Part shown: piece after piece, positions 1 to 64,000 of the stretch
Layout: every line of letters starts with the position of its first letter
How positions within the stretch are numbered: the first letter of the stretch is position 1
Origin: Candidatus Gottesmanbacteria bacterium
Lineage (GTDB): Bacteria; Patescibacteriota; Microgenomatia; UBA10105; UBA927
Direction: 5' to 3'
Assembly: GCA_016218255.1 (NCBI GenBank)
Contig: JACREN010000044.1
Coordinates: forward strand, 2,489-66,488
DNA length: 64,000 nucleotides
Made by a program: the position numbers and the translations under genes
The notes under the pieces: model-generated
What the model was told of the DNA's origin: nothing
The model's input: only the letters and a program-made list of their open reading frames with translations
Database searches by the model: none

Positions 1-221
1 AATTGAGCAGGAAACCAATTTGAGTTTCTTCTTCTCCAACGGGCCAACAACGCGATGATCGAATTATCAGAAACGTGTCTACTGGTAAAAACTTTCAGCG
101 ATCCGGCTGTTCGGGAACGATTTTTTAGTATCGGAATGGTCAATATTCGCATACTGTATTTCGGATGCTTAAGATAATTCATCTGCGATGATACCTTTGC
201 TTTAAACGTCTCTCGCATGTC

Positions 222-1349
222 TTAAGTCACGCCGAGCAGTTCGCGGATAGAATCGGAAACATACGCGACTTCGCGTTCGCCCAAACAAACACCGCTCGGT
301 AAATTTATTCCTGAATATGCAAGCTCATGCGATACAGAAGTGTTGAATTTTGGTTTTGGATAAATACCAAAATCACTTATGGGGTAAAAAAACGGCCGGG
401 TGTCAATATTTCGAAGCTTTAACGCTATTCGAAGTTCATCACGGCTCAGCCGAAATTTCTTTTCCATGACAATAGAAGTCATCCAATAACTGCTCCGAAC
501 ATCTGTCCTCTCGGGATTCATCGATAATCCTTCAATGGTCCCAAGTCTTGACTTGTACCACGAAAATATCTGCCTTTTTCTTGCTATCAAATCTTCAATT
601 TCTTCAAGTCTGGCCAATCCCAGAGCTGCCTGAATATTTGACATAGGATACATATACCCAATCTCATCATGCCAAAACTGACGCTTTGGATTAATTCCAT
701 GATCCACAAGCGATCTGGCTCTCTCAATCCAGGATTTTTTATTCGTTATCAGCATACCGCCTTCACCTATGGCCAGAAGCTTCGCCCCCTGGAAACTAAA
801 TGCTGCTGTGTCGCTTGTTACTCCTGCATGCTTCCCATTCAGAATACATCCTAACCCCTCGCACGCATCCTCAATGACATACAGTTTATATTTTTTTGCC
901 AACGCCCGTATACCACGCATATCCGCTACGTTTCCGTACAGATGCACCGGCATAATAGCCCGGGTTCGCCTGGTTATATACCGCTCGGCTTTTCTGACGT
1001 CAATGGACCATGTATCACGATCCACATCAACCAGTACCGGTCTGGCTCCCGTATACTGTACAGCATTCGCACATGCGATATAGGTAAAGTCTGGTATGAG
1101 CACTTCATCGCCGGGACCAACGCCAGCAAGAATAAGTCCCATATGAAGTGCACTTGTGCCTGTCGGCATCGCGAGAGCATACGAAGTCCCGACGTACCTT
1201 GCGAATGCTTCTTCAAATTTATATATGTAATCACTGTGATGGAAATTCCATCCATTTTTGGCCGCATCCGTCACGTAAGCTAATTCATGACGACTTATCT
1301 TGGGTCCGGCAGTCAGTATCATTTCGTTGGGCTTCTGCATGCGCTTCAT
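222..1349 (-). CDS. DegT/DnrJ/EryC1/StrS-family PLP-dependent sugar aminotransferase
   Basis: 375-aa ORF. It has the Gly-rich PLP fold signature 'AMPTGTSALHMGL' and the catalytic Lys in 'FSFQGAKLLAIGEGG'. Lys (not His) argues for an aminotransferase rather than an E1-type dehydrase. The real start may be the internal Met in 'MILTAGPK' near 1322. Confidence 0.85.
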   Translation of the reverse strand: MKRMQKPNEMILTAGPKISRHELAYVTDAAKNGWNFHHSDYIYKFEEAFARYVGTSYALAMPTGTSALHMGLILAGVGPGDEVLIPDFTYIACANAVQYTGARPVLVDVDRDTWSIDVRKAERYITRRTRAIMPVHLYGNVADMRGIRALAKKYKLYVIEDACEGLGCILNGKHAGVTSDTAAFSFQGAKLLAIGEGGMLITNKKSWIERARSLVDHGINPKRQFWHDEIGYMYPMSNIQAALGLARLEEIEDLIARKRQIFSWYKSRLGTIEGLSMNPERTDVRSSYWMTSIVMEKKFRLSRDELRIALKLRNIDTRPFFYPISDFGIYPKPKFNTSVSHELAYSGINLPSGVCLGEREVAYVSDSIRELLGVT

Positions 1350-2284
1350 AAATTGATGGTGTTCCGAATAATATATCGCGGCCGGCGCTTTACTTCAAGG
1401 AATATTTTTGCCAGGTATTCTGCTATCACGCTTAAACTCAAAAGCTGGACGCCTCCCAAAAATAAAATAAGAATCACGATAGTCGGTATCCCCCGCGGTG
1501 CATCGCGATAGACAATGATCATGCTTATATTGATTATTATAAGAACCAATGTCATGAGCATGACAAAAAATGCGGTTAATGATATCCATTCAAGCGGTTT
1601 AAATGAAAAATTGATAATGAGAGTTTTTGCCCACCAAAACCCGGACATGAGGGATTCATTTGATCTGCCGGCGTGGCGGGCATCCCTCACATAAGAAACG
1701 CCAATTTGGCGAAACCCCACATACGCCCGAAGACACCGGAGATAATAATCATATTCATCCATAGCCAGAAGCGCTTCCATGGGTTTTCGCCCTATAAGAG
1801 AAAACTCTCCTGCGTCAGGAGGAATGGGAAAATAGGCGAGTTTTTGAAGGAAAAAATAAAATCCCCGATACAGTACGTTCATAAGCGCAGTCGCGCCTCT
1901 TCGTTTCTTTCGTACTCCATAAACGATATCGTACCCCTTGCGCCAATGCAAAATAAATTCACGGATGAGCTCCGGCGGATCCTGTATATCTCCGTGCAAA
2001 AGTACCACTGCTTTTCCCTTCGCATACTGAAGTCCGGCCAAAAAACTTGGCTGGGGCGAACCGAAATTCCGGCTCATGACAATGACCTTTACGCGCCGAT
2101 CCCGCTGGCCAAGAGACGAAAAAATGCTTTCTGACCCGTCCGTTGATGCGTTGTCCACAAAAATAAGTTCAAATTCATACCCCGGTAGGGTTGCAATAAC
2201 CGATTTTACCCGAGTATACATCTCTCGGATATTTCCGGATTCGTTATAACAGGTTACAACAACTGATATAAGTGTTTTTCTCAT
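1346..2284 (-). CDS. Family-2 glycosyltransferase, polyprenol-phosphate sugar synthase type (ArnC/GtrB/DPM1-like) with C-terminal TM helices
   Basis: N-terminal GT-A motifs 'ISVVVTCYNE', 'VDNASTDGS' and 'HGDIQDPP', followed by two hydrophobic C-terminal helices. The ORF track gives 1346..2374. An internal ATG at 2284 ('MRKTLISVVV') gives an ATGA overlap with the upstream gene that ends at 2281. Confidence 0.8.
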   Translation of the reverse strand: MRKTLISVVVTCYNESGNIREMYTRVKSVIATLPGYEFELIFVDNASTDGSESIFSSLGQRDRRVKVIVMSRNFGSPQPSFLAGLQYAKGKAVVLLHGDIQDPPELIREFILHWRKGYDIVYGVRKKRRGATALMNVLYRGFYFFLQKLAYFPIPPDAGEFSLIGRKPMEALLAMDEYDYYLRCLRAYVGFRQIGVSYVRDARHAGRSNESLMSGFWWAKTLIINFSFKPLEWISLTAFFVMLMTLVLIIINISMIIVYRDAPRGIPTIVILILFLGGVQLLSLSVIAEYLAKIFLEVKRRPRYIIRNTINL

Positions 2285-3240
2285 CCGTATTTTTTGTACC
2301 AGGCCAATGTTTTCAAGATTCCTCCACGAAGTGAGTAGTGGGGCATCCACCCAAGATTTTTTATCTTTTCCCAATCAAGGTGCTGATAGGGTATTTCATT
2401 CTTCGAAGTGTTTGCGATAGAATATCGTATTCGCTTATGAAGAATTTTTTCGGTACGCTTAATGAGCTCAATAACTGAACACGACACTTCAGAAGATATA
2501 TTAAACGCCTGTCCTTTAATTTTTCCCATACGTTCTAGTAGAAATACATACGCTCTCGCCACATCACCGACGTAGATATAATCACGTATATATGTACCGT
2601 CGCTTCGTAACACCACAGGAACGCCATGGACCAGACTATTCATAATGCCGGGAATAATTCTACTATTATGCAGATCTCCCGGACCATAAATATTGCCAAA
2701 TCTTGTTATAGCTACAGGAACTCCGTATGTCTGCCAATATGCGTTAGCTATTAAATCAGCAGCGGACTTAGAGACTTCATATGGATGATCACCCCGAAGT
2801 GGATCATCCTCTCTGTAAATTTTTTTCAATTTACCATATGCTTTATCCGATGAAGCAAGTATCACGCCATGGACGCGCGGGGTACGGCGGGCAGCCTCAA
2901 GTATAGAAACCGAACCTAATACATTGGTCCGTATCGCTTCTGCTGGATTTTCATAGGACGTTGTCACGATAGCAGAAGCAGCCAAATGGATAATGCTGTC
3001 TATTTCATATCGAGTCACGACATCAATCACACGATCTGTATCGTTGACATCGCAATGCACACTAATCACTTTCTGATCGAGTTCTTTGGTGATAAAATAA
3101 CTATTAGGATCATGACTCCGGACAGTAGTAACGACTCTATATCCCCTTCCGAGAAGCAATTCAATGACGTGACCGCCGACCAAACCGGTTCCGCCAGTAA
3201 CCAGAACCGTCTGACCCGTCAATCGTTCCATATTTTCCAT
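2281..3240 (-). CDS. NAD-dependent extended-SDR sugar-nucleotide dehydratase/epimerase (CDP-glucose 4,6-dehydratase-like)
   Basis: Rossmann motif 'VLVTGGTGLVGGHV' and catalytic 'YEVSK' (YxxxK). It lies immediately downstream of a glucose-1-phosphate cytidylyltransferase, the usual partner of the CDP-glucose 4,6-dehydratase. Confidence 0.6.
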   Translation of the reverse strand: MENMERLTGQTVLVTGGTGLVGGHVIELLLGRGYRVVTTVRSHDPNSYFITKELDQKVISVHCDVNDTDRVIDVVTRYEIDSIIHLAASAIVTTSYENPAEAIRTNVLGSVSILEAARRTPRVHGVILASSDKAYGKLKKIYREDDPLRGDHPYEVSKSAADLIANAYWQTYGVPVAITRFGNIYGPGDLHNSRIIPGIMNSLVHGVPVVLRSDGTYIRDYIYVGDVARAYVFLLERMGKIKGQAFNISSEVSCSVIELIKRTEKILHKRIRYSIANTSKNEIPYQHLDWEKIKNLGWMPHYSLRGGILKTLAWYKKYG

Positions 3241-3998
3241 TTTGGGTCAGTTTTCCAATACATATTAAGGTTTTCTACATCCGAATATGTGTCCATCGAG
3301 TGCCAAAATCCGCTATGAATATACAGAGAAACCTGACGCTCCTTCACAAGGCGGTGGATTGCTGCGTGCTCATACTCCTCGGGCCGGAGGTAGTTAAAAA
3401 AACTTTTCTTAAATACCATAAAACCGCCGTTTACCCATTCGCGGAGAGACGGTTTTTCAATGAAATCGGTTACAATATTATTTTTATCAACCTTCACCTG
3501 ACCATATTTGCTTCGCGGGTATACACCGGTAATCGTTCCTATGGTATTCTGCTTCTTATGAAAAGAGACGAGTTTTGTGATATCGATATTTCCGACACCG
3601 TCACCGTATGTCACCATAAAATTATCCTCAGTAATATAAGGCTTAATACGTAATATCCGCTCCCCGGTCAGCGTCTCCTGACCGGTTTCAACAAATGTAA
3701 TATTAAAATCGTCAATCCGTTTGTCTTTCTTTCTCAAAGTATGAATTTTCGTTTTACCCGTTCTTGTCGAAAGCGTAAAATCATGCAAAAAATATTTCTG
3801 GTTTAGAAAATAGTCCTTAATCGCATCTCCTTTATACCCAAGAGCAATCACAAAATCTTTATATCCATAATGGGCATAAATTTTCATAATATGCCAAAGA
3901 ATCGGCTTATTGCCGATGGTGACGAGCGGCTTTGGCTTAAACTCCGTCTCCTCTTTTAAGCGGTAACCTATACCGCCGGATAATATTATTGTTTTCAT
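3219..3998 (-). CDS. rfbF: Glucose-1-phosphate cytidylyltransferase
   Basis: 259 aa. N-terminus 'MKTIILSGGIGYRLKEETEFKPKPLVTIGNKPILWHIMKIYAHYGYKDFVIALGYKG' matches the RfbF/DdhA nucleotidyltransferase signature over its whole length. Confidence 0.85.
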   Translation of the reverse strand: MKTIILSGGIGYRLKEETEFKPKPLVTIGNKPILWHIMKIYAHYGYKDFVIALGYKGDAIKDYFLNQKYFLHDFTLSTRTGKTKIHTLRKKDKRIDDFNITFVETGQETLTGERILRIKPYITEDNFMVTYGDGVGNIDITKLVSFHKKQNTIGTITGVYPRSKYGQVKVDKNNIVTDFIEKPSLREWVNGGFMVFKKSFFNYLRPEEYEHAAIHRLVKERQVSLYIHSGFWHSMDTYSDVENLNMYWKTDPKWKIWND

Positions 3999-6116
3999 CT
4001 AAAACAGATCTTCTGGATCCCCTCCGTGATACGGAAATAAAAAGAATATTCTAAATCGTCCGATCACAAATGTACTCTTATTGGCAATACTTTGCAACGG
4101 ACGGCGCTCAGTCAGACGCATATCACCCTCCACCTGATATTTGTTATGCGTTCTGGGTCCTTGAAAAAGTCTCGCAGTAGGCCCTTCATAGAAAAGCTGA
4201 GTGCCATACGGCGGATAGTCGCCAAAAAAATATGGCAGACTGCCCCCAGCAATTGCATTATTTTTCACGATAATCTGATTTTCCTTTTCAAGAAAGGTTC
4301 CTTGTATCGGAATCGCCAACCATTCGCGGAAATTCGGCCACGCGGCTGCTTCTGCCAAAGCATCCTCAACTCCAGCATACCCGCCTAATCGTGGCAATGT
4401 CCGCTGCCACTGGCGCACAGCACGTAAATCGACAGGAGACATCCGCATCATCATTGGAACCCGATCAAACAACTCCTGACCATTTAGCATGACAGTCAAA
4501 AACTGGGTTGCGTTCGGATCCTGTATATCCATGATCAGATACCCATTCAAATCACGCAACCTAGATAACGCTTCGTTTCCCAGGGTAATTTCCTGATGTA
4601 TTTCCTCTCCTTGATTCAATGGTTTCCGCCATTCATGCCAATTCCTGCTTCGTATCTCTGGCGCTATGACAATGGAAATATAGACAATGAGAACACTTGG
4701 TAAAAGTTTCTTCGCCCAGTGATGTGCAATAATAAGCTTTGCGTTGCGATCAATCTTCCAAAGCATCCTCAACGCCCATACAACAATTACTCCTGAGACC
4801 AAAAAATTCACGATCCGCCACACGCGACTGTCAGAAATTAACGGGATTATCCGAAGCTCAATTCCGAGAATATACGGGCCTAATAAAATCCATGACAAGA
4901 AGAGTCCGCACAAACTCAACACCGATTTTCTTGCTGATTGATAATTCCAAAGAAACCGTAACTCCTCTATGCCCGCACCTGCCAACAGCAGTAAAATTCC
5001 CAATACGGGCATCTGATATCGAATTTCCTCCACATAATATAAAGACACGAATACCGTATTCCACAGAATCATTGAACTTATGAGAAGCATAAATCTATGA
5101 CGAAGGGCCGCCCTCGTACCCCACGCTGCCAAAAAAAGTATGCCCGCATGAAGCAGCTGAAGACTCCGCTGGTCCGCAAACGGAAAACTCGTCGCATATG
5201 AATTTGCAGCGTGCCGCCACAACCGGCTTACTCGTTCAAGCTCCAATATAAACAATGAAGCCATATTCTGACGCAATAGTAATCTGGAAAACATATCCAT
5301 CCATCCGGATACTTTGATACCATCCATCCACCATCCGTCTGTTGCCAGCGTATGAGCGTTCATGAATGTACTCGCTATACCGCCAACGCCATAAATACTT
5401 GTGCCGGTAAATGTAAGCATTGCGTTCCATGCAATGACCGGTATTGCGTACCCAGCAATCAGACCATATAGATTTTTTCGCTTGATAGTTCTGTCCATTA
5501 ATAATGGTAGACCGATAAAAAGCATCCCATAATAAGTAAAAACATGACGGATCAAACCCATAATAAATAAAATGAATCCGGCGCCAACGAACCAATAGAG
5601 ATGTTTTTTCCGTAATACAATCCAACTTATGGCAAATACGGTAAGCTGCAACGCTACACCCGTTATCTGTTCCGGCATCCACGAATAGATAAACGCGAAA
5701 AACGGCGTATAAAATGCTCCGACCAAGCCTACAGCAAGCGCAATCCATAGTGGGAACAGCTTCAAGGCGGTCAAAAATAATGCTGATACGAATCCCGCGT
5801 TCAAAATTGGAGCCACGTCGCGTGGTGTCCATTTGGCATTTTCCAGTACCGCAACGTATACGTTATAAAGCGGAGACCCATGCGTGTTTGCACCGGCAAA
5901 ATTATGCTTCAGCGCAGCTATGAATGCGGATTGTTCCTCTATCACAAGTGATCCCACGGCAATGCGCCAAAGGTTGTTTACGGCTATCGCGGCGAGTCGA
6001 TACTCCTTTGCATCTGAAGGTTCGTTATAATCTCCAGTCGCTACAAATTCCAGCCGCACCTGGTATGCAATCCAAAAAAGAAAAAGTGTTATTCCAAGGA
6101 TCAGTATTTTTTTCAT
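3999..6116 (-). CDS. GT-C-type glycosyltransferase, ArnT/PMT-like (GT39/GT83 superfamily)
   Basis: 705 aa with an N-terminal TM helix. The first loop carries an acidic motif 'SDAKEYRLAA' resembling the ArnT 'DExRYA' motif. It also has a 'HGSPLY' element, about 10 predicted TM helices and a C-terminal soluble domain of about 230 aa. Confidence 0.55.
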   Translation of the reverse strand: MKKILILGITLFLFWIAYQVRLEFVATGDYNEPSDAKEYRLAAIAVNNLWRIAVGSLVIEEQSAFIAALKHNFAGANTHGSPLYNVYVAVLENAKWTPRDVAPILNAGFVSALFLTALKLFPLWIALAVGLVGAFYTPFFAFIYSWMPEQITGVALQLTVFAISWIVLRKKHLYWFVGAGFILFIMGLIRHVFTYYGMLFIGLPLLMDRTIKRKNLYGLIAGYAIPVIAWNAMLTFTGTSIYGVGGIASTFMNAHTLATDGWWMDGIKVSGWMDMFSRLLLRQNMASLFILELERVSRLWRHAANSYATSFPFADQRSLQLLHAGILFLAAWGTRAALRHRFMLLISSMILWNTVFVSLYYVEEIRYQMPVLGILLLLAGAGIEELRFLWNYQSARKSVLSLCGLFLSWILLGPYILGIELRIIPLISDSRVWRIVNFLVSGVIVVWALRMLWKIDRNAKLIIAHHWAKKLLPSVLIVYISIVIAPEIRSRNWHEWRKPLNQGEEIHQEITLGNEALSRLRDLNGYLIMDIQDPNATQFLTVMLNGQELFDRVPMMMRMSPVDLRAVRQWQRTLPRLGGYAGVEDALAEAAAWPNFREWLAIPIQGTFLEKENQIIVKNNAIAGGSLPYFFGDYPPYGTQLFYEGPTARLFQGPRTHNKYQVEGDMRLTERRPLQSIANKSTFVIGRFRIFFLFPYHGGDPEDLF

Positions 6117-9055
6117 TGTATCCGCGCAGAATAAACTTCAAGGCTTGAAGGATTCGGAGAGCCGACAACGATAATCTTCCGTAAAATGCTGCCGCTGCAA
6201 TCTAATGCGGTCTGAACCGTTTGTCTTCCATGCTGAAGCGGAAATGAACGAAAGTGCCAAAGCCCCCCAATTAATGTCTTTTGGTTTTGATTCTGTTTAC
6301 TCCAGTCCGCATCCTCCGCGCACACCCAGGCAAGCAACATGGTTTTGTACCGAATAAGCGATGACAATGTTTCCTGTATCGAAAAATCGTTCACATAATG
6401 CCAATTGACCCCCGCAAGTTCAAATATCTTATCCGGAGAGTATTGTCTATTGCTAACCGGCTCAATAACGATCTCATCAAGCGATACAGGTGCGGAAGGA
6501 GTCTGCGTAATAACAATCTTCACCGAACGGTATATTCCAGGTATTACCGTCACCGCATGCATTCCGCCATTATTCGGGCTCCAAGAAATCTTTGTATCCT
6601 CACCTATGCGCCCTATCTTTACGTATGATTCTCCGTAACGCGATCCGTAGACTACGCCCTCTAGCGGCATGCGTTCACTTACCATATTTTTCGGTGTATT
6701 GAGCAATATTCTCCCCACATCTGTAGATTCCGCAAAAGAAAGTATTATCTCTATCGGCAAATTATTGTTTCCTAAATAAAATATTTCATCTGGAGCAGGT
6801 GATGGATCGGAAACAAATACTCCATCGATCAACGATTGCGCACGCACCCGCGCATCGGTTTCATCCAGGCCGGATACAGATGCCCGAATCCCCTGTCGAA
6901 TCAAATCAACCTTCTGGATAGCACGATTGATTTGTATCCGGTCATCCAAATTTATTTCTCCCAGTAGACGATCCTGAAAAGACAGCACAGTGAATGAAGA
7001 AAGGATTTCCTGGATGCTCCTTGCAGCTATCGGCGCGTATTCCTTTATCATCCACCAGAATTGTCCCGGTACGCGAGCTTCTTTTGGAATGATTACCGCA
7101 TCGGAAAATGGAAATTGAACATCCGGCAAAATATTCTGACCGAGAGAAATTTCCAACATCGTTGGCAGGAGCAATCTTTCCCCAATTTCACGGCTTGTAA
7201 GCATCGGGCGCTTTGCCAAATAGAGGGTTCCGTTCGTGTCTATTTTCGTAAATTCCGTCTCGGAAACGGCTTCTTCAAAGACGATGGGTACCGGTATAGA
7301 ATTCTCTTTTTCAAAGAAGATTCTTCTCGCCATCCCGGAAATATTCGCAAACACTGACGTCTCAGGATTAGCATAAAAAGCAAAAAACCTGTCCTTCGTA
7401 TATATGCCGGATTCTATAAGATTGCGGATCTCCCGGACATCATTGCTATAAAATAACTCATCCGTTCGATAAAATCCGTATAGCCACCGCCAGCCGGCAA
7501 CATTGACATCAAGTGCATTCCGGACGGGATTTACGGAATAGATAAGCTTCGGCTTTCCGTCGCGGGGAACCATAGCAAAAAATTTATCGATCAACGCCCT
7601 CTCTTTATTACTGATACCCTCAACTATGCCCCGATGACCCTGAATACTCACCATGCTATTCCCCATCAACACGACGAGAGTTACTATCCATCCGACACGA
7701 CCGAATACGATTCCTTTTTTGCCCCAAAGCCAATAAAGACCCACGCCAAACAGCGTACTCACGCCCACAGCGGCAGCAAAAACATATCTCGCTCCCGGGC
7801 CATACGGAGGTGTTATGCGGGAAAAATAAAACGGAAAAAACAATAAATCGCTTTTTGTAGTGATGTAAAGCGGGACGTAAAACATACTGCTCAAGATCAA
7901 TACGACAGAAAAAACAAGAATTTTCGTCACCCAATGCTGGTTTTTCAACCGAAACAACGCGAGAAAACCGATAATAATAAAGCCGATTAAGGACACCAAT
8001 CCGATCCCATATATCAAATACTGCTCAATAAATGGATTTAACACCAGACTTCCGATCCACATCCGCATGGATGGAAAAGCGCCAATAGCATTTGGCATCA
8101 CCAGTTGAGCCATATAATATGCCAAACGCTCGCTGTAGATATCCCATCGGAACGGAGACGCAACCACAACATTGCTCTTCTTCAATACTCCCTCAAGTAC
8201 TGCAGACCATCCGCCTGGAATAAGACGGATTCCGATAAATCCAAGCCACACCAATCCGATCCCAAAGCTCTCTCCCAGACGCATTATAATGCTGCGTTTC
8301 CGCTTTGCTGGCATCCAGAGGATCGCGAAAAGTCCGAACACCAAACCGGCAATCCGTACAAAACCCATTTTGACTGAAGCGATAAAAAATAGTAATGAAA
8401 GCAGATAATATATACTCGCGCGTTTTTGGGAGTAGCGATAAAGAAAAATAAATGAAAGTATATGAAGACCTAATACCAATGGCATACCCTGGGCATTAGC
8501 CTGCCATGAAAACACATCCAAAAATACCGGTGTAGTGGCAAAATACAATGAAGAAAGGAGTGCAATACTTTTTTTATTACTTATGACAAATACTAAAAAA
8601 TATAAACTCACAGCGGCAAAAATAAACCAAAAAAGAGAAACAATATTGTAGAACCACGCATTTGTACCGAACAAAAGATAAGAAAGTACAAATGACGCGA
8701 ATGGATAGCCGTTTATAATGTAATGGAACGGAAAACCTGCAGCGCCATTAGTAACGGGCGTTAATATAGAAGAGCTGTCTTCGGCAAAAAAATAGTAGCG
8801 GAGAATCAATCCGTGCGCGATAACACCTGCAGTCAGTAGTATTCCAATCTGGATCTTATGCTGAGAAATAGTTCTTGCTATCGGGCGAACGAGGTTGCTT
8901 TGCAATAAAAAAATAACGGCTATCACCATTGGCAACGATTGATCTATCACATAGCTCCACCCGACTCCGATTCGGGACTCAAGCCAAACGTAAAGTCCCG
9001 CATTAAAACTCATTATGCTGTAAAAAATTGCCGCAATAATCCACATTAGCGTCAT
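6113..9055 (-). CDS. Large polytopic membrane protein with a C-terminal extracytoplasmic domain of about 500 aa (GT-C-like, function unknown)
   Basis: 980 aa. The N-terminal ~480 aa are strongly hydrophobic with many helices; the C-terminal half is soluble. It has a 4-nt overlap with both flanking genes. Confidence 0.5.
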   Translation of the reverse strand: MTLMWIIAAIFYSIMSFNAGLYVWLESRIGVGWSYVIDQSLPMVIAVIFLLQSNLVRPIARTISQHKIQIGILLTAGVIAHGLILRYYFFAEDSSSILTPVTNGAAGFPFHYIINGYPFASFVLSYLLFGTNAWFYNIVSLFWFIFAAVSLYFLVFVISNKKSIALLSSLYFATTPVFLDVFSWQANAQGMPLVLGLHILSFIFLYRYSQKRASIYYLLSLLFFIASVKMGFVRIAGLVFGLFAILWMPAKRKRSIIMRLGESFGIGLVWLGFIGIRLIPGGWSAVLEGVLKKSNVVVASPFRWDIYSERLAYYMAQLVMPNAIGAFPSMRMWIGSLVLNPFIEQYLIYGIGLVSLIGFIIIGFLALFRLKNQHWVTKILVFSVVLILSSMFYVPLYITTKSDLLFFPFYFSRITPPYGPGARYVFAAAVGVSTLFGVGLYWLWGKKGIVFGRVGWIVTLVVLMGNSMVSIQGHRGIVEGISNKERALIDKFFAMVPRDGKPKLIYSVNPVRNALDVNVAGWRWLYGFYRTDELFYSNDVREIRNLIESGIYTKDRFFAFYANPETSVFANISGMARRIFFEKENSIPVPIVFEEAVSETEFTKIDTNGTLYLAKRPMLTSREIGERLLLPTMLEISLGQNILPDVQFPFSDAVIIPKEARVPGQFWWMIKEYAPIAARSIQEILSSFTVLSFQDRLLGEINLDDRIQINRAIQKVDLIRQGIRASVSGLDETDARVRAQSLIDGVFVSDPSPAPDEIFYLGNNNLPIEIILSFAESTDVGRILLNTPKNMVSERMPLEGVVYGSRYGESYVKIGRIGEDTKISWSPNNGGMHAVTVIPGIYRSVKIVITQTPSAPVSLDEIVIEPVSNRQYSPDKIFELAGVNWHYVNDFSIQETLSSLIRYKTMLLAWVCAEDADWSKQNQNQKTLIGGLWHFRSFPLQHGRQTVQTALDCSGSILRKIIVVGSPNPSSLEVYSARIQ

Positions 9056-10458
9056 TTATTTTTTGAGTATAATACCAAAGCATCCATACGCATCACTTCA
9101 CGGTAATTCTCTCTCATATACGCCAGAAACGGCCATGTGGAAAGCCCGCGGGGCAAATCCGGATGAGCCCAGTCAAACACAATAGCTGCTGGAGGGTTGC
9201 TAGTAAATACCTTCGTTGTTTCAACAAATGGCTCGAGAATAAACGGCGTAAAATTCGTATATTTATTTGCAGGAAGACGGTCAGACAACAAATAGATCAT
9301 CTCGCTCCCGTAGCTTATAATACGGTCTTGCTTATGCGTATTCTCATTTATCCAGACAGCCATTCTTTTTTCAAAATCCCCCCAGTCAGTCAAATATTGC
9401 TCACGGTGAAAACCGTTATCTCTAACAAAACCATTGTATGCACTCATATACCGTGATACCAACGTCATATATCCTATAAACCCGCACACAATGGATAAAC
9501 GGACCCAAGCAGTGTTCTTTTTATGCAACAAACCACGGATCAAATAACCGGCTGCGACGGAAACAAGAGCAAAACTGGTAAATGTCCGATAGGATAAGTA
9601 TGACGGCAACAAAGACGGAATAAGCGCGACAACAAAAAGTGTCAACAAAATAGCTGTCTTCCGTTGCATCCCCAATTGTTTCCATAAGAAAACACAAGGC
9701 AAAAGAAGAATGCCATATGCAAATTCGATATACAAACCGTCCCCGTGATCCAAAAGAGTGAAATTCCGGTATGGACCAACCACAGTATACAGAGAATAAT
9801 ACAGAAAATCGTACAGTGCTCCACGAAAGAAAAAGTATACCCCTATCAAAATAAACGGAACGGTCAACCCAAAGACATATACAAAGCTGCTCCTCATCAG
9901 ACGACTCATAGATTGCTTCCTAATATATAGATAGAATTGAAAAAACGGCAAGATTAAGACCACAAAAATGGTGTTTTGTTTGGTTGCGACAGTAAAGCCC
10001 GCACATATACCCGCTGCTAATGCCCAAACCGGCCGGTTTGTTAACGCATACTGATGAATCAAGAAAAACAGCAAAAGAACCAATAATCCCACCATTAGTT
10101 CGCCCACTTCCACATTGAGGAAGAGTGGAAACAGAAAGACCAAAAAAAATATACACGCCGGATATACTATCTTTCTGTCAATTCTCTTCAAAACCCACAG
10201 AAATATCGACACCAACAGGCCAAACATTACCCAAATAAATAACTGATACGCTGATCCGCTCGCGCCAAACAGTCTGTACCAAGCTGATAACAAAAACATA
10301 TCGAACGGCATACGAAGCCAAATGATATCCTTATACAGCGTTAATCCCTTTGTCATAAACCAGGGATAAATCACACCGGCAGTCCAAACGTGAAATGGAA
10401 GAAAATATATATTAGCAGTTATCCATAAAAGAGACACGAGATACAACATACCCGCCAT
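9052..10458 (-). CDS. Polytopic membrane protein, paralog of 13104..14486 (GT-C/GT87-like candidate)
   Basis: 468 aa. It shares with 13104..14486 an N-terminal 'ITANIYFLPFHVWT...LYKD' region and a TM 'TKQ(N/T)' element. The start codon is ATG at 10458. Confidence 0.5.
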   Translation of the reverse strand: MAGMLYLVSLLWITANIYFLPFHVWTAGVIYPWFMTKGLTLYKDIIWLRMPFDMFLLSAWYRLFGASGSAYQLFIWVMFGLLVSIFLWVLKRIDRKIVYPACIFFLVFLFPLFLNVEVGELMVGLLVLLLFFLIHQYALTNRPVWALAAGICAGFTVATKQNTIFVVLILPFFQFYLYIRKQSMSRLMRSSFVYVFGLTVPFILIGVYFFFRGALYDFLYYSLYTVVGPYRNFTLLDHGDGLYIEFAYGILLLPCVFLWKQLGMQRKTAILLTLFVVALIPSLLPSYLSYRTFTSFALVSVAAGYLIRGLLHKKNTAWVRLSIVCGFIGYMTLVSRYMSAYNGFVRDNGFHREQYLTDWGDFEKRMAVWINENTHKQDRIISYGSEMIYLLSDRLPANKYTNFTPFILEPFVETTKVFTSNPPAAIVFDWAHPDLPRGLSTWPFLAYMRENYREVMRMDALVLYSKNK

Positions 10459-10498
10459 TGTACAAAAGGGGTATTCATTTTACAATCAAACGGAATCT

Positions 10499-11332
10499 AT
10501 GAACGCAGTGATCTTTACCAGTAGCCATCACATGCTCGCCAATTATATCATTAAGCATTTGCTCTCTATGCATGATCTGAATATCGTTGCGATCGTGGAA
10601 TCCGACGCTGTATATCCGGGCAAAGGAAAGTGGCAGTCGCTTATATTTATGATACGGAAATCCGGATTACAGTATGTTGGATCCCAGATAATCAAATTCC
10701 TTTATTTTCATATCGGAAGCACCCTATACGGCTTCTTTCCCGGCAATAAACCGTCACACATTCTCTATTCGTATCATGAAATAACAAAGACTAAACATAT
10801 TCCTATTTTACTTGAAAAAAATATCAACACACAAACATTCATTACCACAATGCAATCACTCAAGCCTGATCTGTTTGTTTCTATTTTTTTCAACCAGATA
10901 TTCAAAAAAAATGTACTTTCGTTGCCAAAGAGAGGTACTATAAATCTCCATCCGGCATATCTTCCGTCATACCGGGGATTAAGTCCGACATTTTGGGTAC
11001 TTGCAAACGGCGAGCATCATACCGGCATCACCGTGCACCGTATAGACAGTGAGGCAATTGACGCTGGACAAATTTTAGGTCAAATCCGGATCCCCATTCT
11101 TGCACAAGATACGGAATACTCCCTTTATTGGCGATGCGTCCGAATGGGCGTTCCTTTGCTTGAGGATATCATTACTTCAATTGATCGAAACAAACGAAAC
11201 CATGCAAAACCTGATAGCCGCGTTAAGCCTAGCTATTTTTCTCTCCCAAAAAAGTCTGATGTCAATCGATTCTGTGCCCGCGGGAGAAAATTTTTAACGC
11301 TTCGGCAACTCGTCGGTTCCCCGAAGTTTTAA
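10499..11332 (+). CDS. Formyltransferase-domain protein (ArnA-N/Fmt-like sugar-nucleotide N-formyltransferase)
   Basis: 277 aa. 'INLHPAYLPSYRGLSPTFWVLANGEHHTGITVHRIDSEAIDAGQIL' matches the formyl_trans_N catalytic core (N/H/D). It is the only plus-strand gene in the first 21 kb and sits between the aminotransferase genes. Confidence 0.75.
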   Translation: MNAVIFTSSHHMLANYIIKHLLSMHDLNIVAIVESDAVYPGKGKWQSLIFMIRKSGLQYVGSQIIKFLYFHIGSTLYGFFPGNKPSHILYSYHEITKTKHIPILLEKNINTQTFITTMQSLKPDLFVSIFFNQIFKKNVLSLPKRGTINLHPAYLPSYRGLSPTFWVLANGEHHTGITVHRIDSEAIDAGQILGQIRIPILAQDTEYSLYWRCVRMGVPLLEDIITSIDRNKRNHAKPDSRVKPSYFSLPKKSDVNRFCARGRKFLTLRQLVGSPKF

Positions 11333-12016
11333 TGAGGCGATCGTATAAGATATAAACATTGGAATGAATCTTGATTTGCTTTCTCCGTAAGGACGGTTAC
11401 GGTAATATACCGGAATTTCATAAAATGTGCCTCCCGCTTGTTTCACTTTTGTTATTAGCCGCATAAAATAATCTCCATACCCGGCAAATAATCCGGCATC
11501 CGAATTTCCGAGTGAAAGGATAAATTTCCGGTCAACACAAAAAAATCCGCTTAAAAAATCAGTAACAGGAAGATGGAATAACAGTCGAAGATATATATTA
11601 AAAAATCGGCTGAGCCAATACCGTCGCGAGTTCTCCATACCGCCACCGGTAATATACCGCGATCCAATAGCAAGTGTTGCTTTTCGACAAGCCTCACCAA
11701 GCTTCGGAATCACAGATGGATCATGGCTCAAGTCTGTATCCATTACCACGACCTGTTTACCCCTGGCTTTCTGAACACCAAACCATATTGCAGAAGCCAG
11801 TCCCCGCTCTTTTTTTCTGACGAAAACCCGAACTGAACGTTTTCCTCTAAACGCATGTTTACATACCACAGCAGTACCATCAGGACTGCTATCGTCGACA
11901 ACGATAGCTTCATATTTCGCTTTCGCAAACAATGCAGTACGAAAAATGCTCTTTATGAGTGGGATAATATTGCCTTTTTCGTTATAAGTTGGAAGAATAA
12001 CGGAAATATCGATCAT
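11294..12016 (-). CDS. Family-2 glycosyltransferase, DPM1-like polyprenol-phosphate sugar synthase (soluble form)
   Basis: 240 aa with motifs 'ISVILPTYNEKGNI', 'VVDDSSPDGT' and 'VMDTDLSHDP', which are DPM1/Ppm1-type. Its 3' end overlaps the formyltransferase 3' end convergently by 39 nt. Confidence 0.8.
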   Translation of the reverse strand: MIDISVILPTYNEKGNIIPLIKSIFRTALFAKAKYEAIVVDDSSPDGTAVVCKHAFRGKRSVRVFVRKKERGLASAIWFGVQKARGKQVVVMDTDLSHDPSVIPKLGEACRKATLAIGSRYITGGGMENSRRYWLSRFFNIYLRLLFHLPVTDFLSGFFCVDRKFILSLGNSDAGLFAGYGDYFMRLITKVKQAGGTFYEIPVYYRNRPYGESKSRFIPMFISYTIASLKLRGTDELPKR

Positions 12017-13107
12017 ACAACACGCAGAATACGAACTATTTGTTTGCAGATATACCGTATATCCTTTTCTGTCACTTTTGCACTCGACGGTAGGCTCATG
12101 CCCCGATCCGAAATATCATCTGAATTCGGAAATGATTTCTTTTTTTTATACATCGGCAAACGATGCAAGGGTACAAAAAATGGCCTTGTTTCAATTCGTG
12201 CGCGAGCGAGTTCTTCCATAAGATATTTTCGGACCGAACAGGAAGGTAAAAGAATGGAATACATCCAATAAATATTACGTGCCCATTCTATGCCAGGCGG
12301 CAAAACAATCCCCCGAACAGATTTTAGAAGCGTATTGTATAGGGCTGCATGTTTTCGTTTTGCAGTAAGAACGACGTCAATGTGCTCCAATTGCGCCAAG
12401 CCGAATGCCGATTGAAGATTAGTTAATCGGTAATTAAAGCCAATTTCGCTATGCATATATTGTTTCTTCTGATCCTGTGCATGAGCCTTCAGATAGGCGA
12501 TCCGGTCGATAATCCCTTTATTGCCGGATACCACCATGCCTCCCTCACCAGTCGTCATAACCTTATTCCCGTAAAAACTAAAACACCCTACATCACCAAT
12601 GGAACCAACTTTTTTGCCTTTATATAGCGCTCCGTGAGACTCACATGCATCTTCTATTACAAGAAGATCATGTTCCCGCGCAACCGCAAGTATTGGATCC
12701 ATATCCGCGGGATGACCGAACAAATGCGCGACAATAATCGCTTTAGTTTTTTTCGTAATGCTACGTTTAATCGCACCAGGATCAATATTCCATGTCTCCA
12801 TGTTTATGTCTGCTAAAACCGGAGTAGCTCCAGCATAGACAACGACATTCGCTGTTGATACAAAAGTAAAATCCGGTACGATCACTTCATCTCCTGGTCC
12901 AATACCTAAAGCAACCAATGCGAGATGAAGCGCTGCAGTTCCACTCGCAACACTGGTTGCATGAGCCACACCACAAAACTTCGCAAATTTATTCTCAAAC
13001 AGATCGACATACGATCCATGCGATATCCAAGTGGATTTTATACAATCCGTCACGTACTTGAGTTCATTTCCCAAAAGTATCGGTTCTGATGCGGGTATAA
13101 TTTTCAT
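12013..13107 (-). CDS. DegT/DnrJ/EryC1-family PLP-dependent sugar aminotransferase
   Basis: 364 aa with 'ATSVASGTAALHLAL' and the catalytic Lys in 'FSFYGNKVMTTGEGG'. The start is typical, 'MKIIPASEPILLGNELKYV'. Confidence 0.85.
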   Translation of the reverse strand: MKIIPASEPILLGNELKYVTDCIKSTWISHGSYVDLFENKFAKFCGVAHATSVASGTAALHLALVALGIGPGDEVIVPDFTFVSTANVVVYAGATPVLADINMETWNIDPGAIKRSITKKTKAIIVAHLFGHPADMDPILAVAREHDLLVIEDACESHGALYKGKKVGSIGDVGCFSFYGNKVMTTGEGGMVVSGNKGIIDRIAYLKAHAQDQKKQYMHSEIGFNYRLTNLQSAFGLAQLEHIDVVLTAKRKHAALYNTLLKSVRGIVLPPGIEWARNIYWMYSILLPSCSVRKYLMEELARARIETRPFFVPLHRLPMYKKKKSFPNSDDISDRGMSLPSSAKVTEKDIRYICKQIVRILRVV

Positions 13108-14486
13108 AACGTATAAATACCAATCGTGTCAAACTCTTGTTGGAGTGTATAGTTCTGACGCAAAAAGTCAAGGAAACCCCATCCGGAGAGCTCCGGCCAA
13201 TCATCTATCAGTCTCCGGTCGTACACGACCACTTTAGGCGGTTTACTTATCAGCTCTGCAGTGGTCTGAGCAAACGGTAAATAATCAATGGGCATTCCGC
13301 CCACGTACCTGTTAAACGGCAGTCTGTTCGCCCTCATCATTATAATGTTATTTGCCATGTTAAACACTTTTTCTGTTTCTTCGGTGTTATCTCGCAACCA
13401 ACGCGCAGCCGCCAGTTCGTTCTCGCTATAATCTACGAGATATTGATTAGGAGAGAAACCATTATCAAGAATGTATCTTCTATATTCATTGACCGGTCTA
13501 ATGATAGATATCAAAAAAACTATAAAGGCCGAAACAAACAACATCTTTCTGGGGGTATTTCCTTTCGTTTTTATATATGTGTTTGCCTCCAGCAATACGA
13601 ACGCTGCGCCAATACACAACAGTGGAAAAGAGGCGACCAAACGGTATGACCAATACGAGGGTAACAGCATAACAAAAAGTGCCAGTATGAATCCCGATAA
13701 CAAATGTTTTACCTTTGACTGTGAGATACTTGTTCTCGCGATCAACAAAAAAGGCACGAGAATTGCCATATATACGCCTATCATATTCAACGCGGTATTT
13801 ATCCCCCATGCCTTTGCCCACCCTTTGTATATTGTCGCTACAAAAAGAAGACCCTGGATATAGTCATTGAGCGCACCATGAAACCAAAGAAACAGAACAA
13901 CAGCAGCCACTGGCATAAGCACTCCCAGGCTATATAGGCCAATCCATTTCCATCGTTTCCACAAAAAAAGAACCATAACAAGGATCAATACACCCGAAGT
14001 CTGCTTCGTCATAAGGCTTAAACCGGAAAATAGTCCTGCCCAGATAAGCCATATCGGCTTATTGCGCCGGGTTAACTCCCAAGAAGAGAAAAACGTGCAC
14101 AACGCAAAAAAACCAACGAGTATTTCCTCTATCTCTGCGTTTGAAAATAAGGGGAACAAAAACACAATAAACATGCTATAAGCAAGCAGCGCAAGTCTTA
14201 GGGATAATTTCCGGAGATATCCAAACAATAGAAATCCTGTCAGTAGAAATACTACTGCTACGACCAGCTGGTAACTTATTGGATGTACGCCGATAATTTT
14301 ATACACGGCCGCCAGCAGCGATATATCAATCATGCCTCTGTTCCATAGATGATCTCTATACGGCAATAGTCCCCGAAGAAGCAACCATGGCCGATACAAA
14401 CCTTCGGTCCAGGGATAAAAGGGAAGTAAAAAAATATTTACCGTTATCCAGATACTTCCCAAAGCTAAAACGATAAAGGGAATCAT
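13104..14486 (-). CDS. Polytopic membrane protein, paralog of 9052..10458 (GT-C/GT87-like candidate)
   Basis: 460 aa. N-terminus 'ITVNIFLLPFYPWTEGLYRPWLLLRGLLPYRDH' is collinear with the 468-aa paralog. It shares the 'MTKQT' TM element. Confidence 0.5.
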   Translation of the reverse strand: MIPFIVLALGSIWITVNIFLLPFYPWTEGLYRPWLLLRGLLPYRDHLWNRGMIDISLLAAVYKIIGVHPISYQLVVAVVFLLTGFLLFGYLRKLSLRLALLAYSMFIVFLFPLFSNAEIEEILVGFFALCTFFSSWELTRRNKPIWLIWAGLFSGLSLMTKQTSGVLILVMVLFLWKRWKWIGLYSLGVLMPVAAVVLFLWFHGALNDYIQGLLFVATIYKGWAKAWGINTALNMIGVYMAILVPFLLIARTSISQSKVKHLLSGFILALFVMLLPSYWSYRLVASFPLLCIGAAFVLLEANTYIKTKGNTPRKMLFVSAFIVFLISIIRPVNEYRRYILDNGFSPNQYLVDYSENELAAARWLRDNTEETEKVFNMANNIIMMRANRLPFNRYVGGMPIDYLPFAQTTAELISKPPKVVVYDRRLIDDWPELSGWGFLDFLRQNYTLQQEFDTIGIYTL

Positions 14487-14488
14487 AG

Positions 14489-15265
14489 CTATTTCACAGC
14501 CTCAACATAACAAAGAGGCCAAAATAACCGGTATTTCAGAAGTGATTGAATAAATCGCCGAAACCACTTCGGAATAAACGCAATAGGGTAATACATGGGA
14601 AAATACGCGACTGTTTTGACCGTGAACCCGGCTTTTAAGAATAACTGTCGCAATTGTCCCGGCGTAAAGGACTGTTCATAACCGTAATGCAAATATTTAC
14701 CACTCATCCACTTCAAATGAAACCATTCCATGAGTTGCCGAAGAATCGGCACATTAGGTATATCGCCCCGCAACTGATGATATGTAAGAGTGGTAAGAGA
14801 AACGACCGGAACAACGGCGATCATCGTCCCTCCCGGCTTAAGCACTCGATATGCCTCCTTTATCGCTTTCTTCGTACTCCGAACATATTCCAAAGACATG
14901 CAGGACCAAATAAATGAGAACTCATTTTCACGAAATGGCAACGCGAGCAAATTTCCTTGAACAAAAAATCCACGGCTGCCACGTTTTTTGAATAATTGTT
15001 TCGATTTGATAACCGCTTCTTTGGTTATATCTACACCGGTCACATGCCCTCCTGATTGGGCAACCAAGCTCGACACCCATGCAACGCCGCACCCAAGGTC
15101 CAAAAACGAAATGGAGTTCCATTTTCTATGATACTTCAAAAGAAATCGCCAATAGGATTGAATGGTAGGATCTTTTTCTATCACTCGGTCAAGAGATTCT
15201 TTCTTATGTAATCCTTCCCACCGCATCTTGGACAGCAGTACATCTGTGGTAGCTATAGGTTTCAT
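14489..15265 (-). CDS. Class I SAM-dependent methyltransferase
   Basis: Motif I 'FLDLGCGVAWVS' and post-I 'VTGVDI', then 'VLKPGGTMIAV'. The ORF track extends to 15394. An internal ATG ('MKPIATT') at 15265 gives an ATGA overlap with the upstream gene that ends at 15262. Confidence 0.75.
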   Translation of the reverse strand: MKPIATTDVLLSKMRWEGLHKKESLDRVIEKDPTIQSYWRFLLKYHRKWNSISFLDLGCGVAWVSSLVAQSGGHVTGVDITKEAVIKSKQLFKKRGSRGFFVQGNLLALPFRENEFSFIWSCMSLEYVRSTKKAIKEAYRVLKPGGTMIAVVPVVSLTTLTYHQLRGDIPNVPILRQLMEWFHLKWMSGKYLHYGYEQSFTPGQLRQLFLKAGFTVKTVAYFPMYYPIAFIPKWFRRFIQSLLKYRLFWPLCYVEAVK

Positions 15266-16173
15266 GAGATCGATACGTCTGCCATGCCTATCTGATAAAA
15301 ATAATTCTTTCTGCCGCTGTAATACAGAACAAGTCTGTTCCCCTCCCTGTAAGGACATGCACGGCTTGCAGAAATCGCGTCCCATGATCCCCAAGTCACA
15401 TCAAGGACAGGATTAGCCGAATATTTTTTCCAATGAATCAAATCACGACTTTCAGCCGCACCGGTCCGCTCAATACCTGAAGCGTCGATACCGCTGTAAA
15501 ACATTACATACACACCGCCATATTCGATAACTCTGGGATCGGATATGCTTTTCTCATCCCATGCACCCGCACTTCCCACATCCAGAACCGGCTTCGGAAA
15601 CCGTGTAGTAATCGACGACAATGTCTTTCCGGTCGCCAGACCTACCCGTTCCCGCTCGCCGTCATGGCCGGCATAATACATATAGTATATGCCCTTTTTC
15701 CGATAAACCGCGCACCGGCTCACATGCCGCTTTTCCCACCACGCCGCACCGACACGAAAAATCGGATTTGACGGATACCTTCGCCAATTAACGCCATCCG
15801 TGCTATCCGCCAGACCGATCTCTTCCAGCCAGTCTCCAACCCTGCTTCCGTCATAAAGCATGGATATATTTTTTCCGTGGTCAAACACATACGCATGAGC
15901 GGTAAAATCGCTATCCCACGAATCTTCTACTCCGTTTGGTAACGCCACCACCCCCGTTTTTACCCAATGCGTCAGACTCTCACCTCTTGCTGCAAGCGTA
16001 TAATGCCGGATTCCTAATCCGATGCTTTTTCCGGTATAAAAAAGCAAACGGTGCTTCCCCAAGCGGACTGCCACAGGATGATACGCCCACAACGCATCAG
16101 GGGCAAAAAAATTACCGGAAAATATTCCCGGAGAAAGAATCGGCTTAGGATATTTTTTAATCTGAATTCTCAT
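15262..16173 (-). CDS. Five-bladed beta-propeller glycoside hydrolase/phosphorylase-like protein (GH130/GH43-like fold)
   Basis: 303 aa with repeated W-D/E blade signatures: 'SWDSDFTAHAYVF', 'GAWDEKSISDPRVIEYGGVYVMFYSG' and 'GSWDAISASRA'. This resembles GH130 mannoside phosphorylases. Confidence 0.45.
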   Translation of the reverse strand: MRIQIKKYPKPILSPGIFSGNFFAPDALWAYHPVAVRLGKHRLLFYTGKSIGLGIRHYTLAARGESLTHWVKTGVVALPNGVEDSWDSDFTAHAYVFDHGKNISMLYDGSRVGDWLEEIGLADSTDGVNWRRYPSNPIFRVGAAWWEKRHVSRCAVYRKKGIYYMYYAGHDGERERVGLATGKTLSSITTRFPKPVLDVGSAGAWDEKSISDPRVIEYGGVYVMFYSGIDASGIERTGAAESRDLIHWKKYSANPVLDVTWGSWDAISASRACPYREGNRLVLYYSGRKNYFYQIGMADVSIS

Positions 16174-16180
16174 GTTTTGC

Positions 16181-16819
16181 TCATTCAGTATTCTTTTTTG
16201 TAATTATCGCTGCATTATACGCACAAAATGCTCTTGGCATAAGATGTTCCATGATGAACTCGTATATCTTAAACAACGGTAGAAACGCCGAAGGATAGAG
16301 ATGAGCCTCAAAAAAACGAAACGAAATCGTATCCTCACTAAATACAGTCCGCACCAATTTCATAAAGTATGATTGTATAAAATGGTCGTGTCCGCGCATG
16401 CGCACCATATGAGGATAGAATAACGGGTTGTACCGATTACCTTCAACAATCACTACTGACCCGCCCGGCTTACATACCCGCCGCAATTCTCTCAGTCCTT
16501 CTTTGTGTTTATCCGTGCGCTGTCTTCGTTCATCGATATGGTGCAGGACGTCATGAACAAAAACATAATCGAATGCATCACTCTTATAAGGCAATGCGTA
16601 TATGCTTCCCAATGTGAAACGGGACCGAAAACGCCCCATGGCGTTATGTCTGTATATATCTGTACCCCTCCATACTAATCCATACTCCCGTAAAAAGATT
16701 TCTGCGTCAGTTCCCTCACCACATCCCACGTCTAATATAACACTTCCCTTTCTCCAGGAGACTCCAAGCTTATTAAAAAAATCATTCTTATATTGATTGT
16801 ACCGGGTAATACGTTTCAT
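16181..16819 (-). CDS. Class I SAM-dependent methyltransferase
   Basis: 212 aa with motif I 'ILDVGCGEGTDA' and 'VCKPGGSVVIVEGN'. Confidence 0.75.
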   Translation of the reverse strand: MKRITRYNQYKNDFFNKLGVSWRKGSVILDVGCGEGTDAEIFLREYGLVWRGTDIYRHNAMGRFRSRFTLGSIYALPYKSDAFDYVFVHDVLHHIDERRQRTDKHKEGLRELRRVCKPGGSVVIVEGNRYNPLFYPHMVRMRGHDHFIQSYFMKLVRTVFSEDTISFRFFEAHLYPSAFLPLFKIYEFIMEHLMPRAFCAYNAAIITKKNTE

Positions 16820-16832
16820 CGAAGATGAAATA

Positions 16833-17954
16833 TCACAATTTATGATATTTTCTAATGGCAGTATGTCCTAATATAATCTTTACCACCTTTTCCGATACAT
16901 TGACATCGCGGTAGTCAGCGGGAATAACCCGATGTTCCTGGAACTCACCTGTCGCCATTTTAATCGCATCATTTAACGCATCTTTATGAAATCCGGTTAC
17001 GATAATAGACCCTGCATCAAAAGCTTCGGGTCGTTCCGTGGATACCCGCACTTGCACAGCCGGAAAACCTGCGATTGCGGATTCCTCCTGTATCGTACCG
17101 CTATCTGAAATAACACAGAAGGCATTTTTTTCCAGTCTTGCGAATTCTAAAAACCCAAACGGTTTATGACAGTGAATAAGCGGATGCAACGAACCCAATG
17201 ACGCCAGTTTTTTCTGAGTTCTGGGATGCACAGATAGCAAAACAGGCTTCTTATAAGCATCTGCCAGACTACCCAATGAAGCAAATAGCTCACGGATTCT
17301 GTCCGGCTTTTCTATATTTTCCTCTCTGTGAACGCTGACAAGAAAATATCCCCCTGGTATAAGATTCAAATCAGTAAGCACAGTATTACCGGATATAGCA
17401 GAATTATAATAAGCAAGAATTTCCGCGTATGGACTTCCGGTGACAAATATAGTTTTTGGGTGAAGTCCTTCACGGATAAGATACCGCCTGGCATGTTCCG
17501 TGTAACAAAGATTAAAATCGCTGATATGATCCACAATTCTCCGATTTACTTCCTCCGGCACATCCCAATCGAACGAACGATTTCCTGCTTCCATATGGAA
17601 AATGGGAATATGCATCCGTTTAGCGATCACCGCCGACAAGCAACTATTGGTATCTCCCAATACGAGAAGTGCATCAGGCATTTCTTTTTTAAGGACTGCT
17701 TCCGATTGTTCAATTATTCGCGCGATCTGCCCCCCCAGGGAATCTGACTTCACATCCAAAAAGTAATCAGGTCTTCGAAGCTCTAATTCCTCAAAAAAAA
17801 TATCGCTCAATTCATAATCATAACTTTGCCTCGTATAGACCATGATGTGATGAAAATACTCATCCAGTTTCGGCAACACCCGTGATAAACGGATAATTTC
17901 CGGCCGAGTACCAACTATAGACATAATGGTCAATGACTTTTTCTGTTGTTTCAT
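16833..17954 (-). CDS. UDP-N-acetylglucosamine 2-epimerase family (WecB/FnlC/CapG-like)
   Basis: 373 aa with 'MSIVGTRPEIIRL' and 'HMEAGNRSFDWDVPEEVNRR', which are epimerase_2 signatures. Confidence 0.85.
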   Translation of the reverse strand: MKQQKKSLTIMSIVGTRPEIIRLSRVLPKLDEYFHHIMVYTRQSYDYELSDIFFEELELRRPDYFLDVKSDSLGGQIARIIEQSEAVLKKEMPDALLVLGDTNSCLSAVIAKRMHIPIFHMEAGNRSFDWDVPEEVNRRIVDHISDFNLCYTEHARRYLIREGLHPKTIFVTGSPYAEILAYYNSAISGNTVLTDLNLIPGGYFLVSVHREENIEKPDRIRELFASLGSLADAYKKPVLLSVHPRTQKKLASLGSLHPLIHCHKPFGFLEFARLEKNAFCVISDSGTIQEESAIAGFPAVQVRVSTERPEAFDAGSIIVTGFHKDALNDAIKMATGEFQEHRVIPADYRDVNVSEKVVKIILGHTAIRKYHKL

Positions 17955-19006
17955 TTTTTTTGAATTTGTATTAGCTCATCTTGTATTTCAGAGAGCCCGG
18001 ATAATATCCGTACAACCTCTTCAACCTTTGCACGGGGAGTATTTTCAGATGTATATGCCTCCTTCATGGATTCAAGCTTTCGTTCACCGTCCAAAAAATA
18101 ACGGTTGTACTCTAGCCCCTGACTTTCCGGTGGGATATCAAAATAGCTACCACGGTCTACTACCCGAGCAAGTTCTTCACATGTCAAAAGCGTTTCATGG
18201 TATTTCTCTCCTGCCCGAATACCAACTTCGCGATACCCTTTTGCGTGTGAAAAAATTCTGCACACAGCTTCTACTAGCACACCCACAGTACACGCACGCG
18301 ACTTCCGCACATACAGATGTCCATTTTCTCCATTTACAAGCGCATACAATACCAAATCAACCGCTTCCGGCAATGGCAGAAGAAATCGAGTCATCGAAGG
18401 GTTGGTCACAGGCAGGGTGTTATTTTTTTTAACCTGCTCAATAAAAAATGGAAGCACCGACCCCCGCGAATAAAGGACATTCCCGTAGCGCACACCGCAA
18501 AAAACAGTATGCTTGTTTCCACTCTCCGAGAGCTTCCGCGCAGCAGCGACCATAACCTTTTCCATAATCGCCTTAGTCATCCCCATAGCATTTATGGGGT
18601 ACGCCGCCTTATCCGTACTCAAAATCACAACCCTGGATACGTCGGCAGCAATTGCGCTATCCAGCACATTCTGGGTGCCTAATACGTTTGTTTTAACGGC
18701 CTCAATTGGAAAAAATTCACATGACGGCACCTGCTTGAGCGCAGCCGCATGGAATACAAAATCCACTCCGTCCATGGCTTCTGAAACACTAGCTCCATCC
18801 CGCACATCGCCAATAATAAATCTTAAAAGCCGCGAATTATAATAGTTTCGCATGTCAAATTGCTTCTTTTCATCACGGCTGAAAATGACTATCCGTGCCG
18901 GCTCAAGTGACAATAGTTTTTCAATAACCGTATTGCCAAATGATCCCGTTCCCCCAGTTATTAAAATCGTTTTATTTTTTATATGCTCTCTGACGCTTTT
19001 TTTCAT
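17951..19006 (-). CDS. UDP-GlcNAc 4,6-dehydratase/epimerase of the CapD/FnlA/PseB family
   Basis: 351 aa with 'KTILITGGTGSFGNTVIEKLL' and 'IVIFSRDEKKQ', which are Polysacc_synt_2 short-form hallmarks. Confidence 0.8.
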   Translation of the reverse strand: MKKSVREHIKNKTILITGGTGSFGNTVIEKLLSLEPARIVIFSRDEKKQFDMRNYYNSRLLRFIIGDVRDGASVSEAMDGVDFVFHAAALKQVPSCEFFPIEAVKTNVLGTQNVLDSAIAADVSRVVILSTDKAAYPINAMGMTKAIMEKVMVAAARKLSESGNKHTVFCGVRYGNVLYSRGSVLPFFIEQVKKNNTLPVTNPSMTRFLLPLPEAVDLVLYALVNGENGHLYVRKSRACTVGVLVEAVCRIFSHAKGYREVGIRAGEKYHETLLTCEELARVVDRGSYFDIPPESQGLEYNRYFLDGERKLESMKEAYTSENTPRAKVEEVVRILSGLSEIQDELIQIQKK

Positions 19007-20175
19007 AATGATAAAGCACGGATGACATTAATTGTGTATAGAGTGTTGTAGTCAAAACGCCGAACGTACGATATCGCACATTTTCTATATGAGGTATGCA
19101 ATTTTTCGTCCGTCAGGAACCTTACTATAGCACGAACCAATGCTTCTTTTCTATAAGGAACGACGATCCCGCACCTATGAATTTGTATATCGCGGGCGCT
19201 GGCAATTGCATCTGTTACCACTACCGGTAACCCGCATACCATATAGTCCTTTATTTTCCCTGGATCTGCATTTTTTACTTTTTCATCCAGAATATACGTA
19301 TTAAATGGTGCAACACCTACCGCGCCTCGGCATAGTATTCGTTCAAGCTGTTTCCGGTCAGTTACCCAACCGTAAAAGCGGACATACTTTGTGAGATGCA
19401 ATATGGCAGTCAACTTCTGAAGTGCCTCCATCTGCTCGCCCCCCCCGACAATAACTAACGACGCATCTGGTACCTTCTTACGTATATCAGCAAATGCGCG
19501 AATAAGCATATCTACCCCCATATGCATCACAAGGTGACCGGAAAAAACAATGAGACGAGTGTTGATTTGTGACCGCGGCAGGCGCTTCACCTGATCAAAC
19601 CAAATGCCAATCGGAACCGTATGCTGACTACCCATCTCCCCCTTAGAGCGGTGAAATTTCCTCCTCGCAGCAACCATGGCTTCTGACACATTCCATGTTT
19701 CATCAGAATGTCGCACACAAAATAAATCAATTGCATGATACAGTCGATTCATGAATGGATTTGCGAATCGAGTCGGGAAATAATCAATCGTATAATATAC
19801 AACCCGCCGTACTATGCCCAATCGTTTCAAAAATAGCCCCAGAAGTGCGTTCATATTATCAACGCCGATAAACAAATCAAATCTCTTTCCCGCTTGAAGG
19901 ATACGGCCCAGAGCGAATAACGCTTCAAACCCTGAACTTAATACGACATTACGAAACCGCACTGGTGCACGAACACCAGAAACGATGTTATTACCGCGGC
20001 TGAGCTCTGCAAAGGATCGATCAAAATCATGAACATCTGCCATCGGCAATGGATGGCTTATATAAAGCAAATTCCGGCACCCATGAACGCGCAAAAAATC
20101 TCTCATCGCCTGTGAAGCAGAATACACTCTGGCATGGGTAGCCAAAATAATTGACGATTGTTTAATGATATTCAT
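19003..20175 (-). CDS. GT4 (GT-B fold) glycosyltransferase
   Basis: 390 aa. The C-terminal Glycos_transf_1-type region 'LVIVGGGEQMEALQKL...FYGWVTDRKQLERILCRGAVGVAPF' has the E-x7-E-like pattern. Confidence 0.7.
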   Translation of the reverse strand: MNIIKQSSIILATHARVYSASQAMRDFLRVHGCRNLLYISHPLPMADVHDFDRSFAELSRGNNIVSGVRAPVRFRNVVLSSGFEALFALGRILQAGKRFDLFIGVDNMNALLGLFLKRLGIVRRVVYYTIDYFPTRFANPFMNRLYHAIDLFCVRHSDETWNVSEAMVAARRKFHRSKGEMGSQHTVPIGIWFDQVKRLPRSQINTRLIVFSGHLVMHMGVDMLIRAFADIRKKVPDASLVIVGGGEQMEALQKLTAILHLTKYVRFYGWVTDRKQLERILCRGAVGVAPFNTYILDEKVKNADPGKIKDYMVCGLPVVVTDAIASARDIQIHRCGIVVPYRKEALVRAIVRFLTDEKLHTSYRKCAISYVRRFDYNTLYTINVIRALSL

Positions 20176-20987
20176 AGTCCCAATGTCCTACCCAATCCCT
20201 CATAAATCAATGTGGTCGGCTCCCACCCCAATATTTGACTCGCACGCGAAAAGGAACAAATTGGGAGTACTGATTCCTTATTCGGCGATGGCGCATACGA
20301 TACTGAAATTTCTTTTCCAACCAATTTACTCATTGTATGAATAAGCCCATTGATAGATACTCGTTCTCCTGAGCAAACATCGATTACTGGACAAATTTCC
20401 ACCCCTCTATACATAACCGACCGAAATATTGCTAAGGCAGCATCTTTCACATAGAGATAATCACGAATTTGCTTACCATCTCCATGAACCACGATCGGCT
20501 TTCCGGACTGGATTAGGTGAGCGAATGTCGAAATTGCTGAATTATAAAACGGACGGCCACCGGGGCCATAAAGATTCGAAAAACGCAATACTACTGCCCG
20601 CATTCCCCTTGATCTGCTTTCATATCCAATCACCTCTTCAGCGCATCGCTTGCTCCAACCGTAAAAACTATTCTTCCATGCTGCCTGCACGGATGAAGCA
20701 AATATTAGCGCTGCCTTCGGACAGTATAATCGCATCGCTTCCATAAGGCGGACGGTACCTAGCAGATTTACCTTCGCCAGCTTATAATTCGTATCACGGT
20801 TAGCTCCGGCGAGATGCACTACTGCAGACGCTCCTATCAATAATTCCGAAAGGGATTGAGGAATGAATAAGTCTTGCGTTTCTTTTTTTAGAAATGACGT
20901 GGTAACTGATTCTTGCTGAAAGAGTTGCATCACATGAGCACCAAGGAATCCTGTTGCCCCGGTGATAGCAATTTTTTTCGTTTTCAT
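20172..20987 (-). CDS. Short NAD(P)-dependent SDR, sugar-nucleotide reductase/epimerase-like
   Basis: 271 aa with 'KIAITGATGFLGAHV' and 'YGWSK' (YxxxK). Its position after a CapD-like dehydratase suggests a 4-reductase role. Confidence 0.65.
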   Translation of the reverse strand: MKTKKIAITGATGFLGAHVMQLFQQESVTTSFLKKETQDLFIPQSLSELLIGASAVVHLAGANRDTNYKLAKVNLLGTVRLMEAMRLYCPKAALIFASSVQAAWKNSFYGWSKRCAEEVIGYESRSRGMRAVVLRFSNLYGPGGRPFYNSAISTFAHLIQSGKPIVVHGDGKQIRDYLYVKDAALAIFRSVMYRGVEICPVIDVCSGERVSINGLIHTMSKLVGKEISVSYAPSPNKESVLPICSFSRASQILGWEPTTLIYEGLGRTLGL

Positions 20988-21799
20988 ACCATTCTACCCC
21001 TCACAAATCCTGCAAACCCTGCTACCTGTTCAAAACCGAGCATTATAATCATCCCAATCGCATGAACTGGGTCCCGTGCCAATAAGCGCCAATTTCGATA
21101 AAATGCAGGGCGAAACAGATACACCAACTGTGTACCAGTAACGGACAGCGGGTGTTGTGAAATATATTTCGACACTTTCAGACCATAATAAAACTTTTTC
21201 TTCATTAGAGATCGCAAACGTACCCTTCGCTCGTTGTGCATAATATATGAGAAAATTCTTCTAAGGGGGTACTTCTGTTGCATTCTTTGCGGTAAATCCC
21301 AATCCTCGGGTCCGGTCAGCCTTTCATCATACCCGCCGGCGTCCCAAAACGCTTTCTTGTCAAAAAACCGTGCTGCCTCAAGCGTTGCATCTCCTTCATA
21401 ACACCTGCGCTCAAGCGTCTTACAGGCAGCCCAAAATCCCACTCCGGCTGACCGCTCCGGCACAACGATTAATTTCGCATCCGAATTCTTTACCGCCATA
21501 TCGACACATTCAAATACTACAGATTCAGACAAAACCATGTCCGCATCTAAAAAAAAGACGTATCGTCCCCTAGCGCACTTAGCGCCCGCATTTCTCTGTG
21601 CACTCCGCTCCGGCCCATCGGTCAGAACCGCAATCCCAAAGCGTTTCACGATATCGCATGTTTTGTCCGTAGAATGGTTATCTACAACTATTATCTCAAT
21701 ATTCGGATAGGTCTGCCTCTTCACGCTTTTAAGTAGAGACGCAATAACGTCCTCTTCGTTTTTTGTTGTAATAATGATAGATACAGCCGGATATTTCAT
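20984..21799 (-). CDS. Family-2 glycosyltransferase (soluble GT-A)
   Basis: 'VSIIITTKNEEDVI', 'IVVDNHSTDKT' and 'FLDADMV'. The ORF track start at 21859 is a TTG. An ATG at 21799 ('MKYPAVSIIITT') is more plausible and leaves a 65-bp divergent intergenic region. Confidence 0.8.
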   Translation of the reverse strand: MKYPAVSIIITTKNEEDVIASLLKSVKRQTYPNIEIIVVDNHSTDKTCDIVKRFGIAVLTDGPERSAQRNAGAKCARGRYVFFLDADMVLSESVVFECVDMAVKNSDAKLIVVPERSAGVGFWAACKTLERRCYEGDATLEAARFFDKKAFWDAGGYDERLTGPEDWDLPQRMQQKYPLRRIFSYIMHNERRVRLRSLMKKKFYYGLKVSKYISQHPLSVTGTQLVYLFRPAFYRNWRLLARDPVHAIGMIIMLGFEQVAGFAGFVRGRMV

Positions 21800-21864
21800 T
21801 CTGGTGCAATCATTATACCATCGGCGGTTGACGAAGCAGGAAAATCCCCGTATACTCAAACGAT

Positions 21865-22449
21865 ATGAAAAAAATAATCCAATCTTCTTTAGTACTGTTT
21901 ATTTCGGTATGTACTGTTCTATTGATCCCGCTAAGCAAATCGTTTGCCCAAGAGGTTCTCTCCGTACAAAGCGAATCAACTCCTATATATGTAGAATATG
22001 AACTGGCCTTTCCAGGTATGTTGCCGGATCACCCTCTCTATAAAGCAAAAATAATGCGCGACCGAATCATGGCCTTTGTCACCTCCAACCCTCAAAAACT
22101 TGCTGACTTTTATCTTCTTCAGACAGATAAGGGCATCTTAGCAGCTGCTATGTTAGTCGACAAAAATAACTCCAAGCTCGCCGCAACAACAGCGCTCAAA
22201 GCCGAACACAACTTCACTTTGCTGACGCAGCAATTGTTCCGGTTCCCCAAGAAGCCGGAGACAGCCTTTTATCAAAAACTAAAAACTGCCGCTGCGAAGC
22301 ATCAGGAAGTACTCGCATCTCTTGAAAAAAGAACAACAGGTGAAGAAGCAAAAACCTTTGAAACAATTATCGAATTTTCAAAGAAAAACGTGCAGACAAT
22401 CACCGATTTTCAAACGAAAAAGACCTTCGAAGAATCGCTTCTGGAATAA
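21865..22449 (+). CDS. Small secreted protein with a 'Y-x-L-x-[FY]-P-G-x-[LM]-P-[DG]' motif, paralog of 47857..48372
   Basis: 194 aa. The N-terminus is a signal peptide, 'MKKIIQSSLVLFISVCTVLLIPLSKSFAQE'. 'YVEYELAFPGMLPDHPLYKAKIMRDR' aligns with 'YVLPYPGSMPGSKFYLLSRIADS' of the paralog. Confidence 0.6.
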   Translation: MKKIIQSSLVLFISVCTVLLIPLSKSFAQEVLSVQSESTPIYVEYELAFPGMLPDHPLYKAKIMRDRIMAFVTSNPQKLADFYLLQTDKGILAAAMLVDKNNSKLAATTALKAEHNFTLLTQQLFRFPKKPETAFYQKLKTAAAKHQEVLASLEKRTTGEEAKTFETIIEFSKKNVQTITDFQTKKTFEESLLE

Positions 22450-22464
22450 TGCTATAATACCACC

Positions 22465-23415
22465 ATGCAAAAAAGCAGTGTAAATCCGGAGCTGTCCGTT
22501 ATTATTCCTGTTTACAACGAAGAGCAATCACTTCCGATACTGCACAAAGAACTCATTTCGGCACTCGAAAAAATCGGGTACACTTTTGAAATCCTCTATG
22601 TAGATGATGGCTCTACGGATCGCTCCCAAAATATACTCAGACGATTAACAAATCCGCGAGTTCATCTCATTACATTTCGGGCCAACTTCGGCAAATCGGA
22701 AGCACTTGCTGTTGGTTTTAGAACTGTAAAAGGGCGATATATTATCACGATGGATGCGGATCTACAAGATGATCCAACACAAATCAAACTGCTACTCGAT
22801 AAACTCATTTGTGGATATGACCTAGTGAGTGGCTGGCGCGTAAAACGAGAAGATACAAAGACAAAAAAAATCTCAAGCTTTCTTTTTAATAGAGGGACAT
22901 CGCTCCTCTCGGGCGTGAACCTACATGATGCGAATTGCGGCCTGAAAATATTTACCAAAGAAGTAGCGGATCAGATATCGCTTTACGGTGAGCTCCATAG
23001 ATTCATTCCAATTCTGGCTGCCAAAAAGAAATTCCGTGTCGCTGAATTACCTATTCATCACCGCAAAAGAAAATTCGGTGTCTCCAAGTATGGCTGGGAA
23101 CGCGGTTGGCGTGGAATCATTGATTTATTTACCACTCTCTTTGTCACGGATTACGCTACAAAACCTGCACACTTCTTTGGAAAAATTGGACTTCTCCTTT
23201 TCATAATAGGATTTATCATGGACGGATATGTCACCGCTCTAAAAATATTCACCGGCACCACACAGGGAAGAATCCCTCTGTTTCTTGCTGGTATATTGTG
23301 TATGGTCCTCGGAGTACAACTGCTCTCAACAGGACTTATTGCGGAGATGATGACGTACTATTTCCTGCGCCGGAATCCAAAAACCACACCCGGGCACGGC
23401 GGACCTGAACAATAG
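22465..23415 (+). CDS. Family-2 glycosyltransferase, polyprenol-phosphate sugar synthase type (GtrB/ArnC-like) with C-terminal TM helices
   Basis: 316 aa with 'LSVIIPVYNEEQSL', 'VDDGSTDRS' and 'ITMDADLQDDP', plus two C-terminal hydrophobic helices. Confidence 0.8.
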   Translation: MQKSSVNPELSVIIPVYNEEQSLPILHKELISALEKIGYTFEILYVDDGSTDRSQNILRRLTNPRVHLITFRANFGKSEALAVGFRTVKGRYIITMDADLQDDPTQIKLLLDKLICGYDLVSGWRVKREDTKTKKISSFLFNRGTSLLSGVNLHDANCGLKIFTKEVADQISLYGELHRFIPILAAKKKFRVAELPIHHRKRKFGVSKYGWERGWRGIIDLFTTLFVTDYATKPAHFFGKIGLLLFIIGFIMDGYVTALKIFTGTTQGRIPLFLAGILCMVLGVQLLSTGLIAEMMTYYFLRRNPKTTPGHGGPEQ

Positions 23416-25387
23416 GGCACACATTGTCAATTTCTGAAAATAATCCAATCATTGACGCCTTATCTGCTGGAAACGAATAAGAAAGCGATGTATTCCCCAG
23501 AGTGTATGACCTGTCCCCATCACCCATTTGAGTAATAAGAAAATACGGACTGAACCATTTATCTCCGTTTGATGAAACGCCAATTTTTATATTTTCCGGA
23601 GGTATACACCCGTCATTATCGAAAATTAACTCCAATTTTGTAATCTTTACTTCCCGAAGCAGACGAATAATGAGATCTTTCCCTTCTAACGCAAATGCTA
23701 CTTCTTCCATTTGTTGATTACGATACTCTGATTTTATGTTGGCTGGATCATTTTTCCATATCGTCAGAACCGTAGTGCCGTCAACACGTACCTCATAAAC
23801 CGGTTTAAGAAAACGTTCCAAAAATGCCGGCTCGAAGTATCGAAGCGCTTCAAAATCCATAGAGGTAGCCTCCATGATATATTCACCGCGGTGCGCGTAT
23901 CCGCTCCATACACTATCATCAAATATGATATCCGAACGCAAAAATGGACGGGGCAACGCGGACGTTCCCCGATGAACAAGAGTCAGGCGGGCTCCCTGTT
24001 CTGCATACTGATTTAGCCACTGTGCGCCTTGACGATACACGCTACCGAGATCTTCACCGGCAGAAGGGATTCGCAATGCATAAGCCCCACGCAATCCTCC
24101 GATAAGTTCATTTACATAAAGCGTCTCATTGGGATGAATTCGGATAAGCTTCGCGCCAGCAATGACAAATCCTGCAAAAATGAGTATTAAAATCATCACA
24201 CGCCACATACCGGTCAATCTCCAAACTATAAAGCGAGCGCCATACCCCGCTAATAAGCAGAACGCTGGAATATATTCCATGAGAAGTCTTGCACCGCCGT
24301 ATATAGATGTTCCTGGCATGCTTGCGCGCACTATAGGAATCGTCATCCAAAGGATGAGAAGCGTACCGAGCGGAGACGTTCGTCTTATGGTGTATGCGAA
24401 CGCAGCAATAAACCCAATTCCCCCCAATGCAAGAATCACGAGCGGTGTTGTCAACCCGATCCACGCGAGAGGATAGCTATTAAAACCAAAAAATAAATAT
24501 GCCGGCTGATACGGTTGGTATGTTCCAATTGATACGTAATATCCCAATATTTTTTTGAGATGTTCAATTGGCGCCGTCCAAAGAAACGGCCAGGACAAAA
24601 AAAACAGGGAAACTGCAATGACGCCTGCAAATGGAAATAATACAATAATCTTAGTAAGATTTCTTTTTCTTTCGGGTCGTTGAATCAACCAATAATACAA
24701 AAACCACAACCCTGCAATAATCGGCAGAAACGCGCTATTTAATTTCGTAGCCAGCGCAAACCCCCAGGCGATGCCGGAAAAAACAAGAAGCTTCCGGGAG
24801 TTTTTCGTCACCGCACGGTAAAAAAGAAGTACCGCAATGCTGAAAAACACCGTGAGCGGCGGATCCTTCACGTTAAAATGCGTCTCTGCCAAAAAAATAG
24901 GGTAGAGAAAAAGAGACAAGCCGCTCACGATGCCAGCGAGTATTCCGATTTCCTGTATCGCGAACCACACAAGAATTCCAATAAATAAAGAGGACAGAAA
25001 AATTCCAAAAACACTGTACGCTTCAATATCTCCGAGAACGCCAAACACTTCATAAAAAATGGTATTGGCCGCGGCAAACAATATGCCATTGAGCGGCGGA
25101 TGTCCACTATCGTTGAAACGCCAATACTGGGCGGTCATGTTGGGCAACTGATACATTGACCTTCGAGGCAACTGCGGACTATTTCCGATTAGCGGCGATA
25201 AAAAATACGTCAGGTAAGCCTTTCCCCGAACATAATGTGCGGGATCGTCCCAACTGATCCCATAATGAGAAAGCGTCGATAAACCAACAGCAAAGAACAC
25301 GAAACTAAAAATTACTGCGATGAATATATCAAATCGTTTTTTCACGTCTGTTATTGTATTATATACGTATGAAACGGCTGATTCCAA
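23336..25387 (-). CDS. GT-C-type glycosyltransferase, PMT/ArnT-like, paralog of 33352..35397
   Basis: 683 aa. It has an N-terminal TM helix, then 'GISWDDPAHYVRGKAY' and 'NDSGHPPLNGILFAAA', matching the DE-loop plus 'HPPL' architecture of GT39/GT83. The ORF track start is a TTG; a GTG at 25345 is possible. Confidence 0.55.
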   Translation of the reverse strand: MESAVSYVYNTITDVKKRFDIFIAVIFSFVFFAVGLSTLSHYGISWDDPAHYVRGKAYLTYFLSPLIGNSPQLPRRSMYQLPNMTAQYWRFNDSGHPPLNGILFAAANTIFYEVFGVLGDIEAYSVFGIFLSSLFIGILVWFAIQEIGILAGIVSGLSLFLYPIFLAETHFNVKDPPLTVFFSIAVLLFYRAVTKNSRKLLVFSGIAWGFALATKLNSAFLPIIAGLWFLYYWLIQRPERKRNLTKIIVLFPFAGVIAVSLFFLSWPFLWTAPIEHLKKILGYYVSIGTYQPYQPAYLFFGFNSYPLAWIGLTTPLVILALGGIGFIAAFAYTIRRTSPLGTLLILWMTIPIVRASMPGTSIYGGARLLMEYIPAFCLLAGYGARFIVWRLTGMWRVMILILIFAGFVIAGAKLIRIHPNETLYVNELIGGLRGAYALRIPSAGEDLGSVYRQGAQWLNQYAEQGARLTLVHRGTSALPRPFLRSDIIFDDSVWSGYAHRGEYIMEATSMDFEALRYFEPAFLERFLKPVYEVRVDGTTVLTIWKNDPANIKSEYRNQQMEEVAFALEGKDLIIRLLREVKITKLELIFDNDGCIPPENIKIGVSSNGDKWFSPYFLITQMGDGDRSYTLGNTSLSYSFPADKASMIGLFSEIDNVCPIVQVRRARVWFLDSGAGNSTSSSPQ

Positions 25388-27123
25388 TGATTATTTCAAC
25401 CATTTGTACCCTCTTCTTGCTTGAGGCAACACTCCGTATTTTTTGGGTTCCAGCCAACCTTGATCCCCGCTTTAGAAGACACGATATCCAATGGATGGAG
25501 CAAAACGTCGTATACAATTCATACGGATATCGTGATGTCGAATATACCCAAGGAAAGCCGGCCAATATCTTTCGCATCTATAGCCTGGGCGACTCGTACA
25601 CCTTTGGCTGGTATCTGCCGGATACGAAAAATACCTACACGAAGCTTCTTGAACATGATCTGAACGAAAATCAACACATTGCCAGCCAAATCATAAACGC
25701 TGCTTCCCCAGGGTTTTCCATGAAAGAAGAAGTGGATCGCTTTATGGAAGAAGGACGGTACTTTAACCCGGATCTGGTAACGATTGGCCTAAACTATGGA
25801 GACTTTATCACCGTGGGCCAGTTCCCAAACATCATGCTGCCATTCCAAAATGAACTGAACAAATCGTATCTCTATCGGACATCAGTCGGCAGACTCATTC
25901 AAATCATCGAATCTAAACGCCGCCGCGAGTATCTTCTGAATATTTTCCAAAATCCCGACTCTCCGGACTGGAAAGAGGCAGAGAAACTCTTAGTACATCT
26001 TCAAAAAGAAACGGCAGCGATCAATGCAAAGCTCGTTATCGTCCTGTTTCCGCATCTTGATACGGGAAATCCCGACGGACCATATTTATATATACCCATG
26101 CACGAAAAACTTACCGCATTTGCCAAAGAGCACGATATCACACTCGTCGACCCGTTGCCCTTGTATAAAAAATATAAAGACAAGGAGAAACTTGTCCTCA
26201 ATCCCATCGACGCCCATCCGACTAACGAAGCGCATGTATTGGTGTTTCAGGCATTTTTGAGATCGTTTTCATTTTCTTCGTATATTGCGAGCCATCAACC
26301 GTACCAACCACGAAAATTTTCAGTTTCCGTCCGATCCGAACGAGATAGGCTGCCGGCATTCAAAAAAATATGGCATATTAAATCTTCTGATCCAGGTATC
26401 CCGTGGGTGTACATGAATGATGACCAATCAGTTAAAACCATACCCCTTATAGATGCTGCGGCGCGCCAATCACCCATTTATCAGGATACGCTGCAAATTT
26501 TTAAACCGTCTCAGCCCGGCCAGCCTGGCAATACCATCGGCGCGTCGATGAAATATCATATTCTGGCAAAAAATCAATCCCAAGGGCAAATCATAATTCC
26601 CACGATTCTTTACGGATATCCTGTGGTCGGCATAGAAAATATCCAGGGATTATATATAGAAAAACAAGGGGGTACGGTAAAAGAATTTATCACGCCAATG
26701 AATATAAATTTCACCCCACAACAGATCACAATTTTTTATAAACCTGCTGCGGATTACTATGTCTTCCAGCTGGAGCTTGCCGTTGCCGTCAAACAGCTCA
26801 CCGTCACGGCAGATGGCCGAATTGCATACATAACCAAAACATCCATCATCACATACCCAATGAAAAAATCCGATACCCGTATTTCCATCCCGATAGGTGC
26901 TCCAATTGTCGGACTCCCGCAATTTACGGATATGAATGACAGTTACTCGTACGTCATTGATAATGGGGTCTTAACGCGCCTCCAGGAAATACACGTTACG
27001 GACAATCAACTCGATCTGCAGTTTGTCCACCCGATACGCGCGAACGCCGAGATTTCCATTCCCGTGGAACTAGGATATACTATAGACAATAATGAAGTTC
27101 TGACGCTTGACCTTGAACAATGA
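25354..27123 (+). CDS. Membrane-anchored SGNH/GDSL-family hydrolase or acyl-esterase, with a C-terminal beta-rich domain of about 300 aa and unknown function
   Basis: 589 aa. SGNH blocks are 'YSLGDSYTFGW' (I), 'NAASPGFS' (II), 'GLNYGDF' (III) and 'IDAHPTNEAH' (V). It has an N-terminal TM helix. The ORF track start is a TTG; the first ATG is at 25369. Confidence 0.65.
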   Translation: MYYIRMKRLIPMIISTICTLFLLEATLRIFWVPANLDPRFRRHDIQWMEQNVVYNSYGYRDVEYTQGKPANIFRIYSLGDSYTFGWYLPDTKNTYTKLLEHDLNENQHIASQIINAASPGFSMKEEVDRFMEEGRYFNPDLVTIGLNYGDFITVGQFPNIMLPFQNELNKSYLYRTSVGRLIQIIESKRRREYLLNIFQNPDSPDWKEAEKLLVHLQKETAAINAKLVIVLFPHLDTGNPDGPYLYIPMHEKLTAFAKEHDITLVDPLPLYKKYKDKEKLVLNPIDAHPTNEAHVLVFQAFLRSFSFSSYIASHQPYQPRKFSVSVRSERDRLPAFKKIWHIKSSDPGIPWVYMNDDQSVKTIPLIDAAARQSPIYQDTLQIFKPSQPGQPGNTIGASMKYHILAKNQSQGQIIIPTILYGYPVVGIENIQGLYIEKQGGTVKEFITPMNINFTPQQITIFYKPAADYYVFQLELAVAVKQLTVTADGRIAYITKTSIITYPMKKSDTRISIPIGAPIVGLPQFTDMNDSYSYVIDNGVLTRLQEIHVTDNQLDLQFVHPIRANAEISIPVELGYTIDNNEVLTLDLEQ

Positions 27124-27290
27124 AGTGCTTTTTCGGCAAAATAAAAATTATTGGGGAGATATTTGAATTTCTTGGGCATGAACGGCTGTGGTGGCTCGCC
27201 CCGCCGATTATCATATTGCTCTTGTTTGGTCTTCTGTTTGTCCTGTCTCACGGTACGGTGCTTGCCCCATTTTTGTATCCACTATTCTGA
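27120..27290 (+). CDS. Tiny single-TM membrane protein (56 aa) of a family often found next to carbamoyltransferases
   Basis: The ATG at 27120 overlaps the stop of the SGNH gene (ATGA). The product is 'MKCFFGKIKIIGEIFEFLGHERLWWLAPPIIILLLFGLLFVLSHGTVLAPFLYPLF'. It is not called as such in the ORF track. Confidence 0.5.
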   Translation: MKCFFGKIKIIGEIFEFLGHERLWWLAPPIIILLLFGLLFVLSHGTVLAPFLYPLF

Positions 27291-27484
27291 TGAAGAAAAT
27301 TCTTGTTTTGATATCAGATATCCAAATGACGATTATTATGACGATATTTTACCTCGTCATACTTGCTCCCTTTTCACTATTTGTAAAAAGTAAAATTAAG
27401 CCTTTTAAGACAAAAAAAAAGAACAGCAATTGGGAGCGCATACATATTACTTCAAATAATAAAGATCTGATGAAACAATACTAA
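27290..27484 (+). CDS. Tiny single-TM membrane protein (64 aa)
   Basis: Its ATG shares one nucleotide with the preceding stop (TGATG). The product is 'MKKILVLISDIQMTIIMTIFYLVILAPFSLFVKSKIKPFKTKKKNSNWERIHITSNNKDLMKQY'. It ends 7 nt before the carbamoyltransferase start. Confidence 0.4.
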   Translation: MKKILVLISDIQMTIIMTIFYLVILAPFSLFVKSKIKPFKTKKKNSNWERIHITSNNKDLMKQY

Positions 27485-27491
27485 TGCACCC

Positions 27492-29273
27492 ATGAATATC
27501 CTTGGCATTTCCTGTGATTATCATGATAGTGCTGCAGTTCTCGTTCGCGATGGAATTCTGGTCTCCGCAGCCCAGGAAGAACGGTTCACCCGATTAAAAA
27601 ATGATTCCTCCATCCCGCGCCATGCCGTTGATTTCTGCCTTTCACAGGGTAACATCGGGCTGAAAGATATTGATCGGGTTGCTTTTTATGAAAAGCCGTT
27701 CCGAAAATTTCACAGAATTCTGCTCTCATCGTTAGCCACATATCCGGCTGGTCTGCCGTTTTTTGTCGCAGCTATGCGTTCGTTTCTTTTGGAGAAATTG
27801 TGGATCAAAAATAAAATCATTGAAGAACTACATATACCGGAAGACCGTGTCTCATTCGTCCCCCATCACATTTCCCATGGGGCATCAACATTTTTTGCAT
27901 CACCATACTGCGACGCAACCATCGTAACGATTGACGGTGTCGGAGAATGGGCGACCTCAACCATTGGAAAAGGAAAAGATAACAATATCACGGTAATGGC
28001 TGAACAGCAGTTTCCCCATTCTCTTGGGCTTCTTTACAGCACAATCACCGCGTTTTTGGGATTCGAGGTTAATGAGGGGGAATACAAAGTCATGGGCATG
28101 GCACCGTTTGGAAAACCAATATATGCTGACAAAATTTGGAAACTTCTCAACCTGTTTCCAGATAGCAGCTTTCGGTTAAACCTAGAATATTTTTCCTTTC
28201 AGATATCAGAAAGCAGTCCATATAGTTCAAAGCTTATTTCTCTGTTGGGCAAGCCCAGGGATCCCGGCAGTCACTTTTTCACCAAACGCTCCGGTTTTCC
28301 TTCATATTTTGGCAAAAAACCAGCCGACTACGCGAAGCGTTGTGAAGAAAATCAACACTTTGCCGACATTGCCGCATCGCTGCAATACGTAGCGGAGCAT
28401 ATCATATTTTCTGTTATTCGCCACGCCTACACGATAGCGCCATCAAAAAATCTGTGTCTCGCCGGGGGAGTTTTCTTAAACAGTGTCGCAAACGGCAAAC
28501 TTCAAAAAAATACTCCTTTCCAACATATCTATATCCAGCCGGCGGCAGGTGACGCAGGCGGCGCATTAGGCGCTGCGCTTTATGTAAACAGAACCGTATA
28601 TCAATCCAAGCCTTTTATCATGACTCACGCGTATTGGGGCAAAGAATTCTCGGAAACAGAAATATTGCACGCAGCAAAATCATATAATCTCTCCTTTCGA
28701 AAAATACGCAATACGCGCAAACTCAACACAGTCATCATCAATGCGATAATGAATGAAAAAGTCGTCGGCTGGTTTAACGGGCGAAGCGAATGGGGTCCGA
28801 GGGCTTTGGGCAATCGAAGTATTCTGGCAGATCCCAGAGATCCCGCCATAAAGGATATTGTCAATACAAAAATAAAGTTCCGTGAGCCATTCCGTCCGTT
28901 CGCTGCTTCTGTTCTCGCCGGACATGAACATGAAATATTCGATATACCTGCTTCTCCGGGTTTACCCATCAATTTTATGCTCTGCGTGTATCCGGTCAAT
29001 AAGAAATGGCGTAAAAAAATTCCTGCAGTCACGCACGTCAACGGAACCAGCAGACCCCAGGTCGTCAACAAAAAAGATAATAAACGCTACTGGGAGCTTA
29101 TCAACGATTTTTATAAAAAAACCGGTGTGCCATTGCTATTGAATACATCGTTTAACATCAAAGGCGAACCGATCGTGAACACCCCGACTGATGCCATACA
29201 AACATTCCTCACAAGTGAACTCGATCTGTTAGTCATGGGAAATTTCATTATAACAAAACAATCAAATAGCTGA
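27492..29273 (+). CDS. O-carbamoyltransferase of the NodU/CmcH/TobZ family
   Basis: 593 aa. 'ILGISCDYHDSAAVLVRDGILVSAAQEERFTRLKNDSSIPRHAVDFCL' is the hallmark N-terminus of the family. A YrdC-like C-terminal region is present. Confidence 0.85.
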   Translation: MNILGISCDYHDSAAVLVRDGILVSAAQEERFTRLKNDSSIPRHAVDFCLSQGNIGLKDIDRVAFYEKPFRKFHRILLSSLATYPAGLPFFVAAMRSFLLEKLWIKNKIIEELHIPEDRVSFVPHHISHGASTFFASPYCDATIVTIDGVGEWATSTIGKGKDNNITVMAEQQFPHSLGLLYSTITAFLGFEVNEGEYKVMGMAPFGKPIYADKIWKLLNLFPDSSFRLNLEYFSFQISESSPYSSKLISLLGKPRDPGSHFFTKRSGFPSYFGKKPADYAKRCEENQHFADIAASLQYVAEHIIFSVIRHAYTIAPSKNLCLAGGVFLNSVANGKLQKNTPFQHIYIQPAAGDAGGALGAALYVNRTVYQSKPFIMTHAYWGKEFSETEILHAAKSYNLSFRKIRNTRKLNTVIINAIMNEKVVGWFNGRSEWGPRALGNRSILADPRDPAIKDIVNTKIKFREPFRPFAASVLAGHEHEIFDIPASPGLPINFMLCVYPVNKKWRKKIPAVTHVNGTSRPQVVNKKDNKRYWELINDFYKKTGVPLLLNTSFNIKGEPIVNTPTDAIQTFLTSELDLLVMGNFIITKQSNS

Positions 29274-29648
29274 GGCAAATGTATCAGGTTTGGCCTGATC
29301 AAGGGGCTCATTCACAAACGCGAGAAGAAACATTTCTCCCTGGCCGATATTTTCCAGCTTATGCGCGACACCAGCAGGCACAGCGACCATGGTCGGTTTA
29401 TCTCCACTGACCACAACCTCCTCACGCTCATGCGTTTTCAAATCTTCAAATGAAATTTTTGCTTTCCCTTTAATAATGAGAAACCATTCTTGTTTTTTAG
29501 TATGAAAGTGCTGACCGCGTACAACCCCTTTCTTCGAATATGACACAAAGAAATGCTTCATCGCGCGGGATAAAAACGGATATTCGTTCTGTACGAGCCA
29601 GCCGCGTTCATCACGCCGAACTTTCAGAGGATACGTATCTATTTTCAT
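29262..29648 (-). CDS. Cupin sugar-nucleotide 3,4-ketoisomerase-like protein (FdtA/WxcM-C-like)
   Basis: 128 aa with 'ERGWLVQNE' and 'VRGQHFHTKKQEWFLIIKGKAKI', containing the His pair typical of FdtA-type isomerases. Confidence 0.65.
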   Translation of the reverse strand: MKIDTYPLKVRRDERGWLVQNEYPFLSRAMKHFFVSYSKKGVVRGQHFHTKKQEWFLIIKGKAKISFEDLKTHEREEVVVSGDKPTMVAVPAGVAHKLENIGQGEMFLLAFVNEPLDQAKPDTFASAI

Positions 29649-30640
29649 ATCCAGCCCGTTTTTTTCAAAAGTCTAATAATAGCATTCCGATCCATAAAAT
29701 TACCCGCTAAGTCCGTACGATATTCATTATATTTTTTCCGCAATCCGGAAACTCTTTCTCCATACGGGTAAATAACGAAATAATCATTCCTTTCGACTGC
29801 GCGATGCATTTCCTCTTCTGAAACTAAGGCTTCATACAACTGTTCCCCTTCTCGGGAACCAATCCTTTTCATAGGATATTCTTCTCTACCAGTCAAAGCT
29901 TTGCTCATGACAGCGGCTATATCTGTGATTCGAGCAACCGGCATCTTTTTTACAAAAATTTCTCTTCCTTTTCCTTCTGTGGTCGCTGTAAATACTAAAT
30001 CCATAGCGTCTTCTAAGCTGATCAGGAATCGGGTCATATCAGATTCTGTAATGGTCAAAGGTTCTTTTTTATCAATCTGATCTTTAAAAAGCGGCACCAC
30101 GCTACCCCGGCTTCCCACAACATTGCCGAAACGGACACACGTAAATAATGTTTTATCGGTTTTATGAGCAAACAGCAGAATTCTTTCCTGAATGGCTTTT
30201 GTCATTCCCATGACATTTACTGAACGGACTGCTTTATCAGTGCTAATTGCTATGACCTTTTGCACGCCGTTTTGGATAGCGGCTTCCCGCAAGTTAAAGG
30301 CGCCATGAACATTTGTATATACCGCTTCCATAGGATTTTCTTCACAAATCGGCACATGCTTCATCGCAGCGGCATGATAGATAATATCCACTCCGCGGCA
30401 CGCAGCCAGCAATGTAGAAAAATTTCGTACATCACCGATGGAAAATGTAAGGCGATCGGCAAACGCTGACAGATCGCGACGCAATATGTGCTGTTTCCAT
30501 TCATCCCGGGAAAACACAATGATCTTCCGTGGGGAGAATTTCAAAAGATGCCGTACTAAATATTCTCCAAAGCTCCCCGTCCCTCCCGTGACGAGCACTG
30601 TTTTATCATTAAAAAACTCTGCCATCGCTAACGTGTTCAT
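29645..30640 (-). CDS. UDP-GlcNAc 4,6-dehydratase (PseB/PglF/CapD short-form family)
   Basis: 331 aa with 'KTVLVTGGTGSFGEYLVRHLL' and 'IIVFSRDEWKQ'. It is a paralog of 17951..19006. Confidence 0.8.
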   Translation of the reverse strand: MNTLAMAEFFNDKTVLVTGGTGSFGEYLVRHLLKFSPRKIIVFSRDEWKQHILRRDLSAFADRLTFSIGDVRNFSTLLAACRGVDIIYHAAAMKHVPICEENPMEAVYTNVHGAFNLREAAIQNGVQKVIAISTDKAVRSVNVMGMTKAIQERILLFAHKTDKTLFTCVRFGNVVGSRGSVVPLFKDQIDKKEPLTITESDMTRFLISLEDAMDLVFTATTEGKGREIFVKKMPVARITDIAAVMSKALTGREEYPMKRIGSREGEQLYEALVSEEEMHRAVERNDYFVIYPYGERVSGLRKKYNEYRTDLAGNFMDRNAIIRLLKKTGWI

Positions 30641-31725
30641 AGTGCTTTCTCAATAAATTCCGCAATAAAGTGAATCTGTTTTTTTGTAATCTTCGGATGA
30701 ACCGGCAGCGAAAGCGCTTCCCGGCTTAATTGCTCTGCAATCGGAAAGTTGCCGCGAAACCCGCGTACAAGCAGTTCCTTTTGCTGATGAATGGGTACGG
30801 GATAATAGATCCCATATCCTATGCCTGCACCGTCAAATGCGTGAATGAGCGTCTGTCTATTTTTTTCTTTTTGCTCTCTTACGCGTATCGTATATTGATG
30901 ATACACGTGCTGCACGCATCCCGCAACGACGGGCGTAACAAGCTGAGGCATATCACTCAATAGCTCATTATAGTACGCAGCATGCTCTCTTCGAATCTTA
31001 TTAAACCGATCAAGTTTGGCAAGTTGTACCAGACCCAATGCGGCCTGCATTTCCGTCATTCGCATATTATAACCTAAAAAATCATGATAATATCGAACTC
31101 GACCACCGTGGCTTCTAGCCATCTTCGCATAATCATTAATATCCTTATCGTCCGTCACAATCATGCCTCCCTCACCGGTTGTCATATTTTTGGTCGCGTA
31201 AAATGAAAAACAACCAATATCCCCAATAGATCCTGCCTTTTTGCTTTTGTATATGGCTCCATGGGCTTGGCAAGCATCTTCTATGATCTTCAGATCGTGA
31301 CGTCTGGCGACGTCCCGGATTATGTCCATATCACAAACATTTCCAAATAAATGAACCGGCAAAATTGCCTTTGTTCGTTTGGTAATTTTTTCTTCTATCT
31401 TTCCTGCGTCAATATGAAAGTCTTTACCAATATCGACAAACACCGGCGTTGCACCCACATACAAAATCGCGTTGGTCGAAGCGATAAAACTATAGGGGGT
31501 CGTTATCACCTCATCACCCGGACCGATGCCAAGAGCAAGAAGAGCAATATGAAGAGCTACCGTGCCATTTGCCACCGCAACCGCATACCCCGAACCCATA
31601 TAGGAAGCAAATTGCTTTTCAAAAGCCGCCACCGTTTCCCCTTGTGCCAATTGTCCGGAGCGCAGGACCTTGACCACCGCCTGCTCTTCCTCATGGGTAA
31701 AAGAAACATGAGTAATAGGAATCAT
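30637..31725 (-). CDS. DegT/DnrJ/EryC1-family sugar aminotransferase (PglE/PseC-like)
   Basis: 362 aa with 'AVANGTVALHIALLALG' and the catalytic Lys in 'FSFYATKNMTTGEGG'. Confidence 0.85.
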   Translation of the reverse strand: MIPITHVSFTHEEEQAVVKVLRSGQLAQGETVAAFEKQFASYMGSGYAVAVANGTVALHIALLALGIGPGDEVITTPYSFIASTNAILYVGATPVFVDIGKDFHIDAGKIEEKITKRTKAILPVHLFGNVCDMDIIRDVARRHDLKIIEDACQAHGAIYKSKKAGSIGDIGCFSFYATKNMTTGEGGMIVTDDKDINDYAKMARSHGGRVRYYHDFLGYNMRMTEMQAALGLVQLAKLDRFNKIRREHAAYYNELLSDMPQLVTPVVAGCVQHVYHQYTIRVREQKEKNRQTLIHAFDGAGIGYGIYYPVPIHQQKELLVRGFRGNFPIAEQLSREALSLPVHPKITKKQIHFIAEFIEKAL

Positions 31726-32282
31726 ATAGATATTTCAGCTTTACACACAGGGCACATCTGCCCTACCCCCTTTTTCACGAGCTTTGCTCCACAAAGACAG
31801 ACATATCCATGCGCGCGGGCAGGATTTCCATATACCAGGCTATGTCGAGCAACATCTCTTGTCACTACTGACCCAGCGCCTATCATCGCCCATTCTCCGA
31901 TAGTTACCCCTGGAACGATAACGCTACCCGCTCCCACAGATGCACCTCGCTTCACCACCGTCTTGGTTACTACCCAATCCTTGACTCCCTTTGGTTTCTC
32001 TTTTGGTGTCACGGCACGGGGCACTTTATCATTCGCAAAACATACGTGAGGACCCACAAACACTCCGTCTTCTATAGTAACACCCACATAAATCGACACG
32101 TAATTACCTATCTTACAATTATTGCCAACTATAACATCATGATCAATATACACGCCTTTTGCGATAATGCAACTGTTGCCCAATCTCGCATGCTCGCGTA
32201 TTTGTGCGTGATGCCAAATTTTAGTTCTTTCTCCAATATGGGCATTTTTGCTTACCTCCGCAGTTGGGTGAATATATATCAT
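31722..32282 (-). CDS. Left-handed beta-helix (hexapeptide-repeat) N-acetyltransferase (PglD/WbpD-like) with a C-terminal Cys4 tail
   Basis: 186 aa with imperfect hexapeptide repeats, for example 'IGERTKI', 'IREHARLGNSCII' and 'VIVGNNCKIGNYVSI'. The C-terminus reads 'VCLCGAKLVKKGVGQMCPVCKAEISI'. Confidence 0.8.
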   Translation of the reverse strand: MIYIHPTAEVSKNAHIGERTKIWHHAQIREHARLGNSCIIAKGVYIDHDVIVGNNCKIGNYVSIYVGVTIEDGVFVGPHVCFANDKVPRAVTPKEKPKGVKDWVVTKTVVKRGASVGAGSVIVPGVTIGEWAMIGAGSVVTRDVARHSLVYGNPARAHGYVCLCGAKLVKKGVGQMCPVCKAEISI

Positions 32283-33355
32283 AACGTATTATAAAAAAAA
32301 TCGACAACAACGTCACTTGGCCGACTCGTAACTTGCTTGTGACGGCGTAGTCTCCTGTACGAATTCAAAAACCAAACAACTCTCCTCATTTCCAACTTCG
32401 ACAAGTAAGCAGTCTCCCCAATGCCAATATCCTGTTCAATAACTTCTCTTAAAATAAGCATTGGAGTATTGAGAACAAACGTTTCTGTCTGCAACCCACC
32501 GCTGTCAGAAGCTACAAACTGACTGTGTCTGACTGCATGCATAAAATCAACATAATCAAAAAGATAACTGGTAACGAGCGGAAACTTACGTTTTAGCTCC
32601 AATATAGTCTGCCAAACTCCCTGCTTTTTAAGCTCAAAAACAGTATTGGTATGGATCGGCCATATGACGATAAACCCTCGGCGCAAAATTTCCTCCAATA
32701 TTCGGATAATGCGATGCAACCTTTCTTTGTTGAATAAATTTTCTTTTCTATGAAACGTAATGAGTACATATTTTTTTCCAAAAAATTGCTTTATCTTATT
32801 TGACGGTGGTCTTTGCAAAGCCAGTCTCGCCGAATCCAACGCCGTATTTCCGTTGGTAATGAAAATACTCTGCTTTCTCTTGATTGTGTCTGCGTCTCTC
32901 TGATATGGACAAAAACTAATATCGCTATACCTGGATACGACCGTTCGGGTAATCTCCTCAGGAAATGGTTCAAAAAAATTCCAACTGCGAATTCCGGACT
33001 CCAGATGCACGATGCGCGCACCAAACCATTTTGCAATGAGAAAACCCAAAATAGTTGACTCTGCGTCTCCATGGATAAGAACGTAATCATGTTTGGTTAT
33101 AGGAAGCTTACGCGCATTCCACAGCACATGAGGCGCCCAACACAACAGTTCCCAGATATTTGCAAGGTCCCTTTTTTTCATCGTCAGGTAGATATCCGGC
33201 TTGCGAATTCCCAATCTTTTTCTGGTATTTTCTATGATATGATAATGTTGACATATATGTATAAACTGATAGGGTACCCGACGCTTATCAAGCCCCTGCA
33301 TAACAGGAAACGTCTTCATGAATTGTCCCTTTGTGCCGATGAGTATATATATCAT
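32279..33355 (-). CDS. UDP-N-acetylglucosamine 2-epimerase family protein, second copy; a hydrolysing NeuC/LegG-like role is possible
   Basis: 358 aa with 'IVHLESGIRSWNFFEPFPEEITR' and 'FVASDSGGLQTE', which are epimerase_2 motifs. Confidence 0.65.
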   Translation of the reverse strand: MIYILIGTKGQFMKTFPVMQGLDKRRVPYQFIHICQHYHIIENTRKRLGIRKPDIYLTMKKRDLANIWELLCWAPHVLWNARKLPITKHDYVLIHGDAESTILGFLIAKWFGARIVHLESGIRSWNFFEPFPEEITRTVVSRYSDISFCPYQRDADTIKRKQSIFITNGNTALDSARLALQRPPSNKIKQFFGKKYVLITFHRKENLFNKERLHRIIRILEEILRRGFIVIWPIHTNTVFELKKQGVWQTILELKRKFPLVTSYLFDYVDFMHAVRHSQFVASDSGGLQTETFVLNTPMLILREVIEQDIGIGETAYLSKLEMRRVVWFLNSYRRLRRHKQVTSRPSDVVVDFFYNTL

Positions 33356-35352
33356 AATTTCTCTATTCCCTTAGGTCCATAAACACGAACTTGAATATAG
33401 GAAAGTATACAAGAAAGGAAATCGTTTGGAACGATATCGATCATTCGTGCCATTGTAGCCGGAAAAAAATAATACCATGTATTTGGCTTAAAATAAAATT
33501 TTTGATATTGCCCATAGATGCTTTTGAAAAACCGCATATCCTCCTCCATTCTTATTAAGTTCTCCCCATCAGCAATATATTGTACCCCGCCGTCATCCGC
33601 TTTGCTACAGTCCAACGTGTTGTGATCGACCTCTATTCGCGTTATTATTCTTAATCTGTCGAGACGAATTTTTATAAATCCTTCGTTTCGACCGCCTGTG
33701 ATGTCCACATTTGGAATAATCATCTCATTTGAAAGTTCAGGTTTAAAATATGTCGCCTCATTTTTCCAAATTTTCAAAACGGGTATGCCTTCAACGCTGA
33801 TTATATCGACTGGATTCATCATTTGATTTAAATAGAGAAAGTTATATCGCGGCGGCGGAAAATCTACCGACACCATTTCCATCATGTATTCCCCCTCATG
33901 TCTTAATGCAGAAAAATATGCACCAAATCGTATATCCTTCCGGATATACTGCCCTGGAATATTCGAAAGCAGCCCAACAGGCAAACCGACTCGGGCGTTC
34001 TGTTCTGCATGTTTATTAAGCCACCTGATGCCCTGCAGATATACATTTCCCATGGATTCCGCGGCTCCGGGAATCTTGTGTGCAACCGCACCGGATACAC
34101 CGCCAATCAGACTATTAAGAAATAAATTCTCATTCGGATGCATGCGCATCATCGTCAAAAGCGTTGGGACAAACAATAATACAATGACGACCGAAGAAAA
34201 AAATCTGCGCCCTGTTATTTTCACTAGCACTTCTCTACATATATGTGCGCCAAACCCTGTCAACAATACAAGAGCAGGTAAGTATTCCAAAATCTGCCTG
34301 ACGCCGCTATAAATGGATGCGCCCGGCCACATCACCCGCACGATCGGCACGCATAACCAAAATACCACCAGCCAGACAAACCGGCTCTTCTCCTTAAAAC
34401 GACCAGTCAATACTCCAACAAATCCAACAACCGCAAAAAGCAAAGAAACCAGCGGCGTTGATATAACGACAAAAAAGGGTGGATACATATTCCACCCGTA
34501 AAAAAGAAACGACGGCTGATTGGCATTGCCCGTACCTATTCCCTTGTAATACATGATTGTATCCCGCAGTCTTCCGATCGGATCAGACCAAAGATATGGC
34601 CAGGACGAGTAAAAAATCAAAAAAACGATAGCAGGAAAAAGCAAAAAAGACAAAATCATTCTCCGTGTAAAAAAGCGCGTTGGCCGGCAAATAATAAGAT
34701 AGGGCAGCAGCATAAAAGGAACAAAAACAATATTAAATTTTGTTGATAAAGCTAATCCGCATAAAAACGCAGACCACAGCAGCAGAGACGCTTTATTTTT
34801 CGTTATCCCGAGGTAAAAAAAATATACAGTTCCGGCAAAAAATGCGGTTTCTACCGGATCTTTGATATTAAAGCGTGATTCTCCCAAAAAAAGTGGGTAA
34901 AGGGCAAGGGCTAGGGCCGCGATACCTCCAGCAAACGCCCCAAGCGTGTCCCGCCCCATCACAAATACAAGAAACACCAATAAACCGGCAACAAGTACTT
35001 CAAACGCGTGATATGATTCCAAATCTCCCATAATTCCCAACTTCTCATAAAGTATCCGGTTGCTTAATGCAGCAATAATTCCGTTTAGAGCTGGATGCCC
35101 ACCGTCATTTTTCAGAAAATATTGCCCATTGTATTGCTGAATCTTCCATGCGCTTACTCTCGGTCCAATCAAATTCGATGGACGGTAAGAATACTGGCCA
35201 GTCGTCAATAAGTGTAAATATGCCTGACCACGAATAAAATGAATCGGCTCATCAATATTGATGCCGTAATCAGAAAGCGTCGCAACACCCACAACAAAAA
35301 AAACCATCGCTATAATTATTCCCCCAAAATACCGGATTATAAAATTTTTCAT
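33352..35352 (-). CDS. GT-C-type glycosyltransferase, PMT/ArnT-like, paralog of 23336..25387
   Basis: Motifs 'GINIDEPIHFIRGQAY' and 'DGGHPALNGIIAAL', with the same length and architecture as the paralog. The ORF track extends to 35397. The ATG at 35352 gives an ATGA overlap with the GT4 gene ending at 35349. Confidence 0.55.
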   Translation of the reverse strand: MKNFIIRYFGGIIIAMVFFVVGVATLSDYGINIDEPIHFIRGQAYLHLLTTGQYSYRPSNLIGPRVSAWKIQQYNGQYFLKNDGGHPALNGIIAALSNRILYEKLGIMGDLESYHAFEVLVAGLLVFLVFVMGRDTLGAFAGGIAALALALYPLFLGESRFNIKDPVETAFFAGTVYFFYLGITKNKASLLLWSAFLCGLALSTKFNIVFVPFMLLPYLIICRPTRFFTRRMILSFLLFPAIVFLIFYSSWPYLWSDPIGRLRDTIMYYKGIGTGNANQPSFLFYGWNMYPPFFVVISTPLVSLLFAVVGFVGVLTGRFKEKSRFVWLVVFWLCVPIVRVMWPGASIYSGVRQILEYLPALVLLTGFGAHICREVLVKITGRRFFSSVVIVLLFVPTLLTMMRMHPNENLFLNSLIGGVSGAVAHKIPGAAESMGNVYLQGIRWLNKHAEQNARVGLPVGLLSNIPGQYIRKDIRFGAYFSALRHEGEYMMEMVSVDFPPPRYNFLYLNQMMNPVDIISVEGIPVLKIWKNEATYFKPELSNEMIIPNVDITGGRNEGFIKIRLDRLRIITRIEVDHNTLDCSKADDGGVQYIADGENLIRMEEDMRFFKSIYGQYQKFYFKPNTWYYFFPATMARMIDIVPNDFLSCILSYIQVRVYGPKGIEKL

Positions 35353-36413
35353 ACAGATAATAAAACCCCTAACGCCTTCCGGGCCGCCAGATTCCAACTT
35401 CTTCTTTTTGCCTGAACAAGTGCGCCCATCTGCAACACTCTGTATAACTTCTTATCCTGTAATACACGAATCGCTTCACGAGCAAGTGAATCTGGATTCG
35501 GCGCAGTTAGTATGCCGCTCGTTCCATCCATTACGACATCCCGTACTCCCGATACATTATATGCAATCGTTGGGGTACGCACGAGTCCGGCCTCACTCAC
35601 CACCAACCCCCAACCCTCATGAATAGAAGGAAATAAAAGCAAATGAGCCTTTGCCAAAAAGGAAAATTTCTTTGTTTCAGATACCTTACCAAAAAAACGC
35701 ACCGAGTTTTTTCTCCAATGTGATTTTATCGGTCCTTCACCAATCACCCAAAAGTTGGCTTCTGGAAAATGATTTTTGACAAGATCAAAAGCCAATAGAG
35801 CGTCCTCCGTACCTTTTTGTTTATTGATTCTCCCCAAATACACCAACGTTGGATTATTTTCTTTTTTTGTTTTTGGTAGATGTCGAGGCATATCTACACC
35901 CAATGGAATAACTGTAATTCCTCGATCATTGAACCCTTCAGCGATAAGATCGTCCTTTGTTGATTTTGAAATTGTTATAGTCGGAACATTTCGGTACAAA
36001 TAGAAATATATTCTTTCAATCCAACGTCCCAATGCAGCCAAGGGCTTAGGAAACAAAACCGGAAAAAGTTTTTTGGCTACTTCACACGCCAAAAGTACTG
36101 TCTTATTACCTGCATAGAATACTGCAAAAAATGGATACCAATGCACTTCATCTATTACTACATCTGTAGCTTTTTTGAATCGAAAAAAATAATACCAAAC
36201 TGCCAATGCATGCACATTCCACCATCGGCCTCGCCGAAATATTCTCACCCCGTCAATATATTCATCGGGCAAACTTCCCCGATAACCGGCACAAAAGACA
36301 GTAACACTATGTCCCCAGATCACCCAGCGCTTTGCGAGTTCATGCGTGAGTCTTTCAGCACCCCCACCAGCCGGATTTTTGATATCACGCCAATTGAGAA
36401 TGAGGATTCGCAT
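35349..36413 (-). CDS. GT4 (GT-B fold) glycosyltransferase
   Basis: 354 aa with 'MRILILNWRDIKNPAGGGAERLTHELAKRW' and C-terminal 'LFPSIHEGWGLVVSEAGLVRTPTIAYNVSG'. Confidence 0.75.
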   Translation of the reverse strand: MRILILNWRDIKNPAGGGAERLTHELAKRWVIWGHSVTVFCAGYRGSLPDEYIDGVRIFRRGRWWNVHALAVWYYFFRFKKATDVVIDEVHWYPFFAVFYAGNKTVLLACEVAKKLFPVLFPKPLAALGRWIERIYFYLYRNVPTITISKSTKDDLIAEGFNDRGITVIPLGVDMPRHLPKTKKENNPTLVYLGRINKQKGTEDALLAFDLVKNHFPEANFWVIGEGPIKSHWRKNSVRFFGKVSETKKFSFLAKAHLLLFPSIHEGWGLVVSEAGLVRTPTIAYNVSGVRDVVMDGTSGILTAPNPDSLAREAIRVLQDKKLYRVLQMGALVQAKRRSWNLAARKALGVLLSV

Positions 36414-36419
36414 GGGACT

Positions 36420-37280
36420 TTAGCCAATATTAATGCGGAAATTTAGCTCCGGATCATATCGCCATTGCTGACTGTTTAAATTGTCGTAGTACCGTAAAAT
36501 TTTCAGCCGATAAAATACAGCCGCGGTATCCCACAGCATATGATAAATAATATTCCATAAGTTAGCGGATGTAATGCTAGAAGCTCCCGAAAAATCCAGT
36601 TCAACCGGCGCTTCAAAAATCCGACGATACCCTAAATGATGCGCCACTGCCAAAATTTCGATATCAAAGGCAAACTCTTTCACCAACAGCCTCGGCAACA
36701 CATCCTCTAGAACCTTCCGCCGAAAAAGTTTCATTCCCACTTGTGAATCACGGATGTTAAGACCAAACATAACACGTACTACCATTTGATACCCCCACGA
36801 CAACAGCGTTCGGGAAAAAGGATAATGCACTTTTGATACCGGATGCCTCTTGCTTCCGATAATAATATCCGCGTTGTACCAGCGGTAATGTTCCAAAAAC
36901 ATGGATACCCCTTCTGCCCGAATATCGCTTCCGGCATCCAAAAATGCAATCACATCACCCTTGGCTCTGGCCATACCGTAACGCACCGCATATCCCTTTC
37001 CGTGATTATGCTCATATCCTACGACGACGATATGTTTTCTGACAAGCTTACGTGCCCGCGCATATGTCTGATCCTCTTTTCCATCCACAACCACAATGAG
37101 TTCATAGGGAATTTTTATATGCACAAGAGATGCATCAATTTGCCGGATATCTTGCTCTATGCTCTTTGACTGTTTATAAGCGGGAATGATAACGGAGAGC
37201 AATTTTGGATCGTGCTGCATAGGCGTAATATAGCAAAAGCACGCCCAAAAGAGAAGCTGTAACAGCCAATGATACACCAA
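36420..37280 (-). CDS. Family-2 glycosyltransferase
   Basis: 'LSVIIPAYKQSKSIEQDI', 'VVVDGKEDQT' and 'FLDAGSDI'. Its 5' end overlaps the upstream flippase gene by up to 107 nt, so the start is uncertain. Confidence 0.7.
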   Translation of the reverse strand: MVYHWLLQLLFWACFCYITPMQHDPKLLSVIIPAYKQSKSIEQDIRQIDASLVHIKIPYELIVVVDGKEDQTYARARKLVRKHIVVVGYEHNHGKGYAVRYGMARAKGDVIAFLDAGSDIRAEGVSMFLEHYRWYNADIIIGSKRHPVSKVHYPFSRTLLSWGYQMVVRVMFGLNIRDSQVGMKLFRRKVLEDVLPRLLVKEFAFDIEILAVAHHLGYRRIFEAPVELDFSGASSITSANLWNIIYHMLWDTAAVFYRLKILRYYDNLNSQQWRYDPELNFRINIG

Positions 37281-38430
37281 TCACATTTGCAAGTGTACTA
37301 TGAAAAAACCATATAACGCTCGCCTGAGCAACCGCAGCAACGGGCATAAAAAATATCGGAGTTGCTTTGTGCGCACCGAAATAAAACATGGTCACTACAT
37401 TGACGAGGGCGCACACAGACAAAAATAAACCAAACATCGGCAAATAAGACGCAGCACTTACGTATTTTGCTCCGATAAGAGCCCGGATTACAATTTCTGG
37501 AAACATCCAATATACGAAACTGATCCCGCCAGCCAATAGTGCGGTAAGGCCGAGACTATAAAGAAACATCTTATGATATCCGTCTCCCTTTGCGTAGGCC
37601 GCAGACACCAAAGGCAGCATGGTATTGGCAATCGGCGCCGATCCGAAATAAATAATTTTTCCCAGCACGGATAGCGCGGCATACGTACCTGCTTCACCAG
37701 GTAAAAAATGTCTCACTAGAACAACATCAACATTAAAAAAGGCGATCATGCTCATGGTCATAATAAAGCTAATCACCGACTCGCTCCCTATTCTGCGCCA
37801 ACCTATATCCGCGGCAACCACGGAACGAGACATATTCTTTTCGATGACAATTAACGTGTATAAGTATGTAAAAACTCCGGCAAGCACAAATGCTCCAAAA
37901 GCGCCGGTTGACCCCCAACCAACCAATACTGCCAATATCCCCAATGCCAATTTTCCATAAGACTCAATTACATTCGCGACTACCAATTCAAAAAATTTAG
38001 AAATTCCCTGAATAATACTCCTATTCAAAATCTGCAGAAGTCCAAAAAACAATGCGATATCCAAAAATACAAAACTGCCGAATGAAGAAATATGCAAAAA
38101 GGATAAAACAGGTCCCGAGAAAATCAAAAAGATTATACCCCCAATGACCAGTATTTTCCAAAAATACGCCGTCAGCCGGTAATAGAGAAAATTTATTTTT
38201 CCGTGCTCTCCGAATCCCGCAAATTGAGCCACAAATTTGACCATCATCATATTCAGCATCACCAACGGAACTGTTATGATATTGGACAACGAAATCAGAC
38301 TCTGGAGAATGCCGTATTCAGAGGGCGGCAACATGCGGCCAACCAGCAAGTGGTATAGATATGCTCCTGACTGAGCAGCGAAAGCGCCGCCAACCATTAA
38401 CACATTCGCATGAATAAAATCCTTCTTCAT
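37174..38430 (-). CDS. Wzx/MOP-superfamily oligosaccharide (lipid-linked glycan) flippase-like membrane protein
   Basis: 418 aa with about 12 TM helices. The N-terminus 'VGGAFAAQSGAYLYHLLVGRMLPPSEYGILQSLISLSNII' is typical of polysaccharide-biosynthesis flippases. Confidence 0.6.
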   Translation of the reverse strand: MKKDFIHANVLMVGGAFAAQSGAYLYHLLVGRMLPPSEYGILQSLISLSNIITVPLVMLNMMMVKFVAQFAGFGEHGKINFLYYRLTAYFWKILVIGGIIFLIFSGPVLSFLHISSFGSFVFLDIALFFGLLQILNRSIIQGISKFFELVVANVIESYGKLALGILAVLVGWGSTGAFGAFVLAGVFTYLYTLIVIEKNMSRSVVAADIGWRRIGSESVISFIMTMSMIAFFNVDVVLVRHFLPGEAGTYAALSVLGKIIYFGSAPIANTMLPLVSAAYAKGDGYHKMFLYSLGLTALLAGGISFVYWMFPEIVIRALIGAKYVSAASYLPMFGLFLSVCALVNVVTMFYFGAHKATPIFFMPVAAVAQASVIWFFHSTLANVIGVSLAVTASLLGVLLLYYAYAARSKIALRYHSRL

Positions 38431-38434
38431 GTTA

Positions 38435-39118
38435 TCAGGTAAATCTGTATCGGATTAGTGTCCATAATGCGGCGATTCCATCTCTCCATGTCAGCTTCTT
38501 TCCTTCAGAAAATTTTCGTCCGTAATATGAAATAGGCACCTCATAGATCTGATAACCCGCCTTTAGAGTTTTTGCAGTAAATTCAGGCTCAAAATCGAAC
38601 CGCTTCGAACAAATGGTAATTCCCTCTAATACTTGACGGCGAAATACTTTATAGCCTGTTTCCATATCCGTAATATTTGTGTTATAAAGCACATTTGTCA
38701 TAAGAGTAACAAACTTATTACCCATCATATATAGATACATCGTGGACAAATGCGGCCCCAAAAATCGTGATCCATATACCACATCGACTCGAGCGTCATG
38801 GAACGGTTCCAATAGTTTCTCGTAGTCATCTGGGCTATATTCCAAATCCGCATCTTGAATAAGAATAATATCACCAATAGCCTCCACGAAGCCCAATACC
38901 AAGGCCGCACCCTTTCCATTATTGATAGGCGCGTGTATCACATCGCACCGCTTCTCCCATTTTTTTAATATCTCGCCCGTACCATCAGTCGATCCATCAT
39001 TCACTACAATGATTTGCTTCTTCCAGTCTGATAGTTTTTTTGAAAAAACCGCAGACAAAATTTTATCAATGGAAAACGCTTCGTTATAGACTGGTATAAT
39101 AATAGAAACTGTTTTCAT
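38435..39118 (-). CDS. Family-2 glycosyltransferase, DPM1-like polyprenol-phosphate sugar synthase (soluble form)
   Basis: 227 aa with 'VSIIIPVYNEAFSI', 'VVNDGSTDGT' and 'IQDADLEYSPDD'. Confidence 0.8.
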   Translation of the reverse strand: MKTVSIIIPVYNEAFSIDKILSAVFSKKLSDWKKQIIVVNDGSTDGTGEILKKWEKRCDVIHAPINNGKGAALVLGFVEAIGDIILIQDADLEYSPDDYEKLLEPFHDARVDVVYGSRFLGPHLSTMYLYMMGNKFVTLMTNVLYNTNITDMETGYKVFRRQVLEGITICSKRFDFEPEFTAKTLKAGYQIYEVPISYYGRKFSEGKKLTWRDGIAALWTLIRYRFT

Positions 39119-39122
39119 ATTA

Positions 39123-40226
39123 TTAGGCGATAAAATAACCCCGTAAAAATGCGGTAGCGGACAAAATGAAACCCACCATAAAGATCAAAAATGCTAAAAT
39201 CTTTATCCACATATTATGCATGCTTCCGAACATAAAAAAAAGAGGAAAAGCAGAAAGCACATATCTGGGCAATGAAGAGAGGGTACCAGTGAGCGTCGGA
39301 ATAATAAGTATAGCCAACGAATATATAAGATACAACATTCTGACATGGTGTTTATAGCCCCACCACAAAACCCATAATCCTCCTGACAGAACAGCAAATT
39401 CAAATACAGAGATCGCGTAGGTAAGCGAAAACGGAGAAACGGAAGTAAAAATCTTCATATATCTCCAAATAACCTGTGGCAAAAAAATCAATGTATTACC
39501 GCTCCGCTCCGCTCCAAACGCTGGCTGAACGTGAAAAAATGCAAACGGGTCACCGATTGAAAAATACAAATATGCCATATAACTACACAATCCTACTGGA
39601 ATCAATAAAAGACTCGCGAAGGATAATATGGAACGATTCCGCAACTTTTGAGAAAAATATTCACAAAGAATCGCAGGAAATAAGAATATCCCAAACATCC
39701 TTGTGCCGCTAGCAAGGCCGCCGCTAATTCCAGCTAATAACCACCACTTCTTTCTCGAAGAGAATAAACACAAAGCAGAAAGAAATAGAAATAAGCTTTC
39801 CGTGTAAATTGCAGAGAAAAAAAAACTTGTCGGAAATACAAGAAACAGTAATAACCCCCAACGAGCAGTCGACTTATTATAGTCTTCTGCAAGAGCGTAA
39901 AACAACAATATACCCAAATAAAACGATATATGGGAAATTATCAAAGAAACACTTATGTCATTTATACCAGTTAATACCGTAATCCACCGGATGAGCAACG
40001 GATACAACGGAAAAAATGCCTGTTGGTAAGGTCCATATCCCCCTCTCGCAATTGTGAGATAATATACACCGTCTAAATTTGCCCAATAAGAAGGACCCAA
40101 AAACCGCTGATAAAGAGGCCAAAATGCCGGAGCAACCGATTCAATAATCCATAGTGCCACTCTCCAAACAATATACGCAGCACTTACGTTAATTACTATC
40201 CCCAAAGGCTTTTTCATAGGCCCCAA
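39123..40226 (-). CDS. Polytopic membrane protein, GT-C (GT87/DUF2029- or PIG-V-like) mannosyltransferase candidate
   Basis: 367 aa. 'LDGVYYLTIARGGYGPYQQAFFPLYPLL' resembles the D...Y..A...G.(N)PY motif of polyprenol-P-mannose-dependent GT-C enzymes. Confidence 0.45.
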   Translation of the reverse strand: MGPMKKPLGIVINVSAAYIVWRVALWIIESVAPAFWPLYQRFLGPSYWANLDGVYYLTIARGGYGPYQQAFFPLYPLLIRWITVLTGINDISVSLIISHISFYLGILLFYALAEDYNKSTARWGLLLFLVFPTSFFFSAIYTESLFLFLSALCLFSSRKKWWLLAGISGGLASGTRMFGIFLFPAILCEYFSQKLRNRSILSFASLLLIPVGLCSYMAYLYFSIGDPFAFFHVQPAFGAERSGNTLIFLPQVIWRYMKIFTSVSPFSLTYAISVFEFAVLSGGLWVLWWGYKHHVRMLYLIYSLAILIIPTLTGTLSSLPRYVLSAFPLFFMFGSMHNMWIKILAFLIFMVGFILSATAFLRGYFIA

Positions 40227-41229
40227 CAGTCGCGCCCGCTGTCTTTCTCCAGGTGAATTGTCTGACCCATGTAAATTGTTTCTGACGTAATTTCTCCCGT
40301 TCGCCGATGGAAATATTTATTGCAATCTTGATGCCCTGAAAAATCGCATCTTGATCTGATGCGTCTACCCTTATCGCCGGCCCGGCAATTTCGTCTAAAC
40401 TTGACCCTCGTGCACAGATAACCGGACAGCCGCTCGAAAAGGCCTCTAACACTGGTAATCCAAATCCTTCTGCGAAGGATGGCTGAATATATGCGGTTGC
40501 CAGATTGTATATGGCTGCCAACTCAGCATCGGTGACATAACCGGTTCGAATTATATCAGCATCTGCCTGAATTGCATGAATCAATGCATTGATACGCTGC
40601 GTTTCAGATAATGCATCGCTCTTGAACGATTTACCAACCAGAACAAGTTTTAAGCCTTTCGGCTTAGCACGCAATAACCCTATAACATTTTTATTCCAAT
40701 TTACATCACCAACATACAGAAGATATTGCGTTGGCAACTGATATTTTCTTTGTACTGAAGACAGTTCTTTTTTGTCATTTATTGGACGAAATATGTCACC
40801 GGGCGCAAGATAAACCGTATCAATCAAAGCATCCGGAACACCTACTATCTTCTGAATGTCTTGCTTGGAAGCAAAGGAATCTGTAATAATCCGTCGTGCA
40901 CCCCGAAGAGATGCTCTCTGTATATACCATTTCACTTTCCCACGAACACCGCTGGGAAAGTATTCAGGATACACCAAGGGAATAACGTCGTGCACGGTCA
41001 CTACCACTGGTTTGGATTTCACCAACGGGAGAGTAAGAAAAAATGGATCGAAGTAAGGATAATGGACTATATCAGCACTTTTGGGTACTTTTTGTTTTCG
41101 GGTAAAAAAAGAATATGAATGTTTATTTTCATATTTCTGCAACGCCTCTATTAATAATCCTGTATAGGACCCAATGCCTCTATCTCTGTGCTCGCCCTCC
41201 AAAGAGGTGGTATCAATGGCAATATGCAT
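40189..41229 (-). CDS. GT4 (GT-B fold) glycosyltransferase
   Basis: 346 aa with 'YLLYVGDVNWNKNVIGLL' and 'PSFAEGFGLPVLEAFSSGCPVICARGSSLDEIAG'. Confidence 0.75.
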   Translation of the reverse strand: MHIAIDTTSLEGEHRDRGIGSYTGLLIEALQKYENKHSYSFFTRKQKVPKSADIVHYPYFDPFFLTLPLVKSKPVVVTVHDVIPLVYPEYFPSGVRGKVKWYIQRASLRGARRIITDSFASKQDIQKIVGVPDALIDTVYLAPGDIFRPINDKKELSSVQRKYQLPTQYLLYVGDVNWNKNVIGLLRAKPKGLKLVLVGKSFKSDALSETQRINALIHAIQADADIIRTGYVTDAELAAIYNLATAYIQPSFAEGFGLPVLEAFSSGCPVICARGSSLDEIAGPAIRVDASDQDAIFQGIKIAINISIGEREKLRQKQFTWVRQFTWRKTAGATVGAYEKAFGDSN

Positions 41230-42790
41230 ATCTTCTGAGTATACCCAATCCCATCATGCACGACAAACTGACGATCGAGATTAAATCTGCGCCAACCCTA
41301 ATAGGAGTTTCCGCAAACAGAACTTCAATCGCGTGAACTCCCTTTCTCGCCGAGAAAAATATCGTCCCGTCTTCGCTATAGTTAATAAGCTGTTTATTTC
41401 CATCAATCATAACGACCCATCCCGGGAAATACAGACGATTCAGCCGAATCACAGCATCTTCTTCGATATCCGCCACGGCTCGCATAGTAAGTGGCGTTTG
41501 TGTTTGCACAATTATCGTTCCTTTACCTTGCAATACCTCAACGGATTGTGCTGCACGACTTGATTTCCAAGGAGACCATACAGTAGAAAAACTATTGCCG
41601 AGCGATGATGTTCCGTCGGTAAATTCCCTGCGCGACAAATAGTAGGCATCATCACGGTCCATGTAGACAACTGGGTTCATATACTGCAACGAAAACCCGA
41701 TACAGAGAATCGCAAGACCAATCGCAACCCATCGAGCACGAATTCGATAGCTCACATATGCGACAAAAAAGCCAGCTAAAGGCATGACCACTACCAATAA
41801 CCTCCATGGATACTGCACAAACTGCAAAACAGAAAAAAACTCCCATAAGGGGAGAGTTATGGTCTGCATCAACAGAATGACAAATAAAAACAATACGAGA
41901 CCTCCGCTCACCAGTATTTTCAACCATCGTTTTCTTTCAAAAATATTACATACGAACGCAAGGAAAGCCGCCACAACCGCTATGACGCCTAATTGCTGAG
42001 ACATCTCCCCGTCAGGAACGCCTACCTGTGAAAAATTAGTCCCCCAGGAAGGAATCAGCAGCTGGGACAATTCAGGAAAATGTTCACGAAAATTTACGAC
42101 GTTCAAACCCACCATAAAGTTTCTTTCCAAGATAGCGGGTATCCAAAAATATGCGGATAAACCAAGCCCCATCATGGCATATCCGAGATATCGCCACCTT
42201 CTAATGAACAGATAGATAACTACAATAGGAAAGAAAACAATAGAAAGAATATTGTGAGAAAGTATCATTCCTGCAGTTGCCAGGCTTATAACGATCTCTC
42301 TCTGGTGCTCCACGGCTGCCAATAAAAGCATGAACCAGGCCATGAAGATCACTTCCCCGATAGACCCACGAACATATAATTCCACAAACCAGTAAGGAAC
42401 AAAAAGAAATGCGATGGTTCCTACTGCACCTGAAAACTTTCCAAATATCTTTGATAGCCAAACATAGCAAAAAAGACCAGCGGAAAGATACCCGGCCGCC
42501 AGAGCCAACTTGAACGAATCAGTCAAATTCCAACCCAAAGCATGAAAGAAAACACCGATGTAATTCGGAAGCGGGTAGTGAAAATTAAAAAGAGGCAAAC
42601 CGTATCCGCTGTTTAAACCAGGCGCCCACCGCGGGAACCAATATCCTGACCGCAGCATAGTCTCAAATTCATAAAACCGAATCAAATGGTATTCACCATC
42701 ATGAGTCGGAATAAATCCCGGCCTCAAAAGAGGCAATACTGCTGCTATTGATGCGAGCATTAAAATTAAAAATACGATCTTCGTTTTCAT
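41213..42790 (-). CDS. Polytopic membrane protein of the 'HDG' family (GT-C/YfhO- or PTPS-related-like), paralog of 49127..50722 and 59290..60915
   Basis: 525 aa. N-terminal TM helix, then 'PTHDGEYHLIRFYEF...RWAPGLNSGYGLPLFNFHYPLPNYI'. It is collinear with the two paralogs. Confidence 0.5.
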   Translation of the reverse strand: MKTKIVFLILMLASIAAVLPLLRPGFIPTHDGEYHLIRFYEFETMLRSGYWFPRWAPGLNSGYGLPLFNFHYPLPNYIGVFFHALGWNLTDSFKLALAAGYLSAGLFCYVWLSKIFGKFSGAVGTIAFLFVPYWFVELYVRGSIGEVIFMAWFMLLLAAVEHQREIVISLATAGMILSHNILSIVFFPIVVIYLFIRRWRYLGYAMMGLGLSAYFWIPAILERNFMVGLNVVNFREHFPELSQLLIPSWGTNFSQVGVPDGEMSQQLGVIAVVAAFLAFVCNIFERKRWLKILVSGGLVLFLFVILLMQTITLPLWEFFSVLQFVQYPWRLLVVVMPLAGFFVAYVSYRIRARWVAIGLAILCIGFSLQYMNPVVYMDRDDAYYLSRREFTDGTSSLGNSFSTVWSPWKSSRAAQSVEVLQGKGTIIVQTQTPLTMRAVADIEEDAVIRLNRLYFPGWVVMIDGNKQLINYSEDGTIFFSARKGVHAIEVLFAETPIRVGADLISIVSLSCMMGLGILRRYAYCH

Positions 42791-42794
42791 ACTT

Positions 42795-44039
42795 TCATCT
42801 CAATGCTATAATTCCCATTTGATATACAATAACGGAGAAAACGACACCGACAATATATAACGCATTGATCTTGCCCTCTAGGCCAAATAGCAACAAGAGC
42901 ACCAATATTGCGGTAATATCGAGCGAATACCGATATCCGAACTGCATCCACCCGGTACTATAAAGAAGAAGACTGGGAATCATTGTGATAATCGCAGCAA
43001 CCCAGAGAGATAAGATATACGGATCAATTATCAATCGCCCGCGAACTCTACGCCAAAATTTTGCTAAAAAGATTGCCAGAAAAGGAGGCGTCAGATAGAA
43101 AATCGAGCTTCCCTTCAGGTCGAAATTTAATCGCAACCCATGGCTCCAATACAGGGTAGGCAATTCAAAAAACATATAGCGTATATTCGTTGCGACGTGA
43201 GATAGCGACATAATTCCGTATCGCTCGCGCAGGGATGACAGATTTGGCGCTTCGGTAATAAATCGATACCCATATTCCAGTGGATTTCCGAACCGGAGCC
43301 AATTATAGAGAAAAAATATGCCGGTAAAAATACCTAACGGTATTCCGAATATCGCTATCCCATTTCGAATAGCACGCACTTTCTGCTTCCATAAGACCAT
43401 TGCAGAAAGAAAAAAATCCCAACTATAAAGCAAAGCCGGTATACTAACCAGTAGCACAATCGTTGCCCGACCCATCAGAACAACTCCAAAACATAACACC
43501 GAAAAAAAGTATGACCACTGCGTCCGTTTTTTTTTAAATACGCTGTATATACCAAGTGTGCCAAAAAAGTTCGATACCATCTGGTCTACGTGCCAGACCG
43601 AACCGAGAGTCCCCACATAAATATGTGTTGTCCCAAAGGCAAATAAAAACAACGCTAACCACAAAGACGACTCTGACAGATAAGGCAAAAATTCCTGTTT
43701 TATGCGCCGCAGAAGAAAATAAAAAACTACCACATCCGCGCTCGCAAAAAACAAGGTTAAATAAAGCGGTGGAACGAAACGCCCCTTTATGAGCTGAACC
43801 GGAATCAGAAACAAAGCTGGCAACATGCCCCATGGGGCATACCATTTGCCGCCATATTGCACCAAATCATATGTCACCGGCGGATTGACGATATCAAAAC
43901 GGCCTTGCCGAATCGACTGCGCCAACGGATTAAAGTAATCCAAATACCATTTAGGCTGAAACGAAAAACCGGTTGCAATACCAAAAGACAGTACAAAAAC
44001 TGATAGAAAGAGTACAAGTGGTACGCCTATCTTTTTCAT
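42795..44039 (-). CDS. Polytopic membrane protein, function unknown
   Basis: 414 aa with more than 10 predicted helices and no recognised soluble domain. Confidence 0.4.
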   Translation of the reverse strand: MKKIGVPLVLFLSVFVLSFGIATGFSFQPKWYLDYFNPLAQSIRQGRFDIVNPPVTYDLVQYGGKWYAPWGMLPALFLIPVQLIKGRFVPPLYLTLFFASADVVVFYFLLRRIKQEFLPYLSESSLWLALFLFAFGTTHIYVGTLGSVWHVDQMVSNFFGTLGIYSVFKKKRTQWSYFFSVLCFGVVLMGRATIVLLVSIPALLYSWDFFLSAMVLWKQKVRAIRNGIAIFGIPLGIFTGIFFLYNWLRFGNPLEYGYRFITEAPNLSSLRERYGIMSLSHVATNIRYMFFELPTLYWSHGLRLNFDLKGSSIFYLTPPFLAIFLAKFWRRVRGRLIIDPYILSLWVAAIITMIPSLLLYSTGWMQFGYRYSLDITAILVLLLLFGLEGKINALYIVGVVFSVIVYQMGIIALR

Positions 44040-45649
44040 AATCGATATACCGTAACTCTGTCATCACGATAGGAAACCGTAAGATTCGTATCAAATACAG
44101 ATCGGTCTATGATATATCTGAAATTTGCTGGCGGATGTGTCGGAATAGCAATATAATCAATGTTGTTTGATTTTGCATCATGCAAATCAGTATCGCTTTT
44201 TGCCTCAAAAAATCTCGTCGCATTTCTTCTTCGCTCCGATATAGGGTACCCCATCACCTCACCATAATACGTAGCGCCGAAATAGTTTCTTCTGCCGGCA
44301 AGCGTCACCGGATCGAGTGTATCTTCCCGTGAAAGAAAAACGGCGTTGGGAGATGTACTTGTTTTAATCCACTGCATAAACGCATCTGTTGGTGCATCCG
44401 GAACGGCAAACTGAAAATCATTTTTCACCGCCATCATGTCGACGACGCCGGAAGCCGTCAGTAAAATTACCAACACCAAACTCGCGCATTTCATACATAC
44501 ATTTCGCCTCCACATTTCTATAATTGCATATGCGATAAAGATGTTGGTGAAAATCAAAAAATAATTAATCAGTGTATGATTATGATCGATTCTATAGCTA
44601 AGCTGAAACACGTTCGCTATAACAAAAAGCGGTACTACCGACCAAAATAATTTTCGTGCCTTTGGAGCGGCAATTGCTATGGCATATGCCAACACGAATG
44701 GGGCAATGCCTAAATTTTGCCACCAATACGCGAAAAATCCGGCTACAGTCAGCGGCCGTGGCGCTAAAAAACCGGGATTTAACCACTTGTATCCCAAATC
44801 AGGGTCACGATACTGCAAAAGATCCGCTATTCTGGGAAATGCCACGAGAAGTGCCGCAACATACAATGCCGCCAGTCTCTTCCCCTGATGAAAATATATA
44901 AACAGCAAGCCGATCACGATCAAGTTTGCCGCAAAAATCAGTGTATGAATCCAGAAGATCATACCCAATAATAATCCTGTGCCAATAAGCGCAGTAAGCG
45001 GAATTTTCCTCTTATTCATGAGCCGCGGCAATAGATAGACGATTACCCCAAGACTCGTCGCCAATGCCACAATCAGATGCCGTTGATTCAACAACACGTT
45101 CAGCGTAAAAAATAGAGAAATAGTCGATCCGTCAAACGGCCCTTTGTTCAGATAATCAGGCAAATACCAAAACCGCCGTATAAGGTCAGGCCCGATACTA
45201 TTTTGCTTTATAAAATCCACGAATGTCAGATTGCTATGAAAAATAAATAACAAAACGGAAAGTATTCCCGTAGTGACATTTCTTCCGAAGAGAATACCGG
45301 TAAGCCGGTAAATATAAAAGAGTGCCACGGCAAAGGCAAGCGCACTGAGTCCGTTCAGCGCAATATCTATGCGTATACCTGCACGCTCCAATAGGCCGAC
45401 GGTTAAATCAAAACCATAGTGGTACGGGAGAGGCCTCCCGGGGAAAAAAGGCAGCTGAGCAGGGAAATTATTACCCCAGGAAAATGACCGTATTAAAGAG
45501 AGGTGCAACCCGAAATCTCCCAGCTGGTGGCGCGCAATGCGGAACGCATGACCCGATGCATTGTAGCCGAACGATTTATTCATCAGCCAAAATGCAAAAA
45601 GCAAGAAAATGCCAAATAACAGAAGATCACTTTTTTTTATGTGCTGCAT
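44036..45649 (-). CDS. Polytopic membrane protein with a C-terminal soluble domain, function unknown (GT-C-like topology)
   Basis: 537 aa. The N-terminal two-thirds is hydrophobic; the C-terminal ~150 aa is soluble. Confidence 0.4.
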   Translation of the reverse strand: MQHIKKSDLLLFGIFLLFAFWLMNKSFGYNASGHAFRIARHQLGDFGLHLSLIRSFSWGNNFPAQLPFFPGRPLPYHYGFDLTVGLLERAGIRIDIALNGLSALAFAVALFYIYRLTGILFGRNVTTGILSVLLFIFHSNLTFVDFIKQNSIGPDLIRRFWYLPDYLNKGPFDGSTISLFFTLNVLLNQRHLIVALATSLGVIVYLLPRLMNKRKIPLTALIGTGLLLGMIFWIHTLIFAANLIVIGLLFIYFHQGKRLAALYVAALLVAFPRIADLLQYRDPDLGYKWLNPGFLAPRPLTVAGFFAYWWQNLGIAPFVLAYAIAIAAPKARKLFWSVVPLFVIANVFQLSYRIDHNHTLINYFLIFTNIFIAYAIIEMWRRNVCMKCASLVLVILLTASGVVDMMAVKNDFQFAVPDAPTDAFMQWIKTSTSPNAVFLSREDTLDPVTLAGRRNYFGATYYGEVMGYPISERRRNATRFFEAKSDTDLHDAKSNNIDYIAIPTHPPANFRYIIDRSVFDTNLTVSYRDDRVTVYRL

Positions 45650-46745
45650 AAAGTCCCATAAAGACGGCGGGCGGGATAAATGTTACCAGTTTTTTTGTAA
45701 GCGGCGTAACCCCACCCCAATTGCGATGATACACAAATGGAGCAAACCGCAACGGTAATCCAAACGCGAAACCCAACGTCGTTATCTGCAGCCATGACCA
45801 CGGAGAACCAAGCGCTACAAATGTCAGCGGCCAAAGCAGGTACCATGCATATATCTCTTCTCGGATGGGAGAAAGAAAAAATATCATATACATCACGATG
45901 GCGCACCATCGCCAAACAGATTCCCATCGTATAGGCTTCCCTTGCACAACCATCGCAAAAGTTACCACATAGACAGGTAATAAAAACACCGTCGCAAATT
46001 TAATCAATATTGAAGCCAAAAGTGCAACCAGTGACCAATACCATCGTTTTCTCGCTATTAACTCAAAACTTAACAGGGCAAAAAACATCATCACAATGTC
46101 ATTGTGCCCGCTCCCCAACGTTTCGATCAGAACCAATGGATTGAGACCGAAAAACGCAACGGAAAATGCACTTTTAGACCTCTTCCATACCAAAGAAAGA
46201 ACACCGACATAAAACGCGGCAGCAAACAATTTGAACATCCCGATAGTGAGCAATAGATTGTTAAACCCCAAAATATATGGTACTCCGGTCAACGCAATCC
46301 ATACGGGTCCATAGAGCGCAACCTTATTGGAAGCATGAAGAAAACGCAGCATTGGTTCATTTGGGATATCGATCGGCATAATGAGATACGGGTTCTCCCG
46401 ATAAAGAAATGTGATTTTTGCCGTCGCAATGTAATTAAATACATCATAGGAAAACCCTGGAAACGAAAACAGCAAAATTGCGGCGCTTACCGACATGAGC
46501 ACAATGACATGTTTTAATAGCATCCGCTTCCGATATATCTGATACAAAAACAAAATATACCCTACAAATAATAATGCCTGGAGCGCTACGTAGGAAACTG
46601 CCGCCCACGGACGCAGTAAAACAACAAATTCATAGAGTAATGGAACGGTACGAATCGGCATATTCGCGTCCACAAAACCCCACGAAAATATACCTACGAG
46701 GATAAGTACTAAGCTATAAAAAACGGACAATACAATAATGTTCAT
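45627..46745 (-). CDS. Polytopic membrane protein, GT87/DUF2029-like GT-C candidate
   Basis: 372 aa. 'FSYDVFNYIATAKITFLYRENPY' and 'ILIKFATVFLLPVY' parallel the motifs in 56551..57813. Confidence 0.45.
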   Translation of the reverse strand: MNIIVLSVFYSLVLILVGIFSWGFVDANMPIRTVPLLYEFVVLLRPWAAVSYVALQALLFVGYILFLYQIYRKRMLLKHVIVLMSVSAAILLFSFPGFSYDVFNYIATAKITFLYRENPYLIMPIDIPNEPMLRFLHASNKVALYGPVWIALTGVPYILGFNNLLLTIGMFKLFAAAFYVGVLSLVWKRSKSAFSVAFFGLNPLVLIETLGSGHNDIVMMFFALLSFELIARKRWYWSLVALLASILIKFATVFLLPVYVVTFAMVVQGKPIRWESVWRWCAIVMYMIFFLSPIREEIYAWYLLWPLTFVALGSPWSWLQITTLGFAFGLPLRFAPFVYHRNWGGVTPLTKKLVTFIPPAVFMGLYAAHKKK

Positions 46746-47860
46746 ATGTGCCTACCCAAAAAGCTGCGGACTGCCTGTGTCCCTAAAATATACGCAACCG
46801 GCAAAAACGGCAGCAAAAAACGGGACGAAACCACACCAAGAGAAAGAAATAGCCCATACAGCAATACCCACCAAACGAGAACGAATAAATAAGGGGAAAC
46901 CTGGAGTTTTTTCTTTAGGATAAAATAAATCAAAATCAAAGACAGCCCAGTGCCTATTGCCCAAGTTATCTGCCAGTCATCTGCGGGTATGACATCCATA
47001 TTCCCCCACCATGTTTGCCACTGATTGAAAAATACAAGCCGCCATACGGAAAAAGGGAACAATAATTTACTTTTCTGGTAGAGAATAATCCACTTCTGAA
47101 AGCCTAAAAAACTTATAAAAGAATATCCGTCAAGAAATGTCCTGGTGTATGAAACTACCAATACTCCGAGAGATACCGGCAACCAAAGAAACAATCGCCA
47201 TACTGATGAAATCCGCTTTTGAAAGATCAAAAATAATACGAAAGTAATACACAGAAGAAATGCCGGAAAATGCGTTTTGGTCGCCATAACAAGACCGAGA
47301 CATAATGCAGTAAACATAAAGCGCTGTTTTGGATATTCCACAATAAATACATAGAGAGAAAGCAATATGAACGGCAGTTGGATAATGTCCAGAAGCGGCG
47401 CGGTAGTCAGCTGGTTAAGAAATAAAGTATCCGATGAAAAAACAGCAATCGGGACGAGCGCCCATGCGGTTGACCGGAAAATCCTTTTCCCCAACAAAAA
47501 TAAACTGACGAGCGTAACGAGACCAAAAGGAATCGCAACAAATTTGTCATTTTTTAATATCGAGATCGACGCGGCGATAAAATATTTCCCGAGCGGCGTC
47601 GTCTCGGAATTTACCAATATGGGATCGACGCCGTGCAAATATGCTCCCGCTGCATAGCTAAATACCGTCTGATCCGGTATTATTGCCGGGTCTTTCGTTT
47701 TCCGGTATTGAGATTCATTAAAAACACGTTCAAAATCCTTGTAAATTCCCTCTGAATAATACGGATCAACGTAGGCACCGATACTTGGAAACAAAGTGGA
47801 ACCAACGCGGATTACGACATACCCGGCCAAAATGCACGATACCCAAAATGAACGCTTCAT
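46742..47860 (-). CDS. Short PMT/ArnT-like (GT39-type) membrane glycosyltransferase
   Basis: 372 aa. 'DQTVFSYAAGAYLHGVDPILVNSETTPLGKYFIAASI' resembles the PMT loop-1 region ('HPPLGK'). Confidence 0.5.
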   Translation of the reverse strand: MKRSFWVSCILAGYVVIRVGSTLFPSIGAYVDPYYSEGIYKDFERVFNESQYRKTKDPAIIPDQTVFSYAAGAYLHGVDPILVNSETTPLGKYFIAASISILKNDKFVAIPFGLVTLVSLFLLGKRIFRSTAWALVPIAVFSSDTLFLNQLTTAPLLDIIQLPFILLSLYVFIVEYPKQRFMFTALCLGLVMATKTHFPAFLLCITFVLFLIFQKRISSVWRLFLWLPVSLGVLVVSYTRTFLDGYSFISFLGFQKWIILYQKSKLLFPFSVWRLVFFNQWQTWWGNMDVIPADDWQITWAIGTGLSLILIYFILKKKLQVSPYLFVLVWWVLLYGLFLSLGVVSSRFLLPFLPVAYILGTQAVRSFLGRHI

Positions 47861-48372
47861 AATATCCGTTTTTGTTTCGCTTCAAAAAATATTTTTGTAA
47901 AATCCAAAAAAACCGGCTCCAGCTTCTCCGGTTTCCACACATATTGAGCAGGTACTTCTGTCTGTATTCCATCTAATGTTTTCAGATGCTTTTCCGAAGC
48001 TTCGCTGATTTTTTGCCGCAATTTGGAAACATTTTTTCCTTCTTTTTCTATCTCATGAAGAAGCCCGGGGAGGACAGTAAATTGCTCATTTGATCGCGTT
48101 AATGCATCGACTGCCAAAACATATTGCTGATATTCAAATAATGTTTTTGCTTCAACCAAATATTTATCCGATAGCTGTAAATGATACTGTAGCGACGCAA
48201 TAGATCCCCAATACCAGTATCGTTTCAACGAATCGGCTATACGGGATAGCAAGTAAAATTTACTTCCCGGCATTGACCCCGGATATGGCAATACATATTC
48301 TGCCCTCACGGTTGTCGTCCACAAAAACGCCGCAAAAACGAGTAATATATATAGAAAATATTGTTTTTTCAT
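47857..48372 (-). CDS. Small secreted protein, paralog of 21865..22449
   Basis: 171 aa. Signal peptide 'MKKQYFLYILLVFAAFLWTTTVRAEY', then 'VLPYPGSMPGSKFYLL'. Confidence 0.6.
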   Translation of the reverse strand: MKKQYFLYILLVFAAFLWTTTVRAEYVLPYPGSMPGSKFYLLSRIADSLKRYWYWGSIASLQYHLQLSDKYLVEAKTLFEYQQYVLAVDALTRSNEQFTVLPGLLHEIEKEGKNVSKLRQKISEASEKHLKTLDGIQTEVPAQYVWKPEKLEPVFLDFTKIFFEAKQKRIL

Positions 48373-49130
48373 TTTTGGCGTACACGATACTTTTGATACG
48401 CTATTGGATAATGCAGTGCCGAGAAAAGCGCGAATAAAAACCCATATATGCCATCGAGAAATCCTTTATGTCGTAAAAAAATAGAGAGAAACGTCTTTAC
48501 CGGCATAACTATTTCATATTGGATATAGGAAGCGATATTTTTTTTCTCGGCCACTCGAGCCAACTCATCAGCAGTCAACGACGTATATGCGTCAGCTTTT
48601 CTCCAGTAGTCTTTCATAGTTCGATAAGAATAATGCTCTAACGGTTCTTTCAGATATCCGACAGGACCTTCCACCACTATTTGTTCGTGGATATTTTTAG
48701 CGGGAAACCAACCCTTACCGCGCTTAAACAGACGCATCACATAATCAGGATATTGTCCGCCCTTATGAAGCCAATGTCCAAGAAAATAATTCCTTCGGGA
48801 AATATAATATCCGTTTTCTTTTGGATTACCGTCGATCATTTTAATGATCTCATTACGTAATTCATGCGTCACCACTTCATCGGCATCCAGCTGCAAAATC
48901 CAAATTCCGCTGCATGCATCCAATGCCTTCTGTTTATTTATGTGAAAAATCGGCGGGTTGGTCGTTTCAATGATTTTCGCCCCGAACGTCTTGGCTATGA
49001 GAACCGTATTGTCTCTCGACCCTCCATCAACAAGCACAATTTCATCCGCCCATCCGGACACCGACGCCAGAGAGCGCCCGATATGCGCTTCTTCATTAAA
49101 TGTTGCAATTGCAACAGAAAGTTTTTTCAT
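48369..49130 (-). CDS. Family-2 glycosyltransferase (small soluble GT-A)
   Basis: 253 aa with 'LSVAIATFNEEAHI', 'VLVDGGSRDNT' and 'LQLDADEVV'. Confidence 0.8.
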   Translation of the reverse strand: MKKLSVAIATFNEEAHIGRSLASVSGWADEIVLVDGGSRDNTVLIAKTFGAKIIETTNPPIFHINKQKALDACSGIWILQLDADEVVTHELRNEIIKMIDGNPKENGYYISRRNYFLGHWLHKGGQYPDYVMRLFKRGKGWFPAKNIHEQIVVEGPVGYLKEPLEHYSYRTMKDYWRKADAYTSLTADELARVAEKKNIASYIQYEIVMPVKTFLSIFLRHKGFLDGIYGFLFALFSALHYPIAYQKYRVRQK

Positions 49131-50722
49131 AATATGAGTAATATCGCTCCGACCACGCTTATGGCATTCGCCGCCTTTCGTAATTTCGTTTCTTGAAAAC
49201 GAACTTCGACCTGATGTTCCCCTGCCGGAACTTCAAACGTCATAAGCCCTCGCCATTCCGGATTCTGAAATTCTACAAAAACCGGCTTTCCGTCAACTGC
49301 CACTTCCCAACCCGGAAAATATAATGTATTTTCGACCAACTTCGCCTTCTGTGATGCAATCACACGATACCTATGGCGTGTCGTTGATCGGGATAATTCG
49401 GTTACGGTCACAAGCCCCTCGACAGCTTCGAGAGCCGCTTTGGACCGAGCCTCCATAAATCTTACAGACCAAATGGGGCTGCTTTCCCCTGTGTCAGTGG
49501 TCCCCTCATAGACACTAGTATAATAACTTTCCGGCTTTATACTATACGCTTGGGCGTGCCACATGGGAAACGTGAAGGCAAAACTCGCGAGTAGTACGAT
49601 ACCGCAAAACATTATTCTTGATGTTTTCCTTACCGATGACACGACCACTCCTCCCAAAGCAGATACAAAAAATACCGTAAGGGTTAATAATCTCCAAGGA
49701 AACTGAAACTTCTGCAAAATAGTAACCTGCTGCCAAATGCCGGACGACCAACCAATCATAAGAAATATTGACAATGCCAGCGATATGAATAAGGGTCCAA
49801 TCATCCACCGTATCACGTTCTTTTTCGATCTGAAAAAGGTCACGGCACTCGCCATAATCACAAACCACTGAGCCATACCCAATTCCTTAGGCAATTCATT
49901 CCCTCCGCCATAATTCCAAGGCGTAAAGAAAAATTTTTGTATTGGCACAAACCGGTCCGAAAAATCACCCCTGGTTACAATATCCCGCAGTGTGTATTTT
50001 CCTTCAAAAAATGCCGGAACCCAAAAAAACGATGCCAGCATAAATCCGATCGCAATAGACCAGACCCCAAAAACGATAAACCAACGGCGTTGGGTGGTCT
50101 CAAAAAAGTTCAAATATACCCCATAGAGAAATATCACAGGAAAAAACATTAAACTTATGGCGTTATGCGAGAGAAGAAGCCCGGCAGTAGAAGCCGCGAC
50201 CACCATACCCCACCGACGATTGCCAGAACGCGCCAGCTTTAAAAGTCCCCAGAGCACGAGCGGAAGAAAGACAAACGCAACATGTTCCCCTATGGCTCCG
50301 CGCACGTACAAATCCACAAAACGATACGGAGCAAAGCCATACAGCACTGACGCGGCTAGTCCAGCAATGCTGCCCCATTGAGACCCTGCCCATACGAACA
50401 TTGCGATCATGCTTATTATATACGCCGCTGCAAACACCAGTTTGGTCGCATCAACGAATGAAAACCCTACAAAATGAAAAAACGACGCGACATATGATGG
50501 CAACGGATATAAAAACATGAGAATCGGATGTCCGTATCCCCAATTAAGATTTCCTGCCCAGCGAGGAACAATATGCCCTTCGGAAAGAGACTGATAAAAA
50601 TTCGCTATACGCGTTACATGGTCCTGTCCGTCATGCGTAACAGGTAAACCGGTATGCAATAAATCCCAAAGAGGGAGTAGTGAAAATACTATGATAACGA
50701 ATAGCCACCAACGTGTTTTCAT
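49127..50722 (-). CDS. Polytopic membrane protein of the 'HDG' family, paralog
   Basis: 531 aa with 'PVTHDGQDHVTRIANF...RWAGNLNWGYGHPILMFLYPLPSYV'. Confidence 0.5.
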   Translation of the reverse strand: MKTRWWLFVIIVFSLLPLWDLLHTGLPVTHDGQDHVTRIANFYQSLSEGHIVPRWAGNLNWGYGHPILMFLYPLPSYVASFFHFVGFSFVDATKLVFAAAYIISMIAMFVWAGSQWGSIAGLAASVLYGFAPYRFVDLYVRGAIGEHVAFVFLPLVLWGLLKLARSGNRRWGMVVAASTAGLLLSHNAISLMFFPVIFLYGVYLNFFETTQRRWFIVFGVWSIAIGFMLASFFWVPAFFEGKYTLRDIVTRGDFSDRFVPIQKFFFTPWNYGGGNELPKELGMAQWFVIMASAVTFFRSKKNVIRWMIGPLFISLALSIFLMIGWSSGIWQQVTILQKFQFPWRLLTLTVFFVSALGGVVVSSVRKTSRIMFCGIVLLASFAFTFPMWHAQAYSIKPESYYTSVYEGTTDTGESSPIWSVRFMEARSKAALEAVEGLVTVTELSRSTTRHRYRVIASQKAKLVENTLYFPGWEVAVDGKPVFVEFQNPEWRGLMTFEVPAGEHQVEVRFQETKLRKAANAISVVGAILLIL

Positions 50723-52245
50723 GGTTCTACGGAAACTGCCGATAATGCAGGCGTACCGTCAAGCAAATAAAACCTTGCTGCAGTAACGGCGTTATCAGGA
50801 AAATCCTTCACATTCCCAATGTATAGCGTCCGCGACGCAGGCTTTTCCTGTTTCCATATGATCGGCCGGAAATCATATTTACCAATACTATGCGTTTCCG
50901 CATACCCACCACTCTTCGTTCCTCCTAGGCGCTGATACATGCCCGGATCAAATCGCGTGTAATACAAATACATCATATAGGACTGGTATGTCTGGTCGGC
51001 ATTGGAAAATACAATTTTTCCGTATTGATCTTCCCTAGCCACTGCATACGGAATAGCTTTCGATAAGGCATATAAAAAAGACCGCGACTGTTCTTTAGGA
51101 AAAACAACGTAGTAATTTCGGTAGAAAGATTGCAAACTCACAGCAATCAAGAATATAAAAACTACTAGACTCAGTGTGTTGATTCTCCTGAGAGCTGCAT
51201 ACACAGAGAGCAAACCAAATGCAGTAAAGATTTGCCATGTGGGCAAAAACGCGTATGAACGCATGGCATGAGGCGTTTGCGTAGCAACAGATGCGGGTAG
51301 CGGCCCAAGAACAAACCATAAAAATACAAGTTGTTTTCCGCGCGTATTAATATCGCGGTGGAAAAGAAACGCAATAATTCCGATCAGAATAAATGGAAGT
51401 TCCCAAACATATAAAAACCCCATATTCGGTACCTTAAATGATTCTCTACCCGAGTTAGTAAAAAGCCATTTTATCTTGAAGTGGGATACATAATTTTCAA
51501 CAAATATTTTACCGTTCGTTATCTTTTTTTGAGTCAAATCAAATGCACTTGTCCCCTGAAACCGTACCAGAGCCGAGGGCGAAAAAATGGACCAAAAAAT
51601 AAAAATAAGAAATGGGGTAAAAACGAGAAGCGGGACAACAAATTTCTTATATGATGCTCTATATATAGCGAGGAGTCCGAGTCCAAACAACGGCACAAAA
51701 ATTTGGCCGGCATAATAACTTATGATTGAAAGAGCAAAAAAAAGCAGAGCGGTAAGCAGCCGATCTTTCAAAAAAAACATCACTCCGAGAACAAGGAACG
51801 AAAGATACGCGTTGGATTCATGACCCAATCGGGAAATATAAATATGCCAGGGACTAATTGTCAAAAGAAACGAAACGAGTAGTCCGACGTTTTGTGCATT
51901 TGCTGTTTGTTTTGAAAAAAGATGATATACGATTTGATATGTTGCCCATACTGTAATGATCGACAAAATAACCGCAGGCAGCCTCACTGCCGTTACCTGA
52001 AGATTAAAAATCGTAACGAACGGCACAACAAGCAGTAAGTACGTTGATCTGCGCCAGTCATCGTACGCGCGCTGTGATATGAGGGGAAATACCCCGTACT
52101 CATCTACGCCGATTTTCGAAACGGAATAGGCGTTGTATCCTATGGACGCTTCGTCCATGGAAGCGCTCGGTGGCACGTTTCCCAAATTCCATAATCTCAA
52201 AAAGGCAGCCAAAGTCACTATCGCAATCAATAATAATTTTTTCAT
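50719..52245 (-). CDS. ArnT/PMT-family (GT39/GT83) GT-C glycosyltransferase
   Basis: 'PPSASMDEASIGYNAYS' and 'VRLPAVILSIITVWATY'. The ORF track extends to 52353. The ATG at 52245 ('MKKLLLIAIV') gives an ATGA overlap with the SDR gene ending at 52242. Confidence 0.65.
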   Translation of the reverse strand: MKKLLLIAIVTLAAFLRLWNLGNVPPSASMDEASIGYNAYSVSKIGVDEYGVFPLISQRAYDDWRRSTYLLLVVPFVTIFNLQVTAVRLPAVILSIITVWATYQIVYHLFSKQTANAQNVGLLVSFLLTISPWHIYISRLGHESNAYLSFLVLGVMFFLKDRLLTALLFFALSIISYYAGQIFVPLFGLGLLAIYRASYKKFVVPLLVFTPFLIFIFWSIFSPSALVRFQGTSAFDLTQKKITNGKIFVENYVSHFKIKWLFTNSGRESFKVPNMGFLYVWELPFILIGIIAFLFHRDINTRGKQLVFLWFVLGPLPASVATQTPHAMRSYAFLPTWQIFTAFGLLSVYAALRRINTLSLVVFIFLIAVSLQSFYRNYYVVFPKEQSRSFLYALSKAIPYAVAREDQYGKIVFSNADQTYQSYMMYLYYTRFDPGMYQRLGGTKSGGYAETHSIGKYDFRPIIWKQEKPASRTLYIGNVKDFPDNAVTAARFYLLDGTPALSAVSVEP

Positions 52246-53306
52246 GAAAGTTTTTTTAAGAGCGTAAATATCCCCATTTTCGGCAAGCTCCGATTTGCCG
52301 AGATGTTGCTCGATCCGATCTTTGTAAATTCTTTTTTGTGCTGGATATACCATTCGTAATTTTCAACGAATGAATCTATATTCGTTTTTCGAGGCTTCCA
52401 TCTCAACTTTTTTTTGATTTTGGTCGTGTCTGCATACATCGATTGGCCTATCATCGAATACTGATAAACCCCCAAAGGGGAAACATTGAGCCGATCCAGA
52501 ATGGCAAGTGCGACTAACGCAGGAAATTTTGGCAATGAAATGATTTTCGACGAGCTTTTTGCATACGCTATAACGCTCTGATATAACTCTCGAAGCGTCA
52601 TAACGCCGTCCCCACCAATAGTATAGATATCAAAACCAGAAATACTTGCCGCTTTCTCAAGAGCAGTGCACACATCTCCCGCATCGACAAACTGGTACTT
52701 ATTCAATCCGTCACCCAATACATAGACATTGCGATTTTCCGATATAAATTCAAACAGAATAGCCTGAAGCCCCAATCTGCCAATACCTGAAATCACCGGA
52801 CAGCGGAATATCTGTATATTCATACGGTTTTTGTATTTCTCAAGTTCCTCTTCGGCCTGCTTCTTGCTTTTTCCGTATGTTTCCACTGGAAGAGTATGGG
52901 TGTTCTCTGTCACAGGCAAATCTCTGGGCACACCATAAGTCACATTGCTGGAGGTAAATATGAACGATTTTACACCGGTTCTTGCCGATTCAGCAGCCAA
53001 AAATTTTGTCCCTTCAACATTCGTTTTCCATATCATCTCATCGGAATCTGCCTTGTTTGGCATAGCGGATGCTAAATGAAAGACAATTGCAAACGGCCCA
53101 TACCTATCAAAACATGCATGGATATCGCTTTGGGAAAGAATGTTCCCCTTGCAAAAGGATGCAGTCTTGGGGTACTTCTTCGTCCCATCACGATCTAGCT
53201 TGTCGAATATGACAACATCATATCCACCTATACGCGATAAATACTGAACAAGATATGAACCCAAAAAACCCTCTCCGCCGGTGATAAGAACACGTTTATT
53301 ATTCAT
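52242..53306 (-). CDS. NAD-dependent epimerase/dehydratase (extended SDR)
   Basis: 354 aa with 'KRVLITGGEGFLGSYLVQYL' and 'YGKSK' (YxxxK). Confidence 0.75.
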   Translation of the reverse strand: MNNKRVLITGGEGFLGSYLVQYLSRIGGYDVVIFDKLDRDGTKKYPKTASFCKGNILSQSDIHACFDRYGPFAIVFHLASAMPNKADSDEMIWKTNVEGTKFLAAESARTGVKSFIFTSSNVTYGVPRDLPVTENTHTLPVETYGKSKKQAEEELEKYKNRMNIQIFRCPVISGIGRLGLQAILFEFISENRNVYVLGDGLNKYQFVDAGDVCTALEKAASISGFDIYTIGGDGVMTLRELYQSVIAYAKSSSKIISLPKFPALVALAILDRLNVSPLGVYQYSMIGQSMYADTTKIKKKLRWKPRKTNIDSFVENYEWYIQHKKEFTKIGSSNISANRSLPKMGIFTLLKKLS

Positions 53307-53312
53307 GCATGG

Positions 53313-54935
53313 TCAGTCGGCAATTTTTATAGCTTCTTTCCCGTCCAGATAACGAATCGTCATGAGGCCGGGACCCGGAATTTCACCCGGCGTGCCAATG
53401 TACAGCACCGTACCGTCTTTAACGTCCGTGTCCCAATGAATGGGACGGAATTCGTATATATCAAATGTATTTCGCACCTCTGCAAATCCGCCGGACGAAG
53501 TACCTCCTTTAGCCAGATACTTGACCGGATCATACTTCAAAAAATAGAGAAAAAACATATGCGGCTGCTCAAGTTTTGTGGAAACAACAATTTTTTTATA
53601 TCTGTCTTTCTGTATCTTTGTGTACTCGACGGCCTGAGCGTATCCATACTGCCATGATGAAGAATATTCCTCATTCAAGTGGCCGAAATACATATGGAGA
53701 TAATACAGAACATTCACAGCAAAAAGCGCGGTAACAAAAAGACGAAGAATATAATCTTTATATTTAAAATAACGCTTATAAAAATTTATCAGCCCCACTG
53801 CCGTAAATATCTGAAATGTCGGTAAAAATACGAGCGTCCGTATGGCATGAGGCAATTCAGTAGTTGGTGATGCCGCGATCGGTGCGATCAAAAACCATCC
53901 GAATATGATGCGTGCTTGTCTGCCTCTTTGCCGCGCCAATATAAACATGCCCCACAACAGGAACGGCAACTCTGCTAAATACAATAACCCCATATCAGGA
54001 GCATGATGACGCGCGTTATCCCCGGTCAAAAACAGCCATCGCAGTGAGTAATGAGAGAGATATCCACTTGTCAATGTTTTTATCCAGACGATACGCCGGT
54101 TATCGAACATGACTCCCCACGGATTATTCGCTTTCTGATCTTCTTCAAGTTTCCATACGCTTCTTGCCAATAATCCGGTCTGATCTGCCAGAGAACTGGT
54201 CCCGCGCAGCCGCATCAGCGTATTCTGATTCATAAATACCGGCACGAGCGGCGCCACAGTCATCAATCCTACGATTGCCGCTATCACTACGTTTACCCGC
54301 ATCCGAAAAAGTTCCTTTCGGTAATTCAAGACGAGAATCACCAAGAGCAATGGGAGAAATATCCGCTCACTATGATATGCATAAAATCCCAAACCAAACA
54401 AAAATGCAGACACCGATAACCACCGTCTGCTTAAAACGCCTTTCAAAAAAAATACTACGGCCCAAATGTTTATCGTGACACCGATATTTGCTTCAAAAGC
54501 AATACGGGAAAACTGAATGTGCCAGGGTGAAATAGCCAACAACAACATTGCTGTTACCGGAATACCAAATAAAGACTCCTTATTTGCACGTTTTAACAAT
54601 TCTTGTGTTAGGAAATAGGTTCCGATGACCGCAAGTATTCCTGCAATCACCGATGGAAGCCGAACAGCCCATGTATTTAACCCAAACAAGGCAACCGAAG
54701 GGACGGTTAAATACATATATAGTGGTGGCTTATAGTCGTCGAAAGATCGAAGCGTGAGCGGAAACCACGTACCGTACTCATCGCGGCCGGTTTTCAGCAC
54801 CGAATATGCATTGTATCCAAGCGCTGCTTCATCCCAGTCAGGACTTGGTGGCACTTGCCCAAGCTGCCATAATCGCAGCCAAGCAGCAACTAAAACGATG
54901 ATAAAGATACAAAAATAGGAAAATTTCTTGCTCAT
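53313..54935 (-). CDS. ArnT/PMT-family (GT39/GT83) GT-C glycosyltransferase
   Basis: 540 aa with 'PPSPDWDEAALGYNAYSVLKTGRDEYG' and 'AVRLPSVIAGILAVIGTY'. It is a tandem paralog of the flanking genes. Confidence 0.65.
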   Translation of the reverse strand: MSKKFSYFCIFIIVLVAAWLRLWQLGQVPPSPDWDEAALGYNAYSVLKTGRDEYGTWFPLTLRSFDDYKPPLYMYLTVPSVALFGLNTWAVRLPSVIAGILAVIGTYFLTQELLKRANKESLFGIPVTAMLLLAISPWHIQFSRIAFEANIGVTINIWAVVFFLKGVLSRRWLSVSAFLFGLGFYAYHSERIFLPLLLVILVLNYRKELFRMRVNVVIAAIVGLMTVAPLVPVFMNQNTLMRLRGTSSLADQTGLLARSVWKLEEDQKANNPWGVMFDNRRIVWIKTLTSGYLSHYSLRWLFLTGDNARHHAPDMGLLYLAELPFLLWGMFILARQRGRQARIIFGWFLIAPIAASPTTELPHAIRTLVFLPTFQIFTAVGLINFYKRYFKYKDYILRLFVTALFAVNVLYYLHMYFGHLNEEYSSSWQYGYAQAVEYTKIQKDRYKKIVVSTKLEQPHMFFLYFLKYDPVKYLAKGGTSSGGFAEVRNTFDIYEFRPIHWDTDVKDGTVLYIGTPGEIPGPGLMTIRYLDGKEAIKIAD

Positions 54936-56554
54936 AATCCCTGATCAAACAACACAAGCGCTGTTTTTCCGTTTAACAATCGAACCGTGGTGATGACCCG
55001 CGCAGAATCCGGTAAATACTGCGGTTCAAGAACATACAATATCCTTGGTTCCATTTTGTCGATCCCCTGCCGGACAAACCGGTATTTACCCAACCGGTGC
55101 GGGTTATAGAACCCGGCCGCATCGAATGCCCCATCCATTGTTTTTCTGTATTCTCCAGGGTCTAATCGTTCATAAAACGCTATATACATATGAGGCCGAC
55201 CGATATTTTCCGTCATAACGATAGCGTCGTATTGATTTTTAATAGGTTCGATTGCACGAATTGCTTCACGATACCCGTACTGCCATTCACCTGAATACTC
55301 CACTACATAATGAGTAAAATAGTTATGCCAATAATACGAAAAGCTAGCAGAATACAGAAACGCTATTGCGCCCAATAAAATAAATTTTTTCTTGGCCAGT
55401 ATAGGATACCGAATAGCGGATAGCAATCCACACGCGATAAATATCTGCCAAACTGGCAGGCTGTTTTCAATGCGGAGTGCATGTGGCGTTTCACGAGCCG
55501 TTGCCGCAGGAATTATTGCGCCTATCAGCCAAGCAGCCAGAAACCATGCCGTGCGTCGGTCTCGCACAAAAAGCCAATATATCCCTGCAATCAATAACGG
55601 CAACTCAATAATATGCAACTGTCCCACATCCTGGATAGAAAATTTCGGGTTCCCGTCGCCACGAATAAACAGAAAACTCGGTTCAAAGTGATCCAGCAGA
55701 TGGAGTAAATAGCTTTTTGTATAGCCGATGCGACGATTATGAAATATTTTAGACCACCAACTGTTTCCATCTGTCTCAATCCGGTGATTTGCAGTCTGCA
55801 CGACGGAAAAGTCAGTAAAAATATTTACCTCTGCAAACCGCAGCCGCGCCTGTGGCGAAATTAGGTATGGCACGATAGGAAACAAAAATACAAAAGCAAC
55901 GATTACTCCAGCAACGAATTGTTTTGTGTGGCGACGCACCTCTTTCCAACAGTAAATAATGAGTAGCACCCCTAAAATAGGTGCAAAGTATCGAGCGCTA
56001 TTAAATGTGTAAATACTCGCAACAAACGGCAACCACGCGACAATAAATAAATGGTTCCTTTCTCGAGCTTTTAATACACACCAAATTCCTAAAACAACAA
56101 AAAATAACGCGGTGTTTGCTTCGAATCCCGCTCGAGACAACTGCATATGCCACGGAGAAATAGCAAGTAAAAATGAAGCAAGAAGTGATAAACGGATCAA
56201 GTGAGGTGATTTGTTAAACAATTCTCTAACAAGGAAATAAGTCAGTAAAACGGTCAAAGTTCCGGCAACAACTGATGGCAAACGTACTGCGAGTTCACTA
56301 AGCCCAAATAATGCAACAAACGGAACAGTAAGATATACTGGCAAGACCGGTTTGTAATCTCCATACGCGACAAATGCATCCAGCGGGAAAAGACGCCCAA
56401 ATTCATCTCTACCGGTCTTCAAAATGCTATATGCGTTGTATCCTATGGAAACTTCATCCCAAGATAAAGACGGAGGTATTTGTGCTACCTTATAAAACCT
56501 GAGGAAAAATGCCAGAACCACTGTCAGTGCCAAGACCGCATAGGTTTTTTTCAT
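54932..56554 (-). CDS. ArnT/PMT-family (GT39/GT83) GT-C glycosyltransferase
   Basis: 540 aa with 'PPSLSWDEVSIGYNAYSILKTGRDEFG' and 'AVRLPSVVAGTLTVLLTY'. Confidence 0.65.
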   Translation of the reverse strand: MKKTYAVLALTVVLAFFLRFYKVAQIPPSLSWDEVSIGYNAYSILKTGRDEFGRLFPLDAFVAYGDYKPVLPVYLTVPFVALFGLSELAVRLPSVVAGTLTVLLTYFLVRELFNKSPHLIRLSLLASFLLAISPWHMQLSRAGFEANTALFFVVLGIWCVLKARERNHLFIVAWLPFVASIYTFNSARYFAPILGVLLIIYCWKEVRRHTKQFVAGVIVAFVFLFPIVPYLISPQARLRFAEVNIFTDFSVVQTANHRIETDGNSWWSKIFHNRRIGYTKSYLLHLLDHFEPSFLFIRGDGNPKFSIQDVGQLHIIELPLLIAGIYWLFVRDRRTAWFLAAWLIGAIIPAATARETPHALRIENSLPVWQIFIACGLLSAIRYPILAKKKFILLGAIAFLYSASFSYYWHNYFTHYVVEYSGEWQYGYREAIRAIEPIKNQYDAIVMTENIGRPHMYIAFYERLDPGEYRKTMDGAFDAAGFYNPHRLGKYRFVRQGIDKMEPRILYVLEPQYLPDSARVITTVRLLNGKTALVLFDQGL

Positions 56555-57813
56555 GTTTCCTTTTCATCGAGATCTTTTAATATTCCCAAAGCGAATATGC
56601 TGGAAAGATATCCTACGTGACTGTTATTGAAATACCTGCTCGCCCACCACCAGACAAATAAAAACGCACCATATCCGATTAACAATCGGGACATTGTCCC
56701 TCGCTTCCAAAGTGCTCCTAGGCTAACGCCAAGTACCGGTATTGCCAGCACAATCTGCCAAACAAAAAAAGGATAGTATGCATGTATATCCCGGACAACA
56801 CCGGCCTCTCGAAGCACCATGCCCAACCCATACCCGGAGACAGGATAGGAAAATGCCGAACCTCCGCTTAAATATAAAATCGTACTTTCAACGAAAGCAC
56901 GATAATCCCACAAAAGAAACGGGCCAGCCAACACAAAAAGAACACCCGTTGCCGGTACTGCGATCTTGACAAAAAACGGCGTAATTTTCTTTAGCGATAT
57001 CCACGCATATATGCCATAAAAAGGAAGTGCCAGCCACACCGTCTGTTTTGACAGGATAGCCAAACTGAATAACAACGAAGACCAGACATACCGTTTCTTT
57101 TCTAGCGAATAGAGCGAACACATGAGCCAGAAAAGGGCAAATATATCGCTCCTGCCTTCAATAAGATAATCAACAGTTGCCGGCGACAACGCAGTTAAAG
57201 CAACGGCAATGAACGCGATTGACTTATTCCTGAACCAAAAAAGCAAAAGTGCTAAAACACCAAACGCGCTGAAAAGAAGCTGCATCCGTCCGTCAAAAAA
57301 TCCAAATAGGGGTATGGCTACCGCATAAAACGGCAATGCAGACAACAAATACCACGGCGGCATGACAAAATGGTAAAGTGCCGGGTTTACGGCTTCTTTA
57401 CCTTCTTCTGCATAATGCCAGCTTTCCAAAGGTGTTCCAAAATATGTTTCCTTATACGGATTTTTGCCCGAAATGAGATACCGCATTGCTGCTTCCTGCT
57501 GGAGGATAATATCGTGCACCCCGTATACCGGAGCAGTTTTGCTCCGGTCCACCATAGCCGTCACCATCGTACCGCCCAATACGATCATAACCGTCACAAT
57601 AAGCAAGACCAGTTTTATCTTTAGTACCCGTATTTCTTTTCCGATAAACCCGGGATACATAGAAATGAGAACATTTATAAGAAGCACGAAAAATAATATG
57701 CCGAATAACCAATATGGTGTACCCGTAACCGGAAAAATTCTATACCGCATCACCACCGGCACCGAGAGAGAGAAAAGAAGCAGCGCGTCCAATGCCAGAA
57801 GATTCATATGCAC
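56551..57813 (-). CDS. Polytopic membrane protein, GT87/DUF2029-like GT-C candidate
   Basis: 420 aa with 'VHDIILQQEAAMRYLISGKNPY' and 'LAILSKQTVWLALPFY'. Confidence 0.45.
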   Translation of the reverse strand: MHMNLLALDALLLFSLSVPVVMRYRIFPVTGTPYWLFGILFFVLLINVLISMYPGFIGKEIRVLKIKLVLLIVTVMIVLGGTMVTAMVDRSKTAPVYGVHDIILQQEAAMRYLISGKNPYKETYFGTPLESWHYAEEGKEAVNPALYHFVMPPWYLLSALPFYAVAIPLFGFFDGRMQLLFSAFGVLALLLFWFRNKSIAFIAVALTALSPATVDYLIEGRSDIFALFWLMCSLYSLEKKRYVWSSLLFSLAILSKQTVWLALPFYGIYAWISLKKITPFFVKIAVPATGVLFVLAGPFLLWDYRAFVESTILYLSGGSAFSYPVSGYGLGMVLREAGVVRDIHAYYPFFVWQIVLAIPVLGVSLGALWKRGTMSRLLIGYGAFLFVWWWASRYFNNSHVGYLSSIFALGILKDLDEKET

Positions 57814-59297
57814 TATCGATTGTACACGTAGATGCGAGCATTTTCCACGTCTGACGTTTTATCTAATTGCCAACCGGTTAGATCCAATACCGGATGTTCA
57901 CCGCCGCAAAATCGTTTGAAGCAAACAATGTCAAGTCTCGTTTTCTCCTTCATATCCGACTCACCTGGACATATTTCTGATTCGCAGACCAAAAATAATC
58001 GCCGGTAATTCGGGTCGCTCATTATCACGGGCTCATTGTGCCGCCATAGGAAGAAATACCGGTAGTGCAAATCAGAAAATGATCGGGATGCAAACAACGC
58101 AAATGAATACGGTGTAGCACCGGACTCATCTCGTATAACGTCAACGACATGGCCAATGCGGGATATATCCCGGGGTCCAGCAGTAAATACATCTGTCTGG
58201 TGGATACTCCAAACAAACAATACTATCGAGATGATAATCAAACCTTTTTTAGGGATAGCCGATTCAAGCGCTTGAAGTACACCACCCATAAATACAAACG
58301 GCAAGGGAAGCATAAAATGCAGATAATGGTCAAATACCGTCCCCTTATATAGGGATATAGCGGCGATGCCGCCGACATACCATACTCCCCAAAAAAATGA
58401 CCAAAACGATCGCTTCCAAAACAGAGCAACGACGGCAAACAATTGAATTGCTATCAGCATATTACGGCTGACGCCAGGAATCATCGTTCCAAATAATCGA
58501 CTCGAGTAATCAATCATCTGTTCCCACATCGGAGCTACAGTAGCCGCCCCGTTTCCACCAGAAGTCAGCATGGTAAAAGCGATTTCCCTCACATCCGCCC
58601 ATGCATGGCTCATTTCATAGACAAAAAACGGCGTAAGCACGCCGAAAAAGCCAATCACACCTCCCACTGCTCCCAGAGCAAGCGGCCAAATACGGCAGCG
58701 CTTGTTTAATGCCATGGCAAGAATCAAAATCAAACTTAACCCGACAAAGATGACATTGGGGTAATGAAGCTGTACTAGAATTCCTACGACTATTCCCAAA
58801 GGCAACAACGAAAACGGAAACTGTTTCTCGTAGGCACGGTAAGCCAGATAAAGGAAAAAAATTACAAAGAGAGGCACTATGGTGGGTTCCCAAAGCGTCC
58901 GGTCAGCTCGAACGATAGACGGAGAAACTGCATACAGCCCGGCTACTGCAATTCCTATCCAGGATCCATACAGTATGGATGCAAACCGGTACAATAATAA
59001 AACAGCTAGAATCCCAAGCATCGCCATAAAAATGCTTGGAATGATGGGATGAAAACCCCCGAAGACAAACGGCAGCCCGATAATATAGTAAAAGGCCGGA
59101 CCCAAAAATTGTCCCGTAAGGACTGGTGGTCCAACTAAGGGCAATTGCCGGACTTTCCAAGCTTCATAAATGATCATTCCCGTCCGGCCTTGATCACCCA
59201 GGAACTCCGTTAAGTCGTTTATACGCCACAGGCGAAAAAACCCCGCAAAGACAAGAAGCACCAATATAAAAACCTTGGTATAATGAACCTTGCTCAT
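57813..59297 (-). CDS. Polytopic membrane protein, PMT_2-like GT-C candidate
   Basis: 494 aa with 'FLGDQGRTGMIIYEAWKVRQLPLVGPPVLTG'. The ATG at 59297 shares a CATG palindrome with the divergent gene start. Confidence 0.4.
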   Translation of the reverse strand: MSKVHYTKVFILVLLVFAGFFRLWRINDLTEFLGDQGRTGMIIYEAWKVRQLPLVGPPVLTGQFLGPAFYYIIGLPFVFGGFHPIIPSIFMAMLGILAVLLLYRFASILYGSWIGIAVAGLYAVSPSIVRADRTLWEPTIVPLFVIFFLYLAYRAYEKQFPFSLLPLGIVVGILVQLHYPNVIFVGLSLILILAMALNKRCRIWPLALGAVGGVIGFFGVLTPFFVYEMSHAWADVREIAFTMLTSGGNGAATVAPMWEQMIDYSSRLFGTMIPGVSRNMLIAIQLFAVVALFWKRSFWSFFWGVWYVGGIAAISLYKGTVFDHYLHFMLPLPFVFMGGVLQALESAIPKKGLIIISIVLFVWSIHQTDVFTAGPRDISRIGHVVDVIRDESGATPYSFALFASRSFSDLHYRYFFLWRHNEPVIMSDPNYRRLFLVCESEICPGESDMKEKTRLDIVCFKRFCGGEHPVLDLTGWQLDKTSDVENARIYVYNR

Positions 59298-60915
59298 GAA
59301 ATCATTTAAACATTATCTTCTCATACTTGCAATTTCTGTTCTTCCGGTCGCAACCGTATTTTTTACTCCTGACCTACCACATACCCATGATGGACCTGTA
59401 CATTTAGCACGAATGGCAGCGTATTACAAGGCACTTACTGCCGGACAAATTTTTCCTCGCTGGGCAAGCGACCTCAATTACGGCTATGGCATGCCGCTGT
59501 TTAATTTTATCTATCAATTGCCGTACCTGATAGCGTCAGTGTTTCTTTTTCTGAACACCAGCCTTGTGTTGTCTTTTAAATACACACTGGCACTGAGTTA
59601 TTTACTTTCCGGTATATTTATGTTTGCTTTTGCCAAAGCGTTCTGGAAAGATGATAAAAAGGCGCTATTGGTCGCACTTTTTTATCAATTCGCGCCGTTC
59701 CGGTTGGTTGAACTTTTTGTACGCGGAAGCTTTGGAGAGATTTATACATACGCACTGCTTCCGCTTGTCCTCTTGGGCCTCACACAAATCCGAGCATATT
59801 TTATCCTCACAAGTGTGGCTTCAGCGCTTCTTATCATCTCGCATAATTCCATGAGTTTGATTTTTTTCGGCGTTTGCGTACTTTTTGTGTTCTTTTTTGC
59901 AAAAACTGCCAAACTACGAGCGCTTTCCTTTATTGCCTTAATCTGCGGCCTTCTTCTTTCTGCCTGGTATTGGCTTCCTGCGATCATGGAACACCGATAC
60001 ACGTACGGCGATCTTTTCATGAAGGATATGTACCGGGACCATTTCGCTCCAATTTGGCAATTTATATTACCCAATTTCATAAATAGCCCGTTACTCCAAA
60101 CCGGCGGTGTAAGCGTTCAATGGGGCATCTTCCACATCGGTGCCGTGTTCCTTTCGCTCGTATTCATTGTTCGAAATAAGCTGTCCGCCTCGGAAAAAAC
60201 TGTAGCGATTTTTTCTCTTATACTTACCACTGGGTCGCTGTTTTTTATGCTATACCCGTCGATATATTTCTGGAAAACTATTCCAATCCTTCGCCAATTT
60301 CAATTTCCCTGGAGGCTTGTCGGACTTGCAGGCTTTACCACGTCATTACTTTCCGTTTATTACCTATCACTCCCAATTTTCCATAAAACGAAGGCCTTCA
60401 CACTGCTACTCACCCTTGTTGTACTATCGACTTCATATTATTGGCTGCCTCCATTAGGTTTTGATCAAGTACGGGATGAGTCTCAATATTGGAATTATCC
60501 CCTGAACACCACATATTTCGGCGAAACAGACGTCATCTGGTCAGCAGGTCCCGCAAAGGCATACCCAAAAGAGCGTGTTGAGGTAGCAGAGGGAAAAGCA
60601 GTTATCTCCGCTTTTACCCAAAAATCTATCGTCCAAACACTCCAAGTCAACGCAACAACCAATGCGACTCTCGTATCACATACTCAATATTTTCCGGGGT
60701 GGCGGGTATTTGTAGATAACAACAAGGTACCCATTCAATTTCAAAACGCCAATTGGAGAGGCCTCATCACCTTCCCCGTTCCGACGGGCCAGCACACCAT
60801 ACACATAAAACTCGGAAAAACCAAAGTACAATTTATTTCGGAAATTCTCTCGCTGTCAACGCTCATACTCATGACGGGAGTTGTATTATGGAGAAGGGTA
60901 GGACGCACGACATGA
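59290..60915 (+). CDS. Polytopic membrane protein of the 'HDG' family, paralog (plus strand)
   Basis: 541 aa with 'PHTHDGPVHLARMAAY...RWASDLNYGYGMPLFNFIYQLPYLI'. The ORF track start is a TTG; the ATG is at 59296. Confidence 0.5.
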   Translation: MLMKSFKHYLLILAISVLPVATVFFTPDLPHTHDGPVHLARMAAYYKALTAGQIFPRWASDLNYGYGMPLFNFIYQLPYLIASVFLFLNTSLVLSFKYTLALSYLLSGIFMFAFAKAFWKDDKKALLVALFYQFAPFRLVELFVRGSFGEIYTYALLPLVLLGLTQIRAYFILTSVASALLIISHNSMSLIFFGVCVLFVFFFAKTAKLRALSFIALICGLLLSAWYWLPAIMEHRYTYGDLFMKDMYRDHFAPIWQFILPNFINSPLLQTGGVSVQWGIFHIGAVFLSLVFIVRNKLSASEKTVAIFSLILTTGSLFFMLYPSIYFWKTIPILRQFQFPWRLVGLAGFTTSLLSVYYLSLPIFHKTKAFTLLLTLVVLSTSYYWLPPLGFDQVRDESQYWNYPLNTTYFGETDVIWSAGPAKAYPKERVEVAEGKAVISAFTQKSIVQTLQVNATTNATLVSHTQYFPGWRVFVDNNKVPIQFQNANWRGLITFPVPTGQHTIHIKLGKTKVQFISEILSLSTLILMTGVVLWRRVGRTT

Positions 60916-63230
60916 AACGCTTTTTCCCATTGTTTGTGTTGCTAGCGATTGTAGCAATCTTTTTTTATAAAACGTTTCTTTATGGTCTCATACCGTTCCC
61001 CGGTGATTTATTGCTTGCGGAATATAAACCGTGGCAATCCTATTCTTTTGCCGGATACGTTCCAGGCTCTATTCCAAACAAAGCACAGTACCCCGACACA
61101 ATCCGGCAATTATATCCATGGCGGACGCTCGCAACAAATGAACTAAGGTCCGGAAGAATGCCCCTGTGGAATCCATATAATTTCTCCGGTACCCCGCTTT
61201 TGGCAAATTTTCAATCCGCAGCATTTTATCCGCCCAACATTCTCTATGTTGTATTTCCCCAAACTGTGGCCTGGAGCATGCTAGTTATCCTGCAACCCTT
61301 ACTCTCTCTCCTGTTCACGTATTGGTATATTAGAAAAATTGACGCTTCGCTACTGGCCGCAATACTTGCAGGCATTTCCTATGCATTTTCTCTATTTGCC
61401 ATTGTATGGCTACAATATAATTCCATCGGGCATGTCATGATTTGGTTACCGCTCATGCTTCTTGCTATCGAATCGCTCAAGCGTCAGCGCACACGATCCT
61501 GGTTTGCACTACTTGTAGCCGCTGAAGCAAGTGCGCTTCTTGCCGGCCATCCACAACTTGGAGGCTATCTGCTTTTATTCGTTCTTGCATATACTTTTTT
61601 TCTGGCGAGGCCATTGATCAAAAACGTTACACTGTCTATGCTGTTTGCATTGGGAATCGCTGCTATCCAACTCATACCCGGTATGGAGCTCGTCTGGTAC
61701 GCCGCCAGAAGTTCACATGAATTTTCCCTTATCTTTCAGAAAATACTTATCCAACCGCAGCAACTATTCATGACAATTATCCCAAATCTTTTTGGCCACC
61801 CTGCAACACGCACCTATTGGCCGCAAGACACTTTTATCGGCAAAGTCACCTATGTCGGTCTCGTCCCGCTCTTTTTCCTTTTGGCAGCATTCCGGATTAA
61901 ATCGCGACACATAAAATTTTTCGGGATCTCTAGTCTCATTGTTCTGGTTCTAGTAACTGCCAATCCGATCACCTTTATCCTCTACAAATTTAATCTCCCA
62001 CTATTTTCCTCAAGCAGTCCGACGCTTATGGAATTTCTGCTTGCTTTTTCACTTGCCGTCATAACGTCTTTAGGCTTAGATGGGTGGATACAAGAAAAAC
62101 ACTCCATCGGCAAACTCGCCCATCGGTCCCTGAGCGTCATTATTTTCTTCATCATCATATGGTTAGGCTTCCGGTCTATTGAACACTCCCGCACTGCCAT
62201 GAATGCAATTCTTTATTCAGGCGTACTGGCAACAATTATACTCTCCGGATTTTTCATAGCAATAACGCGTAAAAAATTTATGATTCCTGTCGTACTACTT
62301 CTTATAGCACTGCATACAACGGATCTCTTTATCCAATTTCAAAAATTCAATCCTTTTGTTCCTGCGTCTTTTGTTTTCCCCCAAACCTCAATAATCCAGT
62401 ATCTTAAAGAGCATGCAGGTAACAATCGTTTTTGGGGTTATGGCACCGCAAGTATCCAGACAAATATAGCAACCCAATATCAGATCTATTCAACCGATGG
62501 ATACGACCCACTCTATCCAAAATGGTATGGTGAACTTCTCAATGCTTCAAAAAACGGCCAAATACTCAAAAAATTTACGAACGATACAAGGTCTGATGCA
62601 ATTTTAGCGCAGGGCTTTGGAGAATTTGACCTGCCAAATAATCAATACCGCTTACGCATGCTTGACGCACTTAGTGTGAAATATATACTCGACAGACCCG
62701 AGAATGGCAGCACTCAAAATACACTGCCGCAAGATCGTTTTCAGCCTGTTGCAGATATTGATGGATGGAAAGTATATGAAAATCTTAAAGCCGCTCCACG
62801 CGCATTTTTGGTTTCCGACTTTGCTACGTACGCCTCACCCAAAGAATTCGAAGACCATTTTTTCTCTAAAGAATTTAACCCTTCAACGGCTATCTTGTTA
62901 GAAAAACCGATCAATGAACGTCTTGGACAAATCAACGGCACATCCGTACAAATCAAAAAATATCAACCAAATGAAGTATCACTCGATCTTGTTTCCAACG
63001 GAAATCTGCTCTATCTTTCCGATACCTATTATCCTGGATGGAAAGCATTCATAGATGAAGCAAATACACCCATCCTGAAAGCAAACTATGCCTTCAGGGC
63101 AATATACGTACCCCGGGGCGCACACACAGTTCGCTTTATATTTGATCCACTATCTTTCAAAATTGGGCTCGTCGTCAGCGTGATAAGTTTGGCTGCTTCA
63201 ATTATATTCCTAAAGAAATATGAAGCATAA
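60912..63230 (+). CDS. YfhO-like GT-C-type large membrane protein
   Basis: 'GDLLLAEYKPW...LWNPYNFSGTPLLANFQSAAFYPPNIL' resembles the YfhO-family N-terminal region. It has many TM helices and a C-terminal soluble domain. The ORF track start is at 60753. The ATG at 60912 ('MKRFFPLFVLL') gives an ATGA overlap with the preceding gene. Confidence 0.5.
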   Translation: MKRFFPLFVLLAIVAIFFYKTFLYGLIPFPGDLLLAEYKPWQSYSFAGYVPGSIPNKAQYPDTIRQLYPWRTLATNELRSGRMPLWNPYNFSGTPLLANFQSAAFYPPNILYVVFPQTVAWSMLVILQPLLSLLFTYWYIRKIDASLLAAILAGISYAFSLFAIVWLQYNSIGHVMIWLPLMLLAIESLKRQRTRSWFALLVAAEASALLAGHPQLGGYLLLFVLAYTFFLARPLIKNVTLSMLFALGIAAIQLIPGMELVWYAARSSHEFSLIFQKILIQPQQLFMTIIPNLFGHPATRTYWPQDTFIGKVTYVGLVPLFFLLAAFRIKSRHIKFFGISSLIVLVLVTANPITFILYKFNLPLFSSSSPTLMEFLLAFSLAVITSLGLDGWIQEKHSIGKLAHRSLSVIIFFIIIWLGFRSIEHSRTAMNAILYSGVLATIILSGFFIAITRKKFMIPVVLLLIALHTTDLFIQFQKFNPFVPASFVFPQTSIIQYLKEHAGNNRFWGYGTASIQTNIATQYQIYSTDGYDPLYPKWYGELLNASKNGQILKKFTNDTRSDAILAQGFGEFDLPNNQYRLRMLDALSVKYILDRPENGSTQNTLPQDRFQPVADIDGWKVYENLKAAPRAFLVSDFATYASPKEFEDHFFSKEFNPSTAILLEKPINERLGQINGTSVQIKKYQPNEVSLDLVSNGNLLYLSDTYYPGWKAFIDEANTPILKANYAFRAIYVPRGAHTVRFIFDPLSFKIGLVVSVISLAASIIFLKKYEA

Positions 63231-64000
63231 ACAAGTATTTCTTCTTGTACTGATCATTTTCCTGGCCGCTTTCCTTCGCCTCTTTCGAGTGAACGAAATC
63301 CCCCCAGGAGTCAATCGGGATGAAGCATCTATAGGATTTACTGCGTATTCTCTCATGCAAACCGGCAACGATGAATACGGAAAACCATTTCCGCTGTCTT
63401 TCCAGTCATTCGGGGACTGGAAACTACCTCTCTATATCTACACAACAATCCCGTTCGTCAAGCTATTCGGCCTAAATGAGCTTGCCGTGCGGTTGCCATC
63501 CGTTATTGCAGGAACGCTTACCGTGTTTCTGACATATTTTTTAGTAAAGGAGCTTTGTAAAGCTTACAACCGTTATATTGCGCTTCTAAGCGCACTTCTT
63601 CTCGCTATATCGCCTTGGCATATTCATCTTTCCCGAGTCGAATCAGAATCCAATGTTGCAGTTTTCCTCACGGTAAGCGCCTTACTTCTTTTCCTTAAGG
63701 GCCTAAAGAATACACCCGTACTCCTTGGGCTCAGTTTCCCAATCTTTGCTCTTACCTACTATACCTATCACGGCAACCATGTATTTACCACACTCCTTCT
63801 TATTAGTCTTTGTGCTATATACCACAAAGATATCCCTCGAAAGCTGCCTGTTTTTGTTGGCGCAATTTTGAGTGTCGTTCTTATAGTATTTATCCTGTCT
63901 CAAACTCTGCTTGGAGCTGACAAAACAAAAATTTCCGGCATAAGCATATTTGGGAGTCCAAATGTCATTCATGAAAATATTGAGCTCCCTCGCAACCGTT
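63220..64000 (+). CDS. ArnT/PMT-family GT-C glycosyltransferase (5' part; runs off the window)
   Basis: ATG at 63220. The product begins 'MKHKQVFLLVLIIFLAAFLRLFRVNEIPPGVNRDEASIGFTAYSLMQTGNDEYGKPFPL...AVRLPSVIAGTLTVFLTYF', collinear with the three paralogs at 50719..56554. It is not in the ORF track because it is open-ended. Confidence 0.65.
   Translation, partial: MKHKQVFLLVLIIFLAAFLRLFRVNEIPPGVNRDEASIGFTAYSLMQTGNDEYGKPFPLSFQSFGDWKLPLYIYTTIPFVKLFGLNELAVRLPSVIAGTLTVFLTYFLVKELCKAYNRYIALLSALLLAISPWHIHLSRVESESNVAVFLTVSALLLFLKGLKNTPVLLGLSFPIFALTYYTYHGNHVFTTLLLISLCAIYHKDIPRKLPVFVGAILSVVLIVFILSQTLLGADKTKISGISIFGSPNVIHENIELPRNR

Follow-up and report, generated by a model that had tools for sequence, protein, structure and literature searches.

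The largest gene of the window, as we call the whole stretch of 64,000 nucleotides analysed here, encodes a 980-aa protein that is most likely a GT-C-type membrane sugar-transferring enzyme with an outward-facing sugar-binding module. The gene lies on the minus strand at positions 6113..9055 (stop codon included), starts with ATG and is the longest ORF of the window, the runner-up having 825 aa, as an earlier note on this DNA had said. It is a real gene and not a chance ORF, since the NCBI entry 'hypothetical protein HY948_04650 [Candidatus Gottesmanbacteria bacterium]' is 100% identical to its product and 11 full-length homologues share 29-44% identity with it. An exhaustive profile search placed 28 full-length proteins (>900 aa) among the best matches to the family, and the second round of a word-indexed homologue search with the family profile A1 added zero members. 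Pfam and NCBIfam returned zero matches to the protein at E values up to 10. The protein heads a new Pfam-less family, so far from Microgenomates/Patescibacteria assemblies. The host, Candidatus Gottesmanbacteria, is an uncultured, groundwater-type bacterium; scanning the window for tRNAs and for Rfam families gave no match, and a literature search on GT-C enzymes in CPR or Gottesmanbacteria found nothing relevant.

The assignment to the GT-C type draws on homologues, an AF2 model and fold matches. Built from only 12 sequences, the model reached a pLDDT of 81.3 and a pTM of 0.71, and its best Foldseek match in the PDB was the GT-C enzyme AftD (6w98, E 2e-8), the predicted transmembrane (TM) core resembling solved GT-C enzymes in three dimensions. 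The top 50-60 matches of each Foldseek search were taken up by GT-C and CBM32 structures, with no peptidase or other non-glycan fold among those listed; residues 496-723 and 867-980 (about 350 aa) were covered in these searches as parts of larger models and not as isolated domains. The comparison with AftD/EmbC-type GT-C enzymes carrying large periplasmic carbohydrate-binding domains, proposed in the earlier note, thus gained support, and a peptidase-type match, which would have spoken against it, did not appear among the top matches. The note's other suggestion, a glycan-handling export component, found none. A role as a glycan exporter, polymerase or ligase component (Wzy/WaaL-like), with no lipid-phosphate-sugar transferase activity, would suit a polytopic protein whose outer domain is large and whose gene lies in a locus for polysaccharides, the more so as a flippase or polymerase is otherwise unrecognised in the window. 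However, every membrane-protein match among the best 50-60 was a GT-C enzyme, with no transporter, Wzy or WaaL, and the motif pattern described below also fits GT-C. Because of these fold matches we rejected such a role, which we consider extremely improbable.

Profile comparisons pointed in the same direction. The superfamily profile A3 aligned with the PMT/PMT_2 paralogues of the window over exactly the PMT_2 region (hhalign probability 95.2%, E 2.6e-8), and among the distant relatives P0155, at 26.5 bits, exceeds the Pfam PMT_2 gathering score of 26.1, with P0108 at 26.0. The 980-aa protein itself matched neither PMT_2 (PF13231) nor PMT (PF02366), even at E <= 10. On these three observations, it appears from sequence profiles to be clan-level kin of PMT/PMT_2 and no member of either family. 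Two other distant relatives, P0097 and P0132, have at the N-terminus a GT2 domain that matches polyprenyl/dolichyl-phosphate sugar synthases best. The superfamily of remote relatives comprises about 1000 representatives. The GT-C assignment of the protein thus depends on a predicted model together with transitive profile links.

AF2 helices and hydropathy predicted 13 TM helices in the N-terminal ~472 aa, with the N-terminus inside and the C-terminus outside, and no TM helix beyond residue ~472. This topology falls within the 7-13 TM helices with a cytoplasmic N-terminus that mark GT-C enzymes, and it agrees with the earlier description of about 480 aa of TM helices followed by an extracytoplasmic region of about 500 aa. 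Two extra N-terminal TM helices (residues 1-52, 8899..9055, minus strand, as are all segments of the protein given below; AF2 helices 2-29 and 31-52) precede the canonical GT-C TM1. In most distant relatives the alignment starts only at query positions ~58-70, and positions 38-42 are gapped in about 70 of the 103. In the canonical core (residues 53-472, 7640..8898), TM1 was assigned to residues 67-86 and the outer loop EL1, with two short helices, to residues 87-132, followed by TM2-TM11. The outer loops 279-340 and 393-427 are long, partly disordered and carry conserved motifs. Of the 49 residues in loops assigned to the cytoplasmic side, 15 are Lys or Arg, against 8 of the 146 in loops assigned to the outside. 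Because of this positive-inside bias and an invariant cysteine pair confined to the tail, the 508-aa tail (residues 473-980) is placed outside in the predicted topology.

The conserved residues of the core cluster at its outer face. The motif FFAED (residues 89-93, 8777..8791) stands right after TM1 and ends in the acidic pair E92-D93, a candidate catalytic base or metal ligand by conservation and position. Both positions are acidic in 27 of the 28 full-length members and in 89 of 103 distant relatives. In GT-C enzymes the proposed catalytic Asp generally follows TM1 (PMC11127046), and the position of E92-D93 agrees with this rule. The motif TTPVFLDVFSW at the outer end of TM3 (residues 174-184, 8503..8536) was recognised by its conservation; in PMT_2 proteins the stretch aligned to it is the 'SPWH' region. 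Its D180 is invariant in the 12-sequence alignment and kept in 26 of 28 full-length members, and 54 of the 103 distant relatives have D or E at this position. GFVR, on the outer turn of the TM5/TM6 hairpin (residues 231-234, 8354..8365), likewise stood out by conservation and contributes R234, which is R in 27/28 full-length members, R or K in 90/103 distant relatives and nearly invariant in A3; by analogy with ArnT and PglB it may bind the lipid phosphate. The most conserved motif of the outer loop EL5 is PPYGPGARY (residues 416-424, 7784..7810), which sits in a low-confidence loop of the model (405-420) and whose R423-Y424 are conserved across the superfamily (among the 103 distant relatives, 64 keep R423 and 79 keep Y424). 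The functions suggested for E92/D93, R234 and R423/Y424 are candidate roles, assigned by position and conservation.

Because the acidic pair is conserved, it argues for a catalytic protein over a pure scaffold. The earlier statement that the protein has no recognisable catalytic motif holds for the tail and fails for the TM domain, where an acidic pair occupies the canonical GT-C position. This evidence also bears on the proposal that the protein is an inactive GT-C-fold subunit, a scaffold or acceptor-recognition partner whose tail presents the acceptor glycan to the enzymes encoded on either side (468 and 705 aa). We regard that proposal as very unlikely, given that the acidic pair, R234 and R423/Y424 are conserved over ~1000 representatives in the pattern expected of an active site and that more divergent members of the family are found with no 705-aa gene beside them.

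The tail comprises at least four sub-domains, and a known fold could be assigned to ~140 of its ~500 residues. By AF2 and conservation, a membrane-proximal alpha/beta extracytoplasmic domain (residues 496-585, 7301..7570) comes first; it is common to shorter relatives of ~580 aa (575-615 aa, covering query 1-580) and holds the densest cluster of invariant positions: P497, D499, K503, N509, N513, D516, W524, GFY 527-529, E533, Y536, F560 and N563. A poorly conserved, beta-rich middle region with a long helix at 703-722 follows (residues 586-723, 6887..7300, from AF2 secondary structure and conservation), in which R616 and D652 were noted and which is probably a spacer. Residues 724-866 (6458..6886) are modelled as a beta-sandwich of the CBM32 or F5/8-type-C (discoidin) kind, with the jelly-roll fold of CBM32-type modules, and constitute a putative acceptor-glycan binding module. 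Its conserved loops LxDG (742-745), LNTP (784-787), WSPNNG (825-830) and DE (860-861) were mapped, the first three of which underlie the putative carbohydrate binding. Of 64 distant relatives, 22 match PF00754 (F5_F8_type_C) in the region homologous to target residues 727-852; the target itself has no such match. The A1 profile matched the discoidin repeats of P0143; searching PDB sequences with the target alone, with A1 or with the broad profile A3 returned noise and, for A1, a weak match to the CBM32 structure 4lpl (E 0.034). The tail ends in a family-specific alpha/beta domain (residues 867-980, 6116..6457; AF2, conservation) with the motif CAEDxDWxKQ. The protein has no cysteines other than C912 and C953, both in this domain; they are invariant and, we infer, form a disulfide. 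The earlier impression that the tail is rich in Gly, Asn and aromatic residues did not hold up against the window's soluble enzymes, which have 6.8% Gly, 4.1% Asn and 10.1% F+W+Y where the tail has 6.3, 5.1 and 9.8%.

The genes on both sides are translationally coupled to the 980-aa gene by ATGA start/stop overlaps, read directly in the DNA, which confirms the 4-nt overlaps reported earlier. The upstream gene (9052..10458, minus strand) encodes a 468-aa PMT_2-like GT-C, assigned as a paralogue of the PMT_2-family GT-C at 13104..14486 (31% identity, E 7e-74), and adjoins the target gene in the same order in the closer relatives L002, L004 and L005. The downstream gene (3999..6116, minus strand) encodes a 705-aa polytopic membrane protein, a conserved partner in that the pair is kept in L001, L002, L004 and L005; more divergent members of the 980-aa family occur without it. 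The 705-aa family matched the target superfamily in hhalign at 62% probability (E 7e-5), with YTPFFAFIYSW opposite TTPVFLDVFSW and R190 opposite R234, and the same register recurred at 19% in another match. Against the PMT/PMT_2 paralogues hhalign found nothing. The 705-aa protein is probably a remote GT-C relative, judged from these profile matches. Its AF2 model (6 sequences) had a pLDDT of 43.3 and a pTM of 0.28, and Foldseek with this low-confidence model gave nothing better than E 0.026, with weak beta-sandwich matches only. The earlier note had placed the target between GT-C paralogs. This stands insofar as the 468-aa neighbour is a PMT_2-like GT-C and the 705-aa protein is linked by the 62% profile match, and falls insofar as neither neighbour is a paralogue of the target detectable by BLAST, HMMER or single-sequence hhalign. 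At the single-sequence level the paralogue claim was rejected because A1, aligned by hhalign to the individual sequences of the two neighbours and of the 460-aa PMT_2 protein, reached a probability below 1% each time.

Genes for making and loading a sugar lie close by. A GT2 of ArnC/PgfS/GtrB type (1346..2374, minus strand) is a candidate polyprenyl-phosphate-sugar donor synthase, with matches to Pfam Glycos_transf_2 and to NCBIfam PgfS (E 3.5e-66) and ArnC (E 2.4e-31), both below the curated (equivalog) cut-offs. The genes at 11294..12016 and 22465..23415 are also of ArnC/PgfS/PpgS type, again scoring below equivalog cut-offs. A candidate GT-A/GT2 synthase is thus encoded alongside the GT-C, as in multi-component glycosylation, with the same limit on the scores. 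Pfam and NCBIfam further identified an NDP-hexose 4,6-dehydratase (2281..3240, minus strand) and a glucose-1-phosphate cytidylyltransferase-like gene (3219..3998, minus strand), both of which come after the 705-aa gene in the closest relatives (L002 and L004, 58-60% identity). The operon also contains DegT-type aminotransferases and a formyltransferase, and the sugar-nucleotide genes together with the GT-C trio are conserved in related genomes. Since the window holds at least 17 GT-C-like and at least 8 GT2 genes, any assignment of one donor synthase and one sugar to the target is a guess. YfhO-family genes occur in the same window. No Pfam family of flippases (GtrA, Wzx, MATE or SMR type) was found among the window ORFs of >=150 aa that were scanned, a set that omits 53313..54935, a paralogue of 54932..56554, and leaves intergenic gaps of <=770 bp. 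Several membrane proteins of the window have no Pfam match and are the remaining flippase candidates.

We consider it probable that the 980-aa protein is a polyprenyl-phosphate-sugar-dependent GT-C transferase which uses its CBM32-like domain to bind the acceptor and decorates a cell-surface glycan. Each functional step of the mechanism proposed here is deduced from sequence and predicted-fold features. A modified NDP-hexose would be made in the cytoplasm by the cytidylyltransferase, 4,6-dehydratase, DegT-type aminotransferases and formyltransferase of the operon, loaded onto polyprenyl phosphate by an ArnC/PgfS-type GT2 and flipped across the membrane as a lipid-linked sugar. At the outer face of the cytoplasmic membrane, where the 980-aa protein would work, the lipid-phosphate-sugar would be bound in its TM core, with R234 and R423/Y424 on the outer face as candidate phosphate ligands, and E92-D93, right after the canonical TM1, would activate the acceptor hydroxyl or hold a metal. 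The acceptor, for which a polysaccharide of the cell surface or a glycoprotein glycan is the likeliest choice, would be held by the CBM32-like beta-sandwich (~724-866), and the membrane-proximal alpha/beta domain (496-585) may complete the region around the active site. The coupled 468-aa and 705-aa GT-C-like neighbours probably work together with the protein, either in series or in a complex.

Other acceptors and arrangements were weighed. DUF5667 proteins are encoded near the 980-aa gene. That the enzyme is a GT-C but a protein O-glycosyltransferase of the PMT, PgfM or TMTC kind, modifying Ser/Thr of S-layer proteins, pilins or these DUF5667 proteins with no polysaccharide extension, seems to us rather unlikely. 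A bolder proposal is that the trio of 468-aa PMT_2-like GT-C, 980-aa and 705-aa proteins forms an obligate hetero-oligomeric GT-C assembly line specific to Microgenomates, in which the disulfide-bonded CAEDxDWxKQ domain (867-980) and the 496-585 domain would provide a new glycan-recognition or second catalytic site, and whose product would be a CPR-specific surface glycan built from a CDP-hexose-derived amino/deoxy sugar; this we hold to be a long shot.

CPR/Patescibacteria are uncultured, mostly episymbiotic bacteria with tiny genomes, and to our knowledge their envelope chemistry is essentially unknown and their envelope polymers uncharacterised. Most of the 64-kb window is given to surface glycosylation. 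Reading the protein as a GT-C with a CBM32-type module annotates a 'hypothetical protein' family and ~1000 remote relatives and yields residues to mutate (E92/D93, R234, R423/Y424). The 980-aa family lies outside all curated models and is a candidate new CAZy family.

Among known systems, AftD, the mycobacterial arabinofuranosyltransferase (PDB 6W98), has the same GT-C plus CBM architecture. The likeness does not extend to sequence, since the target shows no sequence similarity to AftD and no match to PF11847 (GT-C_AftD) and so falls outside the AftD family. AftD carries three CBMs, passes back into the membrane after them (TM12-16) and has an acyl carrier protein as binding partner. The target is predicted to have a single CBM32-like module, a soluble alpha/beta domain at its C-terminal end and two additional TM helices at its N-terminus. 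In mycobacteria, AftD uses decaprenyl-phosphate-arabinose as donor. GT136 ORF12, from the three-component pentofuranose addition of Citrobacter youngae O1, combines like the target a GT-C core of ~11 TM helices with a C-terminal periplasmic CBM (PMC11127046). Its CBM binds the unmodified polysaccharide backbone, its catalytic Asp is proposed after TM1, and its partners are a polyprenyl-phosphate-sugar synthase and a flippase (PMC11127046). This likeness is one of described architecture; the 508-aa tail of the target with its four or more sub-domains is much larger, and no MATE or GtrA flippase was found among the scanned ORFs of its window. Compared with the PMT/PMT_2 clan (GT39 Pmt1/2/4 and GT83 ArnT; PF02366, PF13231), the target scores below thresholds, lacks a MIR domain and has a CBM32-like accessory domain instead. 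With the YfhO, GtlB and GacL-type GT-Cs of Gram-positive bacteria it shares the system logic, in which a GT-A enzyme makes the polyprenyl-phosphate-sugar, a flippase follows and a GT-C adds the sugar to a wall polymer on the outside, and for large YfhO-type members extracellular carbohydrate-binding domains have been proposed (PMC8035078); the target differs in having no YfhO Pfam match and a CPR host. Precedents for a GT-C with CBMs are GT136 ORF12 and EmbA/B/C (PMC11127046), YfhO (PMC8035078) and AftD. No new principle is involved, as CBMs attached to a GT-C (AftD, Emb, GT136) are already established and so are three-component glycosylation systems; the kind of enzyme is ordinary, and it is the sequence family that is undescribed in databases.

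The 980-aa protein, encoded on the minus strand at 6113..9055 from an ATG start, is indeed the largest of the window, the next-longest ORF being 825 aa. It is 100% identical to the NCBI entry "hypothetical protein HY948_04650" of Candidatus Gottesmanbacteria bacterium, and since 11 full-length homologues share 29-44% identity with it, the gene is real and conserved. The 4-nt overlaps described with both neighbours were read directly in the DNA as ATGA each time. One ATGA contains the stop codon of the upstream 468-aa ORF (9052..10458) and the start codon of the 980-aa gene, the other the stop codon of this gene and the start codon of the downstream 705-aa ORF (3999..6116), an arrangement which suggests that the gene is translationally coupled to both. 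The earlier note had also called these neighbours GT-C paralogs, and no paralogy with the 980-aa protein was detectable for either flanking gene.

The protein gave no match in Pfam or NCBIfam even at E <= 10, and PDB sequence searches gave none for its membrane part. Only 12 members of the family were found by word-indexed searching of 5.8 billion proteins, and a second round with the family profile as query yielded no further ones. When 1.84 billion representatives were searched exhaustively with a HMMER profile, 976 matched at E <= 1e-3, with 28 full-length proteins (>900 aa) among the best 32. The remote relatives include proteins of ~580 aa covering query residues 1-580 only, proteins of ~800-950 aa with a Pfam F5/8-type-C domain, a few with TPR repeats and two (P0097 and P0132) with an N-terminal GT2 domain. 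Across species-representative genomes, the family was present in Candidatus Daviesbacteria (two copies), in MAGs labelled unclassified "Patescibacteria group" and "bacterium", and in a Gammaproteobacteria-labelled MAG, on 4.7-kb and 8.7-kb contigs whose CPR-type gene order is the same; one homologue bears the label Candidatus Levybacteria. In the MAG "uncultured Gammaproteobacteria", the short contigs CAYIWI010000027.1 (L004) and CAYIWI010000068.1 (L005) each carry the 468/980/705 block, two copies of the trio within one bin, and their 980-aa homologues are 42-43% identical to the window's protein. The simplest explanation is that a Patescibacteria genome was binned wrongly, or that two strains are present. 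Taking the labels and this probable error together, every confidently named member is from Microgenomates/Patescibacteria.

An AF2 model was built from a 12-sequence alignment (mean pLDDT 81.3, pTM 0.71). Foldseek against the PDB ranked AftD first (6w98, E 2e-8), followed by CBM32 modules, STT3, ArnT and EmbB, which supports the earlier proposal of an AftD/EmbC-type GT-C enzyme with an extracytoplasmic carbohydrate-binding module (CBM). The membrane core matched Pmt4 (16.9, 328), STT3B (16.4, 406), Pmt2 (16.2, 335), ALG12 (16.1, 341), PglB (15.8, 389), AglB (15.5, 393), AftA (15.1, 369), AftD (14.4, 399), AftB (14.1, 359) and ArnT (13.9, 371), with the two values of each match in brackets. Among the best 50-60 matches listed per search there was no peptidase, transporter or other non-glycan membrane family, nor did these matches place the tail in a non-glycan family such as a peptidase, which the earlier note had named as evidence against its proposal; the non-glycan entries among the matches listed (APC10/DOC, muskelin, IFT25 and HECTD3) all have the discoidin fold. 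The best-supported reading, which we consider reasonably probable, is a GT-C glycosyltransferase that would act outside the membrane and depend on polyprenyl-phosphate sugars. A protein O-glycosyltransferase would have the same fold and another acceptor, and we regard it as rather unlikely. A role as an export, polymerase or ligase component, which finds no support in the fold, is very improbable.

Thirteen TM helices were assigned by combining AF2 helices, hydropathy and charge distribution, with the N-terminus predicted to be cytoplasmic and the C-terminus outside; K and R account for 15 of 49 residues in the assigned cytoplasmic loops versus 8 of 146 in the outer loops. Most distant relatives start at query position ~58-70, so helices 1-2 (residues 1-52) are an add-on and the canonical TM1 corresponds to residues 67-86. 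The EL1 that follows has 46 residues, no K or R, and two short helices. TM1 is immediately followed by the motif [YW]-F-[WFY]-x-[DE]-[DE] (here FFAED, residues 89-93), both acidic positions of which are filled in 27 of the 28 full-length members and in 89 of 103 distant relatives. The catalytic Asp proposed for solved GT-C enzymes is located after TM1 (PMC11127046), and E92 and D93 may serve catalysis. The protein could instead be a non-catalytic subunit that presents the acceptor, but the conservation of these active-site-like residues argues against this reading, which we hold to be improbable. The outer loops 279-340 and 393-427 are long and partly disordered in the model, yet they hold conserved motifs, notably PPYGPGxRY (residues 416-424) in the latter. 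R234 lies where a TM hairpin turns on the outer side, and 90 of the 103 distant relatives have R or K there, while R423 is kept in 64 and Y424 in 79; by analogy with other GT-Cs, these three residues are plausible candidate ligands of a lipid phosphate.

The tail (473-980) had been described as rich in Gly, Asn and aromatic residues, but comparison with the window's soluble enzymes showed no enrichment. Based on the AF2 model and the conservation pattern, it was split into a membrane-proximal alpha/beta domain (496-585), where invariant residues cluster most densely and which the 580-aa relatives also have, a beta-rich region of low conservation with a long helix (586-723), a beta-sandwich (724-866 in the model) and a family-specific alpha/beta domain (867-980) holding C912 and C953, the only cysteines of the protein and both invariant. 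The Pfam F5_F8_type_C matches of two distant relatives, P0134 and P0066, map to residues 727-852, that is, to the beta-sandwich. This CBM32-like module may hold the glycan acceptor.

Three tandem paralogues of ~540 aa are encoded on the minus strand at 50719..52353, 53313..54935 and 54932..56554 (35-36% identity), with an epimerase/dehydratase gene (52242..53306) placed between the first and the second. The Pfam scan covered 54932..56554, which matched PMT_2 and PMT, and 50719..52353, which had no match. When a profile of 64 superfamily members was compared by hhalign with an alignment of these paralogues (54932..56554 and relatives), they matched with 95.2% probability (E 2.6e-8) over residues 114-271 of the 980-aa protein and over exactly the PMT_2 region. 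At the sequence level, the paralogues are the best bridge from the superfamily to the PMT clan; the distant relative P0155 is itself above the PMT_2 threshold. The GT2 domains fused in P0097 and P0132 best match polyprenyl-/dolichyl-phosphate sugar synthases (PgfS, PpgS, AglJ, ArnC), a Rosetta-stone pointer hinting that this type of membrane domain may use lipid-phosphate sugars.

The surrounding operon encodes two DegT-type aminotransferases, an ArnC/PgfS-like GT2 (1346..2374), a type in which C-terminal membrane helices are typical, an NDP-hexose 4,6-dehydratase, a glucose-1-phosphate cytidylyltransferase-like enzyme, a further short GT2, a PMT_2 GT-C and, on the opposite strand, a formyltransferase. 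No flippase was recognised in the 64-kb window. The gene order 468-aa, 980-aa, 705-aa, cytidylyltransferase, dehydratase is kept in the closer relatives (loci L002, L004 and L005) and the 980/705 pair also in locus L001; in more divergent family members this 705-aa partner is missing. The 468-aa neighbour and a PMT_2 protein are clearly paralogous. The 705-aa neighbour, which has only six homologues, aligns weakly with the superfamily over the TM2-TM6 core (62% probability), pairing its YTPFFAFIYSW with TTPVFLDVFSW and its R190 with R234, and is probably GT-C in nature; both neighbours may form a complex with the 980-aa protein. The 67.8-kb contig also carries, outside the window and beyond its position 1, HY948_04615, a 683-aa partial paralogue of the 705-aa partner (46% identity), so this partner family is duplicated in the genome. 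In the closest relative (L002, 16822-22031), the aminotransferase and GT2 of the window's operon give way, after the trio, cytidylyltransferase and dehydratase, to a TPP-dependent enzyme, two SDR-type genes (Epimerase / adh_short) and a DHQ-synthase-like gene. Genomes apparently differ in the sugar that is made beside the trio.

The window as a whole is a glycosylation island of unusual density, with genes almost all on the minus strand and a uniformly negative GC skew. Of its 21 membrane proteins predicted to be polytopic, at least 17 are GT-C-like (Pfam PMT_2, PMT, YfhO, PTPS_related or weak ALG3 matches, or paralogues of such). GT2 genes number at least 8, and they are joined by several GT4 genes and by numerous genes for enzymes that modify sugar nucleotides. 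YfhO-type loci lie at 41213-42790 (-), 49127-50722 (-), 59290-60915 (+) and 60753-63230 (+); three are paralogous ~530-aa YfhO/PTPS_related-like membrane proteins (30-33% identity) and one, of 825 aa, belongs to the YfhO family. Between the last two calls there is an overlap of ~160 nt, and TTG is the start codon of both, so one start was probably called too far upstream. Similarly, a methyltransferase ORF with a TTG start, probably placed too far upstream, and a GH130/GH43-like beta-propeller ORF (14489-15394 and 15262-16173, both minus) overlap by ~130 nt as listed. A GH130-like protein is unusual in a biosynthetic cluster and may be a phosphorylase-type glycosyltransferase. Small DUF5667 proteins at 21865-22449 (+) and 47857-48372 (-) each adjoin a GT2 gene, as in L001 (3292-3885), and might themselves be glycosylated or act as accessory membrane proteins. 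A 589-aa GDSL-like acylhydrolase (25354-27123, +) and a NodU/CmcH-type carbamoyltransferase (27492-29273, +), both encoded on the opposite strand, suggest O-acyl and O-carbamoyl decoration of the glycan.

The assignment helps to annotate CPR surface-glycan biology and will not surprise a specialist. [quoted passage not shown] The 980-aa protein shares a GT-C core with one or more extracytoplasmic CBMs with AftD, the Emb proteins and the founding member of GT136 (PMC11127046). This architecture is known, yet the protein belongs to none of the family HMMs AftD, PMT, PMT_2 and YfhO; it therefore represents a new family of a known kind of enzyme, for which there has been no model so far. Compared with AftD, it has two more helices at the N-terminus, only one CBM32-type module and a terminal domain of its own with a presumed disulfide, and it lacks the C-terminal membrane module.

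Follow-up and report, generated by a model that had tools for sequence, protein, structure and literature searches.

A Gottesmanbacteria (CPR) genome carries, inside a very large surface-glycosylation island, a compact block of genes for a formyltransferase (FT), a short GT2 glycosyltransferase, a DegT aminotransferase, and GT-C glycosyltransferases (Table 1). We regard it as reasonably likely that these genes constitute a single glycosylation unit, which would aminate a sugar, formylate it, load it onto a lipid, and transfer it outside. A first-pass annotation of the window, the 64,000-nucleotide stretch of DNA analyzed here, had proposed such a logic by analogy with the Arn pathway, namely a lipid-carried formamido sugar destined for a GT-C enzyme. 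The families of the FT and GT2 and their conserved genomic context lend support to this proposal; the substrates, sugar, lipid, acceptor, order of steps, and fate of the formyl group are inferences.

Table 1. Features of the glycosylation block and its surroundings (window coordinates)
Feature	Coordinates	Strand	Basis
FT, stand-alone sugar N-formyltransferase-like, 277 aa	10499..11332	+	PF00551
GT2, short DPM1/DPMS-like, 240 aa	11294..12016	-	PF00535
DegT-family PLP aminotransferase	12013..13107	-	PF01041
GT-C fold glycosyltransferase A, 460 aa, PMT_2/GT39-like	13104..14486	-	PMT_2
GT-C paralogue B, 468 aa	9052..10458	-	Paralogy to 13104..14486
SAM-dependent methyltransferase	14489..15394	-	PF08241 + PF13649
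Glucose-1-phosphate cytidylyltransferase	3219..3998	-	TIGR02623
NDP-hexose 4,6-dehydratase	2281..3240	-	TIGR01181, TIGR02622
Second DegT	222..1349	-	39% identical to first DegT (12013..13107)
ArnC/PgfS-type GT2, two C-terminal TM helices	1346..2374	-	PgfS and ArnC model scores
Two polytopic membrane proteins, 705 aa and 980 aa	3999..6116; 6113..9055	-	TM prediction

All open reading frames of the first-pass annotation were found at their coordinates, and domain searches were run on 52 ORFs that tile the window and leave only three gaps longer than 60 nt. As had been described, the FT and GT2 genes converge with a 39-nt overlap, the FT stop codon (TAA) lying at 11330–11332 and the reverse-strand GT2 stop codon at 11294–11296. 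The DegT gene overlaps by 4 nt with the GT2 gene and likewise by 4 nt with the upstream GT-C gene. FT is indeed the only plus-strand gene of the block, no other credible one being present between 222 and 21859; genes closely coupled in a pathway are not usually transcribed against their operon neighbors.

The FT, labeled "hypothetical protein" by NCBI (MBI5449573.1), belongs to a small clade of about 126 clusters at 50% identity. Its start at 10499 is supported by the N-terminus MxxVIFTS, which is conserved in homologues, and the conservation of its last residues (GRKF...) marks the 3′ end as real coding sequence. The Pfam search returned PF00551 (Formyl_trans_N, 87 bits, residues 109–215) and no PF02911, the C-terminal domain of Fmt, consistent with the initial description of a stand-alone enzyme; the protein ends about 60 residues past the catalytic core. 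Across 26 homologues the Asn-His-Asp triad (N149/H151/D188) is invariant, and the HPxxLPxYRG motif is invariant or nearly so. In an alignment with ArnA, part of a comparison suggested by the first-pass annotation, the triad and the HxSLLPxxRG folate-loop motif that characterize sugar N-formyltransferases fall into register, "NLHPAYLPSYRG" of FT pairing with "NLHGSLLPKYRG" of ArnA and D188 corresponding to ArnA D140. Searched against the PDB, the FT family profile scored 132 bits with the ArnA formyltransferase domain, 121 with WbkC, 102 with QdtF, 96–117 with Fmt, and below 80 with PurN, the lead of ArnA over Fmt (117 bits for the Bacillus anthracis protein) being modest. The best single-sequence PDB match is WbkC (85 bits), and the top Foldseek match of the AF2 model (pLDDT 91.8) is ArnA-N (5j63, 1e-18); identity to WbkC and ArnA is approximately 22–24%. 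The nearest solved relatives of FT are the ArnA formyltransferase domain and WbkC, not Fmt or PurN. The clade is set apart by a C-terminal motif, SYFSLPxK..V..F...GRKF, and by a conserved two-helix insertion of about 40 residues (approximately residues 44–78) that is missing in ArnA and WbkC, in which G56 is invariant and Y59, Q63, K66, F70, and Y77 form a conserved face.

The neighboring GT2 has no predicted TM segments. Its best PDB match is the Pyrococcus Dol-P-Man synthase (DPMS; 5mlz, 99 bits, residues 3–217), followed by ArnC (52 bits) and GtrB (44 bits). Alignment places its motifs VVMDTDLSHDP, IGSRY, and R.YGESK over the DxD and Arg residues of Pren-P glycosyltransferases, with "MDTDLSHDP", "GSRY", and "R.YGESK" opposite "MDADLQHPP", "GSRY", and "RARGESK" of PfDPMS; the roles of these residues, including the phosphate-contacting R117 and R202 of PfDPMS, have been described (PMC12690121). 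Judged by its sequence, the GT2 is a predicted polyprenyl-phosphate glycosyltransferase that would load the sugar onto a lipid carrier. Of its earlier label, "DPM1/ArnC-like", the first half holds and the second does not: the score with the ArnC model NF007986 is 51.7 bits where the cut-off is 529, and the two C-terminal TM helices of ArnC are missing. Since FT-adjacent GT2s fall into two sequence subfamilies, DTDLSHDP/GESK and DIDLE/KKSTV, that are only about 25% identical, what recurs beside FT is a kind of enzyme and not a single orthologue. The link to polyprenyl phosphate is drawn for the DTDLSHDP/GESK proteins and not for the DIDLE/KKSTV subfamily.

DegT aminotransferases had been reported in the block; one (PF01041, 417 bits) adjoins the GT2, and a second lies farther off in the window. 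The best PDB match of the adjacent DegT is the GDP-perosamine synthase 3bn1 (326 bits); LegC/PseC-type NCBIfam models score highest on it, yet under their cut-offs. Its orthologues adjoin GT2 in two related loci (L010 and L012). Its predicted role is amination at C4 of an NDP-4-keto-6-deoxyhexose, and the sugar is probably a 4-amino-4,6-dideoxyhexose. A cytidylyltransferase (TIGR02623, 264 bits) and a 4,6-dehydratase (183 bits with TIGR01181, 175 bits with TIGR02622), encoded in tandem, likely supply the 4-keto-6-deoxyhexose substrate; RmlB-type dehydratases adjoin FT in other loci, with a score over the cut-off in L014 (388 bits). No Gmd-type dehydratase (GDP-mannose 4,6-dehydratase) was found in the window, where the neighboring dehydratases are of the RmlB/CDP-glucose type. 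The nucleotide carrier is thus ambiguous, because DegT and FT resemble GDP-perosamine enzymes while a Gmd-type dehydratase is absent. A parallel second set, comprising a DegT and an ArnC/PgfS-type GT2, lies at 222..2374; its GT2 scores 223 bits with the PgfS model and 109 bits with the ArnC model over its full length, both under the cut-offs. The SAM-dependent methyltransferase is a probable tailoring partner in the module, and methyltransferases lie next to, or are fused with, FT or GT2 in the relatives L001, L002, L004, L010, L012, L015, P0024, P0153, P0154, and P0167. The window gene, however, is also part of a methyltransferase (MT)–GH130-like–MT–GT-C unit, which L019 keeps without FT.

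The surrounding genes had been described as ArnT-like GT-C enzymes, a label of which the GT-C portion stands for proteins A and B: a polytopic N-terminal module and conserved acidic residues in the first outer loop mark the GT-C fold. PMT_2 (35 bits) is the sole Pfam assignment of GT-C A, named GT39 by NCBI; GT-C B has no Pfam match and is a paralogue of GT-C A (31% identity over the full length, E 2e-72). Membership in the ArnT (GT83) family was not borne out, a phmmer search against the PDB giving no match at E up to 1. Nor could the label be extended to the 705-aa and 980-aa proteins, which have 10–11 predicted TM segments and large C-terminal domains, no Pfam or NCBIfam match, and no detectable relation to the GT-C profile. 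These are possibly transferases or acceptor-side factors, and the 980-aa protein is weakly similar (E 1e-5) to a 741-aa protein placed after FT–DegT in L004. Orthologues of GT-C B are kept beside FT in L009 (53%) and L010 (38%). GT-C A is not exclusively tied to FT, as its L019 orthologue sits in the MT–GH130-like–MT unit without DegT–GT2–FT.

The co-occurrence of FT, short GT2, DegT, and GT-C across distant phyla is the strongest new evidence in support of an Arn-like order. The comparison drew on 15 related loci (identity of 32% or more), contributed by CPR bacteria, Chitinivibrionales, Desulfobacterota, and a DPANN archaeon. In 13 of them FT has a short, TM-less GT2 no more than two genes away, and DegT, GT-C proteins, and SAM methyltransferases are the usual further companions. 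L010 (47% identity) retains the arrangement GT-C, DegT, GT2, FT, GT-C, with FT alone in the opposite orientation, and as much of it as the short contigs L008 (71%) and L009 (63%) cover agrees. In these two close relatives FT and GT2 also overlap, by 33 and 27 nt, respectively. In L012 (45%), GT-C, DegT, and GT2 are all preserved, and a single methyltransferase gene is interposed beside FT. Other arrangements include a GT2::MT–FT–DegT–741 aa operon (L004), RmlB–FT–GT2–DegT–YfhO in Saccharibacteria (L014), and GT2–FT, a 515-aa protein, and DegT in a Desulfobacterota symbiont (L016). Overlapping GT2 and FT genes run in the same direction in L002/L003, as they do in L017 (Undinarchaeota), where a PMT_2 GT-C and then an MprF-flippase-like/LPG_synthase_TM protein lie directly upstream of the pair; start/stop codon overlaps among module genes occur in L002, L003, L004, and L017. 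Gene fusions in the FT family comprise MT::FT, FT::MT, and FT joined to a polytopic membrane protein (P0140). The related loci are all dense glycan islands, where a GT2 neighbor is expected fairly often by chance.

In the pathway that we propose, DegT would aminate an NDP-4-keto-6-deoxyhexose at C4, the substrate probably coming from the enzymes encoded at 2281..3998. With N10-formyl-tetrahydrofolate, FT would then convert the NDP-amino sugar into an NDP-formamido sugar, a predicted reaction backed by the DegT and 4,6-dehydratase neighbors; formylation may both pull transamination forward and yield the form accepted by the next enzyme. On the cytoplasmic side of the membrane, the short DPM1-like GT2 would move the formamido sugar onto polyprenyl phosphate, and, after flipping, the two GT-C paralogues would pass it to extracytoplasmic acceptors, for which protein, wall polymer, and lipoglycan are candidates. 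The SAM methyltransferase probably also methylates the sugar. No recognizable flippase (GtrA, SMR, or MATE) was found in the window, the MprF-flippase-like candidate being confined to the archaeal L017. As for the formyl group, the first-pass annotation had seen no ArnD-like deformylase, and the NodB-family search that it recommended agrees: NodB/ArnD (PF01522), PIG-L, and YdjC-type domains are absent from the 52 window ORFs, and also from the gene tables of L001–L005, L010, and L019. With no deformylase gene in the vicinity, the finished glycan most likely keeps its formamido group.

The likeness to the Arn (Pmr) system, which serves Gram-negative bacteria in polymyxin resistance and in which ArnB, the ArnA formyltransferase domain, ArnC, ArnD, ArnE/F, and ArnT modify lipid A with L-Ara4N, is one of logic rather than orthology. 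There, ArnC loads the sugar in its formylated form and refuses the free amine (PMC12690121). Among the 52 window ORFs we found no UDP-GlcA oxidative decarboxylase (the ArnA C-terminal portion), ArnD, or ArnE/F; the absence of the decarboxylase argues that the sugar is not Ara4N, and that of all three that the module is not an Arn orthologue. It differs further in its DPM1-like GT2, which lacks TM helices and falls far below the ArnC cut-off, in its stand-alone FT without a C-terminal subdomain and with the 40-residue insertion, and in its two GT-C paralogues. To our knowledge, CPR bacteria are described as lacking LPS and an outer membrane and are thought to lack lipid A, so that lipid A cannot be assumed to be the acceptor. 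The module likewise resembles Per and WbkC of Brucella O-antigen synthesis, a comparison group that includes WbtJ, VioF, WlaRD, QdtF, FdtF, and Rv3404c: the nearest solved relative of DegT is a perosamine synthase, and FT, like WbkC, is a stand-alone enzyme of the roughly 250-aa kind with an Asn-His-Asp triad, which would act on the C4 amine of a 6-deoxyhexose. Whereas the known WbkC-type enzymes feed cytoplasmic Leloir transferases, the FT here is associated with GT-C enzymes and a predicted lipid-phosphate loader, and RmlB/CDP-glucose-type dehydratases stand in place of GDP-mannose 4,6-dehydratase.

A third parallel is offered by the three-component systems, in which a polyprenyl-phosphate sugar synthase works with outer-face GT-C transferases (PMC11127046, PMC5836110). 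We compared GtrA/GtrB/Gtr*, CsbB/GtcA/YfhO, PgfS/PgfM1/PgfM2, and the Citrobacter polyprenyl-phosphoribose synthase/MATE flippase/GT136. The module encodes a predicted synthase and a GT-C, and YfhO-type and PMT_2-type GT-Cs occur in related loci. In contrast to these systems, it encodes its own enzymes for amination, formylation, and probably methylation of the donor sugar, its synthase lacks TM helices, and the window holds none of their GtrA, SMR, or MATE flippases. In mycobacteria, which are free of LPS, the short soluble-type DPM1-like synthase PpgS (Rv3631) makes a polyprenyl-phosphate-linked N-acyl amino sugar for the GT-C Rv3779, leading to GalN on arabinogalactan; the acyl group is an acetyl from UDP-GalNAc that is later removed, and a formyltransferase is not involved. 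With the NCBIfam PpgS model, the GT2 of the block reaches no more than 17 bits.

Were the module a full analogue of Arn, the formyl group would be transient, and an enzyme unrelated to ArnD or encoded elsewhere would deformylate the sugar after loading and leave a free cationic amino sugar at the surface. In Arn, the formyl group is a mere ticket for ArnC (PMC12690121). Only 64 kb of the genome are visible, and nearby candidates for deformylation include an SGNH/GDSL hydrolase (25354..27123) and the 705-aa and 980-aa proteins with their large extracytoplasmic domains. SGNH enzymes, however, usually act on esters, not amides. Transience is also at odds with the missing deformylase domains in the window and the annotated tables of seven related loci, and with the frequency of stable formamido sugars as O-antigen end products, such as N-formylperosamine made via WbkC (PMC8889640); we consider it fairly unlikely. 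Another reading, in the style of Brucella or Francisella O-antigen, has the NDP-formamido sugar used directly by cytoplasmic Leloir GT2 or GT4 enzymes for a polymer, the proximity of GT2 and GT-C being a by-product of a crowded island. Several GT4 and other GT2 genes in the window would suit it, and all characterized stand-alone sugar N-formyltransferases known to us (WbkC, WbtJ, VioF, WlaRD, QdtF, and FdtF) feed Leloir pathways. Yet the TM-less GT2 accompanies FT in very different phyla, with start/stop overlaps in four loci; the related loci repeatedly hold GT-C proteins as well, and one FT member is fused to a polytopic membrane protein. Direct use of the nucleotide sugar is, in our judgment, unlikely.

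The conserved insertion and the P0140 fusion would also accommodate an FT whose substrate is a non-sugar amine or a sugar already loaded on its lipid. The added helices would then bind the GT2, the amino sugar on polyprenyl phosphate, or some other substrate in the membrane, and formylation would occur there. We know of no precedent for the formylation of lipid-linked sugars. The insertion shows no strong hydrophobic or amphipathic character, the P0140 fusion could have arisen from an error in gene calling or assembly, and ArnC requires an already formylated sugar (PMC12690121), all of which leaves this reading quite improbable. It is scarcely credible that FT is a housekeeping Met-tRNA formyltransferase or PurN that resides in the island by chance. 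Fmt models do score fairly well on it, as with the B. anthracis protein above and TIGR00460 (98 bits), but the latter score is far under the cut-off of 201.5, as is that of the PurN model TIGR00639 (61 bits against 150). FT lacks the C-terminal OB-fold tRNA-binding domain (PF02911), and Fmt-like proteins that possess it are distant matches only, covering 40–60% of the FT query. Moreover, its context is glycan biosynthesis, not the purine pathway, in all loci of at least 32% identity with enough flanking sequence. The first-pass annotation would have given up the sugar-type assignment had FT clustered with Fmt or PurN; ArnA-FT and WbkC outscore both, and the assignment survives.

If the four-step, lipid-carried pathway that we favor is true, the N-formylation gate for loading amino sugars onto lipid carriers would not be peculiar to polymyxin resistance, and would represent a reusable design that ultra-small CPR bacteria share with a DPANN archaeon and a few further phyla. 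A broader and more doubtful extension, which we offer tentatively, is that the formyl ticket, so far known only from the Ara4N modification of lipid A, is an ancient and widespread step by which amino sugars are committed to the polyprenyl-phosphate/GT-C route. A dedicated FT clade might then use its insertion to dock on a TM-less DPM1-like synthase or the membrane and channel its product, and a methylated formamido-dideoxyhexose might be kept as a lineage-typical surface decoration of CPR/DPANN episymbionts. The module provides a first functional handle on an FT clade hitherto labeled "hypothetical" by NCBI, in the form of a simple four-enzyme set with predicted substrates that is testable in vitro and may provide new enzymes to make lipid-linked formamido sugars. 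It is relevant, too, to the very large GT-C expansions of CPR genomes, whose surface glycans probably mediate attachment to the host.

The stand-alone formyltransferase (FT) of 277 residues proposed by the first-pass annotation was recovered in the window with Formyl_trans_N as its sole domain, and all of the other elements described were likewise found where they had been placed (the four proteins at issue are deposited as MBI5449572-575). The FT does not group with Fmt or PurN: the C-terminal domain of Fmt is absent, and scores lie far under the Fmt and PurN cut-offs. Among solved structures, a single-sequence search ranks the GDP-perosamine N-formyltransferase WbkC of Brucella (85 bits) and the formyltransferase domain of ArnA (83 bits) closest to it, and its family profile matches ArnA-FT at 132 bits, WbkC at 121, Fmt at 117-96, QdtF at 102, FdtF at 96, WlaRD at 94 and PurN below 80. 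No substitution of the Asn-His-Asp catalytic triad (N149, H151, D188) occurs in 26 homologues, and Foldseek places ArnA-N first among the matches to a confident AF2 model (pLDDT 91.8).

What sets the FT apart from all characterised sugar N-formyltransferases is a conserved insertion of ~40 residues together with a conserved C-terminal motif, SYFSLPxK..V..F...GRKF. The insertion forms two helices (44-55 and 57-78) with an invariant G56 and a conserved face of Y59, Q63, K66, F70 and Y77; neither its hydrophobic moment nor its mean hydrophobicity is membrane-like, which lends little support to a membrane anchor. An exhaustive search of 1.84 billion representatives delineated a clade of ~126 clusters at 50% identity (E <=1e-30), whose members are mostly 255-290 residues long and cover the query end to end. 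P0031, a homologue 28% identical and found in L006 and L007 in unrelated context (ClpB, nitroreductase), was on these grounds counted as outside the clade. Several homologues are fusions: P0153 and P0167 combine FT and SAM methyltransferase domains, with both orders represented, and single examples carry a hexapeptide acyltransferase (P0236, 431 aa) and, putatively, a ~780-aa polytopic membrane protein (P0140, 1052 aa), whose extension has marginal similarity to a 741-aa protein of locus L004 (E 0.009) and none to the 980-aa protein of the window.

The 240-aa GT2 beside the FT is devoid of TM segments, and its top match is dolichyl-phosphate mannose synthase from Pyrococcus (99 bits), ahead of ArnC (52) and GtrB (44); its motifs MDTDLSHDP, GSRY and R.YGESK correspond in alignment to the DxD and phosphate-binding Arg positions described for polyprenyl-phosphate glycosyltransferases. 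Match ranking and motif alignment thus predict a DPM1-like lipid-phosphate sugar synthase rather than an ArnC orthologue (it scores 52 bits where the ArnC cut-off is 529). The 468-aa protein, encoded on the far side of the FT, has no Pfam match of its own but aligns over its full length with its paralogue, the PMT_2 protein (31% identity, E 2e-72). The 980-aa and 705-aa polytopic proteins have no Pfam or NCBIfam match and received no GT-C assignment, with hhalign probabilities of ~2% or less against the GT-C profile.

Comparative genomics, the most important line of new evidence, indicates that this association is retained across related loci, which were sought with a 13-sequence FT alignment; a 26-sequence alignment lacked a long enough conserved stretch. 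The complete order GT-C, DegT, GT2, inverted FT, GT-C is kept in L010 (47% FT identity), the visible parts of the short contigs L008 (71%) and L009 (63%) match it, and in L012 (45%) GT-C, DegT and GT2 are kept while a single methyltransferase gene intervenes beside the FT. The PDB matches of this methyltransferase are all generic SAM methyltransferases, which do not tell N- from O-methylation. The same set of genes accompanies distant FTs (32-46% identity) in very different organisms (see table). Thirteen of the 15 loci have a short TM-less GT2 no more than two genes away from the FT, the others being L011 (contig end) and L018 (a 4.8-kb contig), a count whose weight is limited by the GT2-rich nature of all FT loci and by the division of the partner GT2s into two subfamilies. 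Clear orthology of these partners was not sustained: BLAST identities among loci are 23-28%, the window paralogue at 38435..39118 scores equally, and it is the motif alignment that yields the two subfamilies. L019 encodes an orthologue of the 460-aa GT-C and is devoid of the DegT-GT2-FT trio. L012 (CAYUJR010000001.1) belongs to a MAG labelled 'uncultured Gammaproteobacteria', and its block is 36-60% identical to the Gottesmanbacteria proteins; this label may reflect an error in binning or classification.

Features of the window and gene content of related loci (MT, SAM methyltransferase; ::, fusion)
Feature	Position	Strand	Details
FT	10499..11332	+	MBI5449573.1; NCBI label 'hypothetical protein'
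GT2	11294..12016	-	MBI5449574.1
DegT	12013..13107	-	MBI5449575.1
PMT_2 protein (460-aa GT-C)	13104..14486	-	
468-aa GT-C paralogue	9052..10458	-	
Cytidylyltransferase and RmlB/CDP-type 4,6-dehydratase	2281..3998		
Second parallel set	222..2374		DegT (39% identical to first DegT); PgfS/ArnC-type GT2 with two TM helices
Apparent UDP-2-acetamido-2,6-dideoxy-L-hexose set (L-FucNAc/QuiNAc type)	16833..20987		FnlA/CapE-like dehydratase with Polysacc_syn_2C; WbcJ-like reductase (91 bits); UDP-GlcNAc 2-epimerase family protein; interleaved GT4
Bacillosamine or legionaminic-acid-type precursor set	29262..33355		Cupin/FdtA-like 128-aa protein; PglF/PseB-like dehydratase; DegT; hexapeptide N-acetyltransferase; Epimerase_2 protein
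SGNH/GDSL-domain protein (589 aa) and NodU/CmcH-type carbamoyltransferase	25354..29273	+	Adjoining
PMT_2 pair, 683/681 aa	23336..25387, 33352..35397		37% identity
YfhO/PTPS_related-like, 525-541 aa	41213..42790, 49127..50722, 59290..60915		30-33% identity
Tandem 540-544-aa proteins	50719..56554		Two with PMT_2 matches; 35-36% identity
DUF5667 proteins	21865..22449, 47857..48372; L002 186..668; L004 12199..12834		
L002/L003, metagenome contigs			GT2-FT codirectional, overlapping
L004, metagenome contig			Operon GT2::MT-FT-DegT-741-aa membrane protein
L001, metagenome contig			GT2::MT, MT, FT, 1573-aa YfhO
L014, Saccharibacteria			YfhO, RmlB (above cut-off), FT, GT2, DegT, YfhO
L016, Desulfobacterota symbiont			GT2-FT, 515-aa protein, DegT, YfhO
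L015, Chitinivibrionales			FT, MT, DUF2079 membrane protein, GT2
L017, Undinarchaeota archaeon			SDR, PMT_2 GT-C, MprF-flippase-like protein, overlapping GT2-FT, DegT, dehydratase-like SDR, phosphohexomutase

Conservation of both the N-terminus and the last residues of the FT among homologues confirms its start and the reported convergent overlap of 39 nt with the GT2 gene; comparable overlaps occur in L008 and L009. Successive 4-nt overlaps connect the GT2, DegT and PMT_2 genes, suggestive of translational coupling. The FT runs against an otherwise unbroken minus-strand chain (10459..11332 within 9052..14486) with its 3′ end overlapping the GT2 gene, and transcription past GT2 into the 468-aa GT-C gene would be antisense to the entire FT gene. 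This inverted orientation is kept in L008, L009, L010 and L012, whereas the FT is codirectional in distant relatives. Antisense or collision regulation of the FT is possible; promoter and terminator scans around the gene returned signals at chance level.

Family and fold assignments, catalytic residues and gene association are observations; the chemistry that follows is inferred throughout. The cytidylyltransferase and 4,6-dehydratase would probably furnish an NDP-4-keto-6-deoxyhexose, which DegT would aminate at C4 and the FT would formylate using N10-formyl-THF as donor. The DPM1-like GT2 would load the formamido sugar onto polyprenyl phosphate and, after flipping, the two GT-C paralogues would pass it to extracytoplasmic acceptors; the sugar is probably also modified by a methyltransferase. 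The nearest solved relative of DegT is GDP-perosamine synthase (326 bits), and a GDP-perosamine route was considered and not confirmed: none of nine neighboring SDRs tested is Gmd-like, most being of RmlB/GalE/LegB or GDP-fucose-synthase type, and the window 4,6-dehydratase (2281..3240) is not Gmd-like either. The first-pass annotation had left open whether the formamido sugar is transient or final. As it had noted, a NodB/ArnD-type deformylase domain occurs in no window ORF, and the annotated related loci likewise yielded no deformylase. Retention of the formyl group in the final glycan is therefore the most likely outcome; transient formylation, undone by a non-homologous or distant enzyme, is less likely. 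The proposal of an Arn-like formamido-sugar route was supported as a hypothesis by every available computational test, and we regard the proposed mechanism as a whole, retained formyl group included, as reasonably probable. Tblastn and blastp detected no MprF-like flippase in the window. L017 encodes an LPG_synthase_TM (MprF flippase-domain) protein (2732..3712) between its GT-C and GT2-FT pair, and this position marks it as a candidate for flipping the lipid-linked sugar; no homologue of it was detected in the window.

The window, which comes from a Candidatus Gottesmanbacteria (CPR, Microgenomates) metagenome-assembled genome, is a glycan island, its 52 ORFs tiling 64 kb nearly gap-free and almost all devoted to glycan synthesis. 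They include at least 12 polytopic proteins of PMT_2, YfhO or PTPS_related type, four DPM1/GtrB/ArnC-like GT2s, three DegT aminotransferases, several 4,6-dehydratases and epimerases, methyltransferases and one carbamoyltransferase. Three distinct paralogue families of polytopic GT-C-like proteins are expanded within it, and the edges of its glycosylation sub-blocks, like those of related CPR loci, repeatedly carry small DUF5667 proteins. The second DegT-GT2 set may share the same precursor with the FT-linked set. No NeuB-like synthase was found within the window. The SGNH/GDSL protein beside the carbamoyltransferase suggests O-acyl or O-carbamoyl editing of glycans; a carbamoyltransferase also adjoins a short GT2 in L019. 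A unit of MT, GH130/GINT1-like beta-propeller protein, MT and GT-C (13104..16819) is kept in L019 (5200..9410) without DegT-GT2-FT, and a phosphorylase-type or GT-like activity is possible for its GH130-like protein.

CPR bacteria have been described as lacking LPS. The FT module shares enzyme classes and implied order with the Arn pathway and is not a member of it: it lacks a UDP-GlcA decarboxylase as well as ArnD and ArnE/F, the GT2 and GT-C are not orthologues of ArnC and ArnT, and the sugar would be a 6-deoxyhexose derivative rather than Ara4N. In the literature searched, a module of formyltransferase, Pren-P glycosyltransferase and GT-C is not described outside the Arn pathway. The FT module would likewise represent a variant of the widespread three-component glycosylation systems (PMC11127046), one with built-in donor tailoring.

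Follow-up and report, generated by a model that had tools for sequence, protein, structure and literature searches.

Gene content of the locus

We analyzed a 64,000-nucleotide stretch of DNA (hereafter the window) from Candidatus Gottesmanbacteria, an uncultivated lineage of the CPR. Two of its genes, referred to as paralogs A and B, encode polytopic glycosyltransferases and flank a group of sugar-modification genes. The features of this region are as follows.

21865..22449, plus strand: DUF5667 protein (Pfam DUF5667, 1.5e-08) with a TM helix at its N terminus; the gene immediately precedes that of the GtrB-like GT2
22465..23415, plus strand: GtrB/ArnC-like GT2 (Pfam Glycos_transf_2, 3.8e-31) with two C-terminal TM helices (segments at 234-270)
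23336..25387, minus strand: paralog A, GT-C (PMT_2) glycosyltransferase, GtrB-proximal, assigned to the accessory lineage
25354..27123, plus strand: GDSL/SGNH protein of 589 aa (Pfam Lipase_GDSL_2, 4.4e-08) with one N-terminal TM helix
27120..27290, plus strand: DUF5989 small membrane protein of 56 aa (Pfam DUF5989, 2.4e-16)
about 27188/27290..27484, plus strand: small 2-TM ORF of ~64 aa (ORF listing and hydropathy), between the DUF5989 and carbamoyltransferase genes
27492..29273, plus strand: NodU/CmcH-type O-carbamoyltransferase (Pfam Carbam_trans_N, 4.7e-71; Carbam_trans_C, 1.2e-68)
29262..33355, minus strand: five-gene nucleotide-sugar module downstream of B (Pfam, NCBIfam), made up of the next five entries
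29262..29648, minus strand: cupin, WbcJ/CapF C-terminal-like (NCBIfam WbcJ C-terminus, 2.7e-22)
29645..30640, minus strand: PseB-like 4,6-dehydratase (NCBIfam PseB, 4.6e-94)
30637..31725, minus strand: PseC-like aminotransferase (NCBIfam PseC, 1.1e-99)
31722..32282, minus strand: NeuD/PglD-like hexapeptide N-acetyltransferase (NCBIfam NeuD/PglB/VioB, 1.6e-31)
32279..33355, minus strand: WecB-like 2-epimerase (NCBIfam WecB, 3.6e-46)
33352..35397, minus strand: paralog B, GT-C (PMT_2) glycosyltransferase, GT4-proximal, assigned to the core lineage
35349..36413, minus strand: GT4 glycosyltransferase (Pfam Glycos_transf_1, 1.8e-28), directly upstream of B
36420..37280, minus strand: GT2_286, 286 aa, no TM helix (Pfam Glycos_transf_2, 6.4e-20)
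37174..38430, minus strand: Wzx-like protein of 418 aa with 12 TM helices (12 hydrophobic segments)

Paralog A comprises 683 codons from the first TTG (NCBI start GTG at 25345, giving 669 aa) and paralog B 681 codons (NCBI start ATG at 35352, giving 666 aa). The original prediction had placed A back-to-back with an SGNH-hydrolase/carbamoyltransferase operon and a GtrB-like GT2, and both neighbours are present as described. The GT2 gene and A are convergent and overlap tail-to-tail by 80 nt, and the GDSL/SGNH gene, whose likely start is the ATG at 25369 and whose product is predicted to be membrane-anchored, diverges head-to-head from A. B had been said to follow a GT4 and a diacetamido-sugar module; the GT4 gene does precede it, with a stop codon overlapping the start codon of B, but the module comes after B in the direction of transcription.

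The best NCBIfam matches of the GtrB/ArnC-like GT2 were ArnC (1.6e-49), PgfS (3.1e-37) and AglJ (2.5e-26), all under the equivalog cut-offs and thus informative at class level only; judging from its sequence, this protein is a candidate polyprenyl-phosphate sugar synthase supplying a lipid-linked donor. GT2_286 shows weak similarity to such synthases (PpgS, 2.9e-12; ArnC, 4.3e-12) and is a possible second donor synthase. The five-gene module, whose NCBIfam scores (PseB, PseC, NeuD/PglB/VioB, WecB and WbcJ) are all under equivalog cut-offs, is co-transcribed with B as part of a variable cassette and plausibly makes UDP-2,4-diacetamido-2,4,6-trideoxyhexose. The carbamoyltransferase matched NodU (1.9e-43, under the cut-off), and the small 2-TM ORF ending at 27484 gave no significant Pfam match. 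The 418-aa protein had no Pfam or NCBIfam match of its own; its positional homologs in two related loci (L004 and L077; 28-30% identical) carry PF01943 (Polysacc_synt), and we regard it as a candidate flippase of the Wzx/MOP type that belongs to the conserved core.

Sequence and fold of the paralogs

BLASTP aligned residues 22-663 of A with residues 24-671 of B at 37% identity and 55% positives over 664 columns; with E = 5e-126, this full-length similarity is far beyond chance, and among the 52 ORFs of the window the two proteins match only each other. The N-terminal strings quoted in the original prediction, GISWDDPAHYVRGKAY in A and GINIDEPIHFIRGQAY in B, both lie after TM1, and the GHP(P/A)LNG element reported with them is present as 'GHPPLNG' at residue 95 of A and 'GHPALNG' at residue 100 of B. 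By domain, identity is 42% in the TM region, 44% in the periplasmic domain and 23% in the C-terminal domain.

Both proteins score above the curated gathering threshold of Pfam PMT_2 (PF13231; 26.1 bits), with 42.9 bits for A and 50.0 bits for B. At E <= 0.01, Pfam returned PMT_2 only, with no PF02366, MIR or PMT_4TMC match; PF02366 is present in some relatives. NCBIfam has no family for A and matches B only to Agl23 (3e-07, far under its cut-off), with no ArnT match for either. AF2 models (pLDDT 90.9 for A and 89.8 for B) share a three-domain layout, in which a membrane part with 11 predicted TM helices is joined by an alpha/beta domain in the periplasm and, at the C terminus, by a CBM32-like beta-sandwich. 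Fold comparison shows that the helices of the polytopic N-terminal domain are arranged as in GT-C_A. The earlier notion of paired PMT/ArnT-like paralogs of about 680 aa is thereby borne out by the alignment, the PMT_2 match and the GT-C fold. These results support genuine paralogy of A and B over their full length, as enzymes of the PMT/ArnT (GT-C) type; the two are most likely ancient paralogs within a single PMT_2/ArnT-like glycosyltransferase family.

The C-terminal domain, assigned from structure alone, has the beta-sandwich fold of CBM32 and F5/8 type C (discoidin) modules. Pfam F5_F8_type_C (PF00754) matched the C-terminal 140 aa of A weakly (E = 0.15) and B not at all, and three relatives (P0063, P0106 and P0188) have precomputed PF00754 matches. 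Short family members stop at 'IWKN' and carry no CBM-like module. The sandwich is most likely a fast-evolving domain braced by two invariant cysteines (C580/C643). With 11 TM helices, an N terminus rich in K/R and these two cysteines, the modelled topology is consistent with an outward-facing C-terminal domain.

None of the solved GT-C sequences is significantly similar to A or B (E > 0.1). Compared with ArnT (GT83) of Cupriavidus metallidurans (PDB 5EZM/5F15), A and B show ~14% identity (a sequence match that is not significant), 11 predicted TM helices versus 13, a different periplasmic domain and an added CBM32-like module; the monoderm CPR cell is not known to have lipid A. Residues kept in at least 95% of 81 family members include D33, H37, R40, H82, D161, K201, R353, E357 and C580/C643. 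An acidic motif occupies the first extracytoplasmic loop after TM1, as WDDP in A and IDEP in B. A DD/DE motif in this loop and a D158-K203 pair are described ligand-binding and catalytic sites of the GT-C/PMT clan (PMC7801869). The 'DD/DE-P' element of A and B appears to be the clan's catalytic first-loop aspartate motif, and in a profile alignment the invariant D161 and K201 fall on ArnT chain positions 161 and 206, which correspond to native D158 and K203 (chain offset +3). Because the sequence matches are insignificant (E 0.56 for the ArnT profile alignment alone), these motif equivalences to solved GT-C enzymes come from an alignment that draws its support from fold similarity.

NCBI labels the family 'GT39 family', a family-level name with no demonstrated activity behind it. 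GT39 enzymes transfer mannose from polyprenyl- or dolichyl-P-Man to protein Ser/Thr, and they are recognised by PF02366, by MIR domains within the large luminal loop and by a PMT_4TMC domain at the C terminus. A and B might accordingly be PMT-like O-glycosyltransferases that use polyprenyl-P-sugar donors to modify secreted proteins such as S-layer proteins or pilins. We find this improbable, as A and B, unlike Pmt1/2/4, have no detectable MIR domain in the large loop, carry a C-terminal domain of carbohydrate-binding-module fold instead of PMT_4TMC, and are encoded inside a polysaccharide-type locus with Wzx-like, GT2 and GT4 genes.

Fold matches of A and B to STT3/AglB almost equal those to ArnT in strength, and the two proteins could conceivably use a Wzx-flipped polyprenyl-diphosphate oligosaccharide, either as an STT3/PglB-like oligosaccharyltransferase or as a repeat-unit ligase or polymerase. 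The hallmark of GT66 enzymes (STT3/PglB/AglB) is a WWDxG motif in the soluble domain. A regex search found neither WW[DE].G nor a related STT3-type motif in A or B, which by sequence belong to PMT_2 and not to STT3. Moreover, their most conserved neighbour is a putative polyprenyl-monophosphate sugar synthase, and several other polytopic proteins of the window, none assigned to a function, could serve as polymerase or ligase. We therefore consider such a role very improbable.

Conservation of gene neighbourhoods

We surveyed gene context in 60 species-representative loci of at least 12 kb each. GT4_354-like genes were found in 58% of them, GtrB-like GT2 in 53%, GT2_286 in 45% and Wzx-like genes in 43%; GDSL genes occurred in 2/60, WecB-like in 1/60, Hexa in 3/60 and distant carbamoyltransferase genes in 4/60. 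Among 78 family members, a GtrB-like GT2 is the commonest immediate downstream neighbour (20) and a GT4 the commonest immediate upstream one (13). Retention of the sugar and SGNH/carbamoyltransferase modules is limited to the nearest relatives, namely L001 and L076, with 62% and 78% identity to A, and L002, with 67% identity to B. GDSL/SGNH orthologs adjoin A orthologs in L001 (51%) and L076 (75%), and L001 also has the DUF5989 gene at the matching place and a 68-aa gene in place of the small 2-TM ORF. The diacetamido module is present in L001 and L002 and missing from L003. Synteny with the adjacent modules is thus largely not conserved elsewhere. With their genes in only 1-4 of 60 loci, we find no support for the diacetamido module as defining B, or for the SGNH/carbamoyltransferase operon as defining A.

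The locus L003, whose B ortholog is 52% identical, is colinear with the window for ~9 genes per side, and holds only a GT4 and a methyltransferase gene at the position of A and the cassette. Since this colinear locus is without A and the cassette, A and B delimit a variable cassette within a single conserved locus; they are its two ends rather than parts of two separate sub-clusters. A single DegT gene separates B and A in L005. In L077, decayed and fragmented PseB/PseC/Hexa remnants lie upstream of a B-type gene; its GtrB-adjacent copy is 44% identical to A (463 bits) versus 38% to B (355 bits), and its GT4-side copy is 49% identical to B.

In the NJ tree, internal branches are very short outside the A and B clades. 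Members of the A clade (window, L001, L005 and L076) are GtrB-adjacent in every case, and GT2_286 and GT4_354 almost always precede those of the B clade; the GT2_286 proteins of L002 and L003 are 81-86% identical to that of the window. The GtrB-DUF5667 pair also occurs in L003, L004, L005, L039, L056, L059, L076 and L077. These data support assigning A and B to two separate lineages that each conserve a characteristic gene context. The conserved partners of A-type copies are the convergent GtrB-like synthase and DUF5667, whereas B-type copies follow Wzx-like, GT2 and GT4 genes, the GT4 at 35349..36413 being a conserved partner of the B lineage. Comparison across genomes thus upholds lineage-specific contexts for the two paralogs, but confines synteny with the adjacent modules to the closest relatives.

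Each paralog may transfer a differently decorated sugar, as first suggested from their placement. Specifically, each would serve the sugar of its own adjoining module, with B transferring a 2,4-diacetamido-trideoxyhexose and A a sugar that is O-carbamoylated or O-acyl-edited and made with the help of the SGNH/carbamoyltransferase operon and the GtrB-like GT2. In favor of this, the genes of the modules lie close against A and B and are partly co-transcribed with them, and their arrangement is kept in L001, L002 and L076. Additionally, GDSL-like genes lie directly upstream of other-clade family members in L018, L050 and L054, and two candidate donor synthases are near: the GtrB-like GT2 adjoins A, and GT2_286 lies two genes ahead of B. 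However, B-clade orthologs in L003, L004, L019, L026, L039 and L059 have no diacetamido module, the remnants in L077 are fragmented and upstream of the B-type gene, and the WecB-like, Hexa, GDSL and carbamoyltransferase genes are rare across the 60 loci. Relative to L003, the module shares its indel with A and stands outside the conserved context of B. Furthermore, donors of this GT-C clan are lipid-phosphate-linked and not nucleotide sugars, which GT-C enzymes do not take directly, so an adjacent nucleotide-sugar module does not itself specify the donor. On balance, such dedication of each paralog to its module is rather unlikely.

Proposed role and relation to known systems

We favor, with a probability of roughly 0.68, the reading that A and B bound one conserved surface-glycan locus in which a GT-C gene was duplicated around a cassette, and that both enzymes transfer sugars from polyprenyl-P-sugar to a glycan outside the cytoplasm. 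The locus order would be Wzx-like, GT2, GT4, GT-C, convergent GtrB-like GT2, DUF5667, GT2 and onward. In the window lineage, the GT-C gene would have been duplicated, with a variable cassette of ~8.5-10 kb between the copies, in which genes for the SGNH protein and for the carbamoyltransferase plus its small membrane partners join the diacetamido-sugar module. Cytoplasmic enzymes would make the nucleotide sugars, the GtrB/ArnC-like GT2 would place a sugar on polyprenyl phosphate, the lipid-linked sugar would be flipped to the other side of the membrane, and A and B would pass it to a cell-surface glycan at the outer face. Transfer would proceed through the first-loop Asp (D33) and the D161/K201 pair, and the CBM-like domain may assist in holding the glycan acceptor. 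B would be the core enzyme of the locus and A an accessory copy moving with the variable region and probably contributing an additional or alternative residue on a side branch. The data document the homology and fold of A and B, the conservation of motifs, synteny specific to each lineage and variability of the cassette; we infer the donor class, the extracytoplasmic site of action, a glycan as acceptor and how A and B divide the labour.

Multi-component systems combining a GT-A enzyme, a flippase and a GT-C enzyme include GtrA/GtrB/GtrC, CsbB/GtcA/YfhO, GacI/GacK/GacL and ArnC/ArnE-F/ArnT (PMC8035078). As in these, a GtrB/ArnC/PgfS-type GT2 with C-terminal TM helices adjoins a polytopic GT-C whose soluble domain is predicted to face outward, and the genes belong to a locus for cell-wall or surface glycans; a Wzx-type flippase candidate is close by, which recalls the Gac system. 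Unlike these systems, the 64-kb window encodes no GtrA-type flippase, and it has no unlisted small multi-TM ORF besides the 2-TM ORF ending at 27484. The locus also differs in having two GT-C paralogs, which form a distinct PMT_2 subfamily without an NCBIfam model, and in its CPR host, whose 64-kb stretch carries at least 15 GT-C-like genes. Since these at least 15 GT-C-like membrane proteins face ~5 candidate polyprenyl-P-sugar synthases in the window, the proposed link between A and the neighbouring GtrB-like gene is positional.

A GT-C enzyme whose C-terminal CBM binds the acceptor polysaccharide has a precedent in GT136 ORF12 of Citrobacter youngae O1/O2 (PMC11127046). Like ORF12 and EmbC/AftD, A and B join a GT-C membrane domain to a C-terminal beta-rich module of carbohydrate-binding type, and the short family members without it parallel the dispensability of the ORF12 CBM. 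In contrast to these enzymes, A and B belong to another GT-C family, their CBM fold class is CBM32/discoidin-like, and the candidate donor synthase is a GtrB-like GT2 and not a phosphoribosyl-type synthase. We see the whole arrangement as a routine variant of an established glycosylation scheme.

The family is common in Microgenomates and nearly confined to them, comprising 1084 clusters at 50% identity (E <= 1e-30). More tentatively, and with the odds against it, these ~670-aa proteins may found a GT-C family that is new and restricted to the CPR, and would then be the signature enzymes of the principal Microgenomates locus for surface glycans, which would contain a diversification hotspot. 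If so, that hotspot would lie between the GT4-proximal and the GtrB-proximal copy, where cassettes for sugar modification would be exchanged, as would additional GT-C copies whose CBM32-like domains evolve rapidly. This would give rise to strain-specific surface glycans, which may be relevant to host attachment or phage evasion in Microgenomates episymbionts.

Two paralogs in a CPR-restricted GT-C subfamily

Genes A and B belong to a CPR-restricted, uncharacterised GT-C subfamily of a GtrB/GT-C-type scheme, and they are duplicated around a variable sugar-modification cassette. Both are real open reading frames, annotated by NCBI on a 67.8-kb Candidatus Gottesmanbacteria contig as 'glycosyltransferase family 39 protein':

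23336..25387 (-), gene A, 683 codons (669 aa as annotated)
33352..35397 (-), gene B, 681 codons (666 aa as annotated)

As the original prediction held, the two proteins are paralogs: BLASTP aligns them at 37% identity over 664 columns (E = 5e-126), and the N-terminal strings and GHP(P/A)LNG element cited for them are found in both. Neither matches any other protein among the 52 ORFs of the window by BLASTP. PMT_2 is the sole above-threshold Pfam family in each, with no MIR or PMT_4TMC domain detected, and no NCBIfam model covers the family. Our literature search turned up no publication that treats this family or the glycan loci of Microgenomates. The 'GT39' name overstates what is known, implying protein O-mannosylation without evidence. 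A role as PMT-like protein O-glycosyltransferases is improbable given the polysaccharide-type gene context, the missing MIR domain and the CBM fold of the C-terminal domain.

Sequence searches with A, B or the family profile returned no significant PDB-chain match (best E 0.1-0.56), and the link to solved GT-Cs came only from fold comparison. The AlphaFold models (pLDDT 90.9 for A and 89.8 for B, from input alignments of 47 and 45 sequences) share a three-part layout of an 11-helix membrane domain (~1-403), an alpha/beta domain (~404-541) and a C-terminal beta-sandwich (~542-660). The B model has an additional helix inside the beta-sandwich (residues ~606-620, pLDDT about 51-60), an insertion absent from A. 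In a profile alignment whose sequence similarity is itself not significant, D161 of the invariant FN(I/V)KD and K201 of TKFN superpose on ArnT D158 and K203, and the WDDP/IDEP element of the original prediction is the first-loop DD/DE motif. Both kinds of site have been described for the GT-C/PMT clan as catalytic or ligand sites (PMC7801869). Conservation across 81 members reaches at least 95% at D33, H37, R40, H82, D161, K201, R353 and E357 and at two C-terminal-domain cysteines; since these family-wide residues are present in both A and B, both look active from their sequences. We also considered one copy as a decaying duplicate and rejected this, as both are full-length, keep all family-invariant residues and give confident models.

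The C-terminal domain probably faces outward, a placement in keeping with the 11 TM helices and with the invariant cysteine pair. A and B are 42-44% identical over their membrane and periplasmic domains but 23% identical over the C-terminal domain, a pattern that fits diverged acceptor recognition, although relaxed constraint would yield the same. Only 17 positions are differently fixed between the A and B clades, none of them in the C-terminal domain, which is variable even inside clades, so that clade-fixed positions do not locate the specificity determinants. When the C-terminal domains were searched by themselves, Pfam gave no significant match.

The family comprises 1084 clusters (50% identity) at E <= 1e-30 in a profile search of 1.84 billion representatives, and a scan of species-representative genomes gave 71 loci. 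Loci with a stated lineage come almost entirely from Microgenomates/Patescibacteria MAGs, including Gottesman-, Levy-, Woese-, Davies-, Blackburn- and Shapirobacteria; many others are merely titled 'uncultured Gammaproteobacteria'. Two or more members lie less than 10 kb apart in 32% of loci, and short members of ~540 aa stop at a conserved IWKN, without the beta-sandwich.

A variable cassette between conserved flanks

The original prediction placed A and B in two distinct sugar-modification sub-clusters. Its neighbour identities stand, but B does not follow the sugar module; the transcription order is GT4, B, sugar module. Moreover, the modules that were to define the sub-clusters are the variable part of one locus. 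The interpretation as a whole is partly supported. We named ORFs of all family-bearing loci by their best BLASTP match to window ORFs, built an NJ tree and counted neighbours. The recurrent backbone runs GT4, small PMT_2 protein, (GT2), Wzx-like, GT2_286 and GT4_354, followed by the GT-C family member(s), a convergent GtrB-like GT2, DUF5667, GT2_291, FnlB-like and GT4.

Frequency of window neighbour genes among 60 loci of at least 12 kb
GT4_354: 58%
GtrB-like GT2: 53%
GT2_286: 45%
Wzx-like: 43%
Distant carbamoyltransferase: 4/60
Hexa: 3/60
GDSL: 2/60
WecB-like: 1/60

The deciding comparison is with L003, a locus carrying a single B-type gene. Gene order there matches the window over ~9 genes upstream of B and ~10 genes past the GtrB-like gene, and the interval between these flanks holds only a GT4 and a methyltransferase, whereas the window equivalent spans ~10 kb with WecB-like, Hexa, PseC-like, PseB-like, cupin, carbamoyltransferase, two small ORFs, GDSL and A. 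Elsewhere the interval is in flux: a single DegT gene separates B and A in L005, while L002 has a different gene order and an extra B-clade copy. In L077, upstream of the B-type GT-C (7754-9978), fragments of a hexapeptide acetyltransferase (73 aa), a PseB-like protein (44 and 94 aa) and a GT4 (106 aa) surround an intact PseC-like gene, apparently a decaying copy of the diacetamido-sugar module. Together with the L003 colinearity, this flux indicates that A and B stand on either side of a variable cassette in one conserved locus. That each paralog instead serves the sugar of its adjacent module, as originally proposed, is unlikely, as those modules are not conserved in L003 or in the 60-locus counts.

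The A clade consists of the window copy, L001 (62% identical to A), L076 (78%) and L005 (47%), always with the convergent GtrB-like gene next; a divergent GDSL gene precedes the A ortholog in L001 and L076. The B clade holds the window copy, L002 (two copies), L003, L004, L005, L019, L026, L039 and L059, with GT2_286 and GT4_354 nearly always upstream. The copy on the GT4 side in L077 shows 49% identity to B, and the short GtrB-adjacent copy is nearer A (44%, 463 bits) than B (38%, 355 bits).

At the A end, the coding regions of A and the convergent GtrB-like GT2 overlap by 80 nt (23336-23415), compared with 35 nt in L001 and ~77 nt in L076, and the final ~10 residues of A are predicted to be disordered. 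A and the GDSL gene diverge from likely starts at GTG 25345 (-) and ATG 25369 (+), with ~23 nt between them; their L001 orthologs are 35 nt apart. A promoter-like TTGGAA-18-TATAAT for A lies at 25387..25358, just upstream of its annotated start and within the extended GDSL ORF. The scan of 21000-37500 barely exceeded shuffled background (47 vs 37 promoter-like and 25 vs 16 terminator-like sites), and operons were not defined from it.

Several details of the cassette were also observed. The stretch 27120-27484, which separates GDSL from carbamoyltransferase, encodes a DUF5989 protein (56 aa, E 2.4e-16) plus a small 2-TM ORF, as in L001; this small-membrane-protein/carbamoyltransferase pairing is a conserved unit. 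In the distant genomes L018, L050 and L054, a GDSL/SGNH-like gene (29-34% identical) lies co-directionally, directly upstream of a family member from another clade, a tentative pointer to an SGNH/GT-C functional link that recurs independently of carbamoyltransferase. The cupin (29262-29648) resembles the C-terminal half of WbcJ/CapF-type reductases (2.7e-22), and the matching SDR half is the 271-aa FnlB-like protein (20172-20987) of an FnlA/FnlB/FnlC-like set (16833-20987). These halves lie 8 kb apart in the window and adjoin in L003, so cassette insertion seems to have driven the parts of a split reductase away from each other.

Donor supply and proposed mechanism

The GtrB-like gene adjoining A encodes two C-terminal TM helices and has its best NCBIfam matches to ArnC, PgfS and AglJ, which are polyprenyl-phosphate glycosyltransferases. 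This candidate synthase and a GT-C partner have the layout of multi-component transmembrane glycosylation systems (PMC8035078). From this neighbour and layout we infer a polyprenyl-monophosphate donor: A and B would move a sugar from it onto a surface glycan at the membrane's outer face. The CBM32-like domain may aid acceptor binding, a role shown for CBMs in the GT136 enzyme ORF12 and in EmbC/AftD (PMC11127046). An oligosaccharyltransferase (STT3-type) or polymerase activity ranks lowest among the alternatives, given that the WWDxG motif was not found in A or B and that the conserved neighbour is a monophosphate-sugar synthase.

Because the window holds ~5 candidate polyprenyl-P-sugar synthases (22465, 1349, 38438, 36423, 11297) against at least 15 GT-C-like proteins, these enzymes must share donors, and the paralogs need not differ in donor. 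In the single-copy genomes L003, L039 and L059, the B-type gene is one or two genes away from the GtrB-like gene. That gene's product probably supplied the donor for the ancestral enzyme, and A has the look of an accessory copy brought with the variable region. Two DUF5667 proteins, at 21865-22449 (+) and 47857-48372 (-), each have one N-terminal TM helix and adjoin a GT2. The GtrB-like/DUF5667 pair is kept in many Microgenomates loci, which suggests that DUF5667 is an unrecognised partner of the donor synthase.

The surrounding glycan island

The 52 ORFs (222-63230) form one nearly gap-free glycan island, whose sole gap above 60 nt is 27124-27491; tRNA and Rfam scans across the window gave no matches. 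About 20 of the proteins are polytopic membrane proteins, at least 15 of them GT-C-like, including:

13107-14486, 39126-40226, 53316-54935, 54935-56554 and 57816-59297, PMT_2 proteins
41216-42790, 49130-50722, 59290-60912 and 60753-63227, YfhO-like proteins

Other paralog sets are the trios 50719/53313/54932 and 41213/49127/59290, the pair 9052/13104, three DegT genes and two Polysacc_synt_2 genes. At 225-13107, an Arn/Pgf-like set comprises a DegT aminotransferase, a GT2, an SDR, a nucleotidyltransferase, a formyltransferase, a further GT2, a second DegT and three large membrane proteins without assignment (705, 980 and 468 aa). The set possibly represents a second lipid-linked amino-sugar (formamido?) pathway, with two members detailed here:

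1349-2374, PgfS/ArnC-like GT2 (PgfS 3.5e-66), two C-terminal TM helices
10499-11329 (+), formyltransferase

CPR/Patescibacteria are ultrasmall, mostly uncultivated episymbionts, and to our knowledge their surface chemistry is essentially unknown. Gottesmanbacteria are known for very small genomes, and this one spends at least 63 kb, gapless, on glycan synthesis. The finding is useful rather than surprising, because the scheme of a GtrB-like synthase with a GT-C partner is already well known, and it would gain weight only should this locus turn out to be what chiefly determines how surface glycans vary among Microgenomates. As conserved ends of a widespread locus with a replaceable cassette, A and B offer a handle for comparing surface-glycan variation among Microgenomates and help in picking candidates for heterologous characterisation.
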